This document shows, in pieces, positions 1 through 64,000 of a DNA stretch of 64,000 nucleotides. The stretch is from an uncultured delta proteobacterium. Lineage in GTDB: Bacteria; Myxococcota_A; Polyangia; Polyangiales; Houyiibacteriaceae. A program made the translations under genes and the position numbers. A model generated the notes under the pieces. That model was given only the letters and a program-made list of their open reading frames with translations, did not search any database and had not been told where the DNA came from. Position 1 is the first letter of the stretch, and each line of letters begins with the position of its first letter. The stretch is from positions 42,754 to 106,753 of the forward strand of contig CAVQHC010000017.1 of NCBI GenBank assembly GCA_963712235.1, given 5' to 3'.

Positions 1-737
1 TCCCCGGGAAAGTGAAGCTCGGCTCGGTCGGCCGCGCCCTGAGCATCGTCGAAGACCGCATCGCCGACGACGGAGAGATCCTCGTCCGCGGCAAATGCGT
101 GTTCCAGGGCTACTACAAAAACCCGCAGGCAACCGCGGAAACCGTCATCGACGGCTGGCTCTACACCGGCGACGTCGGCAAAAAAGACGAAGACGGCTGC
201 GTCTACATCCTCGATCGCAAAAAGCACATCATCATCACCGCCGGCGGCAAGAACCTCACGCCGGCCAACATCGAGAACGAAATCAAAGCGTCCGACCCGA
301 TGATCAGCCAAGCCCACGCGCACGGCGACAAGCGAAAGTACCTGGTCGCTCTGGTCACCATCGGCGCTGGCGAAGCCGTCGACTGGGCCCGCCAACAGGG
401 CAGCATCGACGGCGCCACCGCCGACAAGCACATCAAGGCCCTGACCGAGAACCCGCTCGGCCGCTCCAAAGAGCTCCAGGCGCTGCTTGCCCAGGTCGCG
501 CAGGATGCCGACGTTCAGAAACGCGTCGTCGCCTCGGTAAAGAGGGCCAACGAAACCCTGTCGCGGGTCGAGACGATCAAGAAGGTCTACGTCCTCGACC
601 GCGAGTTCAGCGTCGAGGAAGACGAGCTCACCCCGACCCTCAAGCTCAAGCGCAAAAACGTCGAGGCGAAATTCCAACAAACCTTCGATCGGCTCTACGA
701 AGACGAAGCGTTTGGCTTGGTGGTCGTGTCGGCCTAG
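1..737 (+). CDS. Long-chain fatty-acid--CoA ligase (AMP-forming), C-terminal fragment; 5' end outside window
   Basis: Frame of ORF 12..737 is open to the window edge. ITAGGKNLTPANIENEIK and ELTPTLKLKRKNV signatures are shared with the full-length paralogs at 31139..32968 and 35488..37275. Confidence 0.8.
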   Translation, partial: PGKVKLGSVGRALSIVEDRIADDGEILVRGKCVFQGYYKNPQATAETVIDGWLYTGDVGKKDEDGCVYILDRKKHIIITAGGKNLTPANIENEIKASDPMISQAHAHGDKRKYLVALVTIGAGEAVDWARQQGSIDGATADKHIKALTENPLGRSKELQALLAQVAQDADVQKRVVASVKRANETLSRVETIKKVYVLDREFSVEEDELTPTLKLKRKNVEAKFQQTFDRLYEDEAFGLVVVSA

Positions 738-749
738 GCTTGGGCTTCG

Positions 750-1443
750 ATGCGTCTTACTCTTGGCTGCCTCGTCGTGATGCTGCTTGCATCACCTGCG
801 CTCGCGTTCGAAGGCGTGATGGAAGCCAGCCTGTCGAGCGAGCAAGGCGTCGCTGCCCGAGTCCGCGCCCGGTACTCGAAGCAAGGAGATGTTCGCATGG
901 ACATTCAGTCCGTCGGACGAGAACGGCGAACGGGTGGAGGCCACGACCCTCATGCCATCCAAGGGCGAGAGCTACTTCTCGATCGACCACGGGCAGAAAG
1001 TCATCGTCGAGATGCCTTACTCGACGCTCGCCACGGCCAGCAAACAGGTCACCGGCTCGGGCGAAAGCGCCAACCTCCAGATCAAAAAGCTCGGCAAAGC
1101 TACGGTCAGCGGTGTGCAGACCCGCCACATCCGTGTGATCGACAAAGACAACCGCACCGTCATCGACCTCTGGCTCACACAGAAATACCCGGCCGACCTC
1201 TGGACTCGTGCGTTCCGGGGCCGGAATCTCGGCCTCGAGCTGTCCGACGACGAGCGCAGCAAGGCGATGAAGAAGTACGGGGTGAAGCCCGGTTTTTCGA
1301 TGAAGATGCGCGTGGAGCAGGCAGGCGGCGTCCCCGTGGTCTTTGTGGTGAACAAGGTCCAGCGCGCGCCCATGCCGCCAGAGGTCTTTGCACTTCCCGA
1401 GGGGTACCAGCGCTTGGAACGACCATCGGACCCGCAGCCTTGA
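750..1443 (+). pseudogene. DUF4412-like secreted protein, reading frame interrupted near 900-915
   Basis: Signal peptide MRLTLGCLVVMLLASPALA and ...KQGDVRMDIQS lie in the frame of ORF 750. The plausible remainder (SDENGERVEATTLMPSKGESYFSIDHGQK...) continues in the +1 frame (ORF 889..1443), while the original frame turns Arg-rich. Confidence 0.55.
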
Positions 1444-1512
1444 CGGTTCGGGGCGACCTTGCGATATAGAGCGCGATTAGACGGCGGTGCAGGGGCGCCG
1501 AGAGGAGATTCT

Positions 1513-2529
1513 ATGACCAAGCAAGTGCTATCGCGCGCGTTGATTCTGATGTCCGCGCTGCTCGTATTGAACGGATGCAAGTCCGACACTGCAAATGACG
1601 CGAAGGAGGCCGGCCCGGTACTCGTGCTCGACGCCGGCGCAGAGCCGCGTGAGACGCTTCGCTACAAGATCGAGCACGGGACGACCACGACGGCGACCAT
1701 GGACTTCGGGCTCGCCTCGATGGCCACCTCGCGGCGCGGCTCGGCGCTCTCGGTTACGCCCGGCGTGCGGCTCTACATCGTTTCGGGCCCCTCGATGCAG
1801 GGGAAGCGCGGCAGCACCCGATTCGACGTTCGCATCGTCAAGGCCGAAGCCATCGTCCCGACCGGTCTCGATCCCACGCTCGCAAAGGACCTCAACAAGA
1901 GCGCCTCGGTGCTCAACAACGTCGGCGGCTGGGTCGAGGTCGATGACCGGGGCATCATCCAGCGCACCGAGCTCAACGACGCCGCCAAGCGCTCCGACGT
2001 TCCGGTGCGGCTGCTGGTGATGATCATCAACGCGCGCACCTCGCTCGCCCGCGTGCTGCTCCCTGCCGAGCCCGTCGGTGTCGGCGCGCGCTGGGAAGCC
2101 CGCAAGGACCTCGTGCTCTACGGCTTCAAGGTCAACCAGGTCGACACCTACACGCTTGCCGAAAAAGTCGGCGACGAGCTGAAGCTCGACGTGCAGGTTC
2201 AGCAGTCCGCCGTTCCGCAGACCATCACCTTCGAAGAAGAAGGGGTCGAGCTCACCGTCAAGTCGTTCAAGATGAACGCAAGCGGCGAAGTCATCGCCAA
2301 CCTCAATGCACTCGAAGCCAATGCCTCTGCGAGCGGCGACTCGACCGGCATGCTGAGCGTGAAGACGGTGGATGACACCGAAGACATCGAAATCGATCGC
2401 GCCTTCCAGGTTCGGATGACCGTGAAGTACGATCTCGCCACGGCCGCCGCAGATACGGCCGTCGAAAAGGCCCAAGGCGCCGAAAAGGCGGCAAAGAAGG
2501 CCGGCAAGAAGCTCGAAGCTCAGGAGTAG
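1513..2529 (+). CDS. Hypothetical lipoprotein
   Basis: GAGAGGAG RBS just upstream of ATG 1513. MTKQVLSRALILMSALLVLNGC lipobox. Long ORF with coding-like composition and no catalytic motif recognised. Confidence 0.6.
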   Translation: MTKQVLSRALILMSALLVLNGCKSDTANDAKEAGPVLVLDAGAEPRETLRYKIEHGTTTTATMDFGLASMATSRRGSALSVTPGVRLYIVSGPSMQGKRGSTRFDVRIVKAEAIVPTGLDPTLAKDLNKSASVLNNVGGWVEVDDRGIIQRTELNDAAKRSDVPVRLLVMIINARTSLARVLLPAEPVGVGARWEARKDLVLYGFKVNQVDTYTLAEKVGDELKLDVQVQQSAVPQTITFEEEGVELTVKSFKMNASGEVIANLNALEANASASGDSTGMLSVKTVDDTEDIEIDRAFQVRMTVKYDLATAAADTAVEKAQGAEKAAKKAGKKLEAQE

Positions 2530-4724
2530 AGCGACCCGGGCCAGAGCGTCGCCACGACGGCACGTTGGGCTCGCTCCTGCTTCCAGTATTCGGATTCGGG
2601 GTCGAGCGCGACGCTGCCGTCGATGAAGGTTTGGAGCGTGGCCTCGACCCCACGCGCAAACTCGGCGTCCTGCACCACGATGTTGGCCTCGCTCTCCCAG
2701 AAGCTGGCGGTCGCATCGAGGTTTGCCGAGCCGATGCTGGTCACCAGGCCATCGACCGAGACCAGCTTGGCGTGCACGTACGGCCGGATGCGGCCTCCGC
2801 GCGAGACGATCATCGGAGACGGCGGCGGCACGAACTCGTAGATCTCGACACCCGCCTGGAGCAAAGGCTCGAGCTTTGCTTTGACCATGTACTCGAACAG
2901 CGTGCGGTGCATGGGCGCCGGGAAGAAGGTCCCGTCATCGCGCCGGGCTGCCGCATTGCCGGTCAGCAGCTTCACGCTCACGTCTTTGGCCAAGAGACGA
3001 TAGATCGCGCGCTCGAGCGCCGGGACGATCGGATAGTCGTTGACGATGTACACATGGTCCTCGGCCACGTCGAACATCGACTCGTACATCGCCAGGCCGT
3101 TGGTATCGGCAAGACCTCGGTGCACCACCAGACGCCCCGAGGCCGAGCCCGCGCGCTTGAGCTCGGGCATCGTGTCGCGGTCGTTCGGAATCTCGGCGCC
3201 GCCCTGTCGGTGCCAGGTGCCGGTGAAGGTCTCCTGAACCATCCGCACCAAGGGCCCACTGACTTCGACATGCGCATCGAGCCAGGGAATGCGCTCGTGG
3301 CGGGTGTTGTCGTGCACCGGAACTTCGCTGAACCCCATGTAGTACTCGTCGCTCGCGTTGCGGCCGGACACGAAGGCGCGGCGGCCGTCGATGATGACGA
3401 GCTTGCGATGGTCTCGCTTCTTGAGCCGAGAAACGTCCATCTGCTTGCGAGATCCGATCGGGCTGACCGCCAGAACCTCGATGTTTTCTTCTTCCTTGAG
3501 AGACAAGATCGACGGGTTGAGGCGCCCGAGCACCTCCTCGTCGGAGTAGAGCGCGTCGACCATGAACCGGACCTTCACGCCTGCGCGCGCCCGCTGAATC
3601 AGCCTGACGATCATGTGCTCGGTGAAGTCGCTCGGCTGAACCATGTAGAACTGAATGTGAATCGTCGATTGGGCCTCATCGAAGGCAGCCAGCAAGCGCC
3701 GCCTCGCTTCGCCGTTGTCGAGCTCGGCGTGGAACGAGTTGCCAAGAACCAGCTTGGAGTCGGTGGTTTGATCGAGGCGCCAGTCCAGCGGATTGCTCTT
3801 CGCCCTGTCTTCGAGCAGCTTCGCCGCCCGTTCCATCTCGACCGTAAACACACCCGCGAGCGCTCGCCTGAGCGCGGTCGCCGGCGTCATGACGCTCACC
3901 TGCTTGGCAAGGCTTTCGTCGGCGCGCTCCACCCTCTCGGTCAGAATGGTGGTCACCGGCACGCCTTTGGCGCGCAGCCGGCGAATCGCCGTCGACGCGA
4001 ACATCTCGACGAAATCGATTCCCAGGCTTCGCAGCTCCTCCTCTTCGGCCGAATAGACGAGGATCGCTCCAGGCGGCAGCCGCTGGGTGACGAGCGCATC
4101 ATGGATCAGGGGGTCGCGGTTCTTCACGTGAATGTCGAAGTAGACGAGCTCGAAGCCCTCGTCGATGAGCGCGCGGAGCGCTTCGATCGGTGAAACCGGC
4201 GGGATCGGTTGATCGGGACGGCCGGGGAGCACGAGCGCCGCATCCACCAGCACGACCGGCCGGCCGCTGGCAACTTGCAGCAAACGGTGGCCGGACAGCT
4301 CGGTGACGACTTCCCCCCGGTCATTGCAAACGGCAACGCGAACACGATGGAGGCCGGGCCCGGGCGCGTCGATCAGCGCGCGCACTTCGCCCGCAACCTC
4401 GATCGCTGCCTCCGCAGCGACCGCGTCATCGACGTAGAACCGCGCGACCGTGCCGAGCTTGGAGGAAACACCCAAGGTCGCCGAGAGCTCGACCGGCTCT
4501 CCTGGGCTGGTGACCTCGTCGCGCTGCACCCCGCCGATGATTCGTCGAAGCCCGGGGTTCCGACCCCATCGTTCCATCGTCGAGCCGAGCGAAGAGGCCG
4601 CTGCCTCGAGCATCGAAGGCGACTGGTCGCTCGTAGCGAAGCGCTTGTCGACCTCTTCGGCGATCGTCGTAGCGATTCGCCGGATTCGTTCCGCCAGATC
4701 CTCGGGTGGCCTCGGTTCGCTCAC
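2520..4724 (-). CDS. Phospholipase D / cardiolipin-synthase-like protein with a large N-terminal domain of unknown function
   Basis: Two HKD motifs: HRKLVIIDGRRAFVSGRN and HAKLVSVDGLVTSIGSAN. Start set at in-frame GTG 4724, just downstream of the hpt stop; the track ORF extends to 4832 but would overlap hpt. Confidence 0.75.
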   Translation of the reverse strand: MSEPRPPEDLAERIRRIATTIAEEVDKRFATSDQSPSMLEAAASSLGSTMERWGRNPGLRRIIGGVQRDEVTSPGEPVELSATLGVSSKLGTVARFYVDDAVAAEAAIEVAGEVRALIDAPGPGLHRVRVAVCNDRGEVVTELSGHRLLQVASGRPVVLVDAALVLPGRPDQPIPPVSPIEALRALIDEGFELVYFDIHVKNRDPLIHDALVTQRLPPGAILVYSAEEEELRSLGIDFVEMFASTAIRRLRAKGVPVTTILTERVERADESLAKQVSVMTPATALRRALAGVFTVEMERAAKLLEDRAKSNPLDWRLDQTTDSKLVLGNSFHAELDNGEARRRLLAAFDEAQSTIHIQFYMVQPSDFTEHMIVRLIQRARAGVKVRFMVDALYSDEEVLGRLNPSILSLKEEENIEVLAVSPIGSRKQMDVSRLKKRDHRKLVIIDGRRAFVSGRNASDEYYMGFSEVPVHDNTRHERIPWLDAHVEVSGPLVRMVQETFTGTWHRQGGAEIPNDRDTMPELKRAGSASGRLVVHRGLADTNGLAMYESMFDVAEDHVYIVNDYPIVPALERAIYRLLAKDVSVKLLTGNAAARRDDGTFFPAPMHRTLFEYMVKAKLEPLLQAGVEIYEFVPPPSPMIVSRGGRIRPYVHAKLVSVDGLVTSIGSANLDATASFWESEANIVVQDAEFARGVEATLQTFIDGSVALDPESEYWKQERAQRAVVATLWPGSLYS

Positions 4725-4743
4725 GGCGTCCAGTATACGCCGC

Positions 4744-5268
4744 TTAGGCCTCGTCGTCGGTGACCACTGCCAGGTAGGGCAGATTCCTGAACTTCTGAGC
4801 GAAGTCGAGACCGTAGCCGACGATGAAGACATCTTCGACCGTGAACCCGAGATAGTCGATTTGGACCGGTACGCGTGTGCGCGCAGGTTTGTGAAGCAAG
4901 GACGCGACCTTGAGCGACGCCGGCTGGCGGGTCGTCAGATTCTGGTGGAGATAGGCGACGGTGAGCCCGGTGTCGACGATGTCCTCGACCAGGATCACGT
5001 GTTTGCCCTCGATCGAGTGGCTCAAGTCGGCGGTGATCTGCACCACGCCGCTGCTCTCCTGCTCATTGCCGTAGCTGCGGACGGCGAGAAAGTCGATGGC
5101 GACATCGAGGTCGATCTGGCGCACCAAGTCGGCGGCGAACATGTAGCTCCCTTTGAGCACCGGGACGACGACCAGGTCCTGGCCCCGATAGTCCTCGGTG
5201 ATCGCCCTGCCCAACTCGGCGACGCGCCGGGCAATCGTCCCAGCGTCGATCAGTGGCTTCGTCGGCAT
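4744..5268 (-). CDS. hpt: Hypoxanthine phosphoribosyltransferase
   Basis: [16 protein letters not shown]... start. PRPP-binding motif [14 protein letters not shown]. Length of about 174 aa is typical. Confidence 0.9.
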
Positions 5269-5278
5269 TGAAACCTGC

Positions 5279-5596
5279 TCAGTTCGCGGAGAATACGATC
5301 GGAAATTTCGCCGGCCCGCCTTCGGAAGAGGCCGGAAAACGCCAACGGCGCACGGAGGCTTCGATGCACTCGGCGAGCCCACCGGGGCCATTCCCGTCGG
5401 CGTTCACCTCTTTGACTCGGCCGGAGGCCGCGACCGTCACGCTCACGTCGAGGCGAACCGACTGCGGCGACTGCTGACCACGAATCGCGCGCTCGTAGCA
5501 GCGCTGCAGGCGCGGCTTGTTGGTCGTCACGGTCGCCCGAACTCCATCGCCGTCGAGCGGCGGCTTCACGCTTTGGCTGTTGGCCGATTCCTTCAC
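5279..5596 (-). CDS. TonB-C / AgmX-PglI-type C-terminal domain ORF, probably the displaced C-terminus of the upstream gene
   Basis: [11 protein letters not shown]...[18 protein letters not shown]...[12 protein letters not shown] fits the TonB-C-like fold pattern. It has no signal peptide or TM segment of its own and is separated from the stop of ORF 5637..7190 by a frame change. Confidence 0.5.
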
Positions 5597-5636
5597 GGCG
5601 ATTTTGGCAGGAGCGGCATCCGCACCCGAACCAAAG

Positions 5637-7148
5637 TCATCGATGATTCTTCTGCTCCGCCGCGCTCAAGGAACCTTCGTCCGGGGTCTCCTCCACCGGC
5701 TGCGCGCGAGCCCTTCGGCGCTTCTTCGGCGTGGGCTTCGGGGCGGGCGCCATCGTCGGCCCGTTGTCGGCCGGGTTGGGCGGTTCGAACACGAGCTTGG
5801 CCGGCTGGGTCTGCTTTTCGGGCGGGTTCGCCGGCTGCGCGCGTGCCGCATCTGCGCCATCGTCGGCTGCAACCTTCGCTGACGCATCGGCGACCGCAGC
5901 GGTCGACTCGTTCGCCTCGCCTGGTTCGAGATCCGCAGCGACGTTCGCCTCCGCGGACGCTTCGCCCGCAGGCTTCTCCACTGCGTCGACGACGTCGGGC
6001 GCCTTTGCTTCGGCTTGCGCCTTAGACTTCTCTACGCGTCGGTTTGGCTCAGCCAATTCGGAATCGCGATTCTCGAGCCAGTCGGTCAGCACCGAATCGC
6101 CAAAACGCTCGTAGGCCAGAAACGAGGAGACGCCCGCCAAGACGATCACGGCGAAAATCAAAAAGAGCACGCCGAGCGAGAGTCCGCGACGCGGCTCCAC
6201 ACTTGCCGCAGCAGCCGCCGGCGGCACCGAAGGCACCGAAACCGCTTCGCCTGCGGCGGCCGGAAGCCCGGAAAACGAGCCCAATGGAGCCGATGACTCG
6301 AAAATCCCGGGCGGCCCAATCGGTGCAGGCGGCTGCGACATCTCCCGAAGCCCGCGGGGTGCGTCTTCGTCGGGCGCGAGTGAATCGGCCAGCGGAACGA
6401 AATCGTGGGGCACACCCGCCGCGTCGAAACCAGCCATCGGCGCCGACACCACGGTGGGCTCCGACGGAGCGTGGATCGAGGTCCGCGAGTCGACGAAGGG
6501 CGGCATCGATGAAAACGAAGTTCGCGACGGAGGACCGGAATGCCGGCGCTCGTGCAACAGGTGCATGAGCTCCGGAACGGTGGCAAGCGGACGCCACTCG
6601 TCGAGGCCCTCGCGCCAAACCAGTGAGTACTCACTCACTGCACCGGCGTCGATCTTGTGACCAAGCTCTTCGAGTCGAACCGGCCCGACCGGCACGTCGT
6701 TGATCGAGACGTGCCAGTGCGGCACCTCGCCCCTCACGACAATCGGCGGACCCGACGGCGTATGCGGCAGCGCGGGCGCCAAACCTGGGTGCTGGCCGAC
6801 CAGCGCACTGCTCGCAGCCGCTGGAATCGAAGACACCCTGCGTGCGGCCGCGGACGGACGGCGCGGCGGAACCGATGACGAACGCCGCCGAACCGGCGAC
6901 GACGGACGACGCGCGCGCGCGGTTGGTGCTTCGTGCGTGAAGGGCGCCGTACCCTCTGGCCTGCTTCGCCTGACCTCCTCGAACCCGTACGCCGACCCCG
7001 CAGGAACCGTCATGTCCGGATCGCCCGCGCGACCGTCGACCAAGATCTTGTGATCGCACTTCCGACAAGGGAAGCGCACGACGCGACCGCGAACCTTCTG
7101 GTCCGCGATCTTGTACTTGGCGTGGCAGCTATCGCACTCGAATCTCAT
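5637..7148 (-). CDS. Zinc-ribbon + GYF-domain membrane protein (GltJ/AgmX-like), N-terminal and TM part
   Basis: MRFECDSCHAKYKI...FPCRKCDHKI (CxxC..CxxC). GYF-like WHVSINDVPVGPVRLEELG...WREGLDEWRPL. Pro-rich spacer, TM helix GVLFLIFAVIVLAGVSSFLAY, then an A/E/P-rich tail. Confidence 0.7.
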   Translation of the reverse strand: MRFECDSCHAKYKIADQKVRGRVVRFPCRKCDHKILVDGRAGDPDMTVPAGSAYGFEEVRRSRPEGTAPFTHEAPTARARRPSSPVRRRSSSVPPRRPSAAARRVSSIPAAASSALVGQHPGLAPALPHTPSGPPIVVRGEVPHWHVSINDVPVGPVRLEELGHKIDAGAVSEYSLVWREGLDEWRPLATVPELMHLLHERRHSGPPSRTSFSSMPPFVDSRTSIHAPSEPTVVSAPMAGFDAAGVPHDFVPLADSLAPDEDAPRGLREMSQPPAPIGPPGIFESSAPLGSFSGLPAAAGEAVSVPSVPPAAAAASVEPRRGLSLGVLFLIFAVIVLAGVSSFLAYERFGDSVLTDWLENRDSELAEPNRRVEKSKAQAEAKAPDVVDAVEKPAGEASAEANVAADLEPGEANESTAAVADASAKVAADDGADAARAQPANPPEKQTQPAKLVFEPPNPADNGPTMAPAPKPTPKKRRRARAQPVEETPDEGSLSAAEQKNHR

Positions 7149-7254
7149 CTGTCTCGTCGTCTGTGGGCGGGCACACCCACTTGCACCCATTCCAGGGTGT
7201 CATCGAGAGAATCGTAGCGCGAATTGCGTCATGTTCCAATAGGAACGCAAAAAT

Positions 7255-7746
7255 TTACATGCCAGAAAGCACGTAATATCGGGACTGAATGTCGTCGTAG
7301 AGCAAGACCAGCCGGTTTTCGCCGATTCGACGCGACCAGCGCTGATCCTCTTCAGCGTAGGCGATGCGGAAGCTCGCGCTGTAGCGGTATGCGATGAGCA
7401 CCCGGTCCATTTCCCTGGAGATTGTGCGGTACTTGATCTCGTACCGAACGTCGGTGACCCGCTCCCGCCAGCGGCCGAGCTTCTTTTGGAGGGCCCGGTA
7501 GTCGAGGTCGTCGTCGCCCGAAGGGGTGCCGTTGTCGTCCAAGTACTGCGTGTGCGCCATGGCCAGGAGGGCCCCGACATCGCGGGCTTCGACCGCATTT
7601 CGGTAGTTCTCCATGAAGGTGATGACGGAGCGGTTCTCCGGCGTGTCCTTCACGGTGGTGTTGGGGATGTTCTTCGTGCAGCCCACGGCCGCGAAAAGCG
7701 CCGCACAAAACGCTACGGCGGTTAAAGGTCTACGCATACAGCACAT
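7255..7746 (-). CDS. Hypothetical lipoprotein
   Basis: MCCMRRPLTAVAFCAALFAAVGC lipobox. GAGGAG upstream of ATG 7746. Lies directly downstream of the response-regulator gene on the same strand. Confidence 0.6.
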   Translation of the reverse strand: MCCMRRPLTAVAFCAALFAAVGCTKNIPNTTVKDTPENRSVITFMENYRNAVEARDVGALLAMAHTQYLDDNGTPSGDDDLDYRALQKKLGRWRERVTDVRYEIKYRTISREMDRVLIAYRYSASFRIAYAEEDQRWSRRIGENRLVLLYDDIQSRYYVLSGM

Positions 7747-7798
7747 CACAGGATCAACGCTCCTCTTTTCCGAGACATTCCCGATTATCCATCGACCG

Positions 7799-9157
7799 CT
7801 ACTGAATCCCATAATCTTTGATTTTGTAAAGTAGAGCGCGGTGGCTGATTTCGAGCAATTTGGCGGCCGCGGTTCGGTTGCCGCCGGTCTTTTCGAGTGC
7901 CCTTTGAATCAGCGTTTCCTCCATGAATCGCGCGGTTTTCTTGATGGAGAGCTCCCCGTTCGCGAGGCTCGCCGCGACCGGATCGGCCGGCTCCCGCATT
8001 CGCTCCGGCAGGTCCGCCACGGTGAGCATGTCCCCATCGGCAAGGACGACCGCCCGCTCGATGGTGTTCTCCAGCTCACGGACATTGCCCGGCCAGGGGT
8101 GGTCGAGGAGCAGCTTGCGCGTCCGCTGGTCCAGATCGCGGATCTGGGTGCCCAGCCGCCGGTTGTTGCGCTCGATGAAGTGCTCGACCAGCAACAGGAT
8201 GTCGTCGCGACGCTCGCGGAGCGGTGGGACGTTGATCTGCAGGACGTTCAGCCGGTAGTAGAGGTCTTCGCGAAAGCGTCCCTCTTGGACTTCGCGCTGG
8301 AGGTCGCGCACCGTCGCCGCGATCACACGGACGTCCACCTCTTGGTCGCGCGTCGCACCGAGCGGCCGAACGCAGCCCTCCTGCAACACGCGAAGCAACT
8401 TCACCTGGAGGCTGAGCGGCAGCTCGCCGATCTCGTCGAGGAAGAGCGTCCCCAGATGCGCCTCCGAAAAGAGGCCCTTCTTGTCGGCGTGCGCGTCGGT
8501 GAACGCGCCTTTGCTGTGACCGAACAGCTCGCTCTCGAGAAGCGTTTCGGGGATCGCGCCGCAGTTGAGCGGGATGAACGCCTTGTTCTTTCGCGAGCTG
8601 CTGTCGTGGAGGGCACGCGCGACGAGCTCCTTGCCCGTGCCGCTCTCTCCTTGAATCAGAACCGTCGTCTTGTACTCCGCCACCTTTCCGATGGTCGTGA
8701 AGACTTTCCCAATCGCCTCGCTCTTGCCGAGGATGCCGTGGACGGTCTGCTCCTTGCGCATCGCTTCTTTGAGCGCGCGGTTTTCACGTCGCAGCGATTC
8801 ACGCTCTTCGGCTTTGGCTAGGGCGAGCAAGACCTCGTCGTGCTTGAACGGTTTCGAGATGTAGTCGTAGGCACCGGCCTTCATCGCTTCGATCGCGAGG
8901 TCGACCGAGCCGTAGGCGCTCATCAAAATGACGGTCGCCAGCGACGAACGCGCCTTCAGCTCGGTGCAGAGCTCGATCCCAGTCATCCCGCTCATGCGAA
9001 CATCCGCAAGCACGAAGTCCGGGTCGAAGCGCTCGAGCTGCTCCAAAGCCATCTCGGCGCTTTCAGCCGCCTCGACCTGATAGTCGTTCTTCTTCAGCAG
9101 CGTGCGGAGCACGAGCCGGATGTTTTCTTCATCGTCGACAACCAGGACACGGCGCAT
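7799..9157 (-). CDS. Sigma-54-dependent response regulator (NtrC family)
   Basis: Receiver domain ([11 protein letters not shown]...[10 protein letters not shown]). AAA+ Walker [22 protein letters not shown] loop and ELFGH. C-terminal Fis-type [23 protein letters not shown]. Confidence 0.9.
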
Positions 9158-9165
9158 GGATTTAA

Positions 9166-9231
9166 CCCTATACTTTCTGCATAGCAGAATGCGGGGTGTA
9201 GAAAAAATTTCATGATTCTGCGCGTATAGGG
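9166..9231. promoter_or_regulatory. AT-rich divergent promoter region with nested inverted repeats
   Basis: TTCTGC-ATA-GCAGAA perfect palindrome at 9175..9189, bracketed by CCCTATAC (9166..9173) and GTATAGGG (9224..9231). Lies between the divergent regulator gene and the lipoprotein gene. Confidence 0.35.
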
Positions 9232-9315
9232 CGAGGCCTGCTGTAAAGTTCTCGCTCGATTGGCTTCGAGAGGCCCAAGTGGGTATGATTTGCGTGTCGG
9301 GTAGGGGGACAAGAC

Positions 9316-11221
9316 ATGAAGATCCGCTTTGCTTTTTTACTACTGATGGTGGGGTCGGTTGCGACCGTGAGCAGTTGCACGAGGCGGCCTTTGGCCAACC
9401 TCAATCCGTGCACGATCAACGGCGTCGTTCAAAACGTGCCGGTCAACCCGCAGCGCGCGTTGGACCTGCTCATTCTCATCGACGATTCGCCGTCGATGCG
9501 CGACGAGCAGGACAAGCTTGCCGAGCAGGTGCCGCGGCTGGTGAATCTCTTGCTCACCGGTGGTGTCGATACCGATGGCGTGTCGATGCCGGTTGGCGAT
9601 TTCCCAGCGGTCGAAAGCCTTCACGTCGCGGTGATCACGCCAGACCTCGGCTACTCGACCGAGCCGCCGACGACCTTCACGCCGGGAGTCGACTTCAACC
9701 CGACGAACGCGTGCACGAGCACCGGCAAAGCAGGCTTCATGCAGGTAACGGGCCTGGGAGGCACTCCGCAGGAATGCACTGCGCAGACCCCGCCTGAAGG
9801 CACGCTCTACCTAGACCGACCACCCGAAGCGAACGCCTCCTTCGACATGCAATTCGTAGCAGACGTAGAGTGCGTGACTGGACAGGCCGATGGCTGTGGC
9901 TTCGAGCAGCAGCTCGAGGCGATTCTTGCATCTGATCGCAACACAGCCAACGCTGGTTTCAACCGTGAGGACGCCTTGTTGGCCGTCATCCTGATCACCG
10001 ACGAGGACGACTGCTCGACGACCGACCCGCGCGTCTTCGACGTCGATGCGCGTCCGAGCAATCCGTACCAAGGCCCCTTCGCGGACCCGCCCACCGATTC
10101 GCTGGTGCAGTTCAACCTGCGCTGCTGGGAGCACAGCAAGGACGACGAGGTCGACAGCACTAAGGTTCTGCAGCCGGTCCAACGCTATATCAACGAGATC
10201 GCTGCGCTCAAATCCGACCCGAGCCAGGTCGTCTTTGCAGCGATCACCGGCATTCCCGAGGACAGCGCGCTCGACCCCGAAAACTTCAACACCGACTCGG
10301 ATCGATACGCCGCGATTCTTGCCCATCCGGGCATGGTGGAAGTGCCCAATCCCGCCGATGACGGTCAGCAGGACCAGGCGCTCACACCGGCGTGCATCGC
10401 GGGCGACGGATCCGGCGCAGCGGCGCCAGGGGTTCGAATCGTCGAAACGGTCAACGGCCTTGCGAGCAACAACACCGGGGTGGGCACGGTCGTCGAGTCG
10501 ATTTGCGCCGACGACTACGCGCCTGCGCTCAACGCGATCGTCGACCGCATCGCGGCCGCGCTTCGCCAGCTCTGCCTGCCGCGTCCGCTCAACCGCACCG
10601 CGCAGAACCTCGTGAACTGTGAGGTGCGCGAGGTGCAGCCCGAGGGCGGCACCTGCGCAACCGCCGGCCGCGGACGCGAGGAAGTCGCCGTGACCACCGA
10701 AGACGGGCGCGACGTCTGCAGAGTCACGCAGCTTCCAAGCGACCCCACCGCGGGCGTCCCGCAGGGCCTCGGCTGGTTCTACGATGACTTCACCGCAGAG
10801 ACGGCTTCGGCTTGTTCGTTCAATCCCGAGCAGCAGCGCGTCAGCTTCACCGAGGGCGCCGCCCCACTCACCGGCGCGCGCGTTCGCTTCGAATGCCTGC
10901 AGACCGCTCCTCCGCAAGACGCAGGACATCGGCTGGCCCTGCACCAGCGACGCGCTCTGCGATCCGAACCCGGACAACTGCCTAGCGGGCGAAGCGGTCA
11001 CCGCCGCGGAGTGCGAAGCCGACCCAGGCAACTGCTGCGAGACGCGCCTCCTCAAGGAACGCTACGACCGCGACAACCTCGAGCTCGTCTGCGACAACGA
11101 GACCAACACCTGCCAGCTGACCTGCGAAAGCAACGTCCAGTGCCCCGGTGGCTTCGCCTGCTTCGACGAAAACGAAGACGGCACCAACTACTGCGTCAAC
11201 CCAACCTGCACGCTCAACTAG
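9316..11221 (+). pseudogene. vWA-like secreted lipoprotein with Cys-rich C-terminal domain, frame interrupted near 10890-10930
   Basis: MKIRFAFLLLMVGSVATVSSC signal. LLILIDDSPSMRDEQ (vWA MIDAS-like DxSxS). After ...RVRFECLQTAPP the frame degenerates, and the Cys-rich end (QDIGWPCTSDALCD...NYCVNPTCTLN) is in the +1 frame (ORF 10784..11221). Confidence 0.6.
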
Positions 11222-11240
11222 CGCGCTGGGGACGCGCGCT

Positions 11241-13229
11241 TCACAGCGTGGCGCCGAGAATCGTCGCGCCGTTCGCGCGTTCCACAGTCTGGGGCATGGG
11301 TTCGACGACGGCGCTTCCGGGCGGCAGGCCGAGCGCGGTGCTCAGGTCGATCGCGGGGATCGGGATGGTACCCAAGCCTTCGCCAGCGAGCACGCCTTCG
11401 ATGGCGTTGACCAATGCGGTTTCGAGTAAGGTGGTGAGCAGCGCTTCGGCTTCGAGCTGATCGTCTTCGTTGATCGTGACCTCGGTGTCGGATCGGCTGA
11501 TGCTGCCGATTCCGATACCGAGCCCGTCCCCGGTGACGCTCAATACGACGTCGCCTTCGAGCGAAGAGTACCCGGTGAAGGTGATCGCGCTCTCGTTCAG
11601 AAGCAGGCTTCCGAGAATCTGGAGGTCCCCCGCGTGAATCCGCAGCTCGCCGTGATCGTTGCAGTCCGAAACGGTCGGGGCGAGCCAGCCGCTCAGCGTC
11701 AAGCTCAGCTCGGTGACGCCGAGCGCGCTTAGATCGATGCCCCCGAGCAGCGCGGGGCCGACCTCGACCTCGAGCCACCCCCCGCGCCATGCCGCGTAGA
11801 GGATCTGATTGAGCAAGTCGTCGCTAAACCCGAGCTCGAGCGGCGACTGGCGTGGCAACGTGAGACTCTGACCACCCGCGCCACACGCGTCGCGATTTGG
11901 AACCCCAAGATTGTCATACGGAGTGACCGTAGTCGCGGTGTACGCCCCTCCCCGCTCGATAATCTCACCACCCGCTGGGGCAGCGCCGTCAAAGTCGACC
12001 GACTCGAAATCGGTCACGACATCGACGGGGATCGAGGAGTCCCCACCGAGCGTCGGAACCGGCAGAGGGAGACTAAACGCCAGCGCACCCAGGCCTTGTT
12101 CGAGTAGGGGGCCCAACTCGTTGGCAAGCTGGTCCTCGAGAAGGCTCTCCAAGTCCCCCGCGAGCGAGTTGCCGATGAAGAGTTCAATGATGCTCAGGAG
12201 AAAATTGGTGAACACGTTGTTCGAGCTGACATCGAGCCCATTGATGCTCGTCGACACGTTGACCAACGAAACGGAGACCGTGTGTTCCGGCGTGACGCCG
12301 AGGACGACGTCGGCATCGGTGATGACCGAGCTGATGGTGTAGCTGCCCGAGCTGTCGCCTCCAAGGAGCTCGCAGCCGAACTCCGTGCAATCGAAACGAA
12401 GGCCGCCAGAAATCCCGGTGAGGCTCACGCGAACGGCGAATCCCCCGTCGATGGCGGTGAGCGCGACGCCGCTATCGCCGAGGTTGATGCTCGTGATGTA
12501 GATGTCGTAGCCGGCCGACGAGGCCACCGAGGTGCTGGGGTCGATCAGCGAATTCAAGTCGAGCGACTGCAGCGCCAGGTTCATGATGTAGGCGAAGTCC
12601 GTGGGCGGGGCGGGCTGACCGTCGTCCAGTACTTCCTGGCTGAGCCAAATCCCGACCCCCTGCGGCGCAATTCCTTCTTTCGGGGTGGTCGGTTTGAGGT
12701 ACCCGGTCGACCACAAGAAGCTCTGCACACGAGACCGCGCATTTCCGGCGCTGTCGGTGGCCGACAGAACGAGGGTGTTTCCACCGACGCGAGCATCCAC
12801 CTCGTGGGAGAAGCCGCCGTCCGCCGCGACGGCAACCGCCGCTCCGTTGATCGTGAGCTCGGTGATCTCGCCGAGATCAGACTCGACCGTGCCGGTGACC
12901 GTGACGGTCGCTTGCTCGCCGGTCCCCTGCAATGTCGCACCGCGAGCGGGGAAATCGACCTCGATGCGGGTACGGCACGCGTTGGTGACCGTCGCTTCGT
13001 AGATGCAGCTTCCGTCGCTGCTCTCGCAGCGATCGGCCGTGCATGCGTCCCCGTCGTCGCAGGTGACGCCCGCGCAGAGGTCGACCGTGCCGCCACCGCC
13101 GCCCGATCCGCCCATCCCGCCGGAACCACCGCCCCCACCTCCCCCACGGCATCCGAGTAGCGGAAGGGCACAGATCGAGATCGCCACCAGAGCCAAGCGA
13201 AGAGTCATGCATGCGAGCCTATCATTCAT
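11241..13229 (-). CDS. Secreted lipoprotein with Gly-rich linker and Myxococcus-type Cys-rich repeat
   Basis: LALVAISICALPLLGC lipobox, G-rich linker, then CAGVTCDDGDACTADRCESSDGSC. 662-aa ORF with coding-like composition. Confidence 0.65.
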   Translation of the reverse strand: MNDRLACMTLRLALVAISICALPLLGCRGGGGGGGSGGMGGSGGGGGTVDLCAGVTCDDGDACTADRCESSDGSCIYEATVTNACRTRIEVDFPARGATLQGTGEQATVTVTGTVESDLGEITELTINGAAVAVAADGGFSHEVDARVGGNTLVLSATDSAGNARSRVQSFLWSTGYLKPTTPKEGIAPQGVGIWLSQEVLDDGQPAPPTDFAYIMNLALQSLDLNSLIDPSTSVASSAGYDIYITSINLGDSGVALTAIDGGFAVRVSLTGISGGLRFDCTEFGCELLGGDSSGSYTISSVITDADVVLGVTPEHTVSVSLVNVSTSINGLDVSSNNVFTNFLLSIIELFIGNSLAGDLESLLEDQLANELGPLLEQGLGALAFSLPLPVPTLGGDSSIPVDVVTDFESVDFDGAAPAGGEIIERGGAYTATTVTPYDNLGVPNRDACGAGGQSLTLPRQSPLELGFSDDLLNQILYAAWRGGWLEVEVGPALLGGIDLSALGVTELSLTLSGWLAPTVSDCNDHGELRIHAGDLQILGSLLLNESAITFTGYSSLEGDVVLSVTGDGLGIGIGSISRSDTEVTINEDDQLEAEALLTTLLETALVNAIEGVLAGEGLGTIPIPAIDLSTALGLPPGSAVVEPMPQTVERANGATILGATL

Positions 13230-13351
13230 TGCCTCTCGCCATGGTGCGGATCGAGATCGTCCGGACCGAGTGTCCGTCTAGAGACTGATTCCCAGAGCCG
13301 CGCTTAGCGGATGAGCTGTGCACAATTCCGTGTCATTGTTGCGGCTGCCCG

Positions 13352-14005
13352 ATGCCCTCCTCTCCCCCATTCGACGCTCGGCAGGCGCTGAGGCTCGCGA
13401 CACATGCGCTCGGCGGCCGAATCGTGATTCCTTTGAGCGCGATCCGAAGTCGCCTGGGTCCGATGTTCGAGAAGGTCTCGCTCACGATCGAAGCGGAGAG
13501 CCCGGGCTTGCGTCTCGAAGGCAAGGCCCAAGCGCTCGGCGCGCCGATCCAGTTCTCGGTCCGCATCGACGCGGAGGGTGTGCGCGTCGAAGGCGAGCAA
13601 CGAACGGTGCGGATCCGGCTGAGCGAGGTCGCGCTCTCGACGACCGACGACGCGCCGGGGCCTCTTGCGGAAGCGATTCGAACCGGGATGATCGACACGA
13701 AACATCCGGCGACCCTGATCGGCAACATGGTCTCGCTTCCCGACATGGTGGTTGCCGCCGAAGGCCAGGACGTGGTCGTCGACTTGATGAAGGTCCCGGC
13801 GATCGAACGCGATGAGCTTCTGAAAGCGGCGCTCGCGGCGGCGACGAGCTACCTCGGCGTCACCGGCATTCGCGCTTCGGACGATGCCATCGAGCTCCAG
13901 CTCGGGCTTTTGCCGGGTGGCATGAAGGAAGCCGCGCTCAGCACGGCGCGCGCAGCGCTCACTCCCGCGGTGCGGTTCTTGTGGCCGGAGCGAACCCCAC
14001 GATGA
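13352..14005 (+). CDS. Hypothetical protein
   Basis: 217-aa ORF. Its stop overlaps the ATG of the next gene (ATGA at 14002..14005), implying cotranscription. No recognisable motif. Confidence 0.5.
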   Translation: MPSSPPFDARQALRLATHALGGRIVIPLSAIRSRLGPMFEKVSLTIEAESPGLRLEGKAQALGAPIQFSVRIDAEGVRVEGEQRTVRIRLSEVALSTTDDAPGPLAEAIRTGMIDTKHPATLIGNMVSLPDMVVAAEGQDVVVDLMKVPAIERDELLKAALAAATSYLGVTGIRASDDAIELQLGLLPGGMKEAALSTARAALTPAVRFLWPERTPR

Positions 14006-15216
14006 GCGGGCTCGGCAACTTGAGTCCTTTGAGCCGGGCGTCGTTCGCGTCGCGCGAGCAGGAGTTTCACGAGATCGCCATTCGCGGGGTCGACGGCTAC
14101 GACCAGTTCGGGGACCCGAGCTACCTCGAAGGGCTTCGGCGCCTGCTCTACTCCTACGACCACGAGGCGCGCCTTCACACGACCGGGAAGATGACCGCCG
14201 TCTACCAGACCGTCGGCCTGCTCGCCGCGCGCCTGCACACCGAGCGCTGGTTCGAAATGCGGCCCGACTCGGCCGAGATCGCGATCGAGCGGCCGATCAT
14301 AATCACCGGGATGGTGCGCACCGGCAGCACGGCCCTCCACTACTTGATGGGCGCCAACCCAGACATGCAGTGCCTTCAGTACTGGCTCGCGCTACACCCG
14401 CAGCCGCGCCCTCCCCGCGCCTACTGGGAGGCGGCGACCGATTTTCAGCATGCCCGCATCGAGCTCGACATGATGTACCAGGCCGGCAAGAGCATGCTCG
14501 AGTCGATTCACTTCATGATGCCCGACGGCCCCGACGAATCGGGTCGCATCCTGGGCCAGAGCTTCAGCGACGATCGCTTCGAAGTCGTCTCGACGGTGCC
14601 GACCTATTCAGACTGGTACATGAACAACGTGCACCGCGAGACCTACCAGCGACACAAGCGCATCATGCAGCTCATCGGGTCGTACGAACCCGACAAGCGA
14701 TGGCTCCTCAAGTACCCAGTCCACATGCGCAACCTCGACGCGCTCCTCGAGGCCTACCCGGACGCGTGCATCATCTGGACCCACCGCGACCCTGCGGATG
14801 TCTTGTCGTCCTACGTGAGCCTCTGCGCGCACTTTCGGTCACTCTTCGAGAAAGACGTGGATCGGCCGCGCATCGCGCTCGAGCAGAAAGAAGCCTGGGC
14901 GCGAGCCGTCGAAAACGGCATGCGGCTTCGCAAAGGCCGCGAGCATCAGTTCCACGACATCTACTTCGACGACTTCATGGCCGACCCGATCGGCGAGGTC
15001 GCCAAGGCCTACGCCCGCTTCGACCAGCCCTTCTCCGAGCGCGCCAAAAAGGCGCTCAGCACCTGGCGCGAGGCCCACAAGCCCGGGCAGTTCGGCACGC
15101 ACAACTACACCCGCGACGATTTCGGTCAATCGCCGGCGCAGATTCACGAGCGCTACGCCGAGTACCTGGAGCAGTTCCCCCGGGTGCTCGACAAGCGAGA
15201 GAGGAGCGCCGCATGA
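14002..15216 (+). CDS. Sulfotransferase family protein
   Basis: PAPS 5'-phosphosulfate-binding-type loop IIITGMVRTGSTALHYL. ATGA overlaps at both ends. Confidence 0.7.
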   Translation: MSGLGNLSPLSRASFASREQEFHEIAIRGVDGYDQFGDPSYLEGLRRLLYSYDHEARLHTTGKMTAVYQTVGLLAARLHTERWFEMRPDSAEIAIERPIIITGMVRTGSTALHYLMGANPDMQCLQYWLALHPQPRPPRAYWEAATDFQHARIELDMMYQAGKSMLESIHFMMPDGPDESGRILGQSFSDDRFEVVSTVPTYSDWYMNNVHRETYQRHKRIMQLIGSYEPDKRWLLKYPVHMRNLDALLEAYPDACIIWTHRDPADVLSSYVSLCAHFRSLFEKDVDRPRIALEQKEAWARAVENGMRLRKGREHQFHDIYFDDFMADPIGEVAKAYARFDQPFSERAKKALSTWREAHKPGQFGTHNYTRDDFGQSPAQIHERYAEYLEQFPRVLDKRERSAA

Positions 15217-16517
15217 TCAAGCGAACCGAAGAAGAACGCGCGCTCATCGCCGACGCCGAGCGGATGTTCCCGACCTCGACGCGCTGCCTCACCTTCGACC
15301 CGGAGCTCAACTTCTGCGTCGGCAAGGCCGAGGGCAGCCACATCTGGGACGTGAGCGGAAACCGATACATCGACTACCTGCTCGGCTCGGGCCCGCACGT
15401 CCTCGGGCATGCGCATCCCGCGGTGCTCGAAGCGCTCCGAACGGTTCCCGAAGGCGGGACCTCGCACCTCATCATCAACGAGCACGCCGTCCGGCTCGGC
15501 AAGAAAATCCTCGAGCACGTGCCCTGCGCCGAAATGCTCAGCCTGCACAGCAGCGGGAGCGAAGCGACCTTCTTTGCGATGCGCATCGCGCGCGTCTACC
15601 GCAAGCGCGACAAAATCCTGAAGTTCGAAGGCGCCTACCACGGGATGAACGACTACGCGATGATGAGCAATCAGTGGACGATGGGCTCCCCGGCGTTTCC
15701 CCAAGCGATCCCAAACACCCACGGCATCCCCCGCTCCGTAAGCAACGAAGTGCTGATCGCACCGTTCAACGACCTCGAAGCCACCGCCGCGATCATCGCA
15801 AAGCACCACGACGAGCTGGCCGGCGTCATCCTCGAGCCGGTCCAGCGAACTTTCGAGCCCCGGCCAGGCTTCTTGCAAGGCGTACGCGAAGTGACCGCGA
15901 ACTACGACATCCCGCTGATCTTCGACGAAGTCGTGACCGGCTTTCGCATGGGGCTCGGCGGCGCGCAGGCGACGTACGGCGTCACGCCGGACCTGTGCGC
16001 GCTTGGCAAAGCGATCAGCGGCGGGCTTCCGCTCGGCGTGCTCTGCGGGCGCGAAGACCTCATGGCGATCGCCAACCCGAAGCGGCGGCTTCAGATGCTC
16101 CCCTACTCGATGCAGACCGGCACCTTCTCCTCGAACCCGGTCTGCGCCAGCGTCGCCTGCGCGATCATCGAAGAGCTCGAAAAGCCGGGCGTCTATGAAC
16201 GTCTAGAAGAAGTCGGGACCAGGGTTCGGGCAGGCCTTCGCGACGCGATCGCGCAGTCGGGCATCGAAGCCTGCGTCACGGGAGTCCCCAGCGTCTTCGA
16301 GATCTGGTTCACCAAGGACGCGCCCTACGACCATCGCTCGGCCAAAGGTTCGGACTTCTACAAAAACATCCGCTTCTCGGATCTTCTGCTGCAACAGGGC
16401 GTGCTCAAGGCGGCGGAGAAGTTCTTCATCTCTGCGGCGCACAGCGACGAAGACATCGAGCAGACCATCGAGGCCTTTCACGTCGCCCTCGAACAGCTCA
16501 ACAAGGAGCTCGCATGA
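15213..16517 (+). CDS. Class-III (GSA-aminomutase-like) PLP-dependent aminotransferase
   Basis: MIKRTEEERAL... start overlaps the upstream stop. SGSEATFFAMRIAR, and DLCALGKAISGGLPLG with the PLP lysine. Confidence 0.8.
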   Translation: MIKRTEEERALIADAERMFPTSTRCLTFDPELNFCVGKAEGSHIWDVSGNRYIDYLLGSGPHVLGHAHPAVLEALRTVPEGGTSHLIINEHAVRLGKKILEHVPCAEMLSLHSSGSEATFFAMRIARVYRKRDKILKFEGAYHGMNDYAMMSNQWTMGSPAFPQAIPNTHGIPRSVSNEVLIAPFNDLEATAAIIAKHHDELAGVILEPVQRTFEPRPGFLQGVREVTANYDIPLIFDEVVTGFRMGLGGAQATYGVTPDLCALGKAISGGLPLGVLCGREDLMAIANPKRRLQMLPYSMQTGTFSSNPVCASVACAIIEELEKPGVYERLEEVGTRVRAGLRDAIAQSGIEACVTGVPSVFEIWFTKDAPYDHRSAKGSDFYKNIRFSDLLLQQGVLKAAEKFFISAAHSDEDIEQTIEAFHVALEQLNKELA

Positions 16518-17548
16518 AGCGCGTTCTCGTCACCGGCGCCTGCGGAAACATCGGCGCGAATGTCGTCGAGCTGCTGGTGGAGCGCGGCTACGCGATTCGG
16601 GCGGTGGATTTAGACAGCGCCGGGTCCCGCAAAACCGCCGCACGCTGGGCGGGTCGCGTCGAGATGCGATTCGGCAGCATTTGCAGCGAAGCCTTGATTC
16701 GAGAGGTCGTTTCGGGCGTCGATCACGTCATCCACTTGGCGGCGATGGTGCCGCCTGGAACCGACGTCGACCAGGCGGCCGGGTACGCCGTCAACGTCGT
16801 CGCCACCCGCTCGCTCATCGCAGCCTGCGAAGCGCAAGCACGGCCGCCGCGCCTGACCTTCACCTCTACCGCCGCGATTTGGGGCCGCAACGACCAGGTC
16901 GACGGCCCGCGGCGCGCCGACGAAGACATCTCGCCGAGCGACAACTACTCGCGTCAAAAAGCAGAATGCGAGGCGATGCTCCGAGCCTCGTCCCTCGACA
17001 CCGTCATCTTTCGAATCGCGATGACGCCACCCGTGTCGCCAGGCGCCCTCGCCCCCTTCGTCTTCGACATGCACCCGGACATGCGGGTCGAGTTCACGCA
17101 CCCCAAGGACCAGGCCCTCGGCATCGTCAACTCGCTCGTCGTCGACGAAATCACCGGCCGCACGCTTTGCCTCGGCGGCGGCGCGCGCAATCGCTATCGG
17201 TACCGCGAGTTCATGAACATGGCCTTTGGCGCGATGGGGATCCCTCCCCTGCCGAGGTCGGCGTTTGGCGATGCGCTTTTTCTAACCGACTGGGTCGACT
17301 CCGAAGAGTCTCAAGCGATCCTCGACTACCAGCGTCGCGACGCGGCCCAGTACTTCGAGGAAGTGTCGGCCGAGCTCGGTGCGGCGCGCCACGTGATGAA
17401 GTACATCGGCCCGACGCTCACGCCCGTCATCCTCGCGCACTCACGTCACCACGCCCTGGCCGAGGGCAAACAGCCCCGTCTTCCCAACGCCTACCGTGCG
17501 ATCACGACGGTCCGCCGCGCCCTCAAAGCCGCGAAGAGCTACCTCTAG
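16514..17548 (+). CDS. NAD-dependent epimerase/dehydratase family protein
   Basis: MKRVLVTGACGNIGANVVELL Rossmann motif. ATGA overlap with the aminotransferase stop. Confidence 0.75.
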   Translation: MKRVLVTGACGNIGANVVELLVERGYAIRAVDLDSAGSRKTAARWAGRVEMRFGSICSEALIREVVSGVDHVIHLAAMVPPGTDVDQAAGYAVNVVATRSLIAACEAQARPPRLTFTSTAAIWGRNDQVDGPRRADEDISPSDNYSRQKAECEAMLRASSLDTVIFRIAMTPPVSPGALAPFVFDMHPDMRVEFTHPKDQALGIVNSLVVDEITGRTLCLGGGARNRYRYREFMNMAFGAMGIPPLPRSAFGDALFLTDWVDSEESQAILDYQRRDAAQYFEEVSAELGAARHVMKYIGPTLTPVILAHSRHHALAEGKQPRLPNAYRAITTVRRALKAAKSYL

Positions 17549-17557
17549 GAAGACGAG

Positions 17558-18165
17558 ATGGAAACGAGCAACCGCGTGCTGGACGACGTGCTGAAGGAGT
17601 TCTCTCTGCCCCATGTTGAAGAACAGATCCCGCGCGATGTGTTCTACCAACTGGGCCTCAAGTTCCCGCAGCAATACGCGATCGCCTGCCGCGACGTCGC
17701 TGCATGCGTCAAGCGCGCCGAAGCCCAGGGCGCCGGCCCGTTCCTGCATGTGACCATTCCCGCGCCCAACTGGGTCGAACGCGGCGAGCGCATCAAAGGC
17801 TGCAAGCTCGAGGTCGCGCTCGGCTACGCCGGCGATCGGCAAGTCGAGTTCCTCGGACCGCGGCAAAGGAACCCAGCACTACGCCCGAGCGCTCGTCGAC
17901 CCCGACATCGTCTTCCACCACGTCGGCATCTACCAGCGCGGCATGAACGAGCTCGCGCGTTCAATCGAAAACGCCGGCTACCCCGAAGTCGTCCGAGGCG
18001 GCGTATCCTTCGGCAAAGCCCTCTCCTTCGACTTCCGCTACTTCGACGCCCGCGCCGACTACGGCATCTACCTAGAAGTCCAAGACTTCACCTACCTAGG
18101 CCGCGAACTAACCATCGAACCCTTCCTCCGCACCTACGCGAACAAGGGACACGCTCCCCCTCTAG
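17558..18165 (+). pseudogene. VOC (glyoxalase/dioxygenase-fold) family protein, frame interrupted near 17850-17870; 3' end uncertain
   Basis: ...LGYAGDRQVEFLGP in the frame of ORF 17558. GKGTQHYARALVDPDIVFHHVGIYQRGMNELARSIENAGY... follows in the +1 frame. That frame has no stop before the next gene; a TAG in the next +1 frame follows a C5 run near 18163. Confidence 0.5.
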
Positions 18166-18220
18166 AACCCTCCTCTTTCCAACACGTTACACCCCACACC
18201 GCGAAAACTCGCCGCAAGCC

Positions 18221-18649
18221 ATGCCCACATACGAAACCGAAACCACCATCGACGCGCCTCCGGCCGCCGTTTGGAAGCATCTCATCGACGTCGGCCGACA
18301 CGACGAATGGAGCGAACACTTCAGGCTGCGTGGCGAGCCCATCGCGGGCGGCCCGGCCCGAATCGAGTTCTCGCTCTTCGGCATCTCCACGGGCGTCAAC
18401 GTCGCGTACCAAACGGTCGATGAGCCGCGCGAGCTTCGCTGGCACGGGGGTCCCAAGGGCCTGGTCTACGGAAGTCATTTCTGCATTCTCGAGCCACTCG
18501 ACGGCGGGACCCGAACGCGGTTTCGGCATGGGGAATCGTTTTCGGGGCTCCTTGCACCGCTCGTCGTCCGTCTCCTTCGGTCCAAGCTGGGCGGCCCCTC
18601 GTACGAGGGCTTCAACGAGGACCTGCGACGGCGCGTCCTCAACCAGTAG
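18221..18649 (+). CDS. SRPBCC (START/polyketide-cyclase-like) family protein
   Basis: MPTYETETTIDAPPAAVWKHLIDVGRHDEWS... is a typical SRPBCC N-terminus. About 142 aa. Confidence 0.7.
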   Translation: MPTYETETTIDAPPAAVWKHLIDVGRHDEWSEHFRLRGEPIAGGPARIEFSLFGISTGVNVAYQTVDEPRELRWHGGPKGLVYGSHFCILEPLDGGTRTRFRHGESFSGLLAPLVVRLLRSKLGGPSYEGFNEDLRRRVLNQ

Positions 18650-18666
18650 CGACGAGCAACTGCACC

Positions 18667-19593
18667 GTGCCACCCACTATGACATCGAGATTCCGCAAGC
18701 TCTTCGTTCGCACGACCTTTGCCGAGCCGGTCGACTTGGCTGGCAAGGTCGCCATCGTGACTGGAACGGGCCCGGCGTCTCTGGGTTTCGCAACGGCGCG
18801 CACGCTTGCCACATGGGGCGCCTCCGTGGTGGCGACGACACGCTCGAACACCGATGCGATCGTGCAGAAGCTACGCGCCGAGCTCCCGGACGATGCGGCC
18901 CGCGCGCGAGTCACGGGGCATTCGCTCGACCTTTCCGATCGCGACTCGGTCGAGGAATTCGCGCGCTGGTTCACCGAGACCCGCGGGGACAAACTCGATG
19001 TCTTGGTCAACAATGCGGGAGTTCATTTGGATCTTCTGTCGAGGTGGAAAGAGCCCCACCTGACCGACGATGGCTTCGAAGCCCATTGGCGCATCAACTA
19101 TCTCGGCACGGCACACCTGACGCATCGGCTCTTGCCGTTGCTCCAGAAGGCCGGCGAAGAGACGGGTGACGCCCGCATCGTCACGGTCGGCTCACACATC
19201 TACAAGAAGGGCTCCAACGCGGACATGTTCGAAGCCACGCGCCCTTACAGCTCGTGGAACGCCTACGGCAACTCCAAGCTTGCGCTAATGCACATGACCT
19301 CGGAGCTCCAACGTCGCTACGCCGATCGATCCCATCTCCAAGCGTACTGCCTGCATCCAGGCTCGGTGTTCACCCGCGTCGCGGACAAGGGCCTCGAGGG
19401 AACGGGCCTCATCGAGAAGGTACGCAGCGCAATGGCGCCCATCGAAGCGTTCTTTCTAAAGACGCCAGACGAGGGCGCGCAGACGCAGATCCACTGCGCC
19501 ACCCATCCCGGCCTGCGGGGCGACGTCTATTTTGCGGAGTGCCAGGCGAGGGAGCCCGGAGAGGATGCGCGGGATGCCGAGGTGGCCGGGTAG
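18667..19593 (+). CDS. Short-chain dehydrogenase/reductase
   Basis: GKVAIVTGTGPASLG (TGxxxGxG), NNAGV, YGNSKLAL (YxxxK). Confidence 0.85.
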   Translation: MPPTMTSRFRKLFVRTTFAEPVDLAGKVAIVTGTGPASLGFATARTLATWGASVVATTRSNTDAIVQKLRAELPDDAARARVTGHSLDLSDRDSVEEFARWFTETRGDKLDVLVNNAGVHLDLLSRWKEPHLTDDGFEAHWRINYLGTAHLTHRLLPLLQKAGEETGDARIVTVGSHIYKKGSNADMFEATRPYSSWNAYGNSKLALMHMTSELQRRYADRSHLQAYCLHPGSVFTRVADKGLEGTGLIEKVRSAMAPIEAFFLKTPDEGAQTQIHCATHPGLRGDVYFAECQAREPGEDARDAEVAG

Positions 19594-19640
19594 GCTTTGG
19601 GAGCGCACTCTGGCGTGGATCGGGGAGAACTGACGCCGTC

Positions 19641-19689
19641 ACTGGCACTGGCACTGGCGCTGGCACTGGCACTGGCACTGGCGCTGACC
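19641..19689. repeat. (CTGGCR)n hexanucleotide array, left flank of copy A
   Basis: actggcactggcactggcgctggcactggcactggcactggcgctgacc read directly. Confidence 0.9.
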
Positions 19690-19693
19690 TACC

Positions 19694-19884
19694 GGGGCTC
19701 GGAAAAAGGCGCGACACGGGGCTGCGCCGAACGGCTCGGCTTGCATTTGTGTTCGGAAGCACTTGGGAGCTTTGACCACGCAAGCCTCGCGTCGGCGCGC
19801 GCGCCAATCTGCGGTGGTTGCTGTCTTGCAGATTGGCACTTGCGACGTCGACTCCGCCCCATATCGCGCCTTTTTCCGGGCCCC
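19694..19884 (+). repeat. 191-bp foldback element, copy A
   Basis: GGGGCTCGGAAAAAGGCGCGA...TCGCGCCTTTTTCCGGGCCCC terminal inverted repeat. Internal hairpin GCCAATCTGC-N15-GCAGATTGGC. I count 3 differences from copy C. Confidence 0.85.
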
Positions 19885-20146
19885 TCCACACATCGACATT
19901 CATGGCGAAGAGCGGGGCGTAAGGATGCTCTCGCGATGTCCTCGACATGGTTCGACATGTATGGCGGGAGTACGTTACGAGATCTGCAAAACCTCGAGGC
20001 GCCGGCTCTAGCGGCCGGAGAGTCTCCAGGACATCGCGCAGATTTCAGGAGCGCGTGGGGTCCCCAGAAGGGCGCCAGCCCGGCCCCACTCACACGCAAA
20101 AAGGAGATCACGATGACCGAGTAGAGTCACAGGCGCACGTCACACC

Positions 20147-20197
20147 GGCACTGGCACTGGCACTGGCGCTGACGCTGGCGCTGGCGCTGACGCTGGC
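20147..20197. repeat. (CTGGCR/CTGACG)n hexanucleotide array, right flank of copy A, followed by (GGC)n
   Basis: ggcactggcactggcactggcgctgacgctggcgctggcgctgacgctggc, then gggcggcggcggcggcggtgaatcc. Confidence 0.9.
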
Positions 20198-20295
20198 GGG
20201 CGGCGGCGGCGGCGGTGAATCCGGTCACGTTCGCTCACCTAAGTACCCGAAGTCCTTGGCCCACCCCCTGGCACGCCTCGTGCTCTCCCCCCTGC

Positions 20296-21799
20296 ATGCT
20301 CGCCACCGCGCATGCCGCGTGTCTCATCGGTATTGAAGCCAACCCCGTTCAAGTCGAGGTGCGGCTCGGCGAGGGGCTACCCGGGTTCGACATCGTCGGG
20401 CTGCCCGAGCGCGGCGTTCGGGAGAGTCGGATTCGGGTGCGCGCTGCCCTTTCGTCGATCGGCTTCGCGTTTCCGCCTCGGCATCTGGTTCTGAACCTCG
20501 CGCCTGGCGATGTTCCAAAGACGGGGGCGGGGCTCGACCTCGCCATCGCTGCCGCAATCCTAGCGGCTTGCGAAGGCGTGTCGTCCGAACAGCTCGCAAG
20601 CACGCTCCTCATCGGCGAGCTCTCGCTGTCCGGCGAGCTTCGTCCGGTGCGCGGCGTCCTCGCCCTGCTGCGAAGCGCGCGCCAAGCGGGTCTCAAGAAC
20701 GCGATCATCCCGGAAGGAAACCGTCACGAGGCCATGCTCGTCGAAGGGGTGTCGGTGCTTGACCGCGCCGCACGTGGGCGCCGTGGTTCGCTGGCTGGGC
20801 GGCGAGGCGCCCCTCCCGGACGTCACCGGCGAGACTGCCGTGCTCGACGCCAGCCTGGACGCCGAGCCGGAGCGCGACCTCGGCGCCATTCGAGGGCAAG
20901 AGGCCGCCCGGCGCGCGCTCGAAATCGCCGCAGCCGGCAGCCACCACATGCTTCTCATCGGGAGCCCGGGCGCAGGCAAAACGATGCTCGCGCGCGCCCT
21001 CCCCTCGATCCTGCCGCCCCCGACCTCCGAAGAGGCCCTCGAAATCGCCACCATCGCAAGCTCGGCCGGGCTTCGCGCGCCGCGGATTCTCACCGGGCGT
21101 CAGCGTCCTTTCCGCGCCCCGCATCACACCGCAAGCGCAGCCGCCATCGTCGGCGGCGGCGAGCCGATCCGCGCCGGCGAGCTGACCCTTGCCCACCGGG
21201 GCGTCCTGTTTCTCGACGAGCTTCCGGAGTTCCGCCGCGACGCGATCGAAACCCTGCGCACGACCATGGAAGAAGGTGAGGTCGTCATCTCGAGAGCGCG
21301 GCAGCGTGTGCGCCTCCCCGCCGAACCGATGGTCATCGCCGCCATGAACCCTTGCCCCTGTGGCTACCACGGCGACCCAACGCGCTTTTGCCGATGCGGC
21401 GAGCTGCAAATCGCGCGCTACCGCGGCCGGGTCTCCGGCCCCCTCCTCGATCGTTTCGATCTTCAGGTCGCCGTGCCGCGGGTCAGCGCGCGGACGATGC
21501 GAAAAGCATCGCGAGGCGAAGCGTCCAAGGCCGTCCAGCAGCGGGTCGAGGAGGCACGGGTTCGCCTGACCTCTTCGGGCGCGCGCGCCAGCATCGAATC
21601 GCTCACCGAAAACGTCGCCCAAGAGGCACTCACGCTGCTCGAGCTCGGCGTCGAACGCCTGAAGATGAGCGCTCGCGCCTATCTCAAAGCGCTTCGCGTC
21701 GCGCACACCATCGCTGCTCTCGATGGGGCGGCCGAGGTGCTGGCCGCGCACACCGCCGAGGCGCTGCAATACCGAGTCCTCGATCGCGAGCCTGCCTGA
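20296..21799 (+). pseudogene. comM: ComM/YifB Mg-chelatase-like AAA+ protein, frame interrupted near 20745-20775
   Basis: MLATAHAACLIGIEANPVQVEV... (Lon-like N-domain) in the frame of ORF 20215. After ...LVEGVSV it continues in the +1 frame (ORF 20759..21799): GSPGAGKTMLARALPSILPP, VLFLDELPEF, zinc-finger-like [15 protein letters not shown]. Confidence 0.8.
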
Positions 21800-21852
21800 G
21801 GCGTCATCGATCGACCCAGCAACCCACCGACACCAACAAGGAGCAAGAGCAA

Positions 21853-22851
<999 letters not shown>

Positions 22852-22889
22852 CGGTTTGTGAACCGGTCGCTTCCTGTTACAAGACGGGC

Positions 22890-23847
22890 GTGCGCTGTCT
22901 GGTTACAGGGGCAACCGGATTCATCGGCGGCGCCGTCCTGCGCGACCTGCAGGCGGCCGGCCACCAAGTCGTGGCCTACGTCCGCGAGGGCAGCGATTCG
23001 CGATCACTCCAAGACGTCGAACGAATCGTCGGCGACCTGAGCGACCCGAACCGCTTGGCGATGGCCGCAGCCAACTGCGACGCCATGGTTCATGCGGCCG
23101 GAATCGCCGATCCCGCGCGCCGCGCCCGACGCCCTTGGCTGGGCGCACATCGCGGGCACCGAAAACGCGATCAACGCGGCAAGGAAAGCCGGTTGCCGCC
23201 GCCTCCTTCACATCTCTTGCGCCGACGTGACGCCTCTACGACGGGCCCCGCTCCTTTTGGAACGAGGACGCCGCCCCGCCTCGGCCCTACGGCGCGCTTG
23301 CAGCAGACGAAACTTCGTGCCGAGGAGCTCGTCCGCGTGTCGGGCCGACGCGGTTTCCGAACCTCGGTGCTCCGCCCCTCCCTGGTTTGGGGGCCGGGAG
23401 ACACCACGCACCTGCCCTGCTTGGGAGAGCGAGGCCGGTCGAGGCGGCATTCGAATCGTCAGCGGCGGCAAGAAACTCCTGTCGACCACGTACATCGCCA
23501 ACCTCGCGCACGCCGTGCGCTGCGCCCTCGAAACCAAAATCACCACCGGCAACGTCTACTACGTCGTCGACGCCGAGCTCTCGGTTTCACGCGACTTCTT
23601 CACCGAGCTCAGCGCCGCCCTCGGCTGGAACCCACCACGGCGCGGCGGCCCGTACCGCTGGGCCTGGATCGCCGCCCGGTCCGGGCTATCGTCGCTTCAC
23701 CCGAGCGAAGTGATCCGCCGGGGACACACGAGCGCCTTCGAGATGAACAGAGCCAAAAAAGACCTCGGCTACGAGCCCATCGTCACGCGCGACCAAGGCC
23801 TGGCCGCGCTCGCCGCCTGGTACCGCCAAACCCGAGTCGGCCCATGA
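22890..23847 (+). pseudogene. NAD-dependent epimerase/dehydratase (3-beta-HSD-like), about four successive frame changes
   Basis: MRCLVTGATGFIGGAV... in frame 0. ALGWAHIAGTENAINAARKAGCRRLLHISCADVT in +1. LYDGPRSFWNEDAAPPRPYG in +2. QTKLRAEELVRVSGRRGFRTSVLRPSLVWGPGD back in frame 0. GIRIVSGGKKLLSTTYIANLAHA...WYRQTRVGP* in +1. Confidence 0.7.
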
Positions 23848-24329
23848 CCAACGAAAACCCGGACGAGCAGTGGATGCGGGCCGCGATCGCCGAAGCACGC
23901 CTCGCCGAGGCCAAGGGCGAAGTCCCGGTCGGCGCGGTGATCGTGCACGAAGGGCAGATCATCGGCCGCGGTCACAACGAGCGCGAGTCGTCCCAAGACC
24001 CAACCCAGCACGCAGAAATGATCGCCATTCGCGACGCGGCCGAGCACCTCGGCAGTTGGCGACTGATCGACACCGCGCTCTACGTCACCCTCGAGCCCTG
24101 CCCCATGTGCGCCGGCGCCCTGGTCAACGCGCGCGTGCCGCGGGTCGTCTGGGGCTGCGACGACCCGAAGGCAGGCGCTACCCAAACCCTCTACAACATC
24201 GGAAGCGACGCGCGTCTCAACCACACGTTCGACTGTGTGCCGGGCGTCTTAGGCGATGCGTGCAGCATGCTGCTGAGCGAGTTTTTCGCTGCAATTCGCG
24301 CCCAGAACAAGCCTCGGAACGGCCGTTGA
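23844..24329 (+). CDS. tadA: tRNA-specific adenosine deaminase
   Basis: HAEMIAIRDA and PCPMCAGA zinc-binding deaminase motifs. ATG overlaps the stop of the upstream (frameshifted) gene as ATGA. Confidence 0.92.
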   Translation: MTNENPDEQWMRAAIAEARLAEAKGEVPVGAVIVHEGQIIGRGHNERESSQDPTQHAEMIAIRDAAEHLGSWRLIDTALYVTLEPCPMCAGALVNARVPRVVWGCDDPKAGATQTLYNIGSDARLNHTFDCVPGVLGDACSMLLSEFFAAIRAQNKPRNGR

Positions 24330-24360
24330 CACCCCAATGCGTTTTGCTAGCTTCCGCCGC

Positions 24361-24445
24361 GGAGAGCTGTCCGAGTGGTCGAAGGTGCGTGATTCGAAAT
24401 CACGTGTACCGAGAGGTACCAAGGGTTCGAATCCCTTGCTCTCCG
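24361..24445 (+). tRNA. tRNA-Ser (anticodon CGA)
   Basis: Acceptor GGAGAGC/GCTCTCC. Anticodon arm CGTGA-TTCGAAA-TCACG. Long variable arm. T-loop GGTTCGAATCC. No encoded CCA. Confidence 0.9.
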
Positions 24446-24533
24446 CTACGTTCTTTGACCTACAAGTTGACGACCGCAGAGGCCCCTGCCCAAAAAGCAG
24501 AGGCTGAAGCGAACAGGAAGGCGGACTCCGCCA

Positions 24534-24618
24534 GGAGAGGTGACCGAGTGGTCGAAGGTGCACGACTGGAAATCGTGTGTACCGTAAGGTACCGGGGGTT
24601 CGAATCCCTTCCTCTCCG
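24534..24618 (+). tRNA. tRNA-Ser (anticodon GGA)
   Basis: Acceptor GGAGAGG/CCTCTCC. Anticodon arm CACGA-CTGGAAA-TCGTG. Long variable arm. GGTTCGAATCC T-loop. Confidence 0.9.
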
Positions 24619-24638
24619 CCGATCGGCGCTCCCGCCCA

Positions 24639-24736
<98 letters not shown>

Positions 24737-24783
24737 TTTTTACGCTATAATGGAGGAAGCGGGGCAAGGCGACGTACTTAGCG

Positions 24784-25590
24784 ATGGACCGAATCATGCG
24801 TCATTCGATTCCCATCTTCTTGCTCACCATGGTCCTCGGGCCGGCGGATGCCCTCGCGCAACCGCCTTCGACTCAGCCGAGAGACCAGCCGTCGTCGATC
24901 GTCGTCATCGACTCGCCGCCGCAAGCGCCTCCGCCGCAGCAGCCTTCCACGGGCGTCATTCTCCGCCGGCCGGGGACGGGTCGCGTCATGCTGACGGGAA
25001 CCCCCGTACGCACGCACTTCCAATCGCCAACCGACGGCGTCTCGTTCCAACTTCGAACCGGCGGCAGCTACACCTCGGTCAGCGGCGTCAGCTTCGGCAT
25101 GGGGTACGGCATGGGGTACGGCTGGGGTGGCCCCGGCTGGGGCTGGGGCGGCTACGGCGTCGGCTACGGCGTCGCACCCTATTACGGAGAGGTGGTCACC
25201 AAGGCCTATCAACCGATCTGCGAAGCGCCCTGCGATGCGACCCTGCTCTCGGGCAGGCATCGTTTCGCGCTCTCGCTCAACGGCGGAAGGCCCCTCGACG
25301 TCGCGCAGCCCGTCGACCTCAGCGTCGAGTCGGTCATCGAAGGCCGCTACGTCGACAAGAGCCACCTGCGCAGAGCCGGCTGGATCACCTTCGTCGCAGG
25401 CTCCATCGCCGGCATGGCGCTCATGTTCTCCTCGATCGACTACCGCGCCGACCCCTACTTCGGCGATCAAATCCGCTACGGCGGCATGTTCTACACAGGC
25501 GTCGGCCTCTTCGTCAGCTCGATCATCACCGGCGCCGTCCTCGCCGCCCAAGGCGACGAAGCCAGCGTCACGGTCTACCCCGTAGAGTAG
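24784..25590 (+). CDS. Hypothetical secreted/membrane protein with Gly/Tyr/Trp-rich segment
   Basis: Signal-like IPIFLLTMVLGPADALA. GMGYGMGYGWGGPGWGWGGYGVGYG. Two C-terminal hydrophobic helices. The alternative ATG at 24796 is equally possible. Confidence 0.55.
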   Translation: MDRIMRHSIPIFLLTMVLGPADALAQPPSTQPRDQPSSIVVIDSPPQAPPPQQPSTGVILRRPGTGRVMLTGTPVRTHFQSPTDGVSFQLRTGGSYTSVSGVSFGMGYGMGYGWGGPGWGWGGYGVGYGVAPYYGEVVTKAYQPICEAPCDATLLSGRHRFALSLNGGRPLDVAQPVDLSVESVIEGRYVDKSHLRRAGWITFVAGSIAGMALMFSSIDYRADPYFGDQIRYGGMFYTGVGLFVSSIITGAVLAAQGDEASVTVYPVE

Positions 25591-25619
25591 GGGGGGTGTA
25601 GCCACGTAGCGGACTCAGG

Positions 25620-25693
25620 AGGACTCGAACCTCCAACCCCCGGCTCCGTAGGCCGGTGCTCTATCCAATTGAGCTATGAGTCCCCGGAGCGCG
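25620..25693 (-). tRNA. tRNA-Arg (anticodon ACG)
   Basis: Reverse complement gives GGACTCA..GCTCAATTGGATAGAGC..CCGGC-CTACGGA-GCCGG..GGAGGTTCGAGTCCTCC-TGAGTCC-G, 74 nt. Confidence 0.9.
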
Positions 25694-25745
25694 CACGGTA
25701 GCGGCCCCGTTTGGAGCGTCAAGCGCCCCAACTTGCGGAGAGGAA

Positions 25746-25835
25746 GGGATTCGAACCCCCGGTACGGCTCTACACCGCACGGCCGCTTAGCAAGCGGCTG
25801 CCTTCGACCACTCGGCCACCTCTCCAAGAAGCAAA
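25746..25835 (-). tRNA. tRNA-Ser (anticodon GCU)
   Basis: Reverse complement gives GGAGAGGTGGCCGAGTGGTCGAAGG..GCCGC-TTGCTAA-GCGGC, a long variable arm, and GGTTCGAATCCCTTCCTCTCCG. Confidence 0.9.
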
Positions 25836-25951
25836 GATTTCAATGCCCGGCACGGCGAACGCTGCGCGCGGGCGGCCTATGTAGCCGCCCCCCAAAGCAG
25901 TGTCAAAGGCCCCCTCGGAGCGCGGGTCCGGGCCGTGCTACAAAGGCCGTC

Positions 25952-26518
25952 ATGCGTTGGCTCTTGGTGTTCTTGATCGGTCTTGCGAGCTTCACCCAAA
26001 CCAGCGAGGCCCGAGCCTGCTCCTGCATGAAGCTCACCCCTTCCGAAGGCCTCACTTCTTCGTACGCGGTCTTCACCGGCGAGGTCACCAACATCGAGCC
26101 GAACACCGCGACCAGGTTCGGTGGGGTCGAAATCACGCTGCGGGTGAAGAAGGTTTGGAAAGGCGACATCGGCGCGCAAGTCCAGGTCCGCACCGCCGGC
26201 AGCAGCGCGGCCTGCGGCTACAGCTTCGTGAAAGGCGAAACGTACCTGGTCTACGCTGACCGGGACGAAGCCGACCCGATGCGAGTGAGCCTCTGCAGCC
26301 GGACCGCGCTCATCGCCAACGCCCAAGAGGACCTCGACTTTCTCGGGAAGCCCACAAAGGAGCTCAAGGACGCGAGCGCGCGCGAAAAGAGCAAAGATGG
26401 CAAAGCCCGCAGAAGAGACAACTGCAGCGCATCCCCCGGCCCCGCCGGCCGCGCCGGTCTCGGCTGGGTCGTGCTCTTCCTCGCTGGCGCAACGCTCACG
26501 CTGCGACGCTTCTCCTAA
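25952..26518 (+). CDS. TIMP/netrin-module-like secreted protein with MYXO-CTERM-type anchor
   Basis: Signal MRWLLVFLIGLASFTQTSEARA, then a predicted mature N-terminus CSC. Later Cys residues lie in AACGYSF and VSLCSRT. C-terminal CSASPGPAGRAGLGWVVLFLAGATLTLRR. Confidence 0.65.
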   Translation: MRWLLVFLIGLASFTQTSEARACSCMKLTPSEGLTSSYAVFTGEVTNIEPNTATRFGGVEITLRVKKVWKGDIGAQVQVRTAGSSAACGYSFVKGETYLVYADRDEADPMRVSLCSRTALIANAQEDLDFLGKPTKELKDASAREKSKDGKARRRDNCSASPGPAGRAGLGWVVLFLAGATLTLRRFS

Positions 26519-26539
26519 CTCACCCCGAACGGACCCCTC

Positions 26540-27652
26540 TTGCGCCTGACCGCCCCCGCCTTGCTGCTGCTCGCCTGTGCGTCGTTGTTCGCGTCACTCA
26601 CCGGCTGCAGCACGACTCCAGCAAAGCCGTCGCTCATGGCGAACATGGCGCAGCAAGACGTGACGGTCCCGCAGCTGCGCGCCCTCGACTACGAGTACGC
26701 GGCCCGCTTCGGGCAGCTCGTATCAACGACCGTCTTGGACATCGTCGAAGCGAGCGACAAGCTCGAGGTCTTCGATCGCGCGTACCAGTGGCAGATGTGG
26801 GCCGCGGCACAGGCGCGCGGCGCCTCGTTCGACCGGGACCCTTTCGCCGGAATGCTGGAGCTCTGGACGCTCGCGGGGCAGCAGCGCAAGCACTTCACCG
26901 AAGGTGGGGGCAAAGACGCGTTTGCCGGCCAGCAGGCCATCGCCGTCCAGACCACCGAGCGGCTGGAGCGCGACATCCGAGAAATCGCCTCGTCGGTGAT
27001 GGAACCCGAAGCGTTCGAAGATCTCAGCGCGAAGGTCGACGCGTGGGTCGACAGGAATCCGATCGAGGGCCGGCTTTTCATGCGGCCCACGGCGCGCGCA
27101 GACCTGGCCGCGTTGGTCCCCGCCGAGAAGCAGGGCGGCCTCAAGGCGGTCGGCAGCATCGAGGACCAATTTCGCGACCTCAACGATCGGCTCGGGATCC
27201 TCACGACGCAGCTGCCCTCCGAGGCGCGCTGGCAAGTCGAATATGTAACAAACGCGCTGTTCGAGGAACGACTCGAGGCGCCCATCGACGAGCTGGTCGT
27301 CACCATGGAGAACATCAACGGCTTCCTCGACGAGCTCGATGGGATGGTGGACGGACAGGTCTCGACGCTTCTTGGGGCGGTCGAGAGGGAGCGGCTTGCG
27401 GTGTTCGAAGCCATCGCCGAGGAGCGCGCCATGGTTCTCGGGGCCATCGAGCAAGAGCGCGTTTCGGTGATGGATGAGCTCGACTCGCAGTTGCTCACGG
27501 CCACCGCCAAGCTCAACGACGTCGGGAAGGGCCTGATCGACCACTTCTTCGTTCGACTCATCGAAGTTCTCGCCGTGGTGGGCGTGGCAACGATTCTGAC
27601 GGTCCTGCTCGTGCTGGTCGTCCTTCGGAAACGCCGCAGCAGCGACGATTGA
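26540..27652 (+). CDS. Hypothetical lipoprotein with C-terminal TM helix
   Basis: TTG start. LLLLACASLFASLTGC lipobox. C-terminal VLAVVGVATILTVLLVLVVLRKRR. Confidence 0.55.
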   Translation: MRLTAPALLLLACASLFASLTGCSTTPAKPSLMANMAQQDVTVPQLRALDYEYAARFGQLVSTTVLDIVEASDKLEVFDRAYQWQMWAAAQARGASFDRDPFAGMLELWTLAGQQRKHFTEGGGKDAFAGQQAIAVQTTERLERDIREIASSVMEPEAFEDLSAKVDAWVDRNPIEGRLFMRPTARADLAALVPAEKQGGLKAVGSIEDQFRDLNDRLGILTTQLPSEARWQVEYVTNALFEERLEAPIDELVVTMENINGFLDELDGMVDGQVSTLLGAVERERLAVFEAIAEERAMVLGAIEQERVSVMDELDSQLLTATAKLNDVGKGLIDHFFVRLIEVLAVVGVATILTVLLVLVVLRKRRSSDD

Positions 27653-27683
27653 CCCTGCGCCGCGAAACGAATATGTCCGTCTA

Positions 27684-28529
27684 ATGGATGTGGTTTCGTT
27701 CCGAGAGACGGCCGAGCGGTACTCCGTCATTTTTCTCGATGCCTACGGCGTTTTGAAGAGCTCGAGCGGGCTCATCGACGGCGCCTTGGAGGTGGTCACG
27801 TCTTTGATCGACGCGGGCAAAGAGGTCTTCGTCGTCACCAACGATTCGTCCCGATCGCCCGAATCGATGGCCGAGCGGTACTCGCAGCAGGCCGGACGCG
27901 AGCTCTTGCCGGCCGACCGCTACATCTCTTCGGGGCTCTTGGCGGCCGAATACCTCGAGAACCAGATTCCATACGGCAAGGTCGCCTACCTCGGGAAGCC
28001 CGAGTCCGCGCACTACATCGAAATCGCCGGCAAGATTCCGATTCCGATTGCGGACTGCACCTCCAGCAACAACATCGTCGCGATCGTGCTGCTCGACGAT
28101 GAGGGCTTCGACTGGTTCCGAGACGTGAACGCCACGCTCAATTTGATTCGTCACACCAACGTGCCGGTCATCGTCGCCAACAACGACATCACGTACCCGA
28201 TGAAGGGCAATGAAATCGCCATCGCGGTCGGCAGCCTAGGCGACCTGCTCTCGCAAATCACCGAAAAGACCTTCGTCCGTTTCGGCAAACCCGACTCGAT
28301 GATGTTCGCCTACGCACTGGCCCGCGCCCGCAAAGAGCTCCCCAACATCACCAAACGCGACGTCCTCTTCGTCGGCGACACGCTGCGCACCGACATCATT
28401 GGCGCGAACACGTATGGATTCGACAGCACCCTGGTTCTCTCGGGAAACACGCTGCCCGAAACCGCCGACCTGATGATCCGATCCTCGGGGATCATTCCGA
28501 CTTACGTGAGCGAGTCGATCGCGACGTAA
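27684..28529 (+). CDS. HAD-superfamily hydrolase, subfamily IIA
   Basis: VIFLDAYGVL (DxxG nucleophile motif), VVTNDSS, FVGDTLRTDIIGA. Confidence 0.8.
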   Translation: MDVVSFRETAERYSVIFLDAYGVLKSSSGLIDGALEVVTSLIDAGKEVFVVTNDSSRSPESMAERYSQQAGRELLPADRYISSGLLAAEYLENQIPYGKVAYLGKPESAHYIEIAGKIPIPIADCTSSNNIVAIVLLDDEGFDWFRDVNATLNLIRHTNVPVIVANNDITYPMKGNEIAIAVGSLGDLLSQITEKTFVRFGKPDSMMFAYALARARKELPNITKRDVLFVGDTLRTDIIGANTYGFDSTLVLSGNTLPETADLMIRSSGIIPTYVSESIAT

Positions 28530-28533
28530 GATC

Positions 28534-29045
28534 GGGGCGCGGAAAAACCCGTCACGGGGTTCCATCGAACGGCTCGGCGCCAAGCGGCTTGTGCTGCCGC
28601 GGATGTTTGGGGGTCGGGTCTTGGGTGGGTTGGCTGGTACGGTTTGGTTGAACCGCCCCGCCCACCCCCACCCGTAATCCTCCCTGGCGCGGCATTCGCT
28701 TCGCTCTGCCTTGCCGGCGCATTCGCGCCGGGCTTCGCCCTGCGGGCTCGCGCTTCCGCCTGCCGTGGGGGAGCCGGGTTCCGCCTGCCGTATGGGCGCC
28801 GGGTTCGCCCTGTCTCCATATGAAGGGGCGCGCTTGAAGATCTATCCGTATGGAGGGGCGCGGAAAAAAACCCGTCATGGGGTGGAGTCGACGTAACGAG
28901 TGACAATCTGCAAGACAGCAACCACCCCAGATTGGCGCGAGTTCCGAGGCGAGGCTTGCGTGGCCTAAGGCCCCAAGCCCCTCCGGCCACCTCTGCAAGC
29001 CGAGCCGTTCGATGGAACCCCGTGACGGGTTTTTTTCCGCGCCCC
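28534..29045. mobile_element. 512-bp foldback (MITE-like) element with about 45-bp terminal inverted repeats
   Basis: GGGGCGCGGAAAAACCCGTCACGGGGTTCCATCGAACGGCTCGGC at 28534..28578 is the reverse complement of 29002..29045, apart from A5 versus T7. Sits between two convergent genes. Confidence 0.8.
28855..29045 (-). repeat. 191-bp foldback element, copy B (inverted orientation, divergent)
   Basis: Same length and internal landmarks as copies A and C (GGCTTGC/GCAAGCC stem, CAATCTG..GGTGGTTGCTGTCTT..CAGATTG hairpin). Terminal stem GGGGCGCGGAAAAAAACCCGTCA / TGACGGGTTTTTTTCCGCGCCCC. Confidence 0.8.
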
Positions 29046-29055
29046 GGTGGTCCGT

Positions 29056-30099
29056 CTACAACACTTCAAGCAACGGCGTAAAATCCGCGAGCTCTAGCTG
29101 CGGCAAGTAGTCGTGGATCGCTTCCTGCTGTAGCCGGTGGCAGATGTCGGGGCGGAAGAAGTGCTCTCCGACCCGGAGCACGTAGTTCAGGATGAAGAAG
29201 CGGTAGGACTCTTTGAGGAAGAGGAGCTCTTCTTTCGTGAGGCGGTGCACTTCGTGGTAGGCGCGCAAAAACTTCATGAAGCGCTCGTCGAAGAGCGGGT
29301 CGACCGTGTAGCTGAAGGCGGTCTGGTCGCCTTCGGCGCGGACGACGCGGGCGCAGAAATAGAGGTCCAGCATCCGGGGCTCGATGCGGAACCAGTCGTA
29401 GTCCCAGCGGGAAAAGAACTTGAAGCCATCGCCGTCCATCCCGACCGAGAAGTTCCCGAGGTTCCAGTCGATCAGGACCGGGATCTTGGTCCACTGGTGG
29501 TAGCCGAGGTCGTCGGCGTTCCCGAGAAAGGCATCGCAGTGGGCGCGAACGTAGCTGATCGACGAGTCCGAAAAGCCCCGCTCACGGCGCCACTCCGAGC
29601 TGCCGATCGCGTCGTGAAGGCTCGCGACATCGGCGCCGAGCGACTGCCAGGTCGGCCTCACGCGGTCCGAGATGTTCAAGCACTCTCGATGAAAGAGCCC
29701 CATCTCCTCGCCGAGCGATTCGATCTGCCCGTCCGTCAGGACCTTGGGGAGGAAGTCATAGAAGGGTTGCTGCGCGTAGAAGACAACCCACTCGTCGTCG
29801 TCGCGGTAGGTGAAGACCTCGTCGTTCTTCAAAAGCACCGGCGCAAGAAACTTCGCGTACCGAGTCCCGCGAAGCCGATGAATCCATTCGTGGATCCGGT
29901 AATGATCCTGTCGAAAATGCACGTAAGAGCCGTAGCTCGAGCGTTTCGCCACCACGGCGTGCCCGTCGTCGAGGATGAGCAGATACACCGAGTTGGTCGA
30001 AACGTTAGCGCTGACCTCGCGCATCTCGACCAGTTCCCGATGATCCCCGTAGGCATCCCAGGCTGCAGTCACGATGAGTGGGACAGCGGGCTCGGTCAC
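29056..30099 (-). CDS. Phosphotransferase (APH/choline-kinase-like, protein-kinase fold) family protein
   Basis: VYLLILDDGHAVVAKR (ATP-binding Lys region) and VLIDWNLGNF (DxD-type metal site). Start set at GTG 30099, just downstream of the aldolase stop. Confidence 0.55.
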   Translation of the reverse strand: MTEPAVPLIVTAAWDAYGDHRELVEMREVSANVSTNSVYLLILDDGHAVVAKRSSYGSYVHFRQDHYRIHEWIHRLRGTRYAKFLAPVLLKNDEVFTYRDDDEWVVFYAQQPFYDFLPKVLTDGQIESLGEEMGLFHRECLNISDRVRPTWQSLGADVASLHDAIGSSEWRRERGFSDSSISYVRAHCDAFLGNADDLGYHQWTKIPVLIDWNLGNFSVGMDGDGFKFFSRWDYDWFRIEPRMLDLYFCARVVRAEGDQTAFSYTVDPLFDERFMKFLRAYHEVHRLTKEELLFLKESYRFFILNYVLRVGEHFFRPDICHRLQQEAIHDYLPQLELADFTPLLEVL

Positions 30100-30116
30100 G
30101 CTTGAGCTTGGCGTCC

Positions 30117-31028
30117 TTAGGCCTGCGCGGCGTAGAGATCCATGATGTCGTGAAGAAGCTTGACGGCGTCCTTGTTGGATCGCTGAAAGGCGTTGCGGCC
30201 GACGATCGAACCGTAGCCACCGCCCTTGGCGATTTCCCCGACCTCTTCGAGAACGGCGTCGGTGCCCTTGGTGGCGCCGCCGGAGAAGATGACGATGCGC
30301 TTGCCGCCAAACGCAGCCTGCACGACGTGCCGGACGCGCTCGGCCAGTGTTCCGATGGGGATGTTCTCGTAGCTCTTCTTCGCAGCGTCCTGGAAGACCA
30401 CTTCGGAGGGCGCCTTCACCTTCACGACGTGCGCGCCGAGCTGGCAAGCGATCTGCGCGGCGTAGGCCGCGACGTCGATGGCGGTCTCCCCCTCCTTGGA
30501 CATGTTGCCACGCGGGTACGACCAAACGATGCTTGGCAAGCCGGCGGCGCGCGCCTCGCTGATGAGGTCGCGAAGGTCTTGGTACATCTGATTGCGAAGG
30601 CCGCTGCCTGGGTAGATGGTGTACCCGATCGCCGAACAGCCGAGCCGAACGGCGTCATCGACCGCGGAGGTGAGCGCCGAGCACGGCGTGTCGGGCCCAC
30701 CGAGCGAATCGCTGTTGTTTACCTTCAAGATGAGCGGAAGCTCACCGGCATAGCGATGCGCGATCGACTCGATGAAGCCGAGGGGCGCCGCGTAGCCATT
30801 GCAGCCAGCCTCGACGGCGAGCGCGGGGTGGTAGGCCGGGTCGTAGCCCGGAGGGTTCGGCGCGAAGGAGCGGGCCGGCCCATGCTCGAAGCCCTGGTCG
30901 ACCGGGAGGATCACGATTTTACCCGTTCCAGCGAGGCGCCCGGTGTTCATCAGTCGCCTGAGATTTCCAATGACGCCAGGATTTTCACCCGCGTAATTCG
31001 CGAGGATTTGTTCGACTCGTTCACTCAT
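30117..31028 (-). CDS. Class I fructose-bisphosphate aldolase family (DhnA/DeoC-LacD type)
   Basis: GKIVILPVDQGFEHGP, PLILKVNNSDSL and HVVKVKAP (Schiff-base Lys region). 303 aa. Confidence 0.7.
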   Translation of the reverse strand: MSERVEQILANYAGENPGVIGNLRRLMNTGRLAGTGKIVILPVDQGFEHGPARSFAPNPPGYDPAYHPALAVEAGCNGYAAPLGFIESIAHRYAGELPLILKVNNSDSLGGPDTPCSALTSAVDDAVRLGCSAIGYTIYPGSGLRNQMYQDLRDLISEARAAGLPSIVWSYPRGNMSKEGETAIDVAAYAAQIACQLGAHVVKVKAPSEVVFQDAAKKSYENIPIGTLAERVRHVVQAAFGGKRIVIFSGGATKGTDAVLEEVGEIAKGGGYGSIVGRNAFQRSNKDAVKLLHDIMDLYAAQA

Positions 31029-31138
31029 GCCCGTTGCCTCCGTTGTTCAGCTTCTTGGCGGGGACCTTAGCTCAGAGATCGGAGCTGGTCATGCCCAAGT
31101 GGGGGACCCTTAGGGGCAGGCCCTACGCCAGGCGAGAC

Positions 31139-32968
31139 TCAGGCGCGCGCCGCCTGGGTAGCCGCTGTCCCTTCGGCGTAAAACGCAGCGATTTCAGACG
31201 CGTACTTCTCGTTCACGATGTTCCGCTTCACCTTGAGGGTCGGGGTCAGCTCGCCTCCGTCCACGCTAAACACGGTCGGGAGAATCTTGATCTTCTTAAT
31301 CGTCTGGTAGCGCGCGACCTTCTCGTTGCAGACCTTTTGCATTTCTTGCTCGATGTAGCGCTTCACGTCCTCGTTTCGGGCGGCGGTCTGGACGTCGCTC
31401 AGGCCGGAAATCTGGGATGCGACCTCCAGCTCCGGGAGAGCCTCCGGGTCGAGCACGATCAGCGCCGCGAGATAGGGCTGCCGATCACCCACCACCACGG
31501 CCTGCCCCACGCCCGGGATCGACTGCAGGTAGCCCTCCATCTCGGCGGGCGCGACGTTCTTCCCGCCCGCCGTGATGATCAGGTCCTTTTTGCGTCCGGT
31601 AATCGAGATGTAGCCGTCCTCGTCGATGGCGCCGAGGTCGCCGGTGTGCATCCAGCCATCGCTGTCGTAGAGCTCGGCCGTCTTGTCGGGCAGGCGGTGG
31701 TAGCCCTTCACCATGTTGATGCCCTTGAGCATGATCTCGCCGTCCTCGGCGATCTTCGCCTGAACGCCCGGCAAGGGCCTGCCGATGGTGCCCAGCTTCG
31801 GCCTGCCGTGCGGCTGGACGGAAGCAAAGGCCGTGGTCTCGGTCATTCCGTAGCCCTCGTGAACCGGAAGGCCGATCGACGCGAAGAACTCGAGCGTCGA
31901 AACCGAAATCGGTGCAGCGCCACTGAGCGCGACCTGCAGCTGGTCCAAGCCGAGGGCCTCCTTGATCTTCGAGATCACGAGCTTGTTCGCTAGATTGCGC
32001 GAAAAGCTCGACACCGGACGGCCGGTCGCGACCTCCTGCTTGAACGCCTCGAGCTCGGTCTTCCGAGCCCAACTCGCCAGCTTGGCCTTGATGCCGGTCG
32101 CTTCGGCCAATTTGCCGCGAAGCGCCGCCTCGAACTTCTCCCAAACCCGCGGCACCGCCAGGAAAATCGTGGGGTGCACATCGACCAGGTAGTCTTTGAT
32201 CTGCGTGAGGTCGCTGCAGTAGAAGGTCTCGCCCTGAATCATGAGCCCGGCAAAGTTTGTCATTCCCTGCTCTGCCGCGTGGCAGAGCGGCAAGTAGCTG
32301 ACGCTGCGGGTCTTCGTTTGCATGAGCGAAGGGAACACTTCCGCCACGGCATTGGCGATGAGGTCGATTCCCTCGTGCGTCAGCATCGCCCCCTTGGGAA
32401 GCCCGGTCGTACCGGAGGTGTAAATCAGGAGCGCGACGTCATCGCTCTTCACGGCATCGAGCCGCGCCTCGAGCTCCGCATCGCTGATCGAATCGCCTTT
32501 CGCCATGAGAGCTTTCAGGCTGATCACGCGAGGATCGCTCGACGCGAGGTCATCCATCGTGACGATATGCTCGACCGGACTGTCGCCCGTGGCGATCGAT
32601 AAGAACTTATTAAGCTGCGTCTGGTCGTCGCAAATCACGATCTTCGATTCCGCATTGCTGACGATGTAGGCCATCTGCTCCGGCAAGAGCGTCGTGTAGA
32701 GAGGCGCCGGGACCCCCTGGGCCGCGTTGATGCCGTGCTGGCAAATCACCCAGTCGCGCCGATTGGCGCCAACGATGGCCACGCACTCCCCGGGCTGCAG
32801 GCCCAAAGCGATGAGCCCCTTCCCCACTTGTCGCACGCTCTTCCAGTACTCGGCCCAGGTCGAAGTCGCCCAGGTCCCATCGGAGTTGCGGTCGTGAATG
32901 GCGGGCTGGTTGCCGTTGGCCTTCGCCCAGCCTTCGATCCGCGAGAGCATCGTTCCTTGCAGTGTCAT
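31139..32968 (-). CDS. Long-chain fatty-acid--CoA ligase (AMP-forming)
   Basis: IYTSGTTGLPKGAMLTH AMP-binding motif, GYGMTET, ITGRKKDLIITAGGKNVAP, ELTPTLKVKR. Confidence 0.88.
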   Translation of the reverse strand: MTLQGTMLSRIEGWAKANGNQPAIHDRNSDGTWATSTWAEYWKSVRQVGKGLIALGLQPGECVAIVGANRRDWVICQHGINAAQGVPAPLYTTLLPEQMAYIVSNAESKIVICDDQTQLNKFLSIATGDSPVEHIVTMDDLASSDPRVISLKALMAKGDSISDAELEARLDAVKSDDVALLIYTSGTTGLPKGAMLTHEGIDLIANAVAEVFPSLMQTKTRSVSYLPLCHAAEQGMTNFAGLMIQGETFYCSDLTQIKDYLVDVHPTIFLAVPRVWEKFEAALRGKLAEATGIKAKLASWARKTELEAFKQEVATGRPVSSFSRNLANKLVISKIKEALGLDQLQVALSGAAPISVSTLEFFASIGLPVHEGYGMTETTAFASVQPHGRPKLGTIGRPLPGVQAKIAEDGEIMLKGINMVKGYHRLPDKTAELYDSDGWMHTGDLGAIDEDGYISITGRKKDLIITAGGKNVAPAEMEGYLQSIPGVGQAVVVGDRQPYLAALIVLDPEALPELEVASQISGLSDVQTAARNEDVKRYIEQEMQKVCNEKVARYQTIKKIKILPTVFSVDGGELTPTLKVKRNIVNEKYASEIAAFYAEGTAATQAARA

Positions 32969-33028
32969 TTGGCCTCCATGGAGAGGGGGTGACGCTACCC
33001 CATCTCAAGCTCCGATCCTAGGCATGAT

Positions 33029-33120
33029 CGCTGGCACTGGCACTGGCACTGGCACTGGCACTGGCTCTGGCGCTGGCGCTGGCACTGGCACTGGCGCTGG
33101 CGCTGGCGCTGGCGCTGGCA
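33029..33120. repeat. Solo (CTGGCR)n hexanucleotide array, about 15 units
   Basis: gctggcactggcactggcactggcactggcactggctctggcgctggcgctggcactggcactggcgctggcgctggcgctggcgctggca in an intergenic region, with no adjacent 191-bp element. Confidence 0.9.
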
Positions 33121-33391
33121 AAAACTGGCGGAGGAGGAGGAGTTCGCAAACTCTGCCTCTTGCCGCAAAGGCCAGAACAAAGGATTTCACGCGCTGGAGC
33201 CGCGCCGGCATGAGGATCGGCAGCCCCTTTTTGGCAGCTCTGGCGCTTTTGACATTGGCAGGACGGATCAGATCAGTAAGCCGGATGCCATCTCGGATTC
33301 CACTGGTCGGAACGCTCGGTAGACGCGCAGTAGCCTCGGTATGCGCCGCGCAAGAGTTGGCAAGAAAGGCGAGTACAGCGATAATGGCAGC

Positions 33392-35113
33392 ATGATACGT
33401 ACCAGTGTTGTCTGCATATCCGTCGTTTTCATTCTGGCTGCGTGCGGCTCAACGTCGGGAGGCGGAGCCGGAGTCGGAGGCTCAGCCGGAGTCGGAGGCT
33501 CAGCCGGAGTCGGAGGCTCAGCCGGAGTCGGAGGCTCAGCCGATTCGTGTGATATTAGCACCTGCGAATGCGAGGTCGATACGGATTGTGCCGAGTTCGA
33601 GGTTTGCGACACGACCTCGACACCTGGCCGACTCTGCACGTGCGCGCCCGCCTACGAGGACGCGGGCGGTGGCTGTTTCTTCGCCGGGGCGCCTAGCGAC
33701 CAGGGTTTCCAGGCTGCCGACGTGTGGAGCACGACCAACGACGTGCGGGCGGTCATCGATCCGAACGCCGCCGGCAGCATTGACACCGGCGTCGCGAGCC
33801 TGACGCCCGACGGTGTCTGTGTCTTTGACTCGATCTTCCAGAGGTTCACCATGCCGCCGCGGGATCGCTCCGAGATCTTTGCCGTTGACGTCAGCTACTT
33901 CGCCGAGACCACCGGCTTCGACTCGCTTGGGCCTGTGCTCCTGATCGATGGCGGCTGGAATACGCTCCCCCGGGAACAGGGCAGCTTCACCAACAACACA
34001 TTCTGTCTCGGCGAGCGTGGCTACGGCGGCGACGTCGAGTTCCGCATCGGCCCGGCCACCGAGAGCGACAGCTGCGTAGCCACGCCGGAGTCGTTTCTCC
34101 GATTTGATCGCGTCGCGGTCCGACGCGCCCTTGCCGGCGAGTGTCCGGATGACGTCGGCGAGACGATCAATGGCGACATGGAAGCCAACAACGGCTGGAC
34201 CTTCGCCTTTGCCAGCGGCGGCACCGCCGACTACGCCGACAACATCGGCGCCGGAAACAGCCGCGGTATCCGCATCACCCGCTCGACGACGGCCTCGAGC
34301 GCGTCGGCAACATCAAGAATCTCGCTGCCAATGGACACCTCGGTTCCCAGCAGCGCGATCGAGTTCTTCTCGGCTGGAACCGCGAGTGGGGTCTTCGAGG
34401 TCAGGCTCGGCGGCCAGCCAGTCTCGCGAATGACGCCGACCGGGGTGCGCCGTGTGTGCGTGCCCGAGTGGGCAAAGGGCACCGTGCAGGACATCACCTT
34501 CGCGCTCACCCAGGTCATGGGTTCCGGCGCTCCGATCAATCGTTCGGAGACCATCGACCTCGACGCGGTGTCGGTGGTGAGCGACACTGGTTGCGGCGCT
34601 GACGCCACCCTGTACGACAATGACTTCGAGACCTTCTTGAACACCCCCGGCCTCGCACCCGGCTGGGCGGTCACCATTGGCGGAGTCAATGGAACCGAAG
34701 CGCCGGCGACGATTCTCAATGACCCAAGCAGCGCGCACTCGGGCAACGGAAGCCTGCGTCTGACCGCGACCAACGTGTGCAACCGCGCGACCGCACGTCG
34801 CGACATCTTCGTCCCGGAGAGCAGCGGCGCCGCCGGTCCGGCGATCAAGGCGTTCGTCAACATCCCCAGCGCGCCGATCGGCCGGGGCGGGATCCGCTTC
34901 TACCGGACGCCGTTCCGCCCGGTCGAGGTCAACGCCCCTGAGGGCGTAGGCTACCAGCAGGTGATCATGTGCATTCCGCCCAAGCACATCGGCCGGCGGC
35001 TGACGATCGAGGCCTTCGCCGATGGCGGTGGCGGTAGTTGCACCGACATCGCCGGCGAGGACACTTTCGTCGACGATCTCGAGGTCACGACCGACCCGAC
35101 ATGCCCGAACTGA
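33392..35113 (+). CDS. Secreted lipoprotein with (GVGGSA)4 linker, Cys-rich module and CBM-like repeats
   Basis: MIRTSVVCISVVFILAACGS lipobox. GVGGSA x4. CDISTCECEVDTDC. Repeated NGDMEANNGW / NDFETF..GW segments resemble carbohydrate-binding-module starts. Confidence 0.6.
   Translation: MIRTSVVCISVVFILAACGSTSGGGAGVGGSAGVGGSAGVGGSAGVGGSADSCDISTCECEVDTDCAEFEVCDTTSTPGRLCTCAPAYEDAGGGCFFAGAPSDQGFQAADVWSTTNDVRAVIDPNAAGSIDTGVASLTPDGVCVFDSIFQRFTMPPRDRSEIFAVDVSYFAETTGFDSLGPVLLIDGGWNTLPREQGSFTNNTFCLGERGYGGDVEFRIGPATESDSCVATPESFLRFDRVAVRRALAGECPDDVGETINGDMEANNGWTFAFASGGTADYADNIGAGNSRGIRITRSTTASSASATSRISLPMDTSVPSSAIEFFSAGTASGVFEVRLGGQPVSRMTPTGVRRVCVPEWAKGTVQDITFALTQVMGSGAPINRSETIDLDAVSVVSDTGCGADATLYDNDFETFLNTPGLAPGWAVTIGGVNGTEAPATILNDPSSAHSGNGSLRLTATNVCNRATARRDIFVPESSGAAGPAIKAFVNIPSAPIGRGGIRFYRTPFRPVEVNAPEGVGYQQVIMCIPPKHIGRRLTIEAFADGGGGSCTDIAGEDTFVDDLEVTTDPTCPN
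33470..33541 (+). repeat. Perfect 18-bp tandem repeat x4 inside the lipoprotein gene
   Basis: GGAGTCGGAGGCTCAGCC repeated four times in frame (GVGGSA). Confidence 0.9.
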
Positions 35114-35279
35114 CCGGGTGTCAGTGCGCTTTCAGAAAAGCCGGTGCCTGAGGTTGGCGCACCAGCCCCTGCCCAATACGGGAGGGCGATTGACATGATC
35201 AACAAGTACCGACGAGCGGCCCGATGACTCGCGGACCTCGGACGCGAGGGACCTGAGACCTCAGAGAATACGGCCCAGA

Positions 35280-35370
<91 letters not shown>

Positions 35371-35487
35371 GTGGAGGGGCCGATTTAGCACATGGATCGC
35401 GCCCTGGCCCTTTTCATTTCTGACGATCTGGGCCTATATTAGCCGGCTCCCGGCCAATGGGCGGCCGACAACTGATGAGGTGACCCT

Positions 35488-37275
35488 GTGGCGACTGACA
35501 CGATTCCGAATCGACTTTTGCAACGTGCGAAAAGGACCCCGAACGACCCTGCGTACTACGTGCGGCAAGGCGGTAGCTGGAAGCCGACCAATTGGGGCAG
35601 CTACTCGGACGAGGTGACGCAGGCCGGCCGTGCGCTGATCGCGCTTGGCTTCGAACCCGGGCAGACAGTCTGCATCCTCGGCTTCAATCGCCCGGAGTGG
35701 GCGGTGATGGACATCGCTGCGATGGGTGCCGGCGGCGCCCCGGCAGGCATCTACACCACCTGCTCTCCGGTCGAGGTTCGCTACATCCTCTCGCACGCCG
35801 AAGCGCCCGTCATCCTCGTCGAGAACGAAGATCAATGGCGCAAGGTGTTGGCGGAACGCTCGAACATGCCGAACCTGAAGCACGTCATCACCATGAAAGG
35901 CTGTCCCGCGATCGCCGACGACATGGTGATGACCTGGGAAGAGTTCCTCGCCAAAGGCGATGGAGTCGAGACGCGGGCGTACCTCGACCGGGTCGAGAGC
36001 CTGAAGCCCAATGAGCTTGCCACCTTGATCTACACCTCGGGCACCACCGGCCCGCCCAAGGGCGTGATGCTGAGCAACGAGAACCTCGCCTGGACGTCGA
36101 ACGTGGCCATCAGCATCACGACGATCAGCGCGAGCGATTGCTCGCTTTCATATCTGCCGCTCTCGCACATCGCCGAGCAGATGTTTACGCTCCACATTCC
36201 AATCACCACGGGGGCCCGCGTGCACTTCGCCGAGTCGATCGAAGCGGTGCCCGAGAACCTGAAAGAGGTCCAGCCCACCATCTTCTTCGGCGTGCCGCGC
36301 ATTTGGGAGAAGTTCCATGCTGGGATCTCGGCCAAGCTCAAGGAAGCGACCGGCGTGAAGGCCAAGCTGGTAAAGTGGGCAATGAAGGTCGGCTGGGAGG
36401 CCAACCAGACCCCCGACGGCAATAAAGGCCTGCAGTATCAGCTCGCCAACAAGCTCATCTACTCGAAGCTCTTGCCCGCCATCGGGATGGGCAACGCCCG
36501 CGTGTGCGTCACCGGCGCCGCGCCAATCGCGCGCGAGGTGCTGGAGTTCTTCGCGAGCTTGAACCTCGTCGTTCTCGAGGTCTACGGCCAGTCCGAGGAC
36601 AGCGGCCCGACCAGCTTCAACACCCCGACCCGCTATCGTTTCGGCAGCGTCGGCCCTGCGCTTCCGGGCGTCGAGGTCAAGATCGCCGGAGACGACGAGA
36701 TCATGGTCAAGGGCCCCAACGTTTTCCTGGGCTACTACAGAGACAAGGAAGCCACCGACGCCACACTCTCCGACGGCTGGTTGCATTCGGGCGATTTGGG
36801 CGCCTTCGATAGCGACGGCTTCCTGAACATCACCGGCCGCAAAAAGGACATCATCATCACCGCCGGTGGCAAGAACATCACGCCGAAGAATCTCGAGTCG
36901 GGCATCAAGAACCACCCGCTCATCGATGAAGCGGTCGTGATCGGCGACCGGCGCAAGTACCTGAGCGCACTCGTCACCATCGACGTGGAGGCAGGCCCGG
37001 CCTGGGCCGCCGCCAATGGCGAAGATGCCGGCGCGCTTCACAAGAGCGCGAAGCTCAGGGCGAGCATCCAAGCGCACATCGACGAGATGAACAAGGAGTT
37101 CGCGCGCGTGGAGCAGATCAAGAAGTTCACCATTCTCAAGCGCAACTTCACCGTCGAAGACGGCGAGCTCACACCGACCCTGAAGGTGAAGCGCGCCAAG
37201 GTGAACGACCACTTCGCCGAAGACATCGAAGCGATGTACGACGAAGGCAGCGCGCAGCCTCAAGCTCGCGCCTGA
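35488..37275 (+). CDS. Long-chain fatty-acid--CoA ligase (AMP-forming)
   Basis: GTG start. IYTSGTTGPPKGVMLSN, VYGQSE, ITGRKKDIIITAGGKNITP, ELTPTLKVKR. Confidence 0.88.
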   Translation: MATDTIPNRLLQRAKRTPNDPAYYVRQGGSWKPTNWGSYSDEVTQAGRALIALGFEPGQTVCILGFNRPEWAVMDIAAMGAGGAPAGIYTTCSPVEVRYILSHAEAPVILVENEDQWRKVLAERSNMPNLKHVITMKGCPAIADDMVMTWEEFLAKGDGVETRAYLDRVESLKPNELATLIYTSGTTGPPKGVMLSNENLAWTSNVAISITTISASDCSLSYLPLSHIAEQMFTLHIPITTGARVHFAESIEAVPENLKEVQPTIFFGVPRIWEKFHAGISAKLKEATGVKAKLVKWAMKVGWEANQTPDGNKGLQYQLANKLIYSKLLPAIGMGNARVCVTGAAPIAREVLEFFASLNLVVLEVYGQSEDSGPTSFNTPTRYRFGSVGPALPGVEVKIAGDDEIMVKGPNVFLGYYRDKEATDATLSDGWLHSGDLGAFDSDGFLNITGRKKDIIITAGGKNITPKNLESGIKNHPLIDEAVVIGDRRKYLSALVTIDVEAGPAWAAANGEDAGALHKSAKLRASIQAHIDEMNKEFARVEQIKKFTILKRNFTVEDGELTPTLKVKRAKVNDHFAEDIEAMYDEGSAQPQARA

Positions 37276-37312
37276 GCCAGCCGATACGAGGCGATTCGGT
37301 CCCGGGCGGCGT

Positions 37313-37729
37313 TTAACCGACGACCGTCACGGTGACCCGTCGCCGATGCCCCCGGCGGCGGTGTTCCCAGAGAAAGACGCCCTGCCAGGTGCCAAGCGCG
37401 CAGTGGCCCCCGCTGACCGGGATGCCCAGTGAAGTCTGCGTAAGGGCCGTCTTGACGTGGGCGGGCATGTCGTCGGGGCCTTCCATGCTGTGGACGTAGA
37501 GCGAATCGCCGTCGGGAACGAGCCTCGAAAGGAAGGCGTCGAGGTCACGCTGCACGTCGGGGTCGGCGTTCTCGTTGATGATCAGCGACGCACTGGTGTG
37601 GTGCACGAAGACGGTGCAGAGGCCCTCGGAAACCCCAGACGCTGCGACCGCCTCCTGAACCTCTCGCGTGATTTCGCGGGTGCCCCTCCCCCGCGTTTCA
37701 ACCGTGAATGTGTGCGACTTGGCGGTCAT
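37313..37729 (-). CDS. YjbQ/UPF0047 family (secondary thiamine-phosphate synthase) protein
   Basis: MTAKSHTFTVETRGRGTREITREV...VHHTSASLIINENADPDV...MPAHVK...GTWQGVFLWEHR matches the family pattern. ATG overlaps the upstream stop (ATGA). Confidence 0.85.
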   Translation of the reverse strand: MTAKSHTFTVETRGRGTREITREVQEAVAASGVSEGLCTVFVHHTSASLIINENADPDVQRDLDAFLSRLVPDGDSLYVHSMEGPDDMPAHVKTALTQTSLGIPVSGGHCALGTWQGVFLWEHRRRGHRRRVTVTVVG

Positions 37730-38199
37730 GACGGCGACACCCTCATCCACATCGCCGCTTGGTCACCTTGGTAGATCAAGATGTCGTCCTGGGTGAAGCG
37801 GAACTCGTAGCGGCCAAACACCTGCGTTTCGCGCTGACGGATCTTCGTTGCGCGAAGCTCCATCTCGAGCGGCGAGCCCATCTTCGCCAGCGCTGCGAAT
37901 CGGGCATCGTAGATTCGGCCGCCGTAGCCAATCCAGCCATCGGCGTGGCGGAGCCCGAGGCAGTAATAGGTGTGCATGAAGCCGAGGATCCCGGTCAGGT
38001 GAACCATCAGGCCGCCGCTCACGTGCCGCGGATGACGCAGCGGGTGTGCCCGCTGGTCGCGCGTCAGCGGAAGATCGGGGCGCGTCGTCATTCGCGCCCG
38101 CACAAGCCCTGCCTCCTTATCGACTTCGACGAGCTCATCGATGCAGATCGCGCCTGGGCCGTAGGGGCAGTCCGCAACAAATTCAGGGTCCAACGGCAT
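37726..38199 (-). CDS. Hotdog-fold (FabA/FabZ/MaoC-like) protein
   Basis: 157-aa ORF. HPRHVSGGLMVHLTGILG resembles the dehydratase His-region of hotdog folds. Tightly packed between queE and yjbQ. Confidence 0.55.
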   Translation of the reverse strand: MPLDPEFVADCPYGPGAICIDELVEVDKEAGLVRARMTTRPDLPLTRDQRAHPLRHPRHVSGGLMVHLTGILGFMHTYYCLGLRHADGWIGYGGRIYDARFAALAKMGSPLEMELRATKIRQRETQVFGRYEFRFTQDDILIYQGDQAAMWMRVSPS

Positions 38200-38202
38200 G
38201 CT

Positions 38203-38859
38203 CTAAACTCCCTGGGCGTCCGCGTCCCAAATGACCTTGTGCATCTGCATCTGCACGCGAACCGGCAACTGGTCCTCGAGGACCCAGTTCACCAGGTCCC
38301 TAGGGTCGAGCTCCCCCCAGACGCAACTCAGCAGAACGGCATGGACCCGATCGGGGAGGCGATGCTCGGCGAGGATGCCTTTGGTCCAGTCGTAGTCGGC
38401 ACGGTCCGCGAGAACGAACTTCACCTCGTCGCGCTTGCTGAGCTCGGCGATGTTCTCCCACCGGTTGCGCCGTGACTCGCCGCTTCCCGGCGCTTTGAGG
38501 TCCATGATGCGATGCACGCGGGGGTCGACTTTGGAGATGTCGCGCTCACCGCTGGTTTCGAGCAGCACGGTGCGCCCCGCATCGCAAAGCTCTTGAAGCA
38601 ATGGAATCGCGCCTGGCTGCAAGAGCGGCTCGCCGCCCGTGAGCTCGACGAGCGGGGTGCCGAACGAAAGTGCCTTCGCGAGCACCTCTGCGCGCGGCAT
38701 TTCGGTGCCACCTTCGAACGCCTGCGGGGTGTCGCACCAGCGGCAGCGCAGATTGCAGCGAGAAAGCCGGACGAAGGTGCAGGGAAGCCCGGCGAAGGTC
38801 GATTCACCTTGAATCGATTCGTAGATCTCGTGAATGCGTATCTGCTCGGTGTCGGTCAT
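38203..38859 (-). CDS. queE: 7-carboxy-7-deazaguanine synthase (radical SAM)
   Basis: IYESIQGEST, CNLRCRWCDT (CxxxCxxC), ELTGGEPLLQ, VKFVLADRADYDW. Confidence 0.9.
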   Translation of the reverse strand: MTDTEQIRIHEIYESIQGESTFAGLPCTFVRLSRCNLRCRWCDTPQAFEGGTEMPRAEVLAKALSFGTPLVELTGGEPLLQPGAIPLLQELCDAGRTVLLETSGERDISKVDPRVHRIMDLKAPGSGESRRNRWENIAELSKRDEVKFVLADRADYDWTKGILAEHRLPDRVHAVLLSCVWGELDPRDLVNWVLEDQLPVRVQMQMHKVIWDADAQGV

Positions 38860-40139
38860 CTCAAGCGTGGGTTGCGGGTGATCAGGATCAGCATCTGGCC
38901 CTCCTGTGCGGCACGTTCGGGCACCTCAACGATCAGATCCCACATTCCGGGCTTCGCATCCAGCGCCAGGGTCTGCGTGCGCCGGCGAACGCAGCGCTCC
39001 CCCCTTTCGTCGACGCGAACCCAAAGAACACGGTGCTTGTAGCCCGCGAGGTCGAGCGCAGAGGCGCGGAGGCGCGTGCGCTCCGTCAGCTCGACCCGGT
39101 GCCGGTAGAGGCGCGAGTTGGGTTTCAGAGAGCCGCAGTTTTTGGGGAGGGTTTCGGCGAGGGGGAGAGAGGGTTTGGTGGAGAGGGCGGAGAAGGGGAT
39201 GGGGATAGGGGTAGGGGTAGGGGTAGTGTCAGTGCCAGCGTCAGTGTCAGTGTCAGTGTCAGTGTCAGTGCCGGCGCCGGCGTCAGTGCCAGCGTCAGTG
39301 CCAGCGTCAGTGCCGGTGCCGGCGTCAGTGTCAGTGTCAGTGTCCCCAGCTCCCACTGCCTTCCTCAACGCATCCAACATCTGCAGCGTCAATAGGTTCC
39401 TCAAATTGTTTCCGTATTGGAGGCCCTTGTCCGTCAGCTGGCATGCGGCCTTGAGGCCGCCCTCGCCTAGGACGTTTGGATGGACGCCGTCTCGGGCTAG
39501 GCCTTTGCGGGGGAGCGCGCTCAGGGCCGCGTTGTAGTCGATGTACGGGAGCGACCAGTGCTTGGCGACGGCTTTGGTGATCGCGTTGAAGCGGCTGATC
39601 CAGCGATTCTTGTGCGTGTTTCTTCTTGGCAGCGCGGCGCCGAGGATGGGGACGACGCCCATCGCGGCGAGCTCTTCGACCAGGTACACCAGGCGCTTCG
39701 CATAGACCCGCTCGTTTTCGTTTTGCGCGTCGTTGCCGCCGAACAAGATCAGCGCCCAGCGTGCTTGGGTCTGCTCGATCTCGTGTCGGTAACTGGCCGG
39801 GCGGCCACCGAGGACGTAGCGAAGGTTCCAGCTCACCCCGGCGGCTTCGCTTTCCCGGTTAAACGAGTTGCGCCGGCCGGTGGCGAAGTAGTTCACGGTC
39901 TCGGCCAGATCCTGGTGCTCGCCAAGCTCTACGTACGAGGTCGCGAAGCAGTGCAGGAATGCTCTGCTGGCCACGCTGGAGCCGCCCATCTTCGAAAACG
40001 CATCGTCGCGCAGCTCCGGGTTGCGCGCATGGATCTGTCGAACGTGCGCGGTGACTTCGGCGCTGAGGGCCTCGGGTTCGGCTCGAGCGCTTCCGGCGAC
40101 GAGCAGCGTCACAAAGCAAGCAAGGGTCGCTGATTTCAT
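38856..40139 (-). CDS. SGNH/GDSL-family hydrolase with (T-D/A-G)n linker and C-terminal beta-rich domain
   Basis: Signal MKSATLACFVTLLVAGSARA. ILFGGNDAQ and DGVHPN SGNH blocks. Linker GDTDTDTDAGTGTDAGTDAGTDAGAGTDTDTDTDTDAGTDTTPTPTPIPIP. ATGA overlaps at both ends. Confidence 0.7.
   Translation of the reverse strand: MKSATLACFVTLLVAGSARAEPEALSAEVTAHVRQIHARNPELRDDAFSKMGGSSVASRAFLHCFATSYVELGEHQDLAETVNYFATGRRNSFNRESEAAGVSWNLRYVLGGRPASYRHEIEQTQARWALILFGGNDAQNENERVYAKRLVYLVEELAAMGVVPILGAALPRRNTHKNRWISRFNAITKAVAKHWSLPYIDYNAALSALPRKGLARDGVHPNVLGEGGLKAACQLTDKGLQYGNNLRNLLTLQMLDALRKAVGAGDTDTDTDAGTGTDAGTDAGTDAGAGTDTDTDTDTDAGTDTTPTPTPIPIPFSALSTKPSLPLAETLPKNCGSLKPNSRLYRHRVELTERTRLRASALDLAGYKHRVLWVRVDERGERCVRRRTQTLALDAKPGMWDLIVEVPERAAQEGQMLILITRNPRLR
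39227..39345. repeat. Hexanucleotide array (GTCAGT/GCCAGC type) used as a coding linker
   Basis: gtcagtgccagcgtcagtgtcagtgtcagtgtcagtgtcagtgccggcgccggcgtcagtgccagc... lies in frame within the SGNH hydrolase gene. Confidence 0.85.
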
Positions 40140-41014
40140 TGAATGGCGCTCGAGGGGATCACGAAGAGCCGGCTTGGCTGGCCGGTGGCGGTGCGGTGCT
40201 GGTTGTCGGTGAGGACGACCGCCGAACCATCGTCCATCCAGACCAGCCCTTCGAAGTTCGGCAGCGGCGAGATGAGCTTGGCCAAGTCGGCGGCAAGCGT
40301 GGGCTCGATCCACTGCCCTTGTGGGCCGCGAGGGATCGGAAAGCGAAGGAGGCGCGAGACGCCGTAATGCCGCTCCACGGCGAGGGCGACGATCGAAGCA
40401 CCGACGAGCCTGCAGCTCAGTGCCGCGAGCTTCCCCGTCTCAGTGGTCATCCGTACCCGGTGCGCGGTCCACGCCTGCGTCTTCGGGTCGAACATTCCGA
40501 CCGGCGCCCAGCGGCCCTCGCGCTGCTGTTCCACGAGCTCGGTCGCCACCACGAAGAGGCCATCTACGTGACAAATCCCCTCGATGCCACGGTTATCTGG
40601 AGCCGTGAGCTGCCAGCGGGCGTAGTCGAGGTTGCCGACCGGAACGACGACGAATCGCCCTGCGTCGAGCCGGCCGTCGAGGATGATGTCGCTGAGGCGT
40701 CCCTTCTCCTGGGTTTCGGTGCCGAGCAGGAAACGCGTCCCGTCGACCCAGGCCATCGCCTCGAGATCGGTGCCGGGCGGCGCGCCGACGACCGGGTAGC
40801 GGGTGACGCCAAAGGTCTGAGGGTCGATCCGGAGCACCGATTCTGCATCTTCGCCTGGCGCCCAGAACGCGCCGTGATCGTCCACGGTGAGCCCAGACAA
40901 GCCGGGCACCTCGGACCGGAGCGTAACGATGCGCCCTGGGCCCCGTGGCTCCTTTTTGGTGCAGCCAGCGCAGGCGAGCAGCAGCGCCACGGCAACCGCC
41001 GCCCAGCCGGACAC
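40136..41014 (-). CDS. Hypothetical lipoprotein (possibly beta-propeller, phytase/SdiA-regulated-like)
   Basis: GTG start. MSGWAAVAVALLLACAGC lipobox. Repeated D-G/W-x-G strand-like segments. The family call is tentative. Confidence 0.5.
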   Translation of the reverse strand: MSGWAAVAVALLLACAGCTKKEPRGPGRIVTLRSEVPGLSGLTVDDHGAFWAPGEDAESVLRIDPQTFGVTRYPVVGAPPGTDLEAMAWVDGTRFLLGTETQEKGRLSDIILDGRLDAGRFVVVPVGNLDYARWQLTAPDNRGIEGICHVDGLFVVATELVEQQREGRWAPVGMFDPKTQAWTAHRVRMTTETGKLAALSCRLVGASIVALAVERHYGVSRLLRFPIPRGPQGQWIEPTLAADLAKLISPLPNFEGLVWMDDGSAVVLTDNQHRTATGQPSRLFVIPSSAIQ

Positions 41015-41016
41015 GA

Positions 41017-42333
41017 TCAGCGAACCGCTTCGAGCACGGCCGCGGCGCCTAGGCCGCCTGCCGCGCAGATCCCGAGCAACGCGGTTTGTCTTCCACTGTT
41101 CGCCAGCTCGTTCGCAACAGTCGTCACCATCCGCGCGCCAGTGGCACCGAAGGGATGACCGATCGAAAGCGAACCGCCGTAGATGTTGAAGTTCTCTTCG
41201 TCGATCTCGCCCACGGCCTTGCTCTTGCCCAGCCTAACCTCGGCGAAGCCTTTGCTCGCAAGCGCCTTGGTGACCGAAAGCACCTGAGCCGCGAACGCTT
41301 CGTGCATGTCGACGAGGTCGATGTCCTTGAGCTCCATCCGGGCCCGGTCGAGCGCCTTGGGCATCGCGATCGCGGGGCCGATGAGCAGCTGGTCCGCCGG
41401 GTCGACGCCGACGTACGCCCAGCTTCGGAAAGCCGCGAGCGGTTTGTACCCGAGCGCGCGCGCCTTCTCCTCGCTCATCAGCAAGACGGCGGCCGCGCCA
41501 TCGGTCAACGGGGACGCGTTGCCCGCTGTCACGGTGCCGTCCTTTGCAAACACCGGGCGGAGCTTCGCGAGCTTCTCGACGTTGGTGTCGCCACGTACGA
41601 TGTTGTCGGCGTGCACCCAGCCCTCCGGTGTTTCCACGGCGGTCACCTCGGCATCGAAGCGCCCCGAGGCGATCGCTTCGGCAGCGCGGTGATGCGAACG
41701 CGCCGCAAAACGGTCCTGCGCCTCGCGCGAGATCTCGTTGCGCCGCGCCATCGATTCTGCGGACTCGCCCATGACCTCGCCGGTCGTTCGCTCCGCGATT
41801 TTGGGCATTTTTGGAAGGATGTCGGTGATCGGCATCATCTGAGCCAAAACCCCGAGGTAGTCCGCGGGCGTGGCCGCCTTGCCAAACGCTAGCGGGGCCA
41901 GCGCGTGAACCGCCTTTTGGGGCAGGTTGAGCGGCGCATTGCTCGTGGAGTCCGAGCCACCGGCGATCACGACATCGGCCTCGCCGCGCTCGATCGCCGC
42001 GGCTGCGAGAGTGACGGCCTGCAGACCCGATGCACAGGCGCGCGTGCAGGTCATGCCTTCGACGCTCGGAGGCAGGCGCAGGTCGAGTGCGATTTCGCGC
42101 GCGATGTTCGGCGCGTGTGACGGCAAAATGACGCCGCCCCAAACGATGCTGTCGAGCTCTTGGTGGGAAAGGTCGGTGCGCTCGAGCAGCGACCGGACCG
42201 CGATGTCCCCCAAGTCGATGCTGTCGAGCTTGAGATACTTTCCAAACGCTTTTACGAACGGGGTGCGGACGCCGGCCACGATGACCGCGCGCTGCTTTTT
42301 GCCCCAACCATTTTTTTTCTTGGCCATGCTCAT
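41017..42333 (-). CDS. Acetyl-CoA C-acyltransferase (thiolase, FadA2/FadI-like)
   Basis: CTRACASGLQAV active-site Cys. C-terminal GGSLSIGHPFGATGARM and GICAAGG. ATGA overlap with the upstream reductase. Confidence 0.88.
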   Translation of the reverse strand: MSMAKKKNGWGKKQRAVIVAGVRTPFVKAFGKYLKLDSIDLGDIAVRSLLERTDLSHQELDSIVWGGVILPSHAPNIAREIALDLRLPPSVEGMTCTRACASGLQAVTLAAAAIERGEADVVIAGGSDSTSNAPLNLPQKAVHALAPLAFGKAATPADYLGVLAQMMPITDILPKMPKIAERTTGEVMGESAESMARRNEISREAQDRFAARSHHRAAEAIASGRFDAEVTAVETPEGWVHADNIVRGDTNVEKLAKLRPVFAKDGTVTAGNASPLTDGAAAVLLMSEEKARALGYKPLAAFRSWAYVGVDPADQLLIGPAIAMPKALDRARMELKDIDLVDMHEAFAAQVLSVTKALASKGFAEVRLGKSKAVGEIDEENFNIYGGSLSIGHPFGATGARMVTTVANELANSGRQTALLGICAAGGLGAAAVLEAVR

Positions 42334-43754
42334 GCTCCTACGAGTGCGCCGCCACAGACACGAACGGTCTCACCGGTCAGGCCTACGGCGCCAGGGGTTG
42401 CTAGAAAAGTGATCGCCTGACCCACGTCTTCGGGCGTGCCTCCCTGCCCGACGGCGGACATGCGGCGCGCGACCTCACGAATCGCTACGGGCATCGCGTT
42501 GGTCAGCCGTGTCTCGATGAAACCTGGGGCGATCGCGTTGACCGTGATGCCCTTTTTCGCGACCTTGGCGGCAAGCGCTTTCACGAAGCCGACGATGCCC
42601 GCTTTGCCCGCCGAATAGTTGGTTTGGCCGCGGTTTCCGGCGATGCCTGAGACCGAGGAGAGGCAAATGATCCGTCCGCCCGGCCGCAGCACCTCGTCCC
42701 GGAGAAGTCGATCGGTGATGCGGATGACGGCGCCGAGGTTGATGTCGACCGCCATTTCCCAGGCGTCCGGCTGCATGCGCCCGAGGGTCTTGTCGCGCGT
42801 CACCCCCGCGTTGTGTACGACGATGTCCACGCCGCCGAATCGCTCTTTGAGCTCGGCGGCGATTCGGTCGGGTGCATCCACGTCGGTGATGTCGACCAGA
42901 AGCGTCGAGCCGCCGATGCGCTGCGCCACCTGGCTGCACGGGGCGTCGTCGGCTGGCCGGTCGAGACAAACCACGTGCGCGCCCTCCGCGGCGAGAAGCT
43001 CGGCCGTGGCTTCGCCGATTCCTCGCGCCGCGCCGGTGACCAGAGCGACCTTACCGCCGAGCACGTGCGTGTCGGGCGCCTGTTCGCCCTGGGCGAGGGT
43101 CGTGACGTGAAACGGCTGGCAGCTGATGAACGCCGACCTCGGAGATAGGAGAAAACGAAGAACCGCGTCGAGTCGCGCCTCTGCGCCCTTCTGCACGAAC
43201 ACGCTGTTGGCGATGGAGCCGTTGCCTCCGATTTCCTTCGCAAGGCTTCGCGTGAAGCCCTCGAGGCCCGCGCGCGTGGCGGCGTGCGCTGGCTTTTTCG
43301 CGTCTGCCGCCGGACGGCCGATCACTACGACGCGGCCCGACGGGTTGAGTCGGCGAATCCACGGATGGATGAACTCGTAGAGCTGCTGAAGGTCGTCCGG
43401 GGTTTCGAGGCCCGTACCGTCAAACACGATGGCGTCGATGCGCTCGCCCTCTGGGGCCTCGCCCGGCGCCACGAGCTGCGGGGCCCGCGCCCAGGCTTCG
43501 CCTGGTCCCACAAACGGCTCGATCGCAGCCTCCGAGGTGCCGATCACCCGGGGGTAGGCGCCTGCTTTGGTGAGGCTCTGGGCAAGGACGCTCTGCAGCT
43601 CACCGACCCCGCACACGAGCACCTTCTTGTCGTCGAGCGGTCGCTCCTCATAGGGCCCTTTGGCCCGCGCAAGTTTCTCCGGCACGGGGATAGGAAGGCC
43701 AAGAGTCTTGACCAGTTTTCGCGCGTTCGCGTTCTCGAGCAGAAAATCCGACAT
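42330..43754 (-). CDS. Two-domain (high-molecular-weight, FabG4-like) 3-oxoacyl reductase
   Basis: 474 aa. N-terminal non-catalytic Rossmann-like half. C-terminal GKVALVTGAARGIGEA, NAGVTRD, YSAGKAG. Confidence 0.85.
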   Translation of the reverse strand: MSDFLLENANARKLVKTLGLPIPVPEKLARAKGPYEERPLDDKKVLVCGVGELQSVLAQSLTKAGAYPRVIGTSEAAIEPFVGPGEAWARAPQLVAPGEAPEGERIDAIVFDGTGLETPDDLQQLYEFIHPWIRRLNPSGRVVVIGRPAADAKKPAHAATRAGLEGFTRSLAKEIGGNGSIANSVFVQKGAEARLDAVLRFLLSPRSAFISCQPFHVTTLAQGEQAPDTHVLGGKVALVTGAARGIGEATAELLAAEGAHVVCLDRPADDAPCSQVAQRIGGSTLLVDITDVDAPDRIAAELKERFGGVDIVVHNAGVTRDKTLGRMQPDAWEMAVDINLGAVIRITDRLLRDEVLRPGGRIICLSSVSGIAGNRGQTNYSAGKAGIVGFVKALAAKVAKKGITVNAIAPGFIETRLTNAMPVAIREVARRMSAVGQGGTPEDVGQAITFLATPGAVGLTGETVRVCGGALVGA

Positions 43755-43760
43755 TTGAGC

Positions 43761-44657
43761 TCAGCTCCTCACTGAATAGGTTCCAACTAGATAGGCAGGG
43801 CCGCCGGGCGCGTCCCCCACAAACACACTGTCATCTTCGATGTAGAGACCGACCTTGGCCGGAAGGACCAAAGGCTTGGTGAACTTCACGTCGATCGATT
43901 CGAGCCTGCTGACGTCACCGGACAAGAGCGAACGGTTCAGGCCTTCGATCGCACGCGCCATCGTCGAGAACCCGTGATTGATGATGTTGCGAAAGCCATT
44001 GGCGCGCGCGGCTGGCGGAATCCAGTGGATTGGATTGAAGTCGCCGGTGAGCTTGGCGAACTCCAGGCCGACGTTGGTGCTGAGCCTCCAGCGGTCCAGC
44101 TCTTTGGCCATGGCCGGAACGCGCGGACGGTCATCCTTGCGTTTGGCAGACTTGTCGCCGCCTCCAAGCGGGACGATGCCGTACACGTCGCAGACGATCG
44201 CTTCGGGGTGCGTCGAGGTAGACGTGGTCGCGCGCTGATGGATGACCGCGCGGCGTCCGTTGTCGTCGATGTCGAGAAGCTGCACCTTGAGCTCGTAGGG
44301 TTCACCGAGCGGAAGCGGCGCGTTCATCTGCAAGCGGCTTCCACCGTTGAGCACACGCTGGATCGGGTACTGCAGCCCTTCGATGCCGCGCGCCTGCAGA
44401 GGGAAGACCCATTGGGGGAACAGATGGGCAGGGACCTGACCACGGTACCAGGCCGGGTCGCCGCCGACGTGCCGGATGTAGTCGCGCACCAGATCGGCGG
44501 GCCGCGGAGGAATTCGGGCCGAGACGATGGGGCCCGGGACCTCGGCCGGCGCCTTGTTCGGCTGCCCGGACGCGCTCTTCACCGCCACGAAGGCCGCGCG
44601 AGCAAGGGCGCCGAGCATCGGCCCCTGATGGAGGATGTAACGCGTAGGTACCGCCAT
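43761..44657 (-). CDS. MaoC-like (R)-specific hydratase/dehydratase, double hotdog (HtdX-like)
   Basis: Hydratase-2 motif AKLTGDFNPIHWIPPAARANG. GGGAGAA RBS before ATG 44657. The track ORF extends to 45269, but that part is antisense to the peptidase gene. Confidence 0.8.
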   Translation of the reverse strand: MAVPTRYILHQGPMLGALARAAFVAVKSASGQPNKAPAEVPGPIVSARIPPRPADLVRDYIRHVGGDPAWYRGQVPAHLFPQWVFPLQARGIEGLQYPIQRVLNGGSRLQMNAPLPLGEPYELKVQLLDIDDNGRRAVIHQRATTSTSTHPEAIVCDVYGIVPLGGGDKSAKRKDDRPRVPAMAKELDRWRLSTNVGLEFAKLTGDFNPIHWIPPAARANGFRNIINHGFSTMARAIEGLNRSLLSGDVSRLESIDVKFTKPLVLPAKVGLYIEDDSVFVGDAPGGPAYLVGTYSVRS

Positions 44658-44765
44658 ATCGATTCTCCCGGTTGGCCGGTGCGGTGGAGCGCCTGCCGCC
44701 CGACCCGGCTCTCTACCATTTGGTAGGTAGCCGCGCAAACCCGGTGCCGCTGCTAGGCTTCCCCG

Positions 44766-46793
44766 ATGCCTAACCCGTTGATCCAACTCGGATTCGAGAT
44801 CCCCTTCGACCAGATCGAGGCCGCGCACGTGGAACCGGCGGTCGACGAGCTGCTCGCAAAGGCACGTGCGGCCGTCGACGAGATCGTGACAAACGACGCG
44901 CCCCGCAGCTACGCCAACACCCTCCGCGCCGTCGAGGAAGCCACCGAGATGCTCGAACGGGCGTCGACGGTCGTCGGCCACCTCGAAAGCGTGGCAAGCA
45001 GCGAGGCGCTGCGTGCCGCGTACAACGCGACCCATCCGAAGGTGAGTGCGTTCTGGTCCGAGCTCGCGATGAACGACGGTCTCTATCAGGCCGTTCGCGC
45101 CTTTGCGCACGCCGATGAAGCGGCGGCGCTCCCAGCGACCGAGAAGCGCTTCTTGAAAAAGACACTCGACGACTTTCGAAGGCACGGGGCCGAGCTCAAC
45201 GCCGAGGAGAAGGCGCGGCTTCAAGAGATCGAAATCGAGCTCACCAAGCTCACGACGGAGTTCTCCCAAAACGTCTTAGACGAAACCAATGCCTTCGAGC
45301 TCTTGATCAGCGACGAAAGCAAGCTTGCCGGTTTACCCGACAGTGCGAAGCAAGCGGCCGCGGAAAACGCGCGCGCAAAGGACTTGGGGGGCTGTCGGTT
45401 CACGCTCCACGCGCCGAGCATGATCCCCGTGCTGACCTACTTGGACGACGCGAGCATCCGCGAGCAGGTTTGGCGCGCCTACAACAGCCGTGCGGTCTCC
45501 GGCGAACGCGACAACCGCCAGGTCATCGCACGGGTTCTCGAGCTTCGCCGGGCCAAGGCCGAGCTGCTCGGATACGCAGATTTTGCAGACCTGGTGACCG
45601 AAGATCGAATGGCCAAAGCGGGCGCCAAGGCCAAAGCGTTCATCGATGATCTGCGCCAACGCACCGAGGAAGCGTTCCACCGCGAGAATCGAGAGCTCGA
45701 GTCGTTTCGCAAAGAGCTCGAAGGCGACTCGGCCCCCGCGCTCGAACCCTGGGACATCGCCTACTACTCGGAGAAGCAGCGGCAGGCGAAATACGACTTC
45801 AACGAGGAAGAGCTCCGTCCGTATTTCCCACTCGACCGCGTGCTCCAGGGCCTCTTCGCAACCGCGCAGGCGCTCTATGAAATCGAGATCGTCGAGCGAG
45901 ACGCGAAAGTCTGGGACCCGGAGGTCAAATCCTATGCCATCCACGATCGGGACGGCACGATGATCGCGGCCTTCTACGTCGACCTGTTTCCGCGTGAGAA
46001 CAAGCGCGGCGGCGCCTGGATGAACTCGCTCATCAGCGCGGCGTATCGCGAGGGGCAGCCGGTGCCGCAGCTCGGGCTGTTTTGCGCCAACGTCAATCCG
46101 CCGGTCGGCGGCAAACCCGCGCTCCTGACGCATCGGGAGGTCGAGACCCTCTTTCACGAGTTCGGCCACCTGCTGCACCACTGCTTCAGCCAAGTGACTG
46201 TGCGGAGCCTCGCCGGCACCAACGTCGCCTGGGACTTCGTGGAGCTGCCTTCGCAGATCATGGAGAACTGGTGTTGGGAGCGGAGCGGCCTCGATCTCTT
46301 CGCTGCGCACTACGAAACCGGCGAACGGATCCCGGACGCGCTCTACGAGAAGATGGTCCGGGCGAGGACCTACCGCGCCGCCAACGCACAGATGCGGCAG
46401 CTCGGCTTCTCAGCGGTCGATCTCGCCCTCCACCGAGACTACGACCCAGCTCGCGATGGCGACGTCATGGCTTACGCCAGAGCGATCATCGAAGCGCACT
46501 CGGCGACGACACTTCCCGACGACTACGCGATGCTGGCGGGGTTCGGGCACGTCTTCGCTCACCCCACGGGCTACGCTTCTGGTTACTACAGCTACAAGTG
46601 GGCCGAGGTGCTCGACGCGGACGCGTTCACGCGTTTCAAGCGGGAAGGCATCACCAATCCCGAGGTCGGGCGCGCGTTCCGCGATGCGATCCTATCGAAG
46701 GGCAACAGTGAAGAAGCCGAGAAGCTCTACGAGGACTTCATGGGCAGGGGCCCGAAGCTCGATCCGCTGCTCGAGCGGACCGGGCTTGCGTAG
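44766..46793 (+). CDS. M3-family oligopeptidase (oligopeptidase A / Dcp-like)
   Basis: HEFGHLLHH zinc motif. 675 aa. FVELPSQIMENW and GGAWM family blocks. Confidence 0.88.
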   Translation: MPNPLIQLGFEIPFDQIEAAHVEPAVDELLAKARAAVDEIVTNDAPRSYANTLRAVEEATEMLERASTVVGHLESVASSEALRAAYNATHPKVSAFWSELAMNDGLYQAVRAFAHADEAAALPATEKRFLKKTLDDFRRHGAELNAEEKARLQEIEIELTKLTTEFSQNVLDETNAFELLISDESKLAGLPDSAKQAAAENARAKDLGGCRFTLHAPSMIPVLTYLDDASIREQVWRAYNSRAVSGERDNRQVIARVLELRRAKAELLGYADFADLVTEDRMAKAGAKAKAFIDDLRQRTEEAFHRENRELESFRKELEGDSAPALEPWDIAYYSEKQRQAKYDFNEEELRPYFPLDRVLQGLFATAQALYEIEIVERDAKVWDPEVKSYAIHDRDGTMIAAFYVDLFPRENKRGGAWMNSLISAAYREGQPVPQLGLFCANVNPPVGGKPALLTHREVETLFHEFGHLLHHCFSQVTVRSLAGTNVAWDFVELPSQIMENWCWERSGLDLFAAHYETGERIPDALYEKMVRARTYRAANAQMRQLGFSAVDLALHRDYDPARDGDVMAYARAIIEAHSATTLPDDYAMLAGFGHVFAHPTGYASGYYSYKWAEVLDADAFTRFKREGITNPEVGRAFRDAILSKGNSEEAEKLYEDFMGRGPKLDPLLERTGLA

Positions 46794-46801
46794 TCGGGTG
46801 C

Positions 46802-47404
46802 TCACTCGGCGACGGCGCGCAGGTCGACGGAGACGGTGATGTCATTGGCGACTTTCAAGCGCACGATCGACGGAACCGAAATGTCGTGATCTTCGAGCAC
46901 CACGGTGAAGTCTGCCTTGATTCGAAGCTGCTCGCCGGACCAGTTCACGGTTCCCTTGGCGAGCACCGGCTGGCTGACTCCGTGCGCGGTGAACTTGCCC
47001 TTGACCTGCACCTTGCGGTCCTTGCCTGACTTGAGCTCCGGCGAATCCTTCTTGCCGAGAATGACTTCCGTGATCTCGAAATGAATGTTCGGGTACTTCT
47101 TCGCATCGAGCCAACCATCGCCCTGGAGGTGCTCGTCGCGCAGATCGTTATCGGTGCGCAACGACACCACGGGCGCCTTGAAGGAGCCCGTCGTCTTGCG
47201 GATGTCCGCCGGGTCGATGCTGAGGCTACCGCTGACTTTCGCACTCTTGCCGACCATGGTCTCGAGCGGAGCGTCCGAGACGAAGGTCGCTTTGCCCTTG
47301 CCATTCGCCGGCACGACAAACGTCGTCGCGTCGGCCTGAGAGGCCGCCGGCACCGCCAAGCACGCGGCTAAGATCAGACTGACTCCGGTAGCATTCTTCA
47401 TCAT
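46802..47404 (-). CDS. YceI-family periplasmic protein
   Basis: Signal MMKNATGVSLILAACLAVPAASQA. SLRTDNDLRDEHLQGDGWLDAKKYPNIHF and KGKFTAHGVSQPV. GGGGGAG RBS. Confidence 0.8.
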   Translation of the reverse strand: MMKNATGVSLILAACLAVPAASQADATTFVVPANGKGKATFVSDAPLETMVGKSAKVSGSLSIDPADIRKTTGSFKAPVVSLRTDNDLRDEHLQGDGWLDAKKYPNIHFEITEVILGKKDSPELKSGKDRKVQVKGKFTAHGVSQPVLAKGTVNWSGEQLRIKADFTVVLEDHDISVPSIVRLKVANDITVSVDLRAVAE

Positions 47405-47463
47405 TCGTTCGCTCCCCCTTGCCTTCAGTATGCCGGTTTTGGACGGCAGCTTCACCCCCGTAT

Positions 47464-49056
47464 TCACGCGGCCGCGACAATCCGGGCGGTCTCGTGGAAG
47501 GTCCAATTCTCGTTGTCCCGCTCCGCCCGGCCGAGCTCCCATTCATCGCGAAACAGGGCCACTGGACGATTGTCCCGGTCGACGACGGCCATCGGGACCC
47601 GCTTGGCCTTGAGCTCCGCGCAGTCGGCGGCGCCCGTCACCCAACGCGCGTGCTGGTATGGGAGAAGGTCGAACGACACCCTGGCGCCATACTCGTGCTC
47701 GAGACGAAACATCAGCACTTCGAATTGAAGGCGACCCACCACGCCGCACACGGGATCCTTCTCGCGGCCCGGCTCCATGAAGAGCTGAACCGTGCCTTCT
47801 TCGGAAAGCTCTTGGATGCCTTTTTGGAGCTGCTTGCGTTTGAGCGGATCGAGAAGCTGCAGCCGCCCGAAGTGCTCCGGAGAGAATTGCGGGACCGCGT
47901 CGAAGCTCATGGGGCCGTTCGTCGAAAGGGTGTCGCCGATTCGAAAGAGCCCGGGGTCGTACAGGCCCACGATGTCCCCCGCATAGGCCTCCACCACGCT
48001 CTCGCGTTCCTGCGCGAAAAATTGCTCCGCACGATTGAGGCGGATCTCTTTTCCAAGCCGGAAGTGGTTGACGCGCATCCCTCCCTCGAACTTCCCGGAG
48101 CAGATGCGCGCGAACGCGATTCGGTCCCTGTGCGACGGGTCCATGTTGGCCTGCACTTTGAATACGAATGCGCTGAATCGATCGTCGTCCGGCCGGACGG
48201 TGACGTCTCCTGTTGCTTCGCGCTCGCCCGGCGGGGGGCAGAGCCCCTTGAACGATCGCAAAAAGGGCTCGACGCCGAAGTTGTTGAGTGCGCTACCGAA
48301 GAACACCGGCGTGATTTCGCCGGCCAGGAATCGCTCTTCGTCCCACTCTTCGCCTGCACCGTCGAGGAGCTCCACCTCGTCGCGAAGGGTTTGGGCAGCT
48401 TCTTCCCCGAGCAGAGCGTCGAGCTCCGGGTCGTCGAGGCCGGTGACCTTCATGACCGCGCGTTTGGATTGGCCCTCGGACGAACGCTCGAAACGAATCA
48501 CGAGCTTGTTGATTCGATCGTAGACGCCTTGGAATAGGTCGCCGCTCCCGATCGGCCAAGTGAACGGCACCGTGCTCACGCCGAGCACCTCTTCGACTTC
48601 GCTCATCAAGGCGAAGGCGTCGCGGGCGGGTCGGTCCATCTTGTTGATGAAGGTGACGACCGGCGTGTTACGCAGGCGGCAAACATGAAAGAGCTTGCGG
48701 GTCTGAGGCTCGACGCCCCTCGCGGCGTCGAGAATCATGATGCCGCAGTCGGCTGCCATCAGCGTTCGGTACGTGTCCTCGCTGAAGTCGTTGTGGCCCG
48801 GGGTGTCGAGCAGGTTCCAGCGGATGTCGTCGTACTCGAACTGCAGGACCGAAGTCGTGACCGAGATGCCGCGTTGTTTTTCGAGCGCCATCCAATCGCT
48901 CACAGCAGATCGCTTGGCCTTGCGCGACTTGACGGCGCCGGCCGCATGAATGGCGCCTCCGTAAAGCAGTAGCTTTTCGGTCAAGGTCGTCTTGCCGGCG
49001 TCCGGATGCGAGATGATCGCGAACGTACGCCTCCGCTGGTATTCGTTCTGGCCCAT
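47464..49056 (-). CDS. prfC: Peptide chain release factor 3
   Basis: RRRTFAIISHPDAGKTTLTEKLLL, LLDTPGHNDF, FINKMDR GTPase motifs. Start set at MGQNEYQ. Confidence 0.93.
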   Translation of the reverse strand: MGQNEYQRRRTFAIISHPDAGKTTLTEKLLLYGGAIHAAGAVKSRKAKRSAVSDWMALEKQRGISVTTSVLQFEYDDIRWNLLDTPGHNDFSEDTYRTLMAADCGIMILDAARGVEPQTRKLFHVCRLRNTPVVTFINKMDRPARDAFALMSEVEEVLGVSTVPFTWPIGSGDLFQGVYDRINKLVIRFERSSEGQSKRAVMKVTGLDDPELDALLGEEAAQTLRDEVELLDGAGEEWDEERFLAGEITPVFFGSALNNFGVEPFLRSFKGLCPPPGEREATGDVTVRPDDDRFSAFVFKVQANMDPSHRDRIAFARICSGKFEGGMRVNHFRLGKEIRLNRAEQFFAQERESVVEAYAGDIVGLYDPGLFRIGDTLSTNGPMSFDAVPQFSPEHFGRLQLLDPLKRKQLQKGIQELSEEGTVQLFMEPGREKDPVCGVVGRLQFEVLMFRLEHEYGARVSFDLLPYQHARWVTGAADCAELKAKRVPMAVVDRDNRPVALFRDEWELGRAERDNENWTFHETARIVAAA

Positions 49057-49126
49057 GCCCCGGCGGCAAGATAGCCACTGTGCTCGGTTGCGCCAGTCTG
49101 CGAACGTGCTGTGATGCGCGCTGCCA

Positions 49127-50065
49127 ATGGCGGGGCTATTTCCAGAGATCGAGCCATACGACACGGGCTATCTCCGCGTCGATGAGCTGCACTCCGTGTA
49201 CTTCGAGCAATGCGGCAATCCACGGGGAAAGCCGGCCCTCTTCGTACATGGGGGGCCCGGTGGCGGCGCGAATTCGGTGCATCGCCGGTTCTGGGACCCT
49301 GCCGTCTACCGCATCATTCTCTTCGATCAGCGCGGCTGCGGCCGCAGCACGCCTCACGCAGAGCTGCAAAACAATACGACCTGGGATCTAGTCCAGGACA
49401 TGGAGCGAATTCGAGAGCACCTGGGCATCGAGCGCTGGCAGTTGTTTGGCGGCTCCTGGGGGAGCACGCTCAGTTTGACCTATGCGCAGCAGCACCCGGA
49501 GCGTGTGTCTGACATGGTGCTGCGCGGCATCTTTCTACTCCGGCAACGCGAGATCGACTGGTACTACCAGGAAGGCGCGAGCCGAATCTTCCCCGAGGCC
49601 TGGCAGAAGTACCTCGAGCCGATCCCGGAAGAAGAGCGCGGCAGCTTAGTGGACGCTTACTACCGCCGCCTCACGAGCAGCGATCGAGACGAACGAATTC
49701 GAGCCGCGCGCGCATGGAGCATGTGGGAAGGCAGCACGAGCCGACTCCTCCCCGACCCCGAATTGATCGCACGAACCGGCGACGAAACGTTTGCCGAAGC
49801 CTTCGCGCGGATCGAGTGTCACTACTTCGTCAACGGCGGCTTCTTTCAAGACGAGAACCAGCTGCTAAACAACGTCGACCGCATCCAAGACATCCCTACG
49901 CTCATCGTCCAAGGCCGCTACGACATCGTGTGCCCCGCCGAAAGCGCCTACGAGCTTCACCGCGCCCTACCCAAAAGCACCCTCCAAATCGCTCCCCGCT
50001 CCGGCCACTCCGCCCTCGAACCAGAAATCACCGCCCTCCTCGTGGGGGGAACGTCTCCTACCTAG
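49127..50065 (+). CDS. pip: Prolyl aminopeptidase (proline iminopeptidase)
   Basis: VHGGPGGG, FDQRGCGRS, GGSWGSTL (GxSxG), HYF..GGFF. 312 aa. Confidence 0.92.
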   Translation: MAGLFPEIEPYDTGYLRVDELHSVYFEQCGNPRGKPALFVHGGPGGGANSVHRRFWDPAVYRIILFDQRGCGRSTPHAELQNNTTWDLVQDMERIREHLGIERWQLFGGSWGSTLSLTYAQQHPERVSDMVLRGIFLLRQREIDWYYQEGASRIFPEAWQKYLEPIPEEERGSLVDAYYRRLTSSDRDERIRAARAWSMWEGSTSRLLPDPELIARTGDETFAEAFARIECHYFVNGGFFQDENQLLNNVDRIQDIPTLIVQGRYDIVCPAESAYELHRALPKSTLQIAPRSGHSALEPEITALLVGGTSPT

Positions 50066-51731
50066 AGAATTTGCGGTATTTGATGCGGTGGGGGACGTCG
50101 GCGTCGGTGCCTAGGCGGGCTTTGCGGTCGGCGGCGTAGTCGGCGTACGAGCCTTCGTGCCAAACGACCCGGCTGTCGCCTTCGAAGGCGAGGATGTGGG
50201 TGCAGATGCGGTCGAGGTACCAGCGATCGTGGCTGATGATCATCGCGCAGCCGGGGAACGCGAGGATCGCTTCTTCGAGTGACCGCAAGGTGTCGACGTC
50301 GATGTCGTTGGTCGGCTCATCGAGGAGCAAGACGTTGCCGCCGCTCTTGAGGAGCTTCGCGAGATGCACGCGGTTTCGCTCACCGCCGCTGAGGCTCTTC
50401 ACCGGCTTTTGCTGATCGCTGCCGCGGAAGTTGAACCAGCCTACATAGGCACGCGACTTCACCGTGCCGCCACCGACGTCGATCTCGTCGGCACCGTCCG
50501 TGATCTCCTTGAACACGTTGTTGCCGTCATCGAGCGAGTCGCGGCTCTGATCCACGTACGAGAGCGCCACCGTGTCTCCCACGGTGATCGTCCCCGAGTC
50601 GGGCTTCTCCTCGCCCACCAGCATTCGAAACAAGGTCGTCTTGCCCGCACCGTTCGGCCCGACGATCCCGACGATCGCCCCGCGCGGCACGATTAAGCTC
50701 AGGTCCTCGAACAGAAGCTTGTCGCCGTAGCCCTTGCTCACCCCGTCGACTTCGAACACCTGCGTACCCAGCCGCGGCCCCGGCGGAATTCGAATCTCGT
50801 TGGCATCGCCTCGGGCCTTGGCCGCGTCGGCCACCAAGCTCTCGAACGCCGTGATGCGGGCCTTGCTCTTTGCTTGCCGAGCCTTGGGCGACGATCGAAC
50901 CCACTCGAGCTCCCGGGCGATCTTCCGCTTCCGAGAGCTGTCTTTCTTCTCCTCTTGGGCGAGCCGCGCCTCTTTGGCTTCGAGCCACTGCGAATAGTTG
51001 CCCTGAAACGGATGGGCCTCCCCGCGGTCCAGCTCGAGGATCCACTCCACGATCTCGTCCAAGAAGTAACGGTCATGGGTGACCAAAATCACGCAGCCCG
51101 GATACTTCTGCAGATAACCCTGCAACCAAGCGACCGACTCGGCGTCGAGGTGGTTGGTCGGCTCGTCGAGCAAAAGGAGCTCCGGTTTCTCCAGCAACAA
51201 GCGGCAAAGGGCGACCCGTCGCTTCTCACCGCCTGACAGCGTCTTCGGGTCGGCGTCGGCCGGAGGCAAACGAAGCGCGTCCATCGCGATCTCGAGCGTG
51301 CTCTCGAGGTTCCAACCGTCGACGGCGTCGATCTTGTCTTGAAGAGCGCCCTGCCGGTCGAGCAGCTTGGCCATCTCCTCGTCGCTCATCGGCTCACCCA
51401 GCTTCATGCTGAGCTCGTTGAACTCGTCGAGAATGGCGCGGACCGACGAGACACCCGCTTCTACGGCTTCCAAGACGGTCTTCGCGTCACCGAGGTTCGG
51501 CTCCTGCGGCAGGTAGCCCACGTGTGCGCCGGGACGAATCCAGGCCTCGCCGGTGAAGCTGTCATCCACCCCCGCCATGATGCGAAGCAAGGACGACTTG
51601 CCGGTGCCATTCACACCAATGACCCCTATCTTCGCGTTCGGAAGGAACGAAAGATAGAGGTCTTCGATGATCTTCTTGTCCGGGGGATGAACTTTCGTAA
51701 CCCCCTTCATCGTGAAGATGAATTCTGCCAT
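50058..51731 (-). CDS. ettA: Energy-dependent translational throttle ABC-F protein
   Basis: Near-collinear with the E. coli EttA pattern: two ABC cassettes (GVNGTGKSS, GPNGAGKTT; LSGGEKRRVAL, LSGGERNRVHL), HDRYFLD and HDRWYLD. Confidence 0.95.
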   Translation of the reverse strand: MAEFIFTMKGVTKVHPPDKKIIEDLYLSFLPNAKIGVIGVNGTGKSSLLRIMAGVDDSFTGEAWIRPGAHVGYLPQEPNLGDAKTVLEAVEAGVSSVRAILDEFNELSMKLGEPMSDEEMAKLLDRQGALQDKIDAVDGWNLESTLEIAMDALRLPPADADPKTLSGGEKRRVALCRLLLEKPELLLLDEPTNHLDAESVAWLQGYLQKYPGCVILVTHDRYFLDEIVEWILELDRGEAHPFQGNYSQWLEAKEARLAQEEKKDSSRKRKIARELEWVRSSPKARQAKSKARITAFESLVADAAKARGDANEIRIPPGPRLGTQVFEVDGVSKGYGDKLLFEDLSLIVPRGAIVGIVGPNGAGKTTLFRMLVGEEKPDSGTITVGDTVALSYVDQSRDSLDDGNNVFKEITDGADEIDVGGGTVKSRAYVGWFNFRGSDQQKPVKSLSGGERNRVHLAKLLKSGGNVLLLDEPTNDIDVDTLRSLEEAILAFPGCAMIISHDRWYLDRICTHILAFEGDSRVVWHEGSYADYAADRKARLGTDADVPHRIKYRKFSR

Positions 51732-51734
51732 GAG

Positions 51735-53351
51735 CTATGTAGCGGTGCGTCTCCTGGTCAGCCACATAGCAACGAAGCAGAGCGCAATCCAACCGAGGGA
51801 CGCACTCTTTGCCGCGCTCACACTGCAACCGTCCGAGCTGCTTGCATCACCGCTCGGGCCACCCTTCCCGTCGCCCGGGTCCGCCTTGCCTTTCGGCGCC
51901 GCTTCCAGTGCACCGGCTTTGAGGTCGAGCTCCGGAATGTCGGTTTGGATCAAGCCCGGCAGCTGACGGGTCAGCGTCTTGCCGGTCGTCCCCTCGAGCG
52001 CGGTGTTGCCCGCTGCAAAGGGCCTTGGCGTCGGGCCACCGGGCGGTCCACCCCAGGTGCCACGCTGCGGATTCTCGCAGGCGATCGGCTCTTCCCAGCG
52101 GTGCAAGATCACGTAGCGCCCCTGAAAGTTGTTGACGCTGGACGCCTGCGCGCGCCGTTCTCCGAGCTCACCCTTCTGATCGGGCATGCCGCGGCCGCCG
52201 ACGATCGGGCCCGCTGCGCGAAACACGAGGTCCTCGTCGAGCCCGTCCTTGTCGTAGCGGTAGTGCAAGCGCGTGAGCACGAAGCCGTAGGGCTGCCACG
52301 ACGGGCGCCGCCTGCGCTGCGGCACCACGCCGGGGATGTCGGAGTAGGGATCTTGCTCGCCCGGCACGATCACGTCGCCACCGAGTGTCGCGAGCTCATC
52401 GGGCCTCAGCGGCGGCTCCGGACAGGGATCACAGGTCGTCGCGTCCCATGCGTATTCCGTCACCACGGCGCCTGGGTTTTTCTCGATCGTTCGCTCGAAA
52501 AGCGCGTCGTAGAACGCTCCAAAGGTCTTCCGAACACTGTCTTCGACGCGGATGTTGGTTGGGATCGACGCATTCTTGTAGTTCGCGACCTCGTAGCGCT
52601 GCTGCTTTCCGAGAATGTGAACGATCAGGTCCTGCTTGCCCGCGCTGTTGAGCAGGCCGAGCCGCACCGGCAGCGTGAACGTCGGCGCGTCGTAGTGGAA
52701 CCGGAGGGGCGAGAGCACGGCCTTGCCATCGCGGAACGTCACCTTCTGTGCATCGACCTTGGCCACGAAGAACTTGGTGTTCTGCTCGACGTAGGGACGA
52801 AGCACCGCGTTGGCGCCCTTGGGGATGTTGTACTCGTTCTTGCGAAGCCACTTGTCGAGACCGCCCGAATCCTTGGCGCTCAAGATGACGATGTCGTACT
52901 CGGCGACCTTGAACTGCGCTTCGATGGTGACGCCAAACTTCGAGTCATCTTCGGCGTCCGCACTCGACTTGGCCCGTCGCGCCATGGGCGCACCCGCTGC
53001 CATCTCGTAGACGACCATGGGACGACAGGGGTCCTGCTCCCAGTACTCGACCAGGCGCGGCGCCGCGAGCTTGTCGACCCGCGAAAAGATCTCGGGCGGC
53101 AGGGTCTTCACGTTCTCTTCCTGCAGAACGACCGGCACGGGCACGATCATCGCGAAGTCTTCCGGCGGCCCCTGGTAGTTGTTCTGCATCGAGAGCACGG
53201 TCCGCGTGCCCTCGCGCATCATGACGACCATGGTCGCGTTGTTGTAGAGCGAGGCATCGGCCCCACTCACGTAAAAACCACAAAATGCGCGTGACGTCGT
53301 CGGCCAGGCCATGGCCACGCACAGACCTAAAACAGCGATTGCTTGCTTCAT
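51735..53351 (-). CDS. DUF2330-family secreted protein with MYXO-CTERM-type anchor
   Basis: Signal MKQAIAVLGLCVAMAWPTTSRA followed by FCGFYV. C-terminal DGCSVSAAKSASLGWIALCFVAMWLTRRR. Confidence 0.75.
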   Translation of the reverse strand: MKQAIAVLGLCVAMAWPTTSRAFCGFYVSGADASLYNNATMVVMMREGTRTVLSMQNNYQGPPEDFAMIVPVPVVLQEENVKTLPPEIFSRVDKLAAPRLVEYWEQDPCRPMVVYEMAAGAPMARRAKSSADAEDDSKFGVTIEAQFKVAEYDIVILSAKDSGGLDKWLRKNEYNIPKGANAVLRPYVEQNTKFFVAKVDAQKVTFRDGKAVLSPLRFHYDAPTFTLPVRLGLLNSAGKQDLIVHILGKQQRYEVANYKNASIPTNIRVEDSVRKTFGAFYDALFERTIEKNPGAVVTEYAWDATTCDPCPEPPLRPDELATLGGDVIVPGEQDPYSDIPGVVPQRRRRPSWQPYGFVLTRLHYRYDKDGLDEDLVFRAAGPIVGGRGMPDQKGELGERRAQASSVNNFQGRYVILHRWEEPIACENPQRGTWGGPPGGPTPRPFAAGNTALEGTTGKTLTRQLPGLIQTDIPELDLKAGALEAAPKGKADPGDGKGGPSGDASSSDGCSVSAAKSASLGWIALCFVAMWLTRRRTAT

Positions 53352-53450
53352 CGAATGTTCCTCACTTGCCCAGGTAGACGCACCAGCTCGCAATTCGGAT
53401 CCATTTTTCTAAGAACCCGAGCGATTGGGGCGAGATCAGCGGGATCGAGG

Positions 53451-54407
53451 TTACTTCTTGATGTCGAGCAGCTCGACGTCGAAGACCAGCATCCCTGCCG
53501 GTCGCCCAGGTCGGCCGCCGTAGGCCAGGTCCTGCGGAATCCAGATGCGTCGCGACTCGCCAACGACCATGAGCTGCAGGCCCTCGGTCCAGCCCGGAAT
53601 GACCTGGTTCAGGCCGAAGCTCGCAGGCGTTCCACGCACCACGGAGCTATCGAACATCTTTCCGTCGGTCGTCCATCCCGAGTAGTGCACGGTCACGACG
53701 CTCGTCGCGGTGGGATGCTCGGTGCCCGTTCCCTTTTTGAGCACGCGCGATCCGATGCCGGATTTGGTCTTCTTTGCGTTCTTGGGAATCTTCGCGACGT
53801 CTTTGGGCGTCTCGGGCGGCTTGGGCGCTTCCTTGAAGCTGATCAGCTCCACGTCGAACACCAGGGTGCCGCGGGGCGGGCCCACACCAGCATGCGGGTC
53901 GTTCGGCGCTTCTTCCCCATACGCGAGGCTGCCCGGGATCCAGAACCGTCGCTTTTCACCCGTAACCATCATCTGCACGCCTTCGGTCCAACCTCGGATC
54001 ACGCGATTGAGGGGAAACTCCGCGGGCTGTCCGCGCACCACCGAGCTGTCGAACATGCGCCCGGCGGTGGTCCAGCCGGTGTAGTTGACCGTCACGATGT
54101 CTGCGCCAGTCGGATTCTTGTCGCCGGTCCCCGCTTGTAAGACGGTCCAGGCAAGTCCCGACTCGCTCTTCTCGGCGTTCTCGGGCGGCGCGGCTACGTC
54201 GGGGGGCGCCGGGAGTGCACCAGGCGCGGAGCCTTTGGCCACGATCGTCTGCGTGGTGGCTTCATTCTCGGCGGCTTCGGCTTTTTCGGCCGGCGCTTCG
54301 GCTTCCGCGGCGGGCTCGCCCTCCGCGGGTGCGGGTTCGCTGCTCTTGCAGGCGGTCAACGCGGCGGCGAGCACCGCGCAGCAAAGAAGGGTCCAGACAT
54401 TTTTCAT
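53451..54407 (-). CDS. Tandem FKBP-type peptidyl-prolyl isomerase lipoprotein
   Basis: MKNVWTLLCCAVLAAALTAC lipobox. Two FKBP domains (VTVNYTGW...IRGWTEG...WIP and VTVHYSGW...IPGWTEG...WIP). Confidence 0.88.
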   Translation of the reverse strand: MKNVWTLLCCAVLAAALTACKSSEPAPAEGEPAAEAEAPAEKAEAAENEATTQTIVAKGSAPGALPAPPDVAAPPENAEKSESGLAWTVLQAGTGDKNPTGADIVTVNYTGWTTAGRMFDSSVVRGQPAEFPLNRVIRGWTEGVQMMVTGEKRRFWIPGSLAYGEEAPNDPHAGVGPPRGTLVFDVELISFKEAPKPPETPKDVAKIPKNAKKTKSGIGSRVLKKGTGTEHPTATSVVTVHYSGWTTDGKMFDSSVVRGTPASFGLNQVIPGWTEGLQLMVVGESRRIWIPQDLAYGGRPGRPAGMLVFDVELLDIKK

Positions 54408-54439
54408 GGGGGCTTGGTAGCCGACTGCGCGCGCGCTGT

Positions 54440-54943
54440 CTACTTCTCTAGCCGTCCCGGGGGATTCGGTTTGGCGACCACCTCGACCACCTCCACGACC
54501 TCCCCTTCGACCTCAATCACCTCTTGGGGACGACCAGCCCGGCCGTTGTAGCCGGGCGCATACACTTGTACCCGGCCAGCTGCGATTTGCCGCTCGACCC
54601 AGCCTCGAACAAAGCCGGCAATGACTCTGCGCGTCGGGGGCATCACCATCGAAAGGCCGGCAATGTCGGTCAGGATACCGGGGGTGATGAGCATCAAGCC
54701 ACCGATGAAGATCAGGAAGCCATCGATGACGCCGTCTTTGGGGATCTGCTGCCGCGCTATGGCCTCTTGCCAGCGTCGAATCACGCGGGCGCCCTCGAGG
54801 CGAGCAAACCACGCGCCGACGGCGCCGGTCACGAGAACCAGGCCGATCGTTGCCGCCGGCCCGAGGACTCGGCCGACGGCGACCAAGAGGTAGAGCTCGA
54901 CGAGCGGAACGACCGTGAATAACAGGAAAAGGCGACCCACCAA
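54440..54943 (-). CDS. fxsA: FxsA family membrane protein
   Basis: LFLLFTVVPLVELYLLVAVG..., ITPGILTDIAGL. Confidence 0.85.
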   Translation of the reverse strand: MVGRLFLLFTVVPLVELYLLVAVGRVLGPAATIGLVLVTGAVGAWFARLEGARVIRRWQEAIARQQIPKDGVIDGFLIFIGGLMLITPGILTDIAGLSMVMPPTRRVIAGFVRGWVERQIAAGRVQVYAPGYNGRAGRPQEVIEVEGEVVEVVEVVAKPNPPGRLEK

Positions 54944-55031
54944 TCGACCCTAAGGCCTCTGCGGGACCCGCGCTACCCCGGTGCTGCCCCTTTGCTTGGC
55001 GTCCCCGTCTTTGTGCCGTACACCCGGCGGC

Positions 55032-56030
55032 ATGAATACGGCGCTCGACGGCTCGATGAGCCCGAAATGGGGACTGCGGTGCGTGTTGGGTGGCGCACTG
55101 ATGGGGCTTGCGAATCTGGTTCCGGGGATCAGCGGCGGTACGATGTTGCTCGCCGCCGGGATCTATCCTCGCTTCATTCAGGCCTTGGCGGACCTGAGCG
55201 GGCTCCGATTTCGAAAGCCGTCGTTCTTCGTTTTGGGGCTCGTCGGCATCGCCGCAGCGTCAGCGATTCTTCTCGGTGCCGGCCCGGTCAAAGATCTAGT
55301 CGTCGAGCATCGCTGGGCCATGTACAGCCTCTTCATCGGACTGACGCTCGGCGGTGTTCCGGTGCTTTGGCAAATGGCTCGGCCCGGGACGAACGCATTC
55401 TGGAGCGGCATGGTGGCGGGACTTGTCCTGATGGCGGCGCTCGCCTGGCTGCAGTTCCACGGTGCGAGCTCCGGCGCGAATCGAGAAGGGGTCGTCATGA
55501 TGTTCGTCGCTGGTGTCGCCGGGGCGAGCGCGATGATTCTGCCCGGCGTGAGCGGCGGGTATCTCTTGTTGGTCTTGGGTGTCTACGTGCCGGTGCTGAG
55601 CGCCATCCACGCGCTCAAAGAAGCCCTGAAGTCCGGCGACCTTGCGAGCGCCTCGGGGCCCGTGATGGGGGTCGTGCTTCCGGTCGGCGTGGGCGTTGCG
55701 GTCGGCATCCTGCTGATCAGCAACCTGATCAAAATCGTGCTGGAGCGTCACGAGCAACCAACGTTGGGTGTCCTGATGGGCCTCCTCGTGGGCGCAGTCT
55801 TCGGCCTGTGGCCTTTCCAAGACGGCGTGGCGCCCAAGGTCGGCGAGATGTTCAAGGGACAGATCCTCACGAGCGAACGACTCGCCGAGTTGACGCCGGA
55901 CAAGTTCCCAACCGAGTTCTACACGCCCACGTTCAGCGAAGTCATGATGGCGCTGGGCCTACTTGGCGTCGGCTACATGGTCACGACGCTGGTCGCTCGC
56001 GTCGGCGGCGCCAAGCCCGCACGGCGTTAG
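55032..56030 (+). CDS. DUF368-family integral membrane protein
   Basis: LVPGISGGTMLL and ILPGVSGGYLLL duplicated motifs. Multiple TM helices. Confidence 0.8.
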   Translation: MNTALDGSMSPKWGLRCVLGGALMGLANLVPGISGGTMLLAAGIYPRFIQALADLSGLRFRKPSFFVLGLVGIAAASAILLGAGPVKDLVVEHRWAMYSLFIGLTLGGVPVLWQMARPGTNAFWSGMVAGLVLMAALAWLQFHGASSGANREGVVMMFVAGVAGASAMILPGVSGGYLLLVLGVYVPVLSAIHALKEALKSGDLASASGPVMGVVLPVGVGVAVGILLISNLIKIVLERHEQPTLGVLMGLLVGAVFGLWPFQDGVAPKVGEMFKGQILTSERLAELTPDKFPTEFYTPTFSEVMMALGLLGVGYMVTTLVARVGGAKPARR

Positions 56031-56068
56031 GCCCAAGGCGATTCGGTCGAACCGTCGCTTTTCGCGCC

Positions 56069-58444
56069 TCAGTTCTTGAGGAGCGCATCACACTCGGCGC
56101 TGATGTAGCCGAGGGCGACGAGCTGTCGGCAGAGCTCGGGCGTCATGTCCTGCTTTTCTTCGGCCAGCCCGGGCGCCTTCTTGGCACCAGCCCCGCTCGG
56201 AGCCGCCAGCCAACGGCCGCGATCCTCGGCCCCGAGGAACTGCCCGTGGAGTGTCCGCAGGTAGCGCTGAGCGATCGGATTCTGGGTGCCGTCGAGCTCC
56301 TTCTTCTCCCAGTAGTCCTTGCCGAGGTCGAACATGACCTGGGTCAAATTGCCGCGAATGATCATTTTCCAATCGCCGCCGCGAATCACCCGGCGGTGAT
56401 CGAGGAAGTCGCTGAACGCGACGTAGGGACCGGCGGGCCAATCGCCCCGCATGAAGCCGAGGAGGCTTCGTCCCTCGAACACGTCGGGGATCGAGACGCC
56501 CGTTGCCTCGAGGACGGTCGGCCCAATGTCCATCGTGCTGACGACCGGACCGATGCGCATGCCCGCTGGAACGACACCCGGCCATCGAAACATCAGCGGA
56601 ACCCCGAGGAGCTCTTGATAGACCGAGTGCCCATGGCCCCAAGAGCCGTGCTCCTGGAACTCTTCTCCGTGGTCCGACGTCACGACGACGATGGTGTTCT
56701 CTTCGAGCCCGAGCTCGCGAAGCTTGACGAGGAACTTCCCGAAGTACTCGTCGTGGTAGCTGATCTCCCCGTCGTGCAGCGCTTCGATGCGCTCCTTGTC
56801 GCGCTTCGTGAATGCGTACTTCTTCGGGTTCTTTTTCGCTTCATCGAGCATCAGGTGTGTACGGCGGTTCTGCACTTGCCCGCTGTATGGCTGCGGGTCG
56901 TACATCTGCAGGAACTTCGCGGGCGGGTCGTAGGGCACGTGCGGATCGATCGTCTGAATGTAGACGAAGAAGCGGCCGTCCTTGTGCTTTTCGATCCAGC
57001 TCTGGGCCTCCCCGAACACGTTCGATGCGTTGGTGTTGCGCGCCTCGCGAATGTAGTTGGTGTAGTGATCCCAACCCTGATCGAAACCAAAAGCGTTCGA
57101 CACGTAGCCATTGGCAATGAAGCTCGCGGTCTTGAAACCGGCCTTCTTGTAAACTTCGCTCAGCATCAACGCCGACTTCGGGAGCTTCGAGGCGTCTTCC
57201 TTGGTGCGGTGCGTGGCGGGGTGAAGCGAAGTGAGCACGCTTGCGACGGAAGGCTTGGTCCAGTTCTCGGGGGACTGCGAGCGTTCGAACAGAGTGCCCT
57301 GCGCGGCGAACTCGTCGATCGTCGGAGTCTTTACTCGGGTTTTCGGATAGTAGGCATGTACCTTGCTCGCGCGCAGCGTATCGACGAGCAGGACGATCAC
57401 GTTGCGCGCCGGCTCGTCCATCGCCACCGGCTCGCCGGCCCGCCGGACGATTCGGATGTCGCTGATGGCAAGATCGGAAGCGCCCTCGTTTCGGAAACGC
57501 AACCGGGCGATCTCTCCTGCGTGTCGACTCAAGGAAACCGTTCGATCGCTCCATGCAGGCCCAAGCTCCATCCGTTCGACGGAGCCTGCCGAGCTGTCGG
57601 TGCTGACCAGAAGGGACAGGGTTCCGCTTCCGTCGGCGGCCAGGCCGGATCCGAATACCAAGCTGCCTTCGTCCGGCGCCTCGACGAACCAGTCGACCTG
57701 CGCCCCGGGCGCCACGACGATCGCGCGCCGCTCGACGCCAGCCGCCGTGACTTGGCTCAGCTCGACGCGCCGCGGCGCAGCCGAACTCGGAGCGCCGGAT
57801 GGCTCGAATCGCAGCCAGTCGATCGCGAGCGATCGAGCCTTCCCCCGAACCTGGGCGCTCTTGGTCGCGCGCAGCATGATCGAATTCTCACCCGCGCGGA
57901 GCTGCGCTGCGGGTATTGGGATCACGAGCTCCCGAAAACCGTCTCCTGGCGTCATTCGCGCTTCACCGGCGGTTTTGCCATTGACGTAAACGATGAGCGC
58001 TCCGGTAGCGTAGGCCTTGGCGCGGAAGCGCAGCTGCATCGCTTCCTTTCGCGCCGCCGGTAGATAGAGCCGCGCCGTCTTGCCGAAGGTCGACACGCGC
58101 GCTTCGCCTTCCCGGCTCTCGCCCAGCCAGCCGCTGTTCCAGTTCCCGATGGTGTACTTGGGCCGAGCCGCGGTGCCGAAGTCGATGAAGAGACCCGCTG
58201 GCTCGTAGACATCGGCCAAATGCAAGAGCGCCAGGAGGTCCTCGTGCTGAGCCGTACCCTCGGGCGCGGGGGCGACTGCGGGCGCGGGCACGGCCGAGCG
58301 TTTCGGACGGGCGCGTTGGGGTTCACCCTCCGATGCCTGTTCTGGTTGCTCAGCCGGGCCTGCCGCATCCTGCTCGCAGGTATACCCCTGAAGACAAAGC
58401 AAAATGAGCAGTGCCCATCGGCGCTTCGTGTGACTTCCCCACAT
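56069..58444 (-). CDS. Alkaline-phosphatase-superfamily (sulfatase-fold) hydrolase with N-terminal beta-sandwich region
   Basis: NVIVLLVDTLR metal-binding start, WTKPSVASVLTSLHP at the nucleophile position, VVVTSDHGEEFQEHGSWGHG. Signal WALLILLCLQGYTC. Confidence 0.75.
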   Translation of the reverse strand: MWGSHTKRRWALLILLCLQGYTCEQDAAGPAEQPEQASEGEPQRARPKRSAVPAPAVAPAPEGTAQHEDLLALLHLADVYEPAGLFIDFGTAARPKYTIGNWNSGWLGESREGEARVSTFGKTARLYLPAARKEAMQLRFRAKAYATGALIVYVNGKTAGEARMTPGDGFRELVIPIPAAQLRAGENSIMLRATKSAQVRGKARSLAIDWLRFEPSGAPSSAAPRRVELSQVTAAGVERRAIVVAPGAQVDWFVEAPDEGSLVFGSGLAADGSGTLSLLVSTDSSAGSVERMELGPAWSDRTVSLSRHAGEIARLRFRNEGASDLAISDIRIVRRAGEPVAMDEPARNVIVLLVDTLRASKVHAYYPKTRVKTPTIDEFAAQGTLFERSQSPENWTKPSVASVLTSLHPATHRTKEDASKLPKSALMLSEVYKKAGFKTASFIANGYVSNAFGFDQGWDHYTNYIREARNTNASNVFGEAQSWIEKHKDGRFFVYIQTIDPHVPYDPPAKFLQMYDPQPYSGQVQNRRTHLMLDEAKKNPKKYAFTKRDKERIEALHDGEISYHDEYFGKFLVKLRELGLEENTIVVVTSDHGEEFQEHGSWGHGHSVYQELLGVPLMFRWPGVVPAGMRIGPVVSTMDIGPTVLEATGVSIPDVFEGRSLLGFMRGDWPAGPYVAFSDFLDHRRVIRGGDWKMIIRGNLTQVMFDLGKDYWEKKELDGTQNPIAQRYLRTLHGQFLGAEDRGRWLAAPSGAGAKKAPGLAEEKQDMTPELCRQLVALGYISAECDALLKN

Positions 58445-58530
58445 GCGCGTTCGGCTACCACGGCTCGGCGAGGGGAGCAACGGAGCCGGGGCGACCCTCG
58501 AGCCTAGTGATGTGCTAGTGCTCTGGCCGT

Positions 58531-60447
58531 ATGGATGGGAACGGCGAGCCTCGCGATTGGAGCGTCAAGAAGAGCAGCAAGCTCTACCAGATCAAAGGCT
58601 GGGGAGAGCCCTACTTTCGCATCAATGAGCACGGGCACGTCGAAGTGCGCCCCGATCCGACCGAAGACCAGGCGATCGACCTCTACGATCTCACCAAACA
58701 GCTGACGGAGCGCGGGCTCGATCTACCCTTGCTGATTCGGTTTCCCAACATCCTTCAAGATCGACTCCGGCTTCTCAACGAGGGCTTCCAACGTGCGATC
58801 CGTGAGTACGGCTACGACGGAACCTACCGGGGTGTGTTTCCGGTCAAAGTCAATCAACAGCGGCATCTGGTCGAGGAAATCGTCGAATCCGGAAGGCCGT
58901 GGCGATTCGGCCTGGAAGCCGGGTCGAAGCCCGAGCTTCTGATCACGCTCGCTGCGATGGAAGACGAAGACGGCTTCATCATCTGCAATGGTTACAAAGA
59001 CCTGGCGTACATGGAGACCGCGCTCGTCGCGCAAGGCTTCGACAACACCGTCATCGTCGTGCTCGAACGCATCGAAGAGCTCGAGCTCGCCTTTCGGGCA
59101 TCCGAGACACTCGGCATCCGGCCCTGTCTCGGGGTTCGGGCGAAGCTGAGCAGCAAAGGAATGGGGCGCTGGGCGGACTCCGCAGGCGACCGCGCGAAGT
59201 TCGGCCTTTCGATGTCGGAAATGGTGCACGTCGTCGACGAGCTCGAAAAGCGGGACATGCTCGATTGCCTCAAGCTCCTTCACTTCCATCTCGGGAGCCA
59301 GGTCTCGAGCATCATCCCGGTGAAAAACGCGATGCGCGAAGCGGGACAGATCTACGTCGAGCTGACGAAGATGGGTTGCGAGATGGGCTTCCTCGATGTT
59401 GGCGGCGGCTTGGCGGTCGACTACGACGGATCAAAGACCGACTTCCGCGGCTCGATGAACTACGATCTGCAGGAGTACGCCTACGACGTCGTGGCGGGCA
59501 TCCAGGAGGCCTGCGAAAAGGCGAGCGTGAAGCCGCCTACGATCGTCAGTGAGAGCGGCCGCTCGATCGCAGCGTACCAATCGGTGCTGGTGTTTGATGC
59601 TCTGGGCGTCGACCGCGTCGATTTCGACGATCCAGACAAACCCTCTCCCGACGATCATCGAATTCTCGACGAGTTCTACGAGACCTGGCAGGGCATTCAG
59701 CCGAAGAACGTCCAAGAAGCCTGGCACGATGCGCAACAAGCGCTCGAAGAAGCCCGAAGCCTGTTCAAGTTCGGCTACCTCAGTATGCGCGAGCTGGCGC
59801 GCGCAGAGCATCTGTTTTGGAGCTGCTGCGAGAAGATTCTGCAAAACATGCGCCGGCTGAAATACGTGCCCGAGGAGCTCCACGCCGTCGAGGACCTCAT
59901 GGGGGCAATCTACTACTGCAACTTCTCCTTGTTCCAATCGGCGCCCGACATTTGGGCGATGGACCAACTGTTCCCTTTCATGCCGATTCATCGCCTCACC
60001 GAAGAGCCCACCGTCCGGGCGAGGCTGGCGGACCTGACCTGTGACTCCGACGGCATCGTCGACCACTTCATCGACGTCGAAGAGGTGCAGCGCTCGCTCA
60101 ACGTTCATGCGGTGAAAGACGGGGACGAATACCTGCTGGGCATGTTCCTCGGCGGCGCCTACCAAGAGATTCTCGGCGACCTTCACAATCTGTTCGGCGA
60201 TACCAACGCCGTGCACGTGCGGCTCGAAGACTACGGTTACAGCGTTGCCAACGTCATCAAAGGCGACTCGATCGACGAAGTGCTTCGCTACTTGCAGTAC
60301 GACCCGGAAGAGATGGTCGAACGCGTTCGCAAGCAGGCCGAACGCGCGCTCAATCAAGGGCGGATGACCTTGCCGCAGCTGCGCACCTTCATGATGCACT
60401 ATGAAGCGAGCCTTCGCGGCTACACCTATCTCAAGGGCGACGCCTAG
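58531..60447 (+). CDS. speA: Biosynthetic arginine decarboxylase
   Basis: WSVKKSSKLYQIKGWGEPYF, FPVKVNQQRHLVEE (PLP Lys), LDVGGGLAVDYDG, CDSDG. 638 aa. Confidence 0.93.
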   Translation: MDGNGEPRDWSVKKSSKLYQIKGWGEPYFRINEHGHVEVRPDPTEDQAIDLYDLTKQLTERGLDLPLLIRFPNILQDRLRLLNEGFQRAIREYGYDGTYRGVFPVKVNQQRHLVEEIVESGRPWRFGLEAGSKPELLITLAAMEDEDGFIICNGYKDLAYMETALVAQGFDNTVIVVLERIEELELAFRASETLGIRPCLGVRAKLSSKGMGRWADSAGDRAKFGLSMSEMVHVVDELEKRDMLDCLKLLHFHLGSQVSSIIPVKNAMREAGQIYVELTKMGCEMGFLDVGGGLAVDYDGSKTDFRGSMNYDLQEYAYDVVAGIQEACEKASVKPPTIVSESGRSIAAYQSVLVFDALGVDRVDFDDPDKPSPDDHRILDEFYETWQGIQPKNVQEAWHDAQQALEEARSLFKFGYLSMRELARAEHLFWSCCEKILQNMRRLKYVPEELHAVEDLMGAIYYCNFSLFQSAPDIWAMDQLFPFMPIHRLTEEPTVRARLADLTCDSDGIVDHFIDVEEVQRSLNVHAVKDGDEYLLGMFLGGAYQEILGDLHNLFGDTNAVHVRLEDYGYSVANVIKGDSIDEVLRYLQYDPEEMVERVRKQAERALNQGRMTLPQLRTFMMHYEASLRGYTYLKGDA

Positions 60448-60506
60448 ATTCCAAGGATTTTCGGTCCGATTTCGACACGCGGCCGCCCAGGCTCTACCTT
60501 GAAAGG

Positions 60507-61247
60507 GTGAATGTAGCGGAGTTCCAAGAGGCGCTCCTTCAGCAGATGGAGCGAAAAGTGCACTGGGCCTGGCCGGCCTTCACGCACGGGCTGATTTCGA
60601 GTCAGAAGCTGCACATCCACCTGGAGCAAGAGTGGGAAGTGTACGTACGCGATTTCCCAATCATGGTGGGCCGCGCTTACGTGCAGTGTCCGATCGCAGA
60701 GGTACGCCGCGAGCTGGCGGAGAACCTCTACGAAGAAGAAACCGGTGGATTGGCCGCGGGGAGGCCCCATCCGGACCTGTTCATGATGTACCCGCAAGGT
60801 CTCGGAATGGACCTCGACCGGTTCGCCAAGGTTCTGCTGTTACCCGCCTCGCGTGCCTACCGCGACTTTTTGGACGACGCGACGATGAATCGCGGCTGGT
60901 CGGTCGCGGCGTCGATCGCAACGCTCTTCATCGAGGGCACGGCATACGAGCGTCACGAGCTCGATCCGTCCGCACCTCCTCGCCCACAGCCGCCGCTCGA
61001 AGAGCATCCGCTCGTGAAGCACTACGGCCTTCCCGTCGAATGCCTGGCGCTGACCAAAGCGCACCGCTCGGTCGAAGGCGAGCACAGGCAGGCCGCGTGG
61101 CGCGTGATGCTGAATCAGGTGCCGATCGACGACCGCTTCGAGGTGGTTCAAGCGACGGCGCAAGCGGTCGATGCATGGCTCGCCTACCGGGATGACGTGG
61201 CGTCGGCCTGCGGCATCCACCGCGACGAGCTGCCCCTAACCGCCTAA
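60507..61247 (+). CDS. Heme-oxygenase-like (TenA/PqqC-type) iron-containing redox enzyme family protein
   Basis: GTG start. ENLYEEETGG...HPDLF and EGEH helical-bundle pattern typical of PqqC/TenA-like proteins. The family call is tentative. Confidence 0.55.
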   Translation: MNVAEFQEALLQQMERKVHWAWPAFTHGLISSQKLHIHLEQEWEVYVRDFPIMVGRAYVQCPIAEVRRELAENLYEEETGGLAAGRPHPDLFMMYPQGLGMDLDRFAKVLLLPASRAYRDFLDDATMNRGWSVAASIATLFIEGTAYERHELDPSAPPRPQPPLEEHPLVKHYGLPVECLALTKAHRSVEGEHRQAAWRVMLNQVPIDDRFEVVQATAQAVDAWLAYRDDVASACGIHRDELPLTA

Positions 61248-62696
61248 AAGCTTCTTTTGGACCTTGCCCATCGCGTTCCGCGGGAGCTCGACCAGAAACT
61301 CGATGTCTCGGGGGCGCTTGTGGGGGCTCAAGCGCTCGGCGACGAAGCCCGTGAGCGCGGCGGCGTCCCCGGCTTCTCCGGGCTCCAAGACTACGAAGGC
61401 CACGATTCGCTGGCCGAGGTCATCGTCGGGCACCCCGACGACGGCCGCCTCGCGAACCGATCGGTGCTCGAGGAGGCAGGCCTCGACCTCACCGGCGCCC
61501 ACGCGATAGCCGCCGGTCTTGATCAGGTCGGTGCTCCGTCGACCCAAGATGCGAATCGCGCCCTCTTCGGTGCGCGTCGCGAGGTCACCGGTGTAGAACC
61601 AGCCTGCATCGTCCAAGACGGCAGCGGTCGCGTCCTCGCGGTTGAGATAGCCGCTGAAGACCGCATCGCTCCGGACGGCGACTTCGCCAATGGTCTGATC
61701 GTCGTGCGCGTCGAGCACGCGTCGCTGCTCATCGACGAGCTTCAGCTCCACCCCAGGCAGCGGCGGGCCAACGTAGCCGGGCATCGGATCGTGGGACGCG
61801 GGGACGCCGCAATTGATGAGGGTCTCGGTCAGGCCGTACCGCTCGTGAACGCCGCGCCCGGTGAGCGCTTGGATTCGCTGGTGCTCCCGAAGCGAAAGCG
61901 CGGCCGAGCCGGACACGAGCAAGCGCGGACGACGGAGGGTTTCGCAAAGGCCCGCATCCTGCTCGGCGGCTTCGGCAAGCCGGTGAAACATCGTCGGCAC
62001 GGCGAACAAGATCGTTTGGTCGTGGCGCGGGTCCGCAATCGCAGCCGAGATGCCTTCCGGCGAGAATCGCGGAACGTAGTGAAGCGCGCCGCCCAGATGG
62101 AGGCTGCCGAAGAGCCCCAGCACCAAGCCGTGGGCGTGGATCAAGGGCAGCGAATGGACGACGGTGTCTCGTTCGGTCCACGCCCAGGCTTCGGCAAGCG
62201 CATCGAGGTTGGCGGCAATGTTGCGTCGCGTGATCACCGCGCCCTTGGGTGGGCCGGTCGTGCCGGACGTGTAGAGAATCAGCGCAGCGGACGCATCGAT
62301 CGGGATTGCCGGCAGGGTTTCCGATCGGGGCCGATACGCGGCCCGAAGCGAGGGGACCCCAACCGCTTCGTGGGGCAACTCGTGCCGCTCGCAGCAAAAC
62401 GCGAGCTTGGGCGTGCAGTCCTCGTAGATGTAGGCGAGCTCGCTCGAGCCGAGCTTCGGATTCAGAGGCACCGTCGCTACGCCGGCCAACGCGTTTCCAA
62501 TCATCGCGGCAGCCGTGCAGAGATCGGGCTGCGACCAAACGGCCACGCGATCCCCCGCGGTGACCCCCGTCCGTTCGAGCAAGGCAACATGCTCGAGCGC
62601 AGCGCCGGCGAGCTCGGCGTAGGTCCAGGACTCGCCCGCAACCAAGAACGCTAGGCGCGAATCGGCGTGAGTCAGGCGGGGGAAAAGGTCGGACAC
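61236..62696 (-). CDS. AMP-binding acyl-CoA synthetase (MatB/medium-chain type)
   Basis: LYTSGTTGPPKGAVITRRN, ERYGLTET, YTGDLA, IKTGGYRV, GKVQKKLL. Confidence 0.85.
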   Translation of the reverse strand: MSDLFPRLTHADSRLAFLVAGESWTYAELAGAALEHVALLERTGVTAGDRVAVWSQPDLCTAAAMIGNALAGVATVPLNPKLGSSELAYIYEDCTPKLAFCCERHELPHEAVGVPSLRAAYRPRSETLPAIPIDASAALILYTSGTTGPPKGAVITRRNIAANLDALAEAWAWTERDTVVHSLPLIHAHGLVLGLFGSLHLGGALHYVPRFSPEGISAAIADPRHDQTILFAVPTMFHRLAEAAEQDAGLCETLRRPRLLVSGSAALSLREHQRIQALTGRGVHERYGLTETLINCGVPASHDPMPGYVGPPLPGVELKLVDEQRRVLDAHDDQTIGEVAVRSDAVFSGYLNREDATAAVLDDAGWFYTGDLATRTEEGAIRILGRRSTDLIKTGGYRVGAGEVEACLLEHRSVREAAVVGVPDDDLGQRIVAFVVLEPGEAGDAAALTGFVAERLSPHKRPRDIEFLVELPRNAMGKVQKKLLGG

Positions 62697-62736
62697 TGCG
62701 ATTCGATACCAGCTAACCGGTCACTTGTCTCGCTAA

Positions 62737-62786
62737 CACTGGCACTGGCACTGGCACTGGCACTGGCGGTGGCGCTGGCGCTGACC
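62737..62786. repeat. (CTGGCR)n hexanucleotide array, left flank of copy C
   Basis: cactggcactggcactggcactggcactggcggtggcgctggcgctgacc. Confidence 0.9.
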
Positions 62787-62790
62787 TACC

Positions 62791-62981
62791 GGGGCTCGGA
62801 AAAAGGCGCGACACGGGGCTGCGCCGAACGGCTCGGCTTGCATTTGTGTTCGGAAGCACTTGGGAGCTTTGACCACGCAAGCCTCGCCTCGGCGCGCGCG
62901 CCAATCTGCGGTGGTTGCTGTTTTGCAGATTGGCACTTGCGACGTCGACTCCGCCCCATATCGCGCCTTTTTCCGAGCCCC
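62791..62981 (+). repeat. 191-bp foldback element, copy C
   Basis: Perfect 21-bp terminal inverted repeat GGGGCTCGGAAAAAGGCGCGA / TCGCGCCTTTTTCCGAGCCCC. Internal GCCAATCTGC..GCAGATTGGC hairpin. Confidence 0.85.
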
Positions 62982-63104
62982 TCCACACATAGACATTCAT
63001 GGCGAGGAGCGAGGCGTAAGGGTGCTCCCGCGATGTCCTCGACGTAGTTCGACATTTACGGCGGGAGTACGTTCCGAGATCCGCAAAACCTCGGGGCGCA
63101 GGCC

Positions 63105-63431
63105 CTAGCGACCCGAGAGTCTCCATGACATCGCGCAGACTTCATCGAGCACGATGTCGACCTCTGCGACTCGCGTGCTTGGAAAGTAGCCGTAAGCGAC
63201 TGCGAGTTGGAGCCCTGCGCGAACTTCTTTCGCGGACCCGCACGCTGACGCGAACCGAGCTTTCGCCGTTCCAGGGTCGTTTCCATCGGCTTCGGCGATG
63301 TTGAGAACGACGCTGTTCATGGCCCGATGGATTTGGTCGAAGAGCGACCGGTCCCGTTTCCGAACGACCGGAAGCACCTCTCGCAGCCCGCCTGCCGCCT
63401 GAAGCGCCCTTTGCTGAATGATGAGTCCCAT
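63105..63431 (-). CDS. Four-helix-bundle protein (23S rRNA intervening-sequence protein / Avd-like family)
   Basis: QIHRAMNSVVLNIAEADGN...RFASACGSAKEVRAGLQLAVAYGYF...VDIVLDEVCAMSWRL matches the NIAEG...GS..E...L.lA..lgy signature. AAGGAG 7 nt before ATG 63431. The upstream extension in the track runs through the repeat array. Confidence 0.75.
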   Translation of the reverse strand: MGLIIQQRALQAAGGLREVLPVVRKRDRSLFDQIHRAMNSVVLNIAEADGNDPGTAKARFASACGSAKEVRAGLQLAVAYGYFPSTRVAEVDIVLDEVCAMSWRLSGR

Positions 63432-63438
63432 GAGTGAT

Positions 63439-63509
63439 CTCCTTTTTTGCGAGTGAGTGGGGTTCACCGAAAGGGCGAAGCCCGGCCCCACTCGCTCGCA
63501 AAAAAGGAG
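63439..63509. promoter_or_regulatory. 24-bp-arm palindrome containing the RBS of the four-helix-bundle gene
   Basis: CTCCTTTTTTGCGAGTGAGTGGGG (63439..63462) pairs with CCCCACTCGCTCGCAAAAAAGGAG (63486..63509), with one G-T position. The 23-nt loop contains GGGC-GAA-GCCC. Confidence 0.6.
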
Positions 63510-63550
63510 TTTACGATGACCAAGTAGAGTCACATGAGCACGTCTCGCGG

Positions 63551-63615
63551 TCGCTGACGCTGTCGCTGTCACTGACGCTGGCGCTGGCGCTGACACTGGC
63601 ACTGGCACTGGCACC
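63551..63615. repeat. (CTGACG/CTGGCR)n hexanucleotide array, right flank of copy C
   Basis: tcgctgacgctgtcgctgtcactgacgctggcgctggcgctgacactggcactggcactggca. Confidence 0.9.
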
Positions 63616-63619
63616 GACA

Positions 63620-63646
63620 CCCGCCCACCCGCAGGGGGTGGGCGGG
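63620..63646 (-). terminator. GC-rich hairpin downstream of the rhodanese gene (also part of the repeat-family end motif)
   Basis: CCCGCCCACCC (63620..63630) pairs with GGGTGGGCGGG (63636..63646). No U-run, so the terminator function is uncertain. Confidence 0.3.
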
Positions 63647-63665
63647 CGGTGAAACCAAACCGCTG

Positions 63666-64000
63666 CTACCGCTCGACGGGGAAAGCCCCGCTCCCCCACT
63701 CTGCCCAGGACCCGTCGTACAGCCTCACGTCCTCGAAGCCGAGGGCGGTCAAGGTCAGCCAGTCGAACGAGCCTCGCCATCCCGTCAAGCAATAGCTCAC
63801 AGTGGTCTCAGTCCGGTCCAGGCCCTCGTAAAGCGCCGCTAGCTCGGGCTCGGATTTCAAGAGGCCACCGTCCAGGTTCCTCGTCCAGTTGACGCTGCGC
63901 GCAGTCGGGATGCGGCCGTCGTCATATTCGCCCTCGGAACGCGCATCGACGAGCTGAATCGCGGGCATGTCGTACGGGTCGTCCCCGATCTGCATGAGGA
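63666..64000 (-). CDS. Rhodanese-domain sulfurtransferase, C-terminal part (5' end outside window)
   Basis: LVDARSEGEYDDGRIPTARSVNW and active-site loop SYCLTGWRGS. The ORF is open to the window edge. Confidence 0.75.
   Translation of the reverse strand, partial: LMQIGDDPYDMPAIQLVDARSEGEYDDGRIPTARSVNWTRNLDGGLLKSEPELAALYEGLDRTETTVSYCLTGWRGSFDWLTLTALGFEDVRLYDGSWAEWGSGAFPVER

Follow-up and report, generated by a model that had tools for sequence, protein, structure and literature searches.

The window (the whole 64-kb stretch of DNA analysed) contains a 191-nt element whose two ends pair with each other and differ in sequence between copies while remaining complementary. This raised the question of what maintains the pairing: selection on a folded molecule, and in that case which molecule, or a process by which the arms come to match without being selected to do so. 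The preliminary description of the locus had favoured a selected structure, either RNA or a DNA cruciform or hairpin, and had named as the alternative a mechanism that copies one arm from the other. Copies of the element were therefore collected, aligned by structure, scored with a covariance model and examined for covariation, strand polarity, boundaries and gene context.

Three copies and a fragment in the window

Copy B occupied exactly the 191 nt at 28855-29045 given in the preliminary description, with the folding strand on the window plus strand, and formed all 61 of the 61 pairs of the consensus structure. Two further full elements, copy A (19694-19884) and copy C (62791-62981), had their folding strand on the minus strand. 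The covariance model R1 scored copy B at 205 bits on the plus strand versus 41 bits on the minus strand, copy A at 183 bits (−) versus 45 (+) and copy C at 193 bits (−) versus 46 (+). Copies A and C were approximately 96% identical and both lay inside a 300-nt repeat. Copy B was inverted, matching them solely as the reverse complement, at approximately 81% identity. Distances of 9–34 kb separated the copies, which occurred in both orientations and had housekeeping genes around them; copy C was located downstream of a four-helix-bundle gene (63105-63431, minus strand) and in the same orientation as this gene.

In copy B, the 5' strand of helix P1 (28855-28883, plus strand) paired with its 3' strand (29017-29045, plus strand) to form a 29-bp closing helix. 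The hairpin arm P3 (28892-28946, plus strand) had the stem CAATCTG/CAGATTG and the loop CAAGACAGCAACCACC at 28911-28927. The hairpin arm P4/P5 (28948-29006, plus strand) consisted of GGCTTGC/GCAAGCC followed by GTGGCC/GGCCAC, with a variable tip. A 14-nt leader, TCTATCCGTATGGA, was located at 28841-28854 (plus strand), and a GGT trailer, with which conservation ended, at 29046-29048 (plus strand). The leaders of copy A (19885-19898, minus strand) and copy C (62982-62995, minus strand) read TGTCGATGTGTGGA and TGTCTATGTGTGGA, respectively.

The arms were GGGGCTCGGAAAAAGGCGCGA/TCGCGCCTTTTTCCGAGCCCC in copy C and GGGGCGCGGAAAAAAACCCGTCA/TGACGGGTTTTTTTCCGCGCCCC in copy B. The mirrored changes described earlier (CTC/GAG to CGC/GCG, A5/T5 to A7/T7 and GGCGCGA/TCGCGCC to CCCGTCA/TGACGGG) were all present in copy B relative to copy C. 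The inner GGCTTGC/GCAAGCC stem was likewise kept while the self-complementary insert was replaced (GTGGCC..GGCCAC), and the hairpin loop GGTGGTTGCTGTCTT was conserved as described, with the reading TGTTTT inside it in copy C. The arm ends quoted for copies A and C were correct for copy C but not for copy A, in which the 3' arm was CCGGGCCCC, with a lone T facing a G, and not CCGAGCCCC. Based on the consensus structure, 12 of the 61 predicted pairs differed between copies B and C. A standard pair was preserved at each of the eight two-sided differences; three of the four one-sided differences were G.U pairs and one was a mismatch (in copy C). The three copies folded far better than dinucleotide shuffles (z = −7.2 to −10.2), with none of 200 shuffles as good.

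The preliminary description did not include a partial copy of 45 nt at 28534-28578 (minus strand), in which nothing but the final ~45 nt of the folding strand was kept. Together with the 3' end of copy B, it formed an inverted repeat with 91% complementarity. The fragment began 4 nt past the stop of a HAD gene (27684-28529), and the stop codon of the convergent gene (29056-29058) lay 7 nt beyond the GGT trailer of copy B. The fragment, a module of ~275 nt and copy B made up a composite of ~510 nt with 45-bp inverted ends, which occupied the entire spacer from the HAD stop (28529) to the stop codon of the convergent gene. The same composite was found again at unrelated loci (L007, L039, L049, L072 and L116), and a longer, diverged form was present at the orthologous site in locus L098.

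Family size and host range

Scanning one genome per species with an exact pattern yielded 29 true loci and two chance matches. The true loci were spread over nine genome bins labelled Myxococcales, Polyangiaceae or Deltaproteobacteria. With a looser pattern, at least 120 loci were found in metagenome contigs. When the collected DNA was searched with a profile, 179 matches were obtained, 131 of them full length and 125 distinct; since copies were collected via the conserved core and a full-length criterion, decayed copies are under-sampled in these numbers. The 125 distinct full copies originated from the nine Myxococcota/Polyangiaceae bins and from metagenomes of the marine-sediment type, and their pairwise identity was 63–99% (median 77%). 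A phage or plasmid origin was rejected, as searches of viral contigs and PLSDB plasmids gave no match to the element.

Many contigs terminated within the element, as is typical of assembly breaks at repeats. The copy number per genome is likely in the tens to hundreds, chimeras and fragments included, and the element is a high-copy interspersed repeat rather than a single RNA gene. On the practical side, such repeats break the metagenome assemblies of the organisms that carry them, and the covariance model can be used to flag them.

Consensus structure and covariation

For 48 copies that were less than 90% identical, RNAalifold predicted a consensus of 61 pairs (−106 kcal/mol). The closing helix P1 contained 27 consensus pairs (29 in copy B), of which 21 showed double changes, and P2 was a short helix of five pairs. 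P3, with 13 pairs that were 99% paired, closed the near-invariant loop of about 16 nt. P4/P5 had 16 pairs and a variable tip, with swaps between GC and CG and between CG and UA.

Covariation was counted in two alignments, one of the 48 diverse copies and one of 107 distinct copies fitted to the covariance model. Standard pairs accounted for 97.3% of the pair cells in the first alignment (86.6% when shuffled) and 98.0% in the second, percentages that are inflated because the structure was predicted from the same sequences and the 107-copy alignment was fitted to that structure. The count of pairs changed on both sides (35/61 in 48 copies, 37/61 in 107 copies) is not inflated by prediction or fitting when compared with controls in which the partner was slid, which had 6–18 such pairs. 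In these controls, with partners slid by 1–3 columns, 39–46% (48 copies) and 37–45% (107 copies) of the cells were paired. Two-sided changes were found in 328 cells of the 48-copy alignment, against 98 expected, and in 772 cells of the 107-copy alignment. On all measures and in both alignments, none of 500 shuffles matched the observed values. The share of standard pairs, the double-change pairs and the shuffles support the earlier proposal that the covariation reflects a selected structure. The covariation was also not restricted to the terminal stem, as the short internal helices P2–P5 covaried too.

P1 was among the most variable regions of the element, with a diversity of 0.32, though 96–97% of it was paired; uncompensated changes in the arms at the rate of loop changes were thus not observed. 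The diversity was 0.09–0.10 in the P3 and P4 stems and 0.15 in the P3 loop. The P1 arm sequences differed in 48 of the 48 diverse copies, and several arm types occurred within one genome bin. The T run lay within P1 and was a feature of one subfamily only, the arms of the other subfamily being CACGGCGGAACGCG.

Strand polarity of the fold

Calculated from the same alignment, the consensus energy was −89 kcal/mol for the folding strand versus −35 kcal/mol for its complement. The folding strand had 304 pair cells that were not Watson–Crick pairs, comprising 225 G.U pairs and 79 mismatches. On the complement, the same 304 cells comprised 18 G.U pairs and 286 mismatches (C.A where read directly). 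G.U pairs made up 7.7% of the pair cells and were found at recurring positions, on one strand only. Several pairs alternated between C-G, U-G and U-A or between A-U, G-U and G-C. One U.G pair in the P3 arm was invariant among the 48 copies and was U.G in 103 of 105 copies of the larger alignment.

Because the G.U pairs are strand-specific (225 versus 18), the selected form cannot be a symmetric double-stranded cruciform. The polarity also excludes transposase-binding double-stranded ends as the explanation of the matching arms, and it is evidence against simple copying of one arm from the other. It fits RNA. It also fits a single-stranded DNA hairpin, since G.T is the mildest and best-tolerated mismatch in DNA hairpins and the element folded equally well with DNA folding parameters.

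Boundaries and gene context

On the folding strand, the unit consisted of the 14-nt leader (family consensus TGTCTACGTATGGA), a body of the form GGGG...CCCC and GGT, after which conservation ended. In a positional profile built from 121 copies, the leader positions (−14 to −1) carried 0.6–1.8 bits of information. A few recurrent modules were found upstream of the leader. Direct repeats of 3, 4, 5, 6 and 8 bp were sought at all boundary combinations in 115 copies, and no target-site duplication was detected; at most 6–11 of the 115 copies matched, all of them from one rearranged subtype.

The 3' end of the element was typically no more than ~15 nt from the stop codon of a convergent gene. According to a crude gene finder that uses the third-codon-position GC content, the flanking genes were convergent in 30 cases and divergent in five, and in tandem arrangements the element was co-directional with both genes in nine cases and antisense to both in 13. 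The element thus favours gene 3' ends and convergent intergenic regions. The tandem split of 9 versus 13 gave no sign of an orientation selected by transcription. A gene-orientation bias (70 convergent versus 27 co-directional downstream neighbours) was discarded as a separate signal, since it reflects the preference for convergent regions. The orientation relative to replication, judged by GC skew, was 30 versus 39, i.e. without bias in a test of low power. The proximity to stop codons was accompanied by a surplus of TAG and TAA stops; both are most simply explained by composites that fill short convergent spacers. Neither a fixed distance to the stops nor a target motif was found.

In about 12% of the copies, a bidirectional terminator-like hairpin was located ~23 nt upstream of the leader, where it would keep read-through from reaching the folding strand. 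A gene whose stop adjoins the element would transcribe the non-folding strand.

Searches for promoters, coding capacity and linked genes

At the B locus, neither a sigma-70-type promoter nor a terminator-like site was detected. At the C locus, two short terminator-like sites were present within the element, though not above the shuffle expectation, and the promoter and terminator scans of the B and C loci gave nothing above chance. As read from the sequences, the motifs in the leader were out of register with a −10 box across the types of upstream module. The lack of a promoter and terminator at the B locus, the 9 versus 13 split of tandem arrangements and the upstream hairpins were counted against an RNA reading of the fold.

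Several other candidate functions were considered and rejected. The element is not an intrinsic (Rho-independent) terminator, as it does not have a compact GC-rich hairpin directly before a U tract. An open reading frame spans copies A and C, but most copies carry an in-frame TGA (GAGTGAC), so the frame is not conserved. A pseudoknot that would pair the P3 loop with GGUGG close to P1 was discarded because, as read from the sequences, the complementarity was not conserved across subfamilies. The comparison with Rfam 15 gave no family at the gathering score in the whole window. Searches by E-value at the B and C loci returned noise, the best matches being a plant miRNA precursor (25 bits, cut-off 168) and BTH_s1 (17 bits, cut-off 74).

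Genes that recurred next to the element were ordinary paralogues or orthologues (kinase, OmpA, E2, ABC, SDR and EVE). No transposase was found among the recurrent neighbours or inside the composites in ~1 Mb of flanks. E. coli RayT was used as a tblastn query on the window plus ~1 Mb of loci carrying the element, and nothing above noise was recovered; RAYT (Y1 HUH) genes are single-copy and are usually flanked by their repeats. A four-helix-bundle (Avd-like) gene adjoined the element, besides copy C, only in L019 and L021 (tblastn), and this rarity indicates that the two do not form a DGR-like unit. A link with hexamer arrays was rejected, as an array was within 60 nt of the element in only 8 of 125 copies.

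Exchange and rearrangement of copies

Locus L098 was syntenic with 24509-37863 of the window at ~85% identity and carried the element at the site orthologous to copy B. This copy was intact and fully paired, with the arm type AACAAGGCGCGATA versus AAAAAAACCCGTCA, and P5 was also different. So many paired differences at ~85% identity are better explained by another family member having replaced or converted this copy than by site-by-site compensation. Locus L088 was syntenic with the flanks of copy C and was without the element. In three chimeric copies (L017, L063 and L103) the inner arms did not match, which shows that parts are exchanged between copies. In L024, a full copy was nested within a perfect palindrome made from the flank.

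Fragments retained the 3' end of the folding strand in 22 cases versus the 5' end in three. This polar truncation was considered as evidence of retroposition and rejected. Three or four recurring junction types accounted for most of the fragments; these types were probably inherited, so that the fragments provide no independent support for a polar mode of copying.

Interpretation and alternative explanations

The best explanation of the element, to which we assign a probability of about 0.6, is that it represents a new family of repeats from uncultured Polyangiaceae-like Myxococcota, structured and interspersed in the manner of REPIN, ERIC and bcr1 and selected as a single strand. The folded molecule would somewhat more likely be RNA than single-stranded DNA, given the large, branched fold, the frequency of G.U pairs, including an invariant one, and the lack of a replication-strand bias. 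We hypothesize that selection acts on the single-stranded fold of one defined strand, made up of P1, P2 and the two hairpin arms P3 and P4/P5. The closing helix would need only to pair, so that its sequence could drift via G.U intermediates and compensating changes. The loops of the core would be conserved in sequence, presumably because they are read by a trans-acting factor. RNA would be produced from the folding strand, in the 3' regions that lie between convergent genes. There, the long helix might enclose a core that binds protein and, as a double-stranded module, serve in processing or as a 3'-end barrier. Spread and homogenisation could proceed as for non-autonomous modules, by recombination or by an enzyme acting in trans.

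A possible but rather unlikely explanation is a REPIN-like mobile element of single-stranded DNA, the hairpin of which is cut and pasted by a single-copy HUH enzyme (RAYT or IS200/IS605-type) encoded elsewhere. The fold would then form during replication or repair, and pairing would be selected because the enzyme needs folded DNA. In favour of this, the element is strand-specific, has precise ends without target-site duplication and carries a conserved single-stranded 5' tail, similar to that of the putative REPIN intermediate (PMC3116915). High copy number, extragenic location, the preference for convergent regions, the presence/absence polymorphism and the nested or truncated copies would also be accounted for. 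The fold is good with DNA parameters, and compensatory changes are also seen in REPINs (PMC3116915). However, dependence on the lagging-strand template predicts some orientation bias, whereas the GC skew comparison, of low power, was 30 versus 39. There was also no RAYT homologue in ~1 Mb of element-bearing loci and no recurrent neighbouring transposase. The branched fold of 61 pairs with its conserved loops far exceeds the known HUH substrates in complexity, and the conserved parts are internal, with no REP-like palindromes at the ends.

Propagation of a non-autonomous element via its folded RNA, either as a bacterial SINE-like retroelement or as an RNA-guided or RNA-templated module with the enzyme encoded elsewhere, appears improbable. 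This reading would explain the strand-specific covariation of the RNA type, the precise 3' end with the conserved core, and the lack of both target-site duplications and a linked transposase. It would further explain why upstream modules of variable length are carried along and why the fragments mostly retain the 3' end of the folding strand.

Slightly more improbable still are stand-alone, multi-copy small RNA genes, each copy, along with its leader or upstream module, having its own promoter and producing an RNA of ~190 nt with paired ends, like 6S or Y-like RNAs. The precise 5' and 3' boundaries, the conserved leader directly upstream, the conserved core loops and the RNA-type covariation would be expected of such genes. 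They are at odds with the lack of a promoter-like site and of a −10 register in the leader motifs, with a likely copy number of tens to hundreds per genome that includes chimeras and fragments, and with the lack of a matching Rfam family.

There is very little to recommend the view that the arms are copied without selection, by template switching at quasi-palindromes or by hairpin-directed repair or gene conversion, so that the apparent compensation is mutational. Rearrangements that form palindromes do occur, as in the nested copy of L024, and the chimeras L017, L063 and L103 as well as the swap of an entire arm type at the orthologous B site suggest exchange between copies. Arm-copying nevertheless predicts perfect Watson–Crick arms on both strands, and what was found instead was 7.7% G.U pairs distributed 225 versus 18 between the strands; moreover, short internal helices (P2–P5) covaried as well. 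The alternative raised in the preliminary description is argued against by this strand-specific G.U pattern.

Least credible of all is a classical DDE-type MITE with inverted ends that match because both bind the same transposase: the small, non-coding element does have 29-bp inverted-repeat termini starting with GGGG, and the composite of ~510 nt, bounded by inverted ends of 45 bp, is seen at several loci, but there was no target-site duplication at the tested boundaries and no transposase with these ends in ~1 Mb of flanks, 48 of 48 distinct arm sequences and coexisting arm types in one bin do not suit sequence-specific binding by one transposase, and the G.U bias is strand-specific and the internal helices covary.

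Comparison with known systems

REPINs, DDE-type MITEs, attC sites, intrinsic terminators and Rfam families each differ from the element in at least one tested defining feature. The attC sites of integrons are located just past stop codons, keep the structure of their arms over the sequence and fold on one strand as single-stranded DNA. The element was rejected as an attC site because it has no R''/R' core sites (RYYYAAC/GTTRRRY), no one-way cassette array and no integrase nearby. Its termini are GGGGC.../...GCCCC, it is dispersed in both orientations, and its middle is conserved rather than variable. Terminal inverted repeats, as in DDE-type MITEs, are present (27–29 bp; 45 bp in the composite), but target-site duplications are not.

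ERIC and Correia repeats have inverted termini, are intergenic and often co-transcribed, and fold into long RNA hairpins. Both are classed as MITE-type repeats, ERIC/IRU (127 bp) and Correia being known from enterobacteria and Neisseria (PMC3184786). The element resembles them as a small intergenic repeat with inverted termini. In those repeats the target duplication is TA and the termini are largely uniform, whereas the element has no duplication, variable compensated termini and a branched conserved core. The bcr1 repeat of the Bacillus cereus group (~155 bp) shows compensation at the RNA level and is flanked by 5-bp direct repeats (PMC3184786). The element is without direct repeats of this type, and the two come from different phyla and have unrelated sequences.

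For REPINs, a long hairpin has been predicted, either in single-stranded DNA or in mRNA; compensatory two-sided changes are common in it, and the putative transposition intermediate of REPINs has a single-stranded 5' tail (PMC3116915). Like the element, they are high-copy, extragenic and non-coding, have a compensated hairpin, persist vertically and occur as fragments and clusters (PMC3116915). The compensated hairpin, the high copy number and the extragenic location are thus shared REPIN features. Terminal REP palindromes are not, as the arms of the element have no conserved REP-like palindrome beyond GGGG/CCCC. A REPIN consists of conserved terminal REP palindromes with a variable middle, whereas the element has variable termini and a conserved branched core. 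The element is also about twice as long as a REPIN, with 61 pairs in five helices, and has no sequence similarity to REPINs.

In size and in the quality of its covariation, the element resembles a typical curated structured RNA family, yet it matches no family in Rfam 15. It constitutes a very well-supported structured family from a poorly studied branch of uncultured Myxococcota, with 61 pairs, 35–37 of them covarying, and more than 100 distinct copies, and it could be curated as it stands. Constraint is distributed in the opposite way to REPINs and MITEs, with a closing helix that is free to vary around an invariant core and a clear strand polarity. This makes the family a good system for asking which form of bacterial interspersed repeats is under selection, RNA or single-stranded DNA, a question that also arises for REP, ERIC and REPIN elements.

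Rearranged and chimeric copies of the element

Three copies at related loci (L017:2-192, L063:11813-12003 and L103:3931-4120) were chimeric, with an inner 5' arm and an inner 3' arm drawn from different subtypes. Since the arms were of unlike subtype, the inner part of P1, the closing helix of the element, was unpaired in these copies, which are evidence of recombination between element copies. At a further locus (L024:1-320), a full element sat exactly within a perfect palindrome composed of CATAGC/GCTATG and the initial 49 nt of a different subtype, a rearrangement of the fold-back or template-switch type.

Modules and arrays associated with the element

A module at 28640-28812, which separates the partial copy from copy B, was ~97% identical to its orthologue in the syntenic contig L098 (4090-4330), compared with only ~85% identity for the flanking genes. 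It contained a 25-nt tandem repeat (28754-28812) and was found again beside many elements at other loci. This module probably represents a second family of repeats, one that is either constrained or homogenised. Another module recurred upstream of ~12% of element copies (e.g. L047:2300-2360, L050, L106 and L125). Two hairpins lay in this module: a small one (CGTAGA..TCTACG) and one resembling a bidirectional terminator, AAAAAGGGGACAGTCCCCTTTTT, the latter ~23 nt from the leader, the conserved 14 nt preceding the element.

Hexamer arrays of 8-20 units each (CACTGG/CGCTGG/CTGGCA and variants) were located in the window at 19640-19686, 20147-20198, 33031-33120, 39225-39344, 62737-62783 and 63552-63620. 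In ~1 Mb of related loci 52 arrays were counted, and only 8 of the 125 element copies had one within 60 nt.

Other genes in the window

Stable RNA genes were clustered at 24361-25825 and 35281-35370, comprising four tRNA-Ser (cga, gga, gct, tga), one tRNA-Arg (acg) and a small SRP RNA (24650-24742). The inverted repeats at 31548-32190 and 36257-36884 (70-75% identity) correspond to two oppositely oriented AMP-binding (acyl-CoA synthetase-like) genes, which are paralogues and do not belong to the element. A long ORF on the minus strand (29056-30525) had no match in a Pfam search. Coding support from third-codon-position GC content (0.87) was confined to its 3' part (29056 to ~29700), the predicted product of which, judged by eye, resembles phosphotransferase/kinase-like enzymes; the real start probably lies well within the listed ORF.

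At the locus of copy C, a minus-strand gene (63105-63431) encoded a 108-aa four-helix-bundle protein and was preceded by a GC-rich hairpin with T and A runs on its flanks (63437-63510). The locus of copy A kept only a deleted remnant of this gene (19885-20102). At both loci alike, hexamer arrays lay on either side of the complete unit, made up of the element, the four-helix-bundle gene (or remnant) and the hairpin. In contig L088, which is syntenic with the flanks of copy C, the corresponding intergenic site was occupied by a diverged four-helix-bundle gene (1400-1800) that pointed the other way. Given the remnant at one locus and this reversed, diverged gene, the four-helix-bundle genes look like independently inserted cassettes. 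The window gene belongs to the 23S-rRNA-intervening-sequence/four-helix-bundle family (PF05635), which is also the family of DGR Avd proteins.

Follow-up and report, generated by a model that had tools for sequence, protein, structure and literature searches.

The 64,000-nucleotide stretch analysed here (the window, from a contig of an uncultured delta proteobacterium) carries between a rhodanese gene and an acyl-CoA synthetase gene a composite of repeated parts that spans positions 62737 to 63662. In the order of the minus strand the parts are as follows:

63621..63662, minus strand: G/C-rich hairpin (a fragment of the G module) between the rhodanese stop codon and the array, by direct reading
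63546..63620, minus strand: upstream hexanucleotide array (GNCAGY)n in g1 polarity, by TRF
63510..63545, minus strand: leader (GTGACTCTACTTGGTCATCG...) that forms the 5′ boundary of the g1 cassette, kept among relatives
63439..63509, minus strand: 5′ palindrome with 24-nt arms (63439–63462 and 63486–63509) and a 23-nt loop
63105..63431, minus strand: g1, an S23p / 23S_rRNA_IVP / TIGR02436 four-helix bundle gene of 108 aa, by Pfam, NCBIfam and fold
62987..63104, minus strand: spacer of 118 nt from g1 to the foldback, conserved only in the full-composite lineage
62787..62986, minus strand: foldback copy B, a 200-nt three-way junction whose folded (sense) strand is the minus strand, by covariance model R1
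62737..62785, minus strand: downstream hexanucleotide array in g1 polarity, directly next to the conserved sequence upstream of the acyl-CoA synthetase gene, by TRF

This stretch is a mosaic of three separate repeat families found in marine myxobacteria: a one-directional six-base array, a strongly conserved four-helix-bundle mini-gene, and a new 200-base structured RNA-like element. An earlier note, made from the letters alone, had described an array, palindrome, mini-gene, spacer, foldback and second array here, and each was found where it had been placed; its view that the layout fits no described element class is upheld. Four further features of the window belong to the same families:

19640..20215, minus strand: copy A, a degenerate duplicate of the composite, with array, foldback (19690–19889), spacer, the last ~13 codons of g1, half of the palindrome and array, then (GGC)n
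28534..29049, plus strand: unit with foldback copy C (28850–29049; sense strand plus; R1 score 227.6 bits), with no gene and no hexamer array
33031..33120, minus strand: solo (CTGGCR)15 array in the gap between divergent genes (TRF score 131, ORF context)
39225..39344, plus strand: solo (GTCAGY)20 array that the GDSL-lipase ORF 38856..40313 (Lipase_GDSL_2; TRF) reads through with its 3′ end

Copy A had been reported as a second occurrence of the arrangement, and it does have its parts in the order of copy B, at 92–96% identity, with homology beginning and stopping within the arrays. It has suffered an internal deletion that removed half of the palindrome and all of g1 save the last ~13 codons (tblastn recovers only g1 residues 97–109), and its foldback scores 226 bits with R1. 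A block duplication is thus confirmed, and the arrangement is also present in relatives (loci L034 and L123–L125). The third foldback, the solo arrays, the G motif as a separate repeat, and the Shine-Dalgarno (SD) sequence and start codon within the 3′ arm region of the palindrome had been overlooked.

Assignment of g1 to the S23p/23S IVS/Avd-fold family is borne out by HMM searches with both PF05635 (46.2 bits, cut-off 33.8) and TIGR02436 (44.8 bits, cut-off 24). An AF2 monomer model (pLDDT 93.3) has 2rld (BT_0352) and 2gsc (Xcc0516) as its top Foldseek matches (TM 0.83–0.88, rmsd 1.7–2.4 Å), and against Avd chains it gives TM 0.78–0.82 at 11–13% sequence identity. By these scores g1 is structurally nearer to the non-DGR S23p proteins than to Avd, and the description "Avd-like" holds for the fold only. 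With the Avd of the Bordetella phage BPP-1 DGR it has the four-helix-bundle fold and the Pfam family in common, but g1 lacks an adjacent reverse transcriptase (RT) or template/variable repeats, and BT_0352 and Xcc0516 are not DGR proteins. The published family consensus is GxxRxxxSxxxNxxE (PMC3936711), and g1 contains the motif R-x3-S-x3-N-x2-E, with R36, N44 and E47 invariant and S40 nearly so among 22 homologues; g1 has D in place of the leading G.

Because dN/dS is 0.03–0.09 (at dS 0.6–1.6), g1 is under strong purifying selection, and we conclude from this, from the several paralogues per MAG and from the confirmed fold that it is a functional gene. Its homologues form 812 clusters, and hundreds of near-identical variants occur in Polyangiales metagenomes, in several copies per genome and with many near-identical paralogues at unrelated loci inside one genome; the identical protein P0136 occurs with three different flank combinations. 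An exact look-up of the g1 protein of the window gave no record. In many relatives g1 is convergent (tail-to-tail) with g2, a paralogue of 50% identity. A defence or phage origin was rejected on the basis of searches of PADLOC and PHROGs, which have no match to g1 or g2, of plasmids, which hold no relatives, and of viral contigs, which hold no relatives of g1 or of the foldback core pattern.

The leader is conserved upstream of the palindrome in L001, L032, L034, L041, L121–L124, L127 and L132. The palindrome itself has a stem of 24–29 bp and loops of the GNA/GNRA type, and both of its arms lie 5′ of the g1 ORF; in the mRNA the 3′ arm holds the SD sequence AAGGAG, and the start codon is also able to pair. 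It retains ~93% DNA identity where synonymous sites are saturated, and there are compensatory changes in L041, L121, L122, L123 and L127, in L122 also within the SD arm. The second gene, g2, bears its own SD-pairing hairpin, different in sequence and equivalent in position. As judged from the compensatory changes and from g2's different hairpin, the hairpin is under selection. In 12 of 13 variants folding favours the antisense strand, a predicted preference that would suit a role in bottom-strand DNA or antisense RNA better than simple translational masking.

There are informative likenesses here to the 23S rRNA intervening sequences of Leptospira and Coxiella, in which a small ORF for a PF05635 protein also lies in a structured insertion without enzymes. 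The Coxiella element has in addition a perfect ~28-bp stem, cut by RNase III in that organism, that takes in the SD region, and short tandem GACAGAT repeats lie just upstream of its S23p ORF (PMC4990558). However, the g1 element lies outside rRNA and between long polar hexamer arrays, its stem arms are both 5′ of the ORF whereas those of the intervening sequences enclose it, and it occurs in many copies per genome; moreover, the Coxiella ORF is decaying whereas g1 is under strong purifying selection. A 23S rRNA intervening sequence was rejected for the window composite, as Rfam finds no rRNA in the window and the flanks are the rhodanese and acyl-CoA synthetase genes.

Approximately 30 copies of the foldback, with a closing stem of ~30 bp, were collected from the window and ~10 MAGs. 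In copy B, a perfect hairpin (62791–62981) corresponds to the 191 bp of the earlier note, and folding gives z-scores of −8.3 and −9.0 for its two strands. The covariance model R1 distinguishes the strands clearly, with 234.5 bits on the minus strand and 53.7 bits on the plus strand of copy B, and with 157–234 bits in sense and 14–56 bits in antisense on full-length foldbacks. Twenty-four pairs are changed on both sides with 98.4% of cells paired (0 of 500 shuffles were as high, and slid controls were 34–43% paired), the internal helices covary too, and there is a strand bias of 72 G·U against two A·C. Because folding is specific to one strand, the foldback probably acts as RNA or single-stranded DNA. 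Shuffled windows gave zero matches to the foldback core versus three observed, so chance is excluded. Rfam 15 returned nothing for the foldback, the palindrome or the arrays at gathering and permissive thresholds; the best sub-threshold scores were noise (e.g. a plant miRNA model at 25 bits versus 168), and the Rfam content of the window is tRNAs and SRP RNA only. We consider the foldback a candidate new structured element, with covariation support comparable to that of curated RNA families.

In at least 11 copies a convergent gene ends with its stop codon 8–20 nt away from the 3′ end of the foldback. There are A and U tracts inside the closing stem, but G+C pairs replace them in the L023/L025/L029 subfamily, and a terminator role is therefore not conserved; a scan for intrinsic terminators gave weak internal matches only, and this function was rejected.

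Like MITE/TIR elements, the foldback has terminal inverted repeats and multiple dispersed copies, and it is possible, although we think it unlikely, that the repeats are MITE- or REPIN-like non-autonomous elements mobilised in trans by a DDE transposase or an HUH/RAYT enzyme, with the arrays as preferred targets. The ~30-nt complementary arms at the foldback termini, the many copies including truncated and nested ones (L036, L037), and a ~515-nt relative bounded by 45-nt inverted arms are all consistent with this, and the proximity to convergent stop codons suggests a site preference. Mobilisation as single-stranded DNA would also fit the strand-specific folding seen in the foldback and in the g1 palindrome, which favours the antisense strand and has GNA/GNRA-type loops. 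However, no consistent direct repeat that would mark a target-site duplication was found at foldback or cassette ends (in one foldback subfamily TATGAA flanks both ends and is possibly part of the element itself). Furthermore, the g1 cassette is without terminal inverted repeats and is flanked by direct arrays of fixed polarity, transposase binding to ends does not explain the covarying internal helices, and the gene tables and 40 ORFs checked for the window and for ~290 kb of relatives' loci showed neither a transposase nor a RAYT.

A broader comparison is with the BIME/REP-REPIN, ERIC and Correia/NEMIS families, which are likewise short repeats in variable order, intergenic and often at gene 3′ ends, with no mobility gene within and with long hairpins expected to act in RNA or single-stranded DNA. 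In contrast to these, the foldback, at 200 nt, is larger, folds into a three-way junction whose internal helices covary, and has no Rfam match, and the window mosaic adds protein-coding mini-genes and long microsatellites.

Arrays adjoining g1 have g1-sense polarity on both sides at 15 of 15 loci, with 0 nt in antisense. They are often directly behind the stop codon of a host gene, in the intergenic gap, and orthologous downstream arrays are present in L041, L042 and L124. Homology commonly stops at the arrays. One example is L123 and L124, which are 98.7% identical to the distal array and have different genes beyond it, and others are L009 versus L001 and copy A versus copy B; the rearranged flanks of the relatives come from short-read metagenome assemblies, which can be chimeric at precisely such repeats. 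In practice, short-read assemblies of marine Polyangiales are broken, and may be wrongly joined, at these repeats. The data fit either order of events, with the array present first or with the array coming with the cassette. Sigma-54 promoters were rejected as an explanation of the arrays, since by our own reading of the sequence the GG/GC spacing is off consensus. The STRR heptanucleotide arrays of heterocystous cyanobacteria are also numerous and intergenic, with a short G+C-rich unit and a defined polarity; the arrays described here differ in having the hexamer unit GNCAGY and in bracketing a specific gene cassette in fixed polarity.

The site between the rhodanese and acyl-CoA synthetase genes differs among relatives. 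It is empty in L044 and L045 (with an intergenic gap of at most ~55 nt), holds a solo array in L042, arrays with g1 and g2 in L041, and arrays with g1, spacer and foldback in the window and L124. The foldback model finds no foldback at g1 loci L001–L018, L041, L121, L122 and L127–L131 (L132–L136, with g1 or g1/g2 and flanking arrays, lie outside the set scanned). Conversely, among the 22 loci (~8 MAGs) found by the foldback pattern, g1 is adjacent only in L032, where foldback and g1 lie side by side in opposite orientations, and in L034; further composites are L123–L125, from the g1 look-ups, and the two in the window. The modules are thus independent, and they are present or absent at one chromosomal site between related genomes.

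These comparisons provide both the copies in other genomes and the empty sites that the earlier note had thought worth seeking, and they qualify its account in three respects. Its "discrete unit" is correct in that a block was duplicated, but the composition is not fixed and modules vary between loci; a single unit of constant make-up does not survive, the foldback being independent and mostly solitary and orthologous sites carrying other module sets. Its parts do associate in so far as the arrays, the 5′ hairpin and g1 (with or without g2) form a non-random core, but the foldback is mostly apart from g1. Lastly, its conserved spacer of ~120 bp is real as 118 nt in the full-composite lineage, being kept in copy A, L123 and L124 and for the foldback-proximal 45 nt in L034, but is absent elsewhere. 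The spacer was considered as a g2 remnant and this was rejected, as tblastn against g2 gave no match. There is a likeness by eye to the 3′ end of g2 only in its first ~15 nt past the g1 stop.

At 11 of 13 independent junctions in the gene tables, the four-helix-bundle gene points the same way as the gene immediately upstream (our hand count; one-sided binomial p ~0.01), and a scan found no sigma-70 promoter within the composite unit. Read-through cannot account for all g1 expression, since in L122 and L127 the gene upstream of g1 is divergent. Co-orientation with upstream genes could also be expected if g1 and g2 were domesticated host genes, i.e. small regulators or chaperones tuned by the hairpin and by microsatellite length in the manner of contingency loci, with the foldback as a 3′-UTR stabiliser or terminator-like element and the adjacency as a by-product of permissive intergenic space. 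We find this improbable. The very strong purifying selection, the presence of g1 at the equivalent locus in the window, L041 and L124, the position of foldbacks at gene 3′ ends and between convergent genes, and the A and U tracts in the closing stem would all be accommodated. However, close relatives differ in presence and absence at one site, there are many near-identical paralogues at unrelated loci per genome, and some copies (copy A of the window and L034) are decayed.

As had been claimed, no rRNA, RT, transposase or integrase is detected within the window, and a window-wide repeat search lists no VR/TR pair. None of the 40 window ORFs and none of the relatives' gene tables has an RT (RVT domain), transposase or integrase, and there is no RT beside g1 or the foldback at more than 25 loci. 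Two described classes were rejected on these grounds: a DGR, with no RT next to g1 and no template/variable repeat pair, and an integron gene cassette, with no integrase and with flanks that are direct microsatellite arrays and not attC-type imperfect palindromes. As the survey covered the window and individual loci of relatives, an unlinked transposase, RT or RAYT-like enzyme could still act in trans. One version of this has g1 as an Avd-like cofactor of an unlinked RT, the foldback as RNA template or scaffold and the arrays as RT-made integration marks. The fold common to g1 and the Avd of the DGR RT complex could be so explained, as could the retron- or DGR-ncRNA-like topology of the foldback (a long closing stem with internal hairpins), the polarity of the arrays and their tie to g1, and an invariant foldback loop that displays one array unit, GACAGC. 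Nonetheless we regard it as highly improbable given the missing RT and repeat pair, the nearer resemblance of the g1 structure to non-DGR S23p proteins and the null PADLOC search; in addition, most g1 copies are without a foldback and most foldbacks without g1.

A moderately probable explanation, and the one that we favour, is that the composite is a repeat island in which modules accrete in arrays that serve as portable homology for recombination. The scaffold is the one-directional (GNCAGY)n microsatellite within an intergenic gap, and the g1 cassette, consisting of the gene with its leader and the 5′ hairpin that pairs the SD and start codon, is embedded in it, always in array polarity. In the lineage of the window, the spacer and an unrelated foldback occupy the g2 side. 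Modules may be spread and lost through host homologous recombination or gene conversion between arrays, with solo arrays as landing pads or as footprints in the way that solo LTRs are footprints. Under this repeat-island scheme g1 would be expressed mainly by read-through from the upstream host gene, and the hairpin could gate its translation, for example after RNase III cleavage. The g1 protein may also bind to the repeats.

A bolder proposal, which we hold to be improbable, is that S23p-type pentameric proteins are sequence-specific binders of single-stranded GNCAG repeats, and together with the polar arrays and sometimes the foldback RNA make up a hitherto unrecognised, recombinase-free copy-and-spread system. 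The protein would either promote breakage or gene conversion at arrays, or partner a repeat-making polymerase or RT to which it is not linked. If true, it would explain the GACAGAT repeats beside the Coxiella S23p ORF and give an orphan family a function.

PF05635, the S23p or "four helix bundle" family, has many members and a wide distribution, and to our knowledge no role outside DGR Avd has been established for it since the 1990s. The context of g1, with its polar microsatellites, SD-burying hairpin, presence and absence between relatives and purifying selection, makes the function of the family a testable question with regard to nucleic-acid binding, RNase III gating and array recombination.

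Two other components, a G module that contains 25-nt repeats and a solo 45-nt arm in inverted orientation (28534–28578), share a ~515-nt unit with foldback copy C, and the internal part of this unit is conserved in L020, L022, L024, L026, L033, L035 and L040. The G-rich motif of the composite also occurs at ~28640–28672 and in L020, L121 and L122, and the orthologous site of L041 and L124 lacks it; it is an independent repeat module, present beside the rhodanese gene as a fragment.

All of the features that the earlier note placed at 62737-63662 are present in the minus-strand order it gave, and they are listed here with three repeats that it overlooked.

63621-63662, minus: G/C-rich hairpin
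63546-63620, minus: upstream hexamer arrays
63510-63545, minus: conserved leader
63439-63462 and 63486-63509, minus: palindrome with 24-nt arms
63105-63431, minus: g1, a 108-codon ORF
62987-63104, minus: spacer of 118 nt
62787-62986, minus: foldback copy B
62737-62785, minus: second hexamer array
28850-29049, opposite strand to copy B: third foldback (copy C), with neither gene nor arrays
33031-33120 and 39225-39344: two solo arrays

The perfect hairpin of copy B spans 62791-62981 (the 191 bp first described), and on both strands the foldback greatly exceeds shuffled sequence in stability (z = -8.3 and -9.0). The arrangement was also said to recur at 19641-20225, and at 19640-20215 the same order is indeed found at 92–96% identity, including foldback copy A; the gene does not recur intact, a single internal deletion having taken nearly all of g1 and half of the palindrome. 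The whole block has been duplicated, and homology to copy B starts and stops within the arrays. The stretch after this decayed copy (20215-21279 and 21352-22851) contains a ComM/YifB-type ORF, divergent from it, with recA immediately behind; of such a protein the ORF encodes just the N-terminal ChlI/Lon-like domain, and it may be truncated or frameshifted.

The product of g1 belongs to a known family. It scores above the curated thresholds of both PF05635 and TIGR02436, in agreement with the original assignment, and has the family motif R-x3-S-x3-N-x2-E. The structural model is a confident four-helix bundle (pLDDT 93), and among solved structures it comes closest to two S23p proteins outside DGRs, BT_0352 and Xcc0516 (TM 0.83–0.88), with DGR Avd ranking next (TM 0.78–0.82). 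A database search returned 812 clusters of homologues; the best 120 of these are 85–97% identical and nearly all 108 aa long, and their named sources are Polyangiales, Myxococcales or "Deltaproteobacteria" MAGs, many on short contigs. Accession series and contig look-ups indicate multiple paralogues per MAG, e.g. one at the rhodanese locus and another at an SMC locus in GCA_013042435.1. Among copies near synonymous saturation (dS 0.6–1.6) dN/dS is 0.03–0.09, and the protein is thus functional and strongly constrained.

The 5′ structure of g1 is also under selection. The same leader and palindrome precede g1 in all independent loci recovered from relatives (loci designated by L numbers), and the palindrome is ~93% identical where the coding sequence is only ~80%. 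Differences within it are compensatory, as in L123 (GCGAG/CTCGC to GGCTG/CAGCC) and in L122, where the change hits the arm bearing the Shine-Dalgarno (SD) sequence itself. This 3′ arm holds AAGGAG, and a CAT within the leader offers a pairing partner to the g1 start codon. In 12 of 13 variants the antisense strand folds better by 1.9–9.9 kcal/mol, since positions that pair imperfectly are C·A in the sense strand, and on the antisense strand the loop reads as GNA/GNRA-type mini-hairpins; the palindrome may thus act on the bottom strand, either as well or instead. In L011–L016, L041, L127–L131 and L133–L136, g1 overlaps tail-to-tail with a convergent paralogue, g2 (50% identity), which has a palindrome of its own, unrelated in sequence but equivalent in position and adjoining the SD of g2. 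Relative to L041, L132 has lost g2 by deletion between two CCAAGG microhomologies, which suggests that the pair is probably ancestral. Arrays of (GNCAGY)n flank g1 on both sides and form a polar scaffold to whose direction the gene is tied, their polarity being that of g1 in 15 of 15 loci with none inverted, even where g2 lies between.

The earlier note regarded gene and foldback together as a single discrete unit, and this did not survive comparison with relatives. When one genome per species was scanned with a 22-base core, 22 foldback loci emerged in ~8 Myxococcales/Polyangiaceae MAGs, many of them at the end of a contig, and g1 adjoins only two of them (L032 and L034). Five further composites are known, L123–L125, reached through g1, and the two window copies A and B. 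With a covariance model built from 18 copies we detected 30 copies in the window and collected loci, and none in the g1 loci L001–L018, L041, L121, L122 or L127–L131. The foldback is an unrelated, strand-specific structured repeat that enters the same islands in either orientation (in L032 it is opposite to g1). The 64 pairs of its consensus form a three-way junction. In the alignment of the 30 copies, 98.4% of cells are paired and 24 pairs have changed on both sides; none of 500 shuffles attained these values, and slid controls pair at only 34–43%. Wobble pairs are one-sided (72 G·U at ~14 different positions, 2 A·C at one), and full-length copies score 157–234 bits on the G·U-rich strand and 14–56 on the other. 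Covariation, wobble and strand bias together show that the element is selected to fold as a single strand, either RNA or single-stranded DNA; in the window the folding strand is minus for copies A and B and plus for copy C. At least 11 copies have a convergent gene whose stop codon is 8–20 nt away from the 3′ end of the element, and the gene upstream is usually co-directional. We note that the ~17-nt apical loop of helix 3 (CAAGACAGCAACCACCG; alignment columns 62–79, window 62908-62925) is nearly invariant in all 30 copies and includes GACAGC, one consensus unit of the hexamer array.

For the gap in which copy B resides, between a rhodanese gene and an acyl-CoA synthetase gene, relatives of the synthetase provided an orthologous series. 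Empty sites, which the earlier note had proposed looking for, were found in L044 and L045, with the genes no more than ~55 nt apart and no island between. The gap contains a short array only in L042, arrays with g1 and g2 in L041, and arrays, g1, spacer and foldback in L124 and the window, the last alone having the extra G-rich hairpin; both gain and loss have occurred at this site. In L041, L123 and L124 the array begins right at the rhodanese stop codon or replaces it. L123 and L124 are 98.7% identical as far as the distal array with different genes beyond, L009 and L001 have a common cassette (99.5% identical) that stops at the array position, and one identical g1 protein has three different flank combinations. 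Recombination at arrays and cassettes would account for these cases, which could alternatively be assembly chimeras. A GDSL-lipase ORF (Lipase_GDSL_2; 38856-40313, minus) has no stop codon before the solo array at 39225-39344, which is translated as (D/A/G)-T repeats followed by ~150 further codons; judging from this reading frame, arrays at the 3′ ends of genes can rewrite C-termini.

The explanation we favour is that arrays of 50–130 bp would act as portable homology, with host recombination or gene conversion copying cassettes into them or deleting cassettes from them; a solo array would then be a landing pad or a footprint. A transposase or HUH enzyme acting in trans from an unseen location would be a different means of mobilising the modules, and we consider it unlikely; no consistent target duplication was found at foldback ends, and neither Pfam scans of the 40 window ORFs nor the gene tables of ~25 relatives' loci contain a reverse transcriptase, transposase or integrase. 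These ORFs are ordinary chromosomal genes (e.g. RecA, RF3, an ABC-F protein, arginine decarboxylase and thiolase), and the window has no rRNA and no template/variable repeat pair, so that the absences reported from the sequence hold. Searches for defence systems and phage families gave no matches, and plasmids and viral contigs yielded no relatives. At 24361-25825 are an SRP RNA (24650-24742) and a cluster of four tRNA genes, one for tRNA-Arg and three for tRNA-Ser; a fourth tRNA-Ser gene lies at 35281-35370, and the tRNA-Ser genes are the source of several short repeats in the window.

Transcription of g1 and g2 would be mostly by read-through from the upstream host gene, whose direction they share at 11 of 13 junctions in our tally from gene tables. 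Translation would be gated by the long perfect stem, and RNase III is a candidate for opening it by cleavage, by analogy with the Coxiella intervening sequence, in which a 28-bp stem including the SD region is cut by this enzyme (PMC4990558). That the modules are instead domesticated regulators seems improbable to us. ORF-bearing rRNA intervening sequences are functionally the nearest likeness to the g1 cassette, but they are defined by location in rRNA, which the cassette lacks, and they differ from it in stem geometry, arrays, copy number and protein selection. We rejected a DGR on the grounds that there is no reverse transcriptase or template/variable repeat pair in the window, and a connection to an unlinked reverse transcriptase is very improbable. 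In behaviour the foldback resembles REPIN, ERIC or Correia-type repeats, although it is larger, branched, and matches no family in an Rfam search. Neither S23p cassettes flanked by arrays nor the foldback had been described in the literature we searched; the former offer a testable setting for an orphan protein family, and the latter is an additional well-supported structured-element candidate.

Several other repeats are found near these modules. Copy C is part of a longer ~515-nt unit with 45-nt inverted arms at its ends, whose interior is a G module (28640-28812) with a G-rich motif, itself repeated elsewhere and also present downstream of g1 in L121 (3400-3560) and L122 (3360-3520). The run GGGTGGGGGTGGGCGGGGCGG within this module has at least four G-tracts with 1-nt loops between them and is apparently capable of folding into a G-quadruplex, and the window copy contains 25-nt tandem repeats (28754-28812). 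A further family, E2, is a hairpin with arms GGAGGRCGGCTCGGGATGG and CACAGCGATTGGG, and is found after g1 in L001 (4395-4525), between arrays in L043 (515-555 and 700-815), and adjoining a truncated foldback in L037 (~90-130). A ~37-nt motif with a small hairpin, AAAGGGGAC(A/T)GTCCCCTTT, occurs as an inverted pair on either side of the complete L001 island (3760-3800 and 4562-4600) and is found again beside arrays and foldbacks in other loci (L011 4770-4815; L029 ~4300-4335). An 18-nt tandem repeat at 33458-33542 (4.7 copies, 97% matches) is unrelated to the hexamer arrays and encodes a (GGSAGV)n linker in a putative lipoprotein gene (33341-35113).
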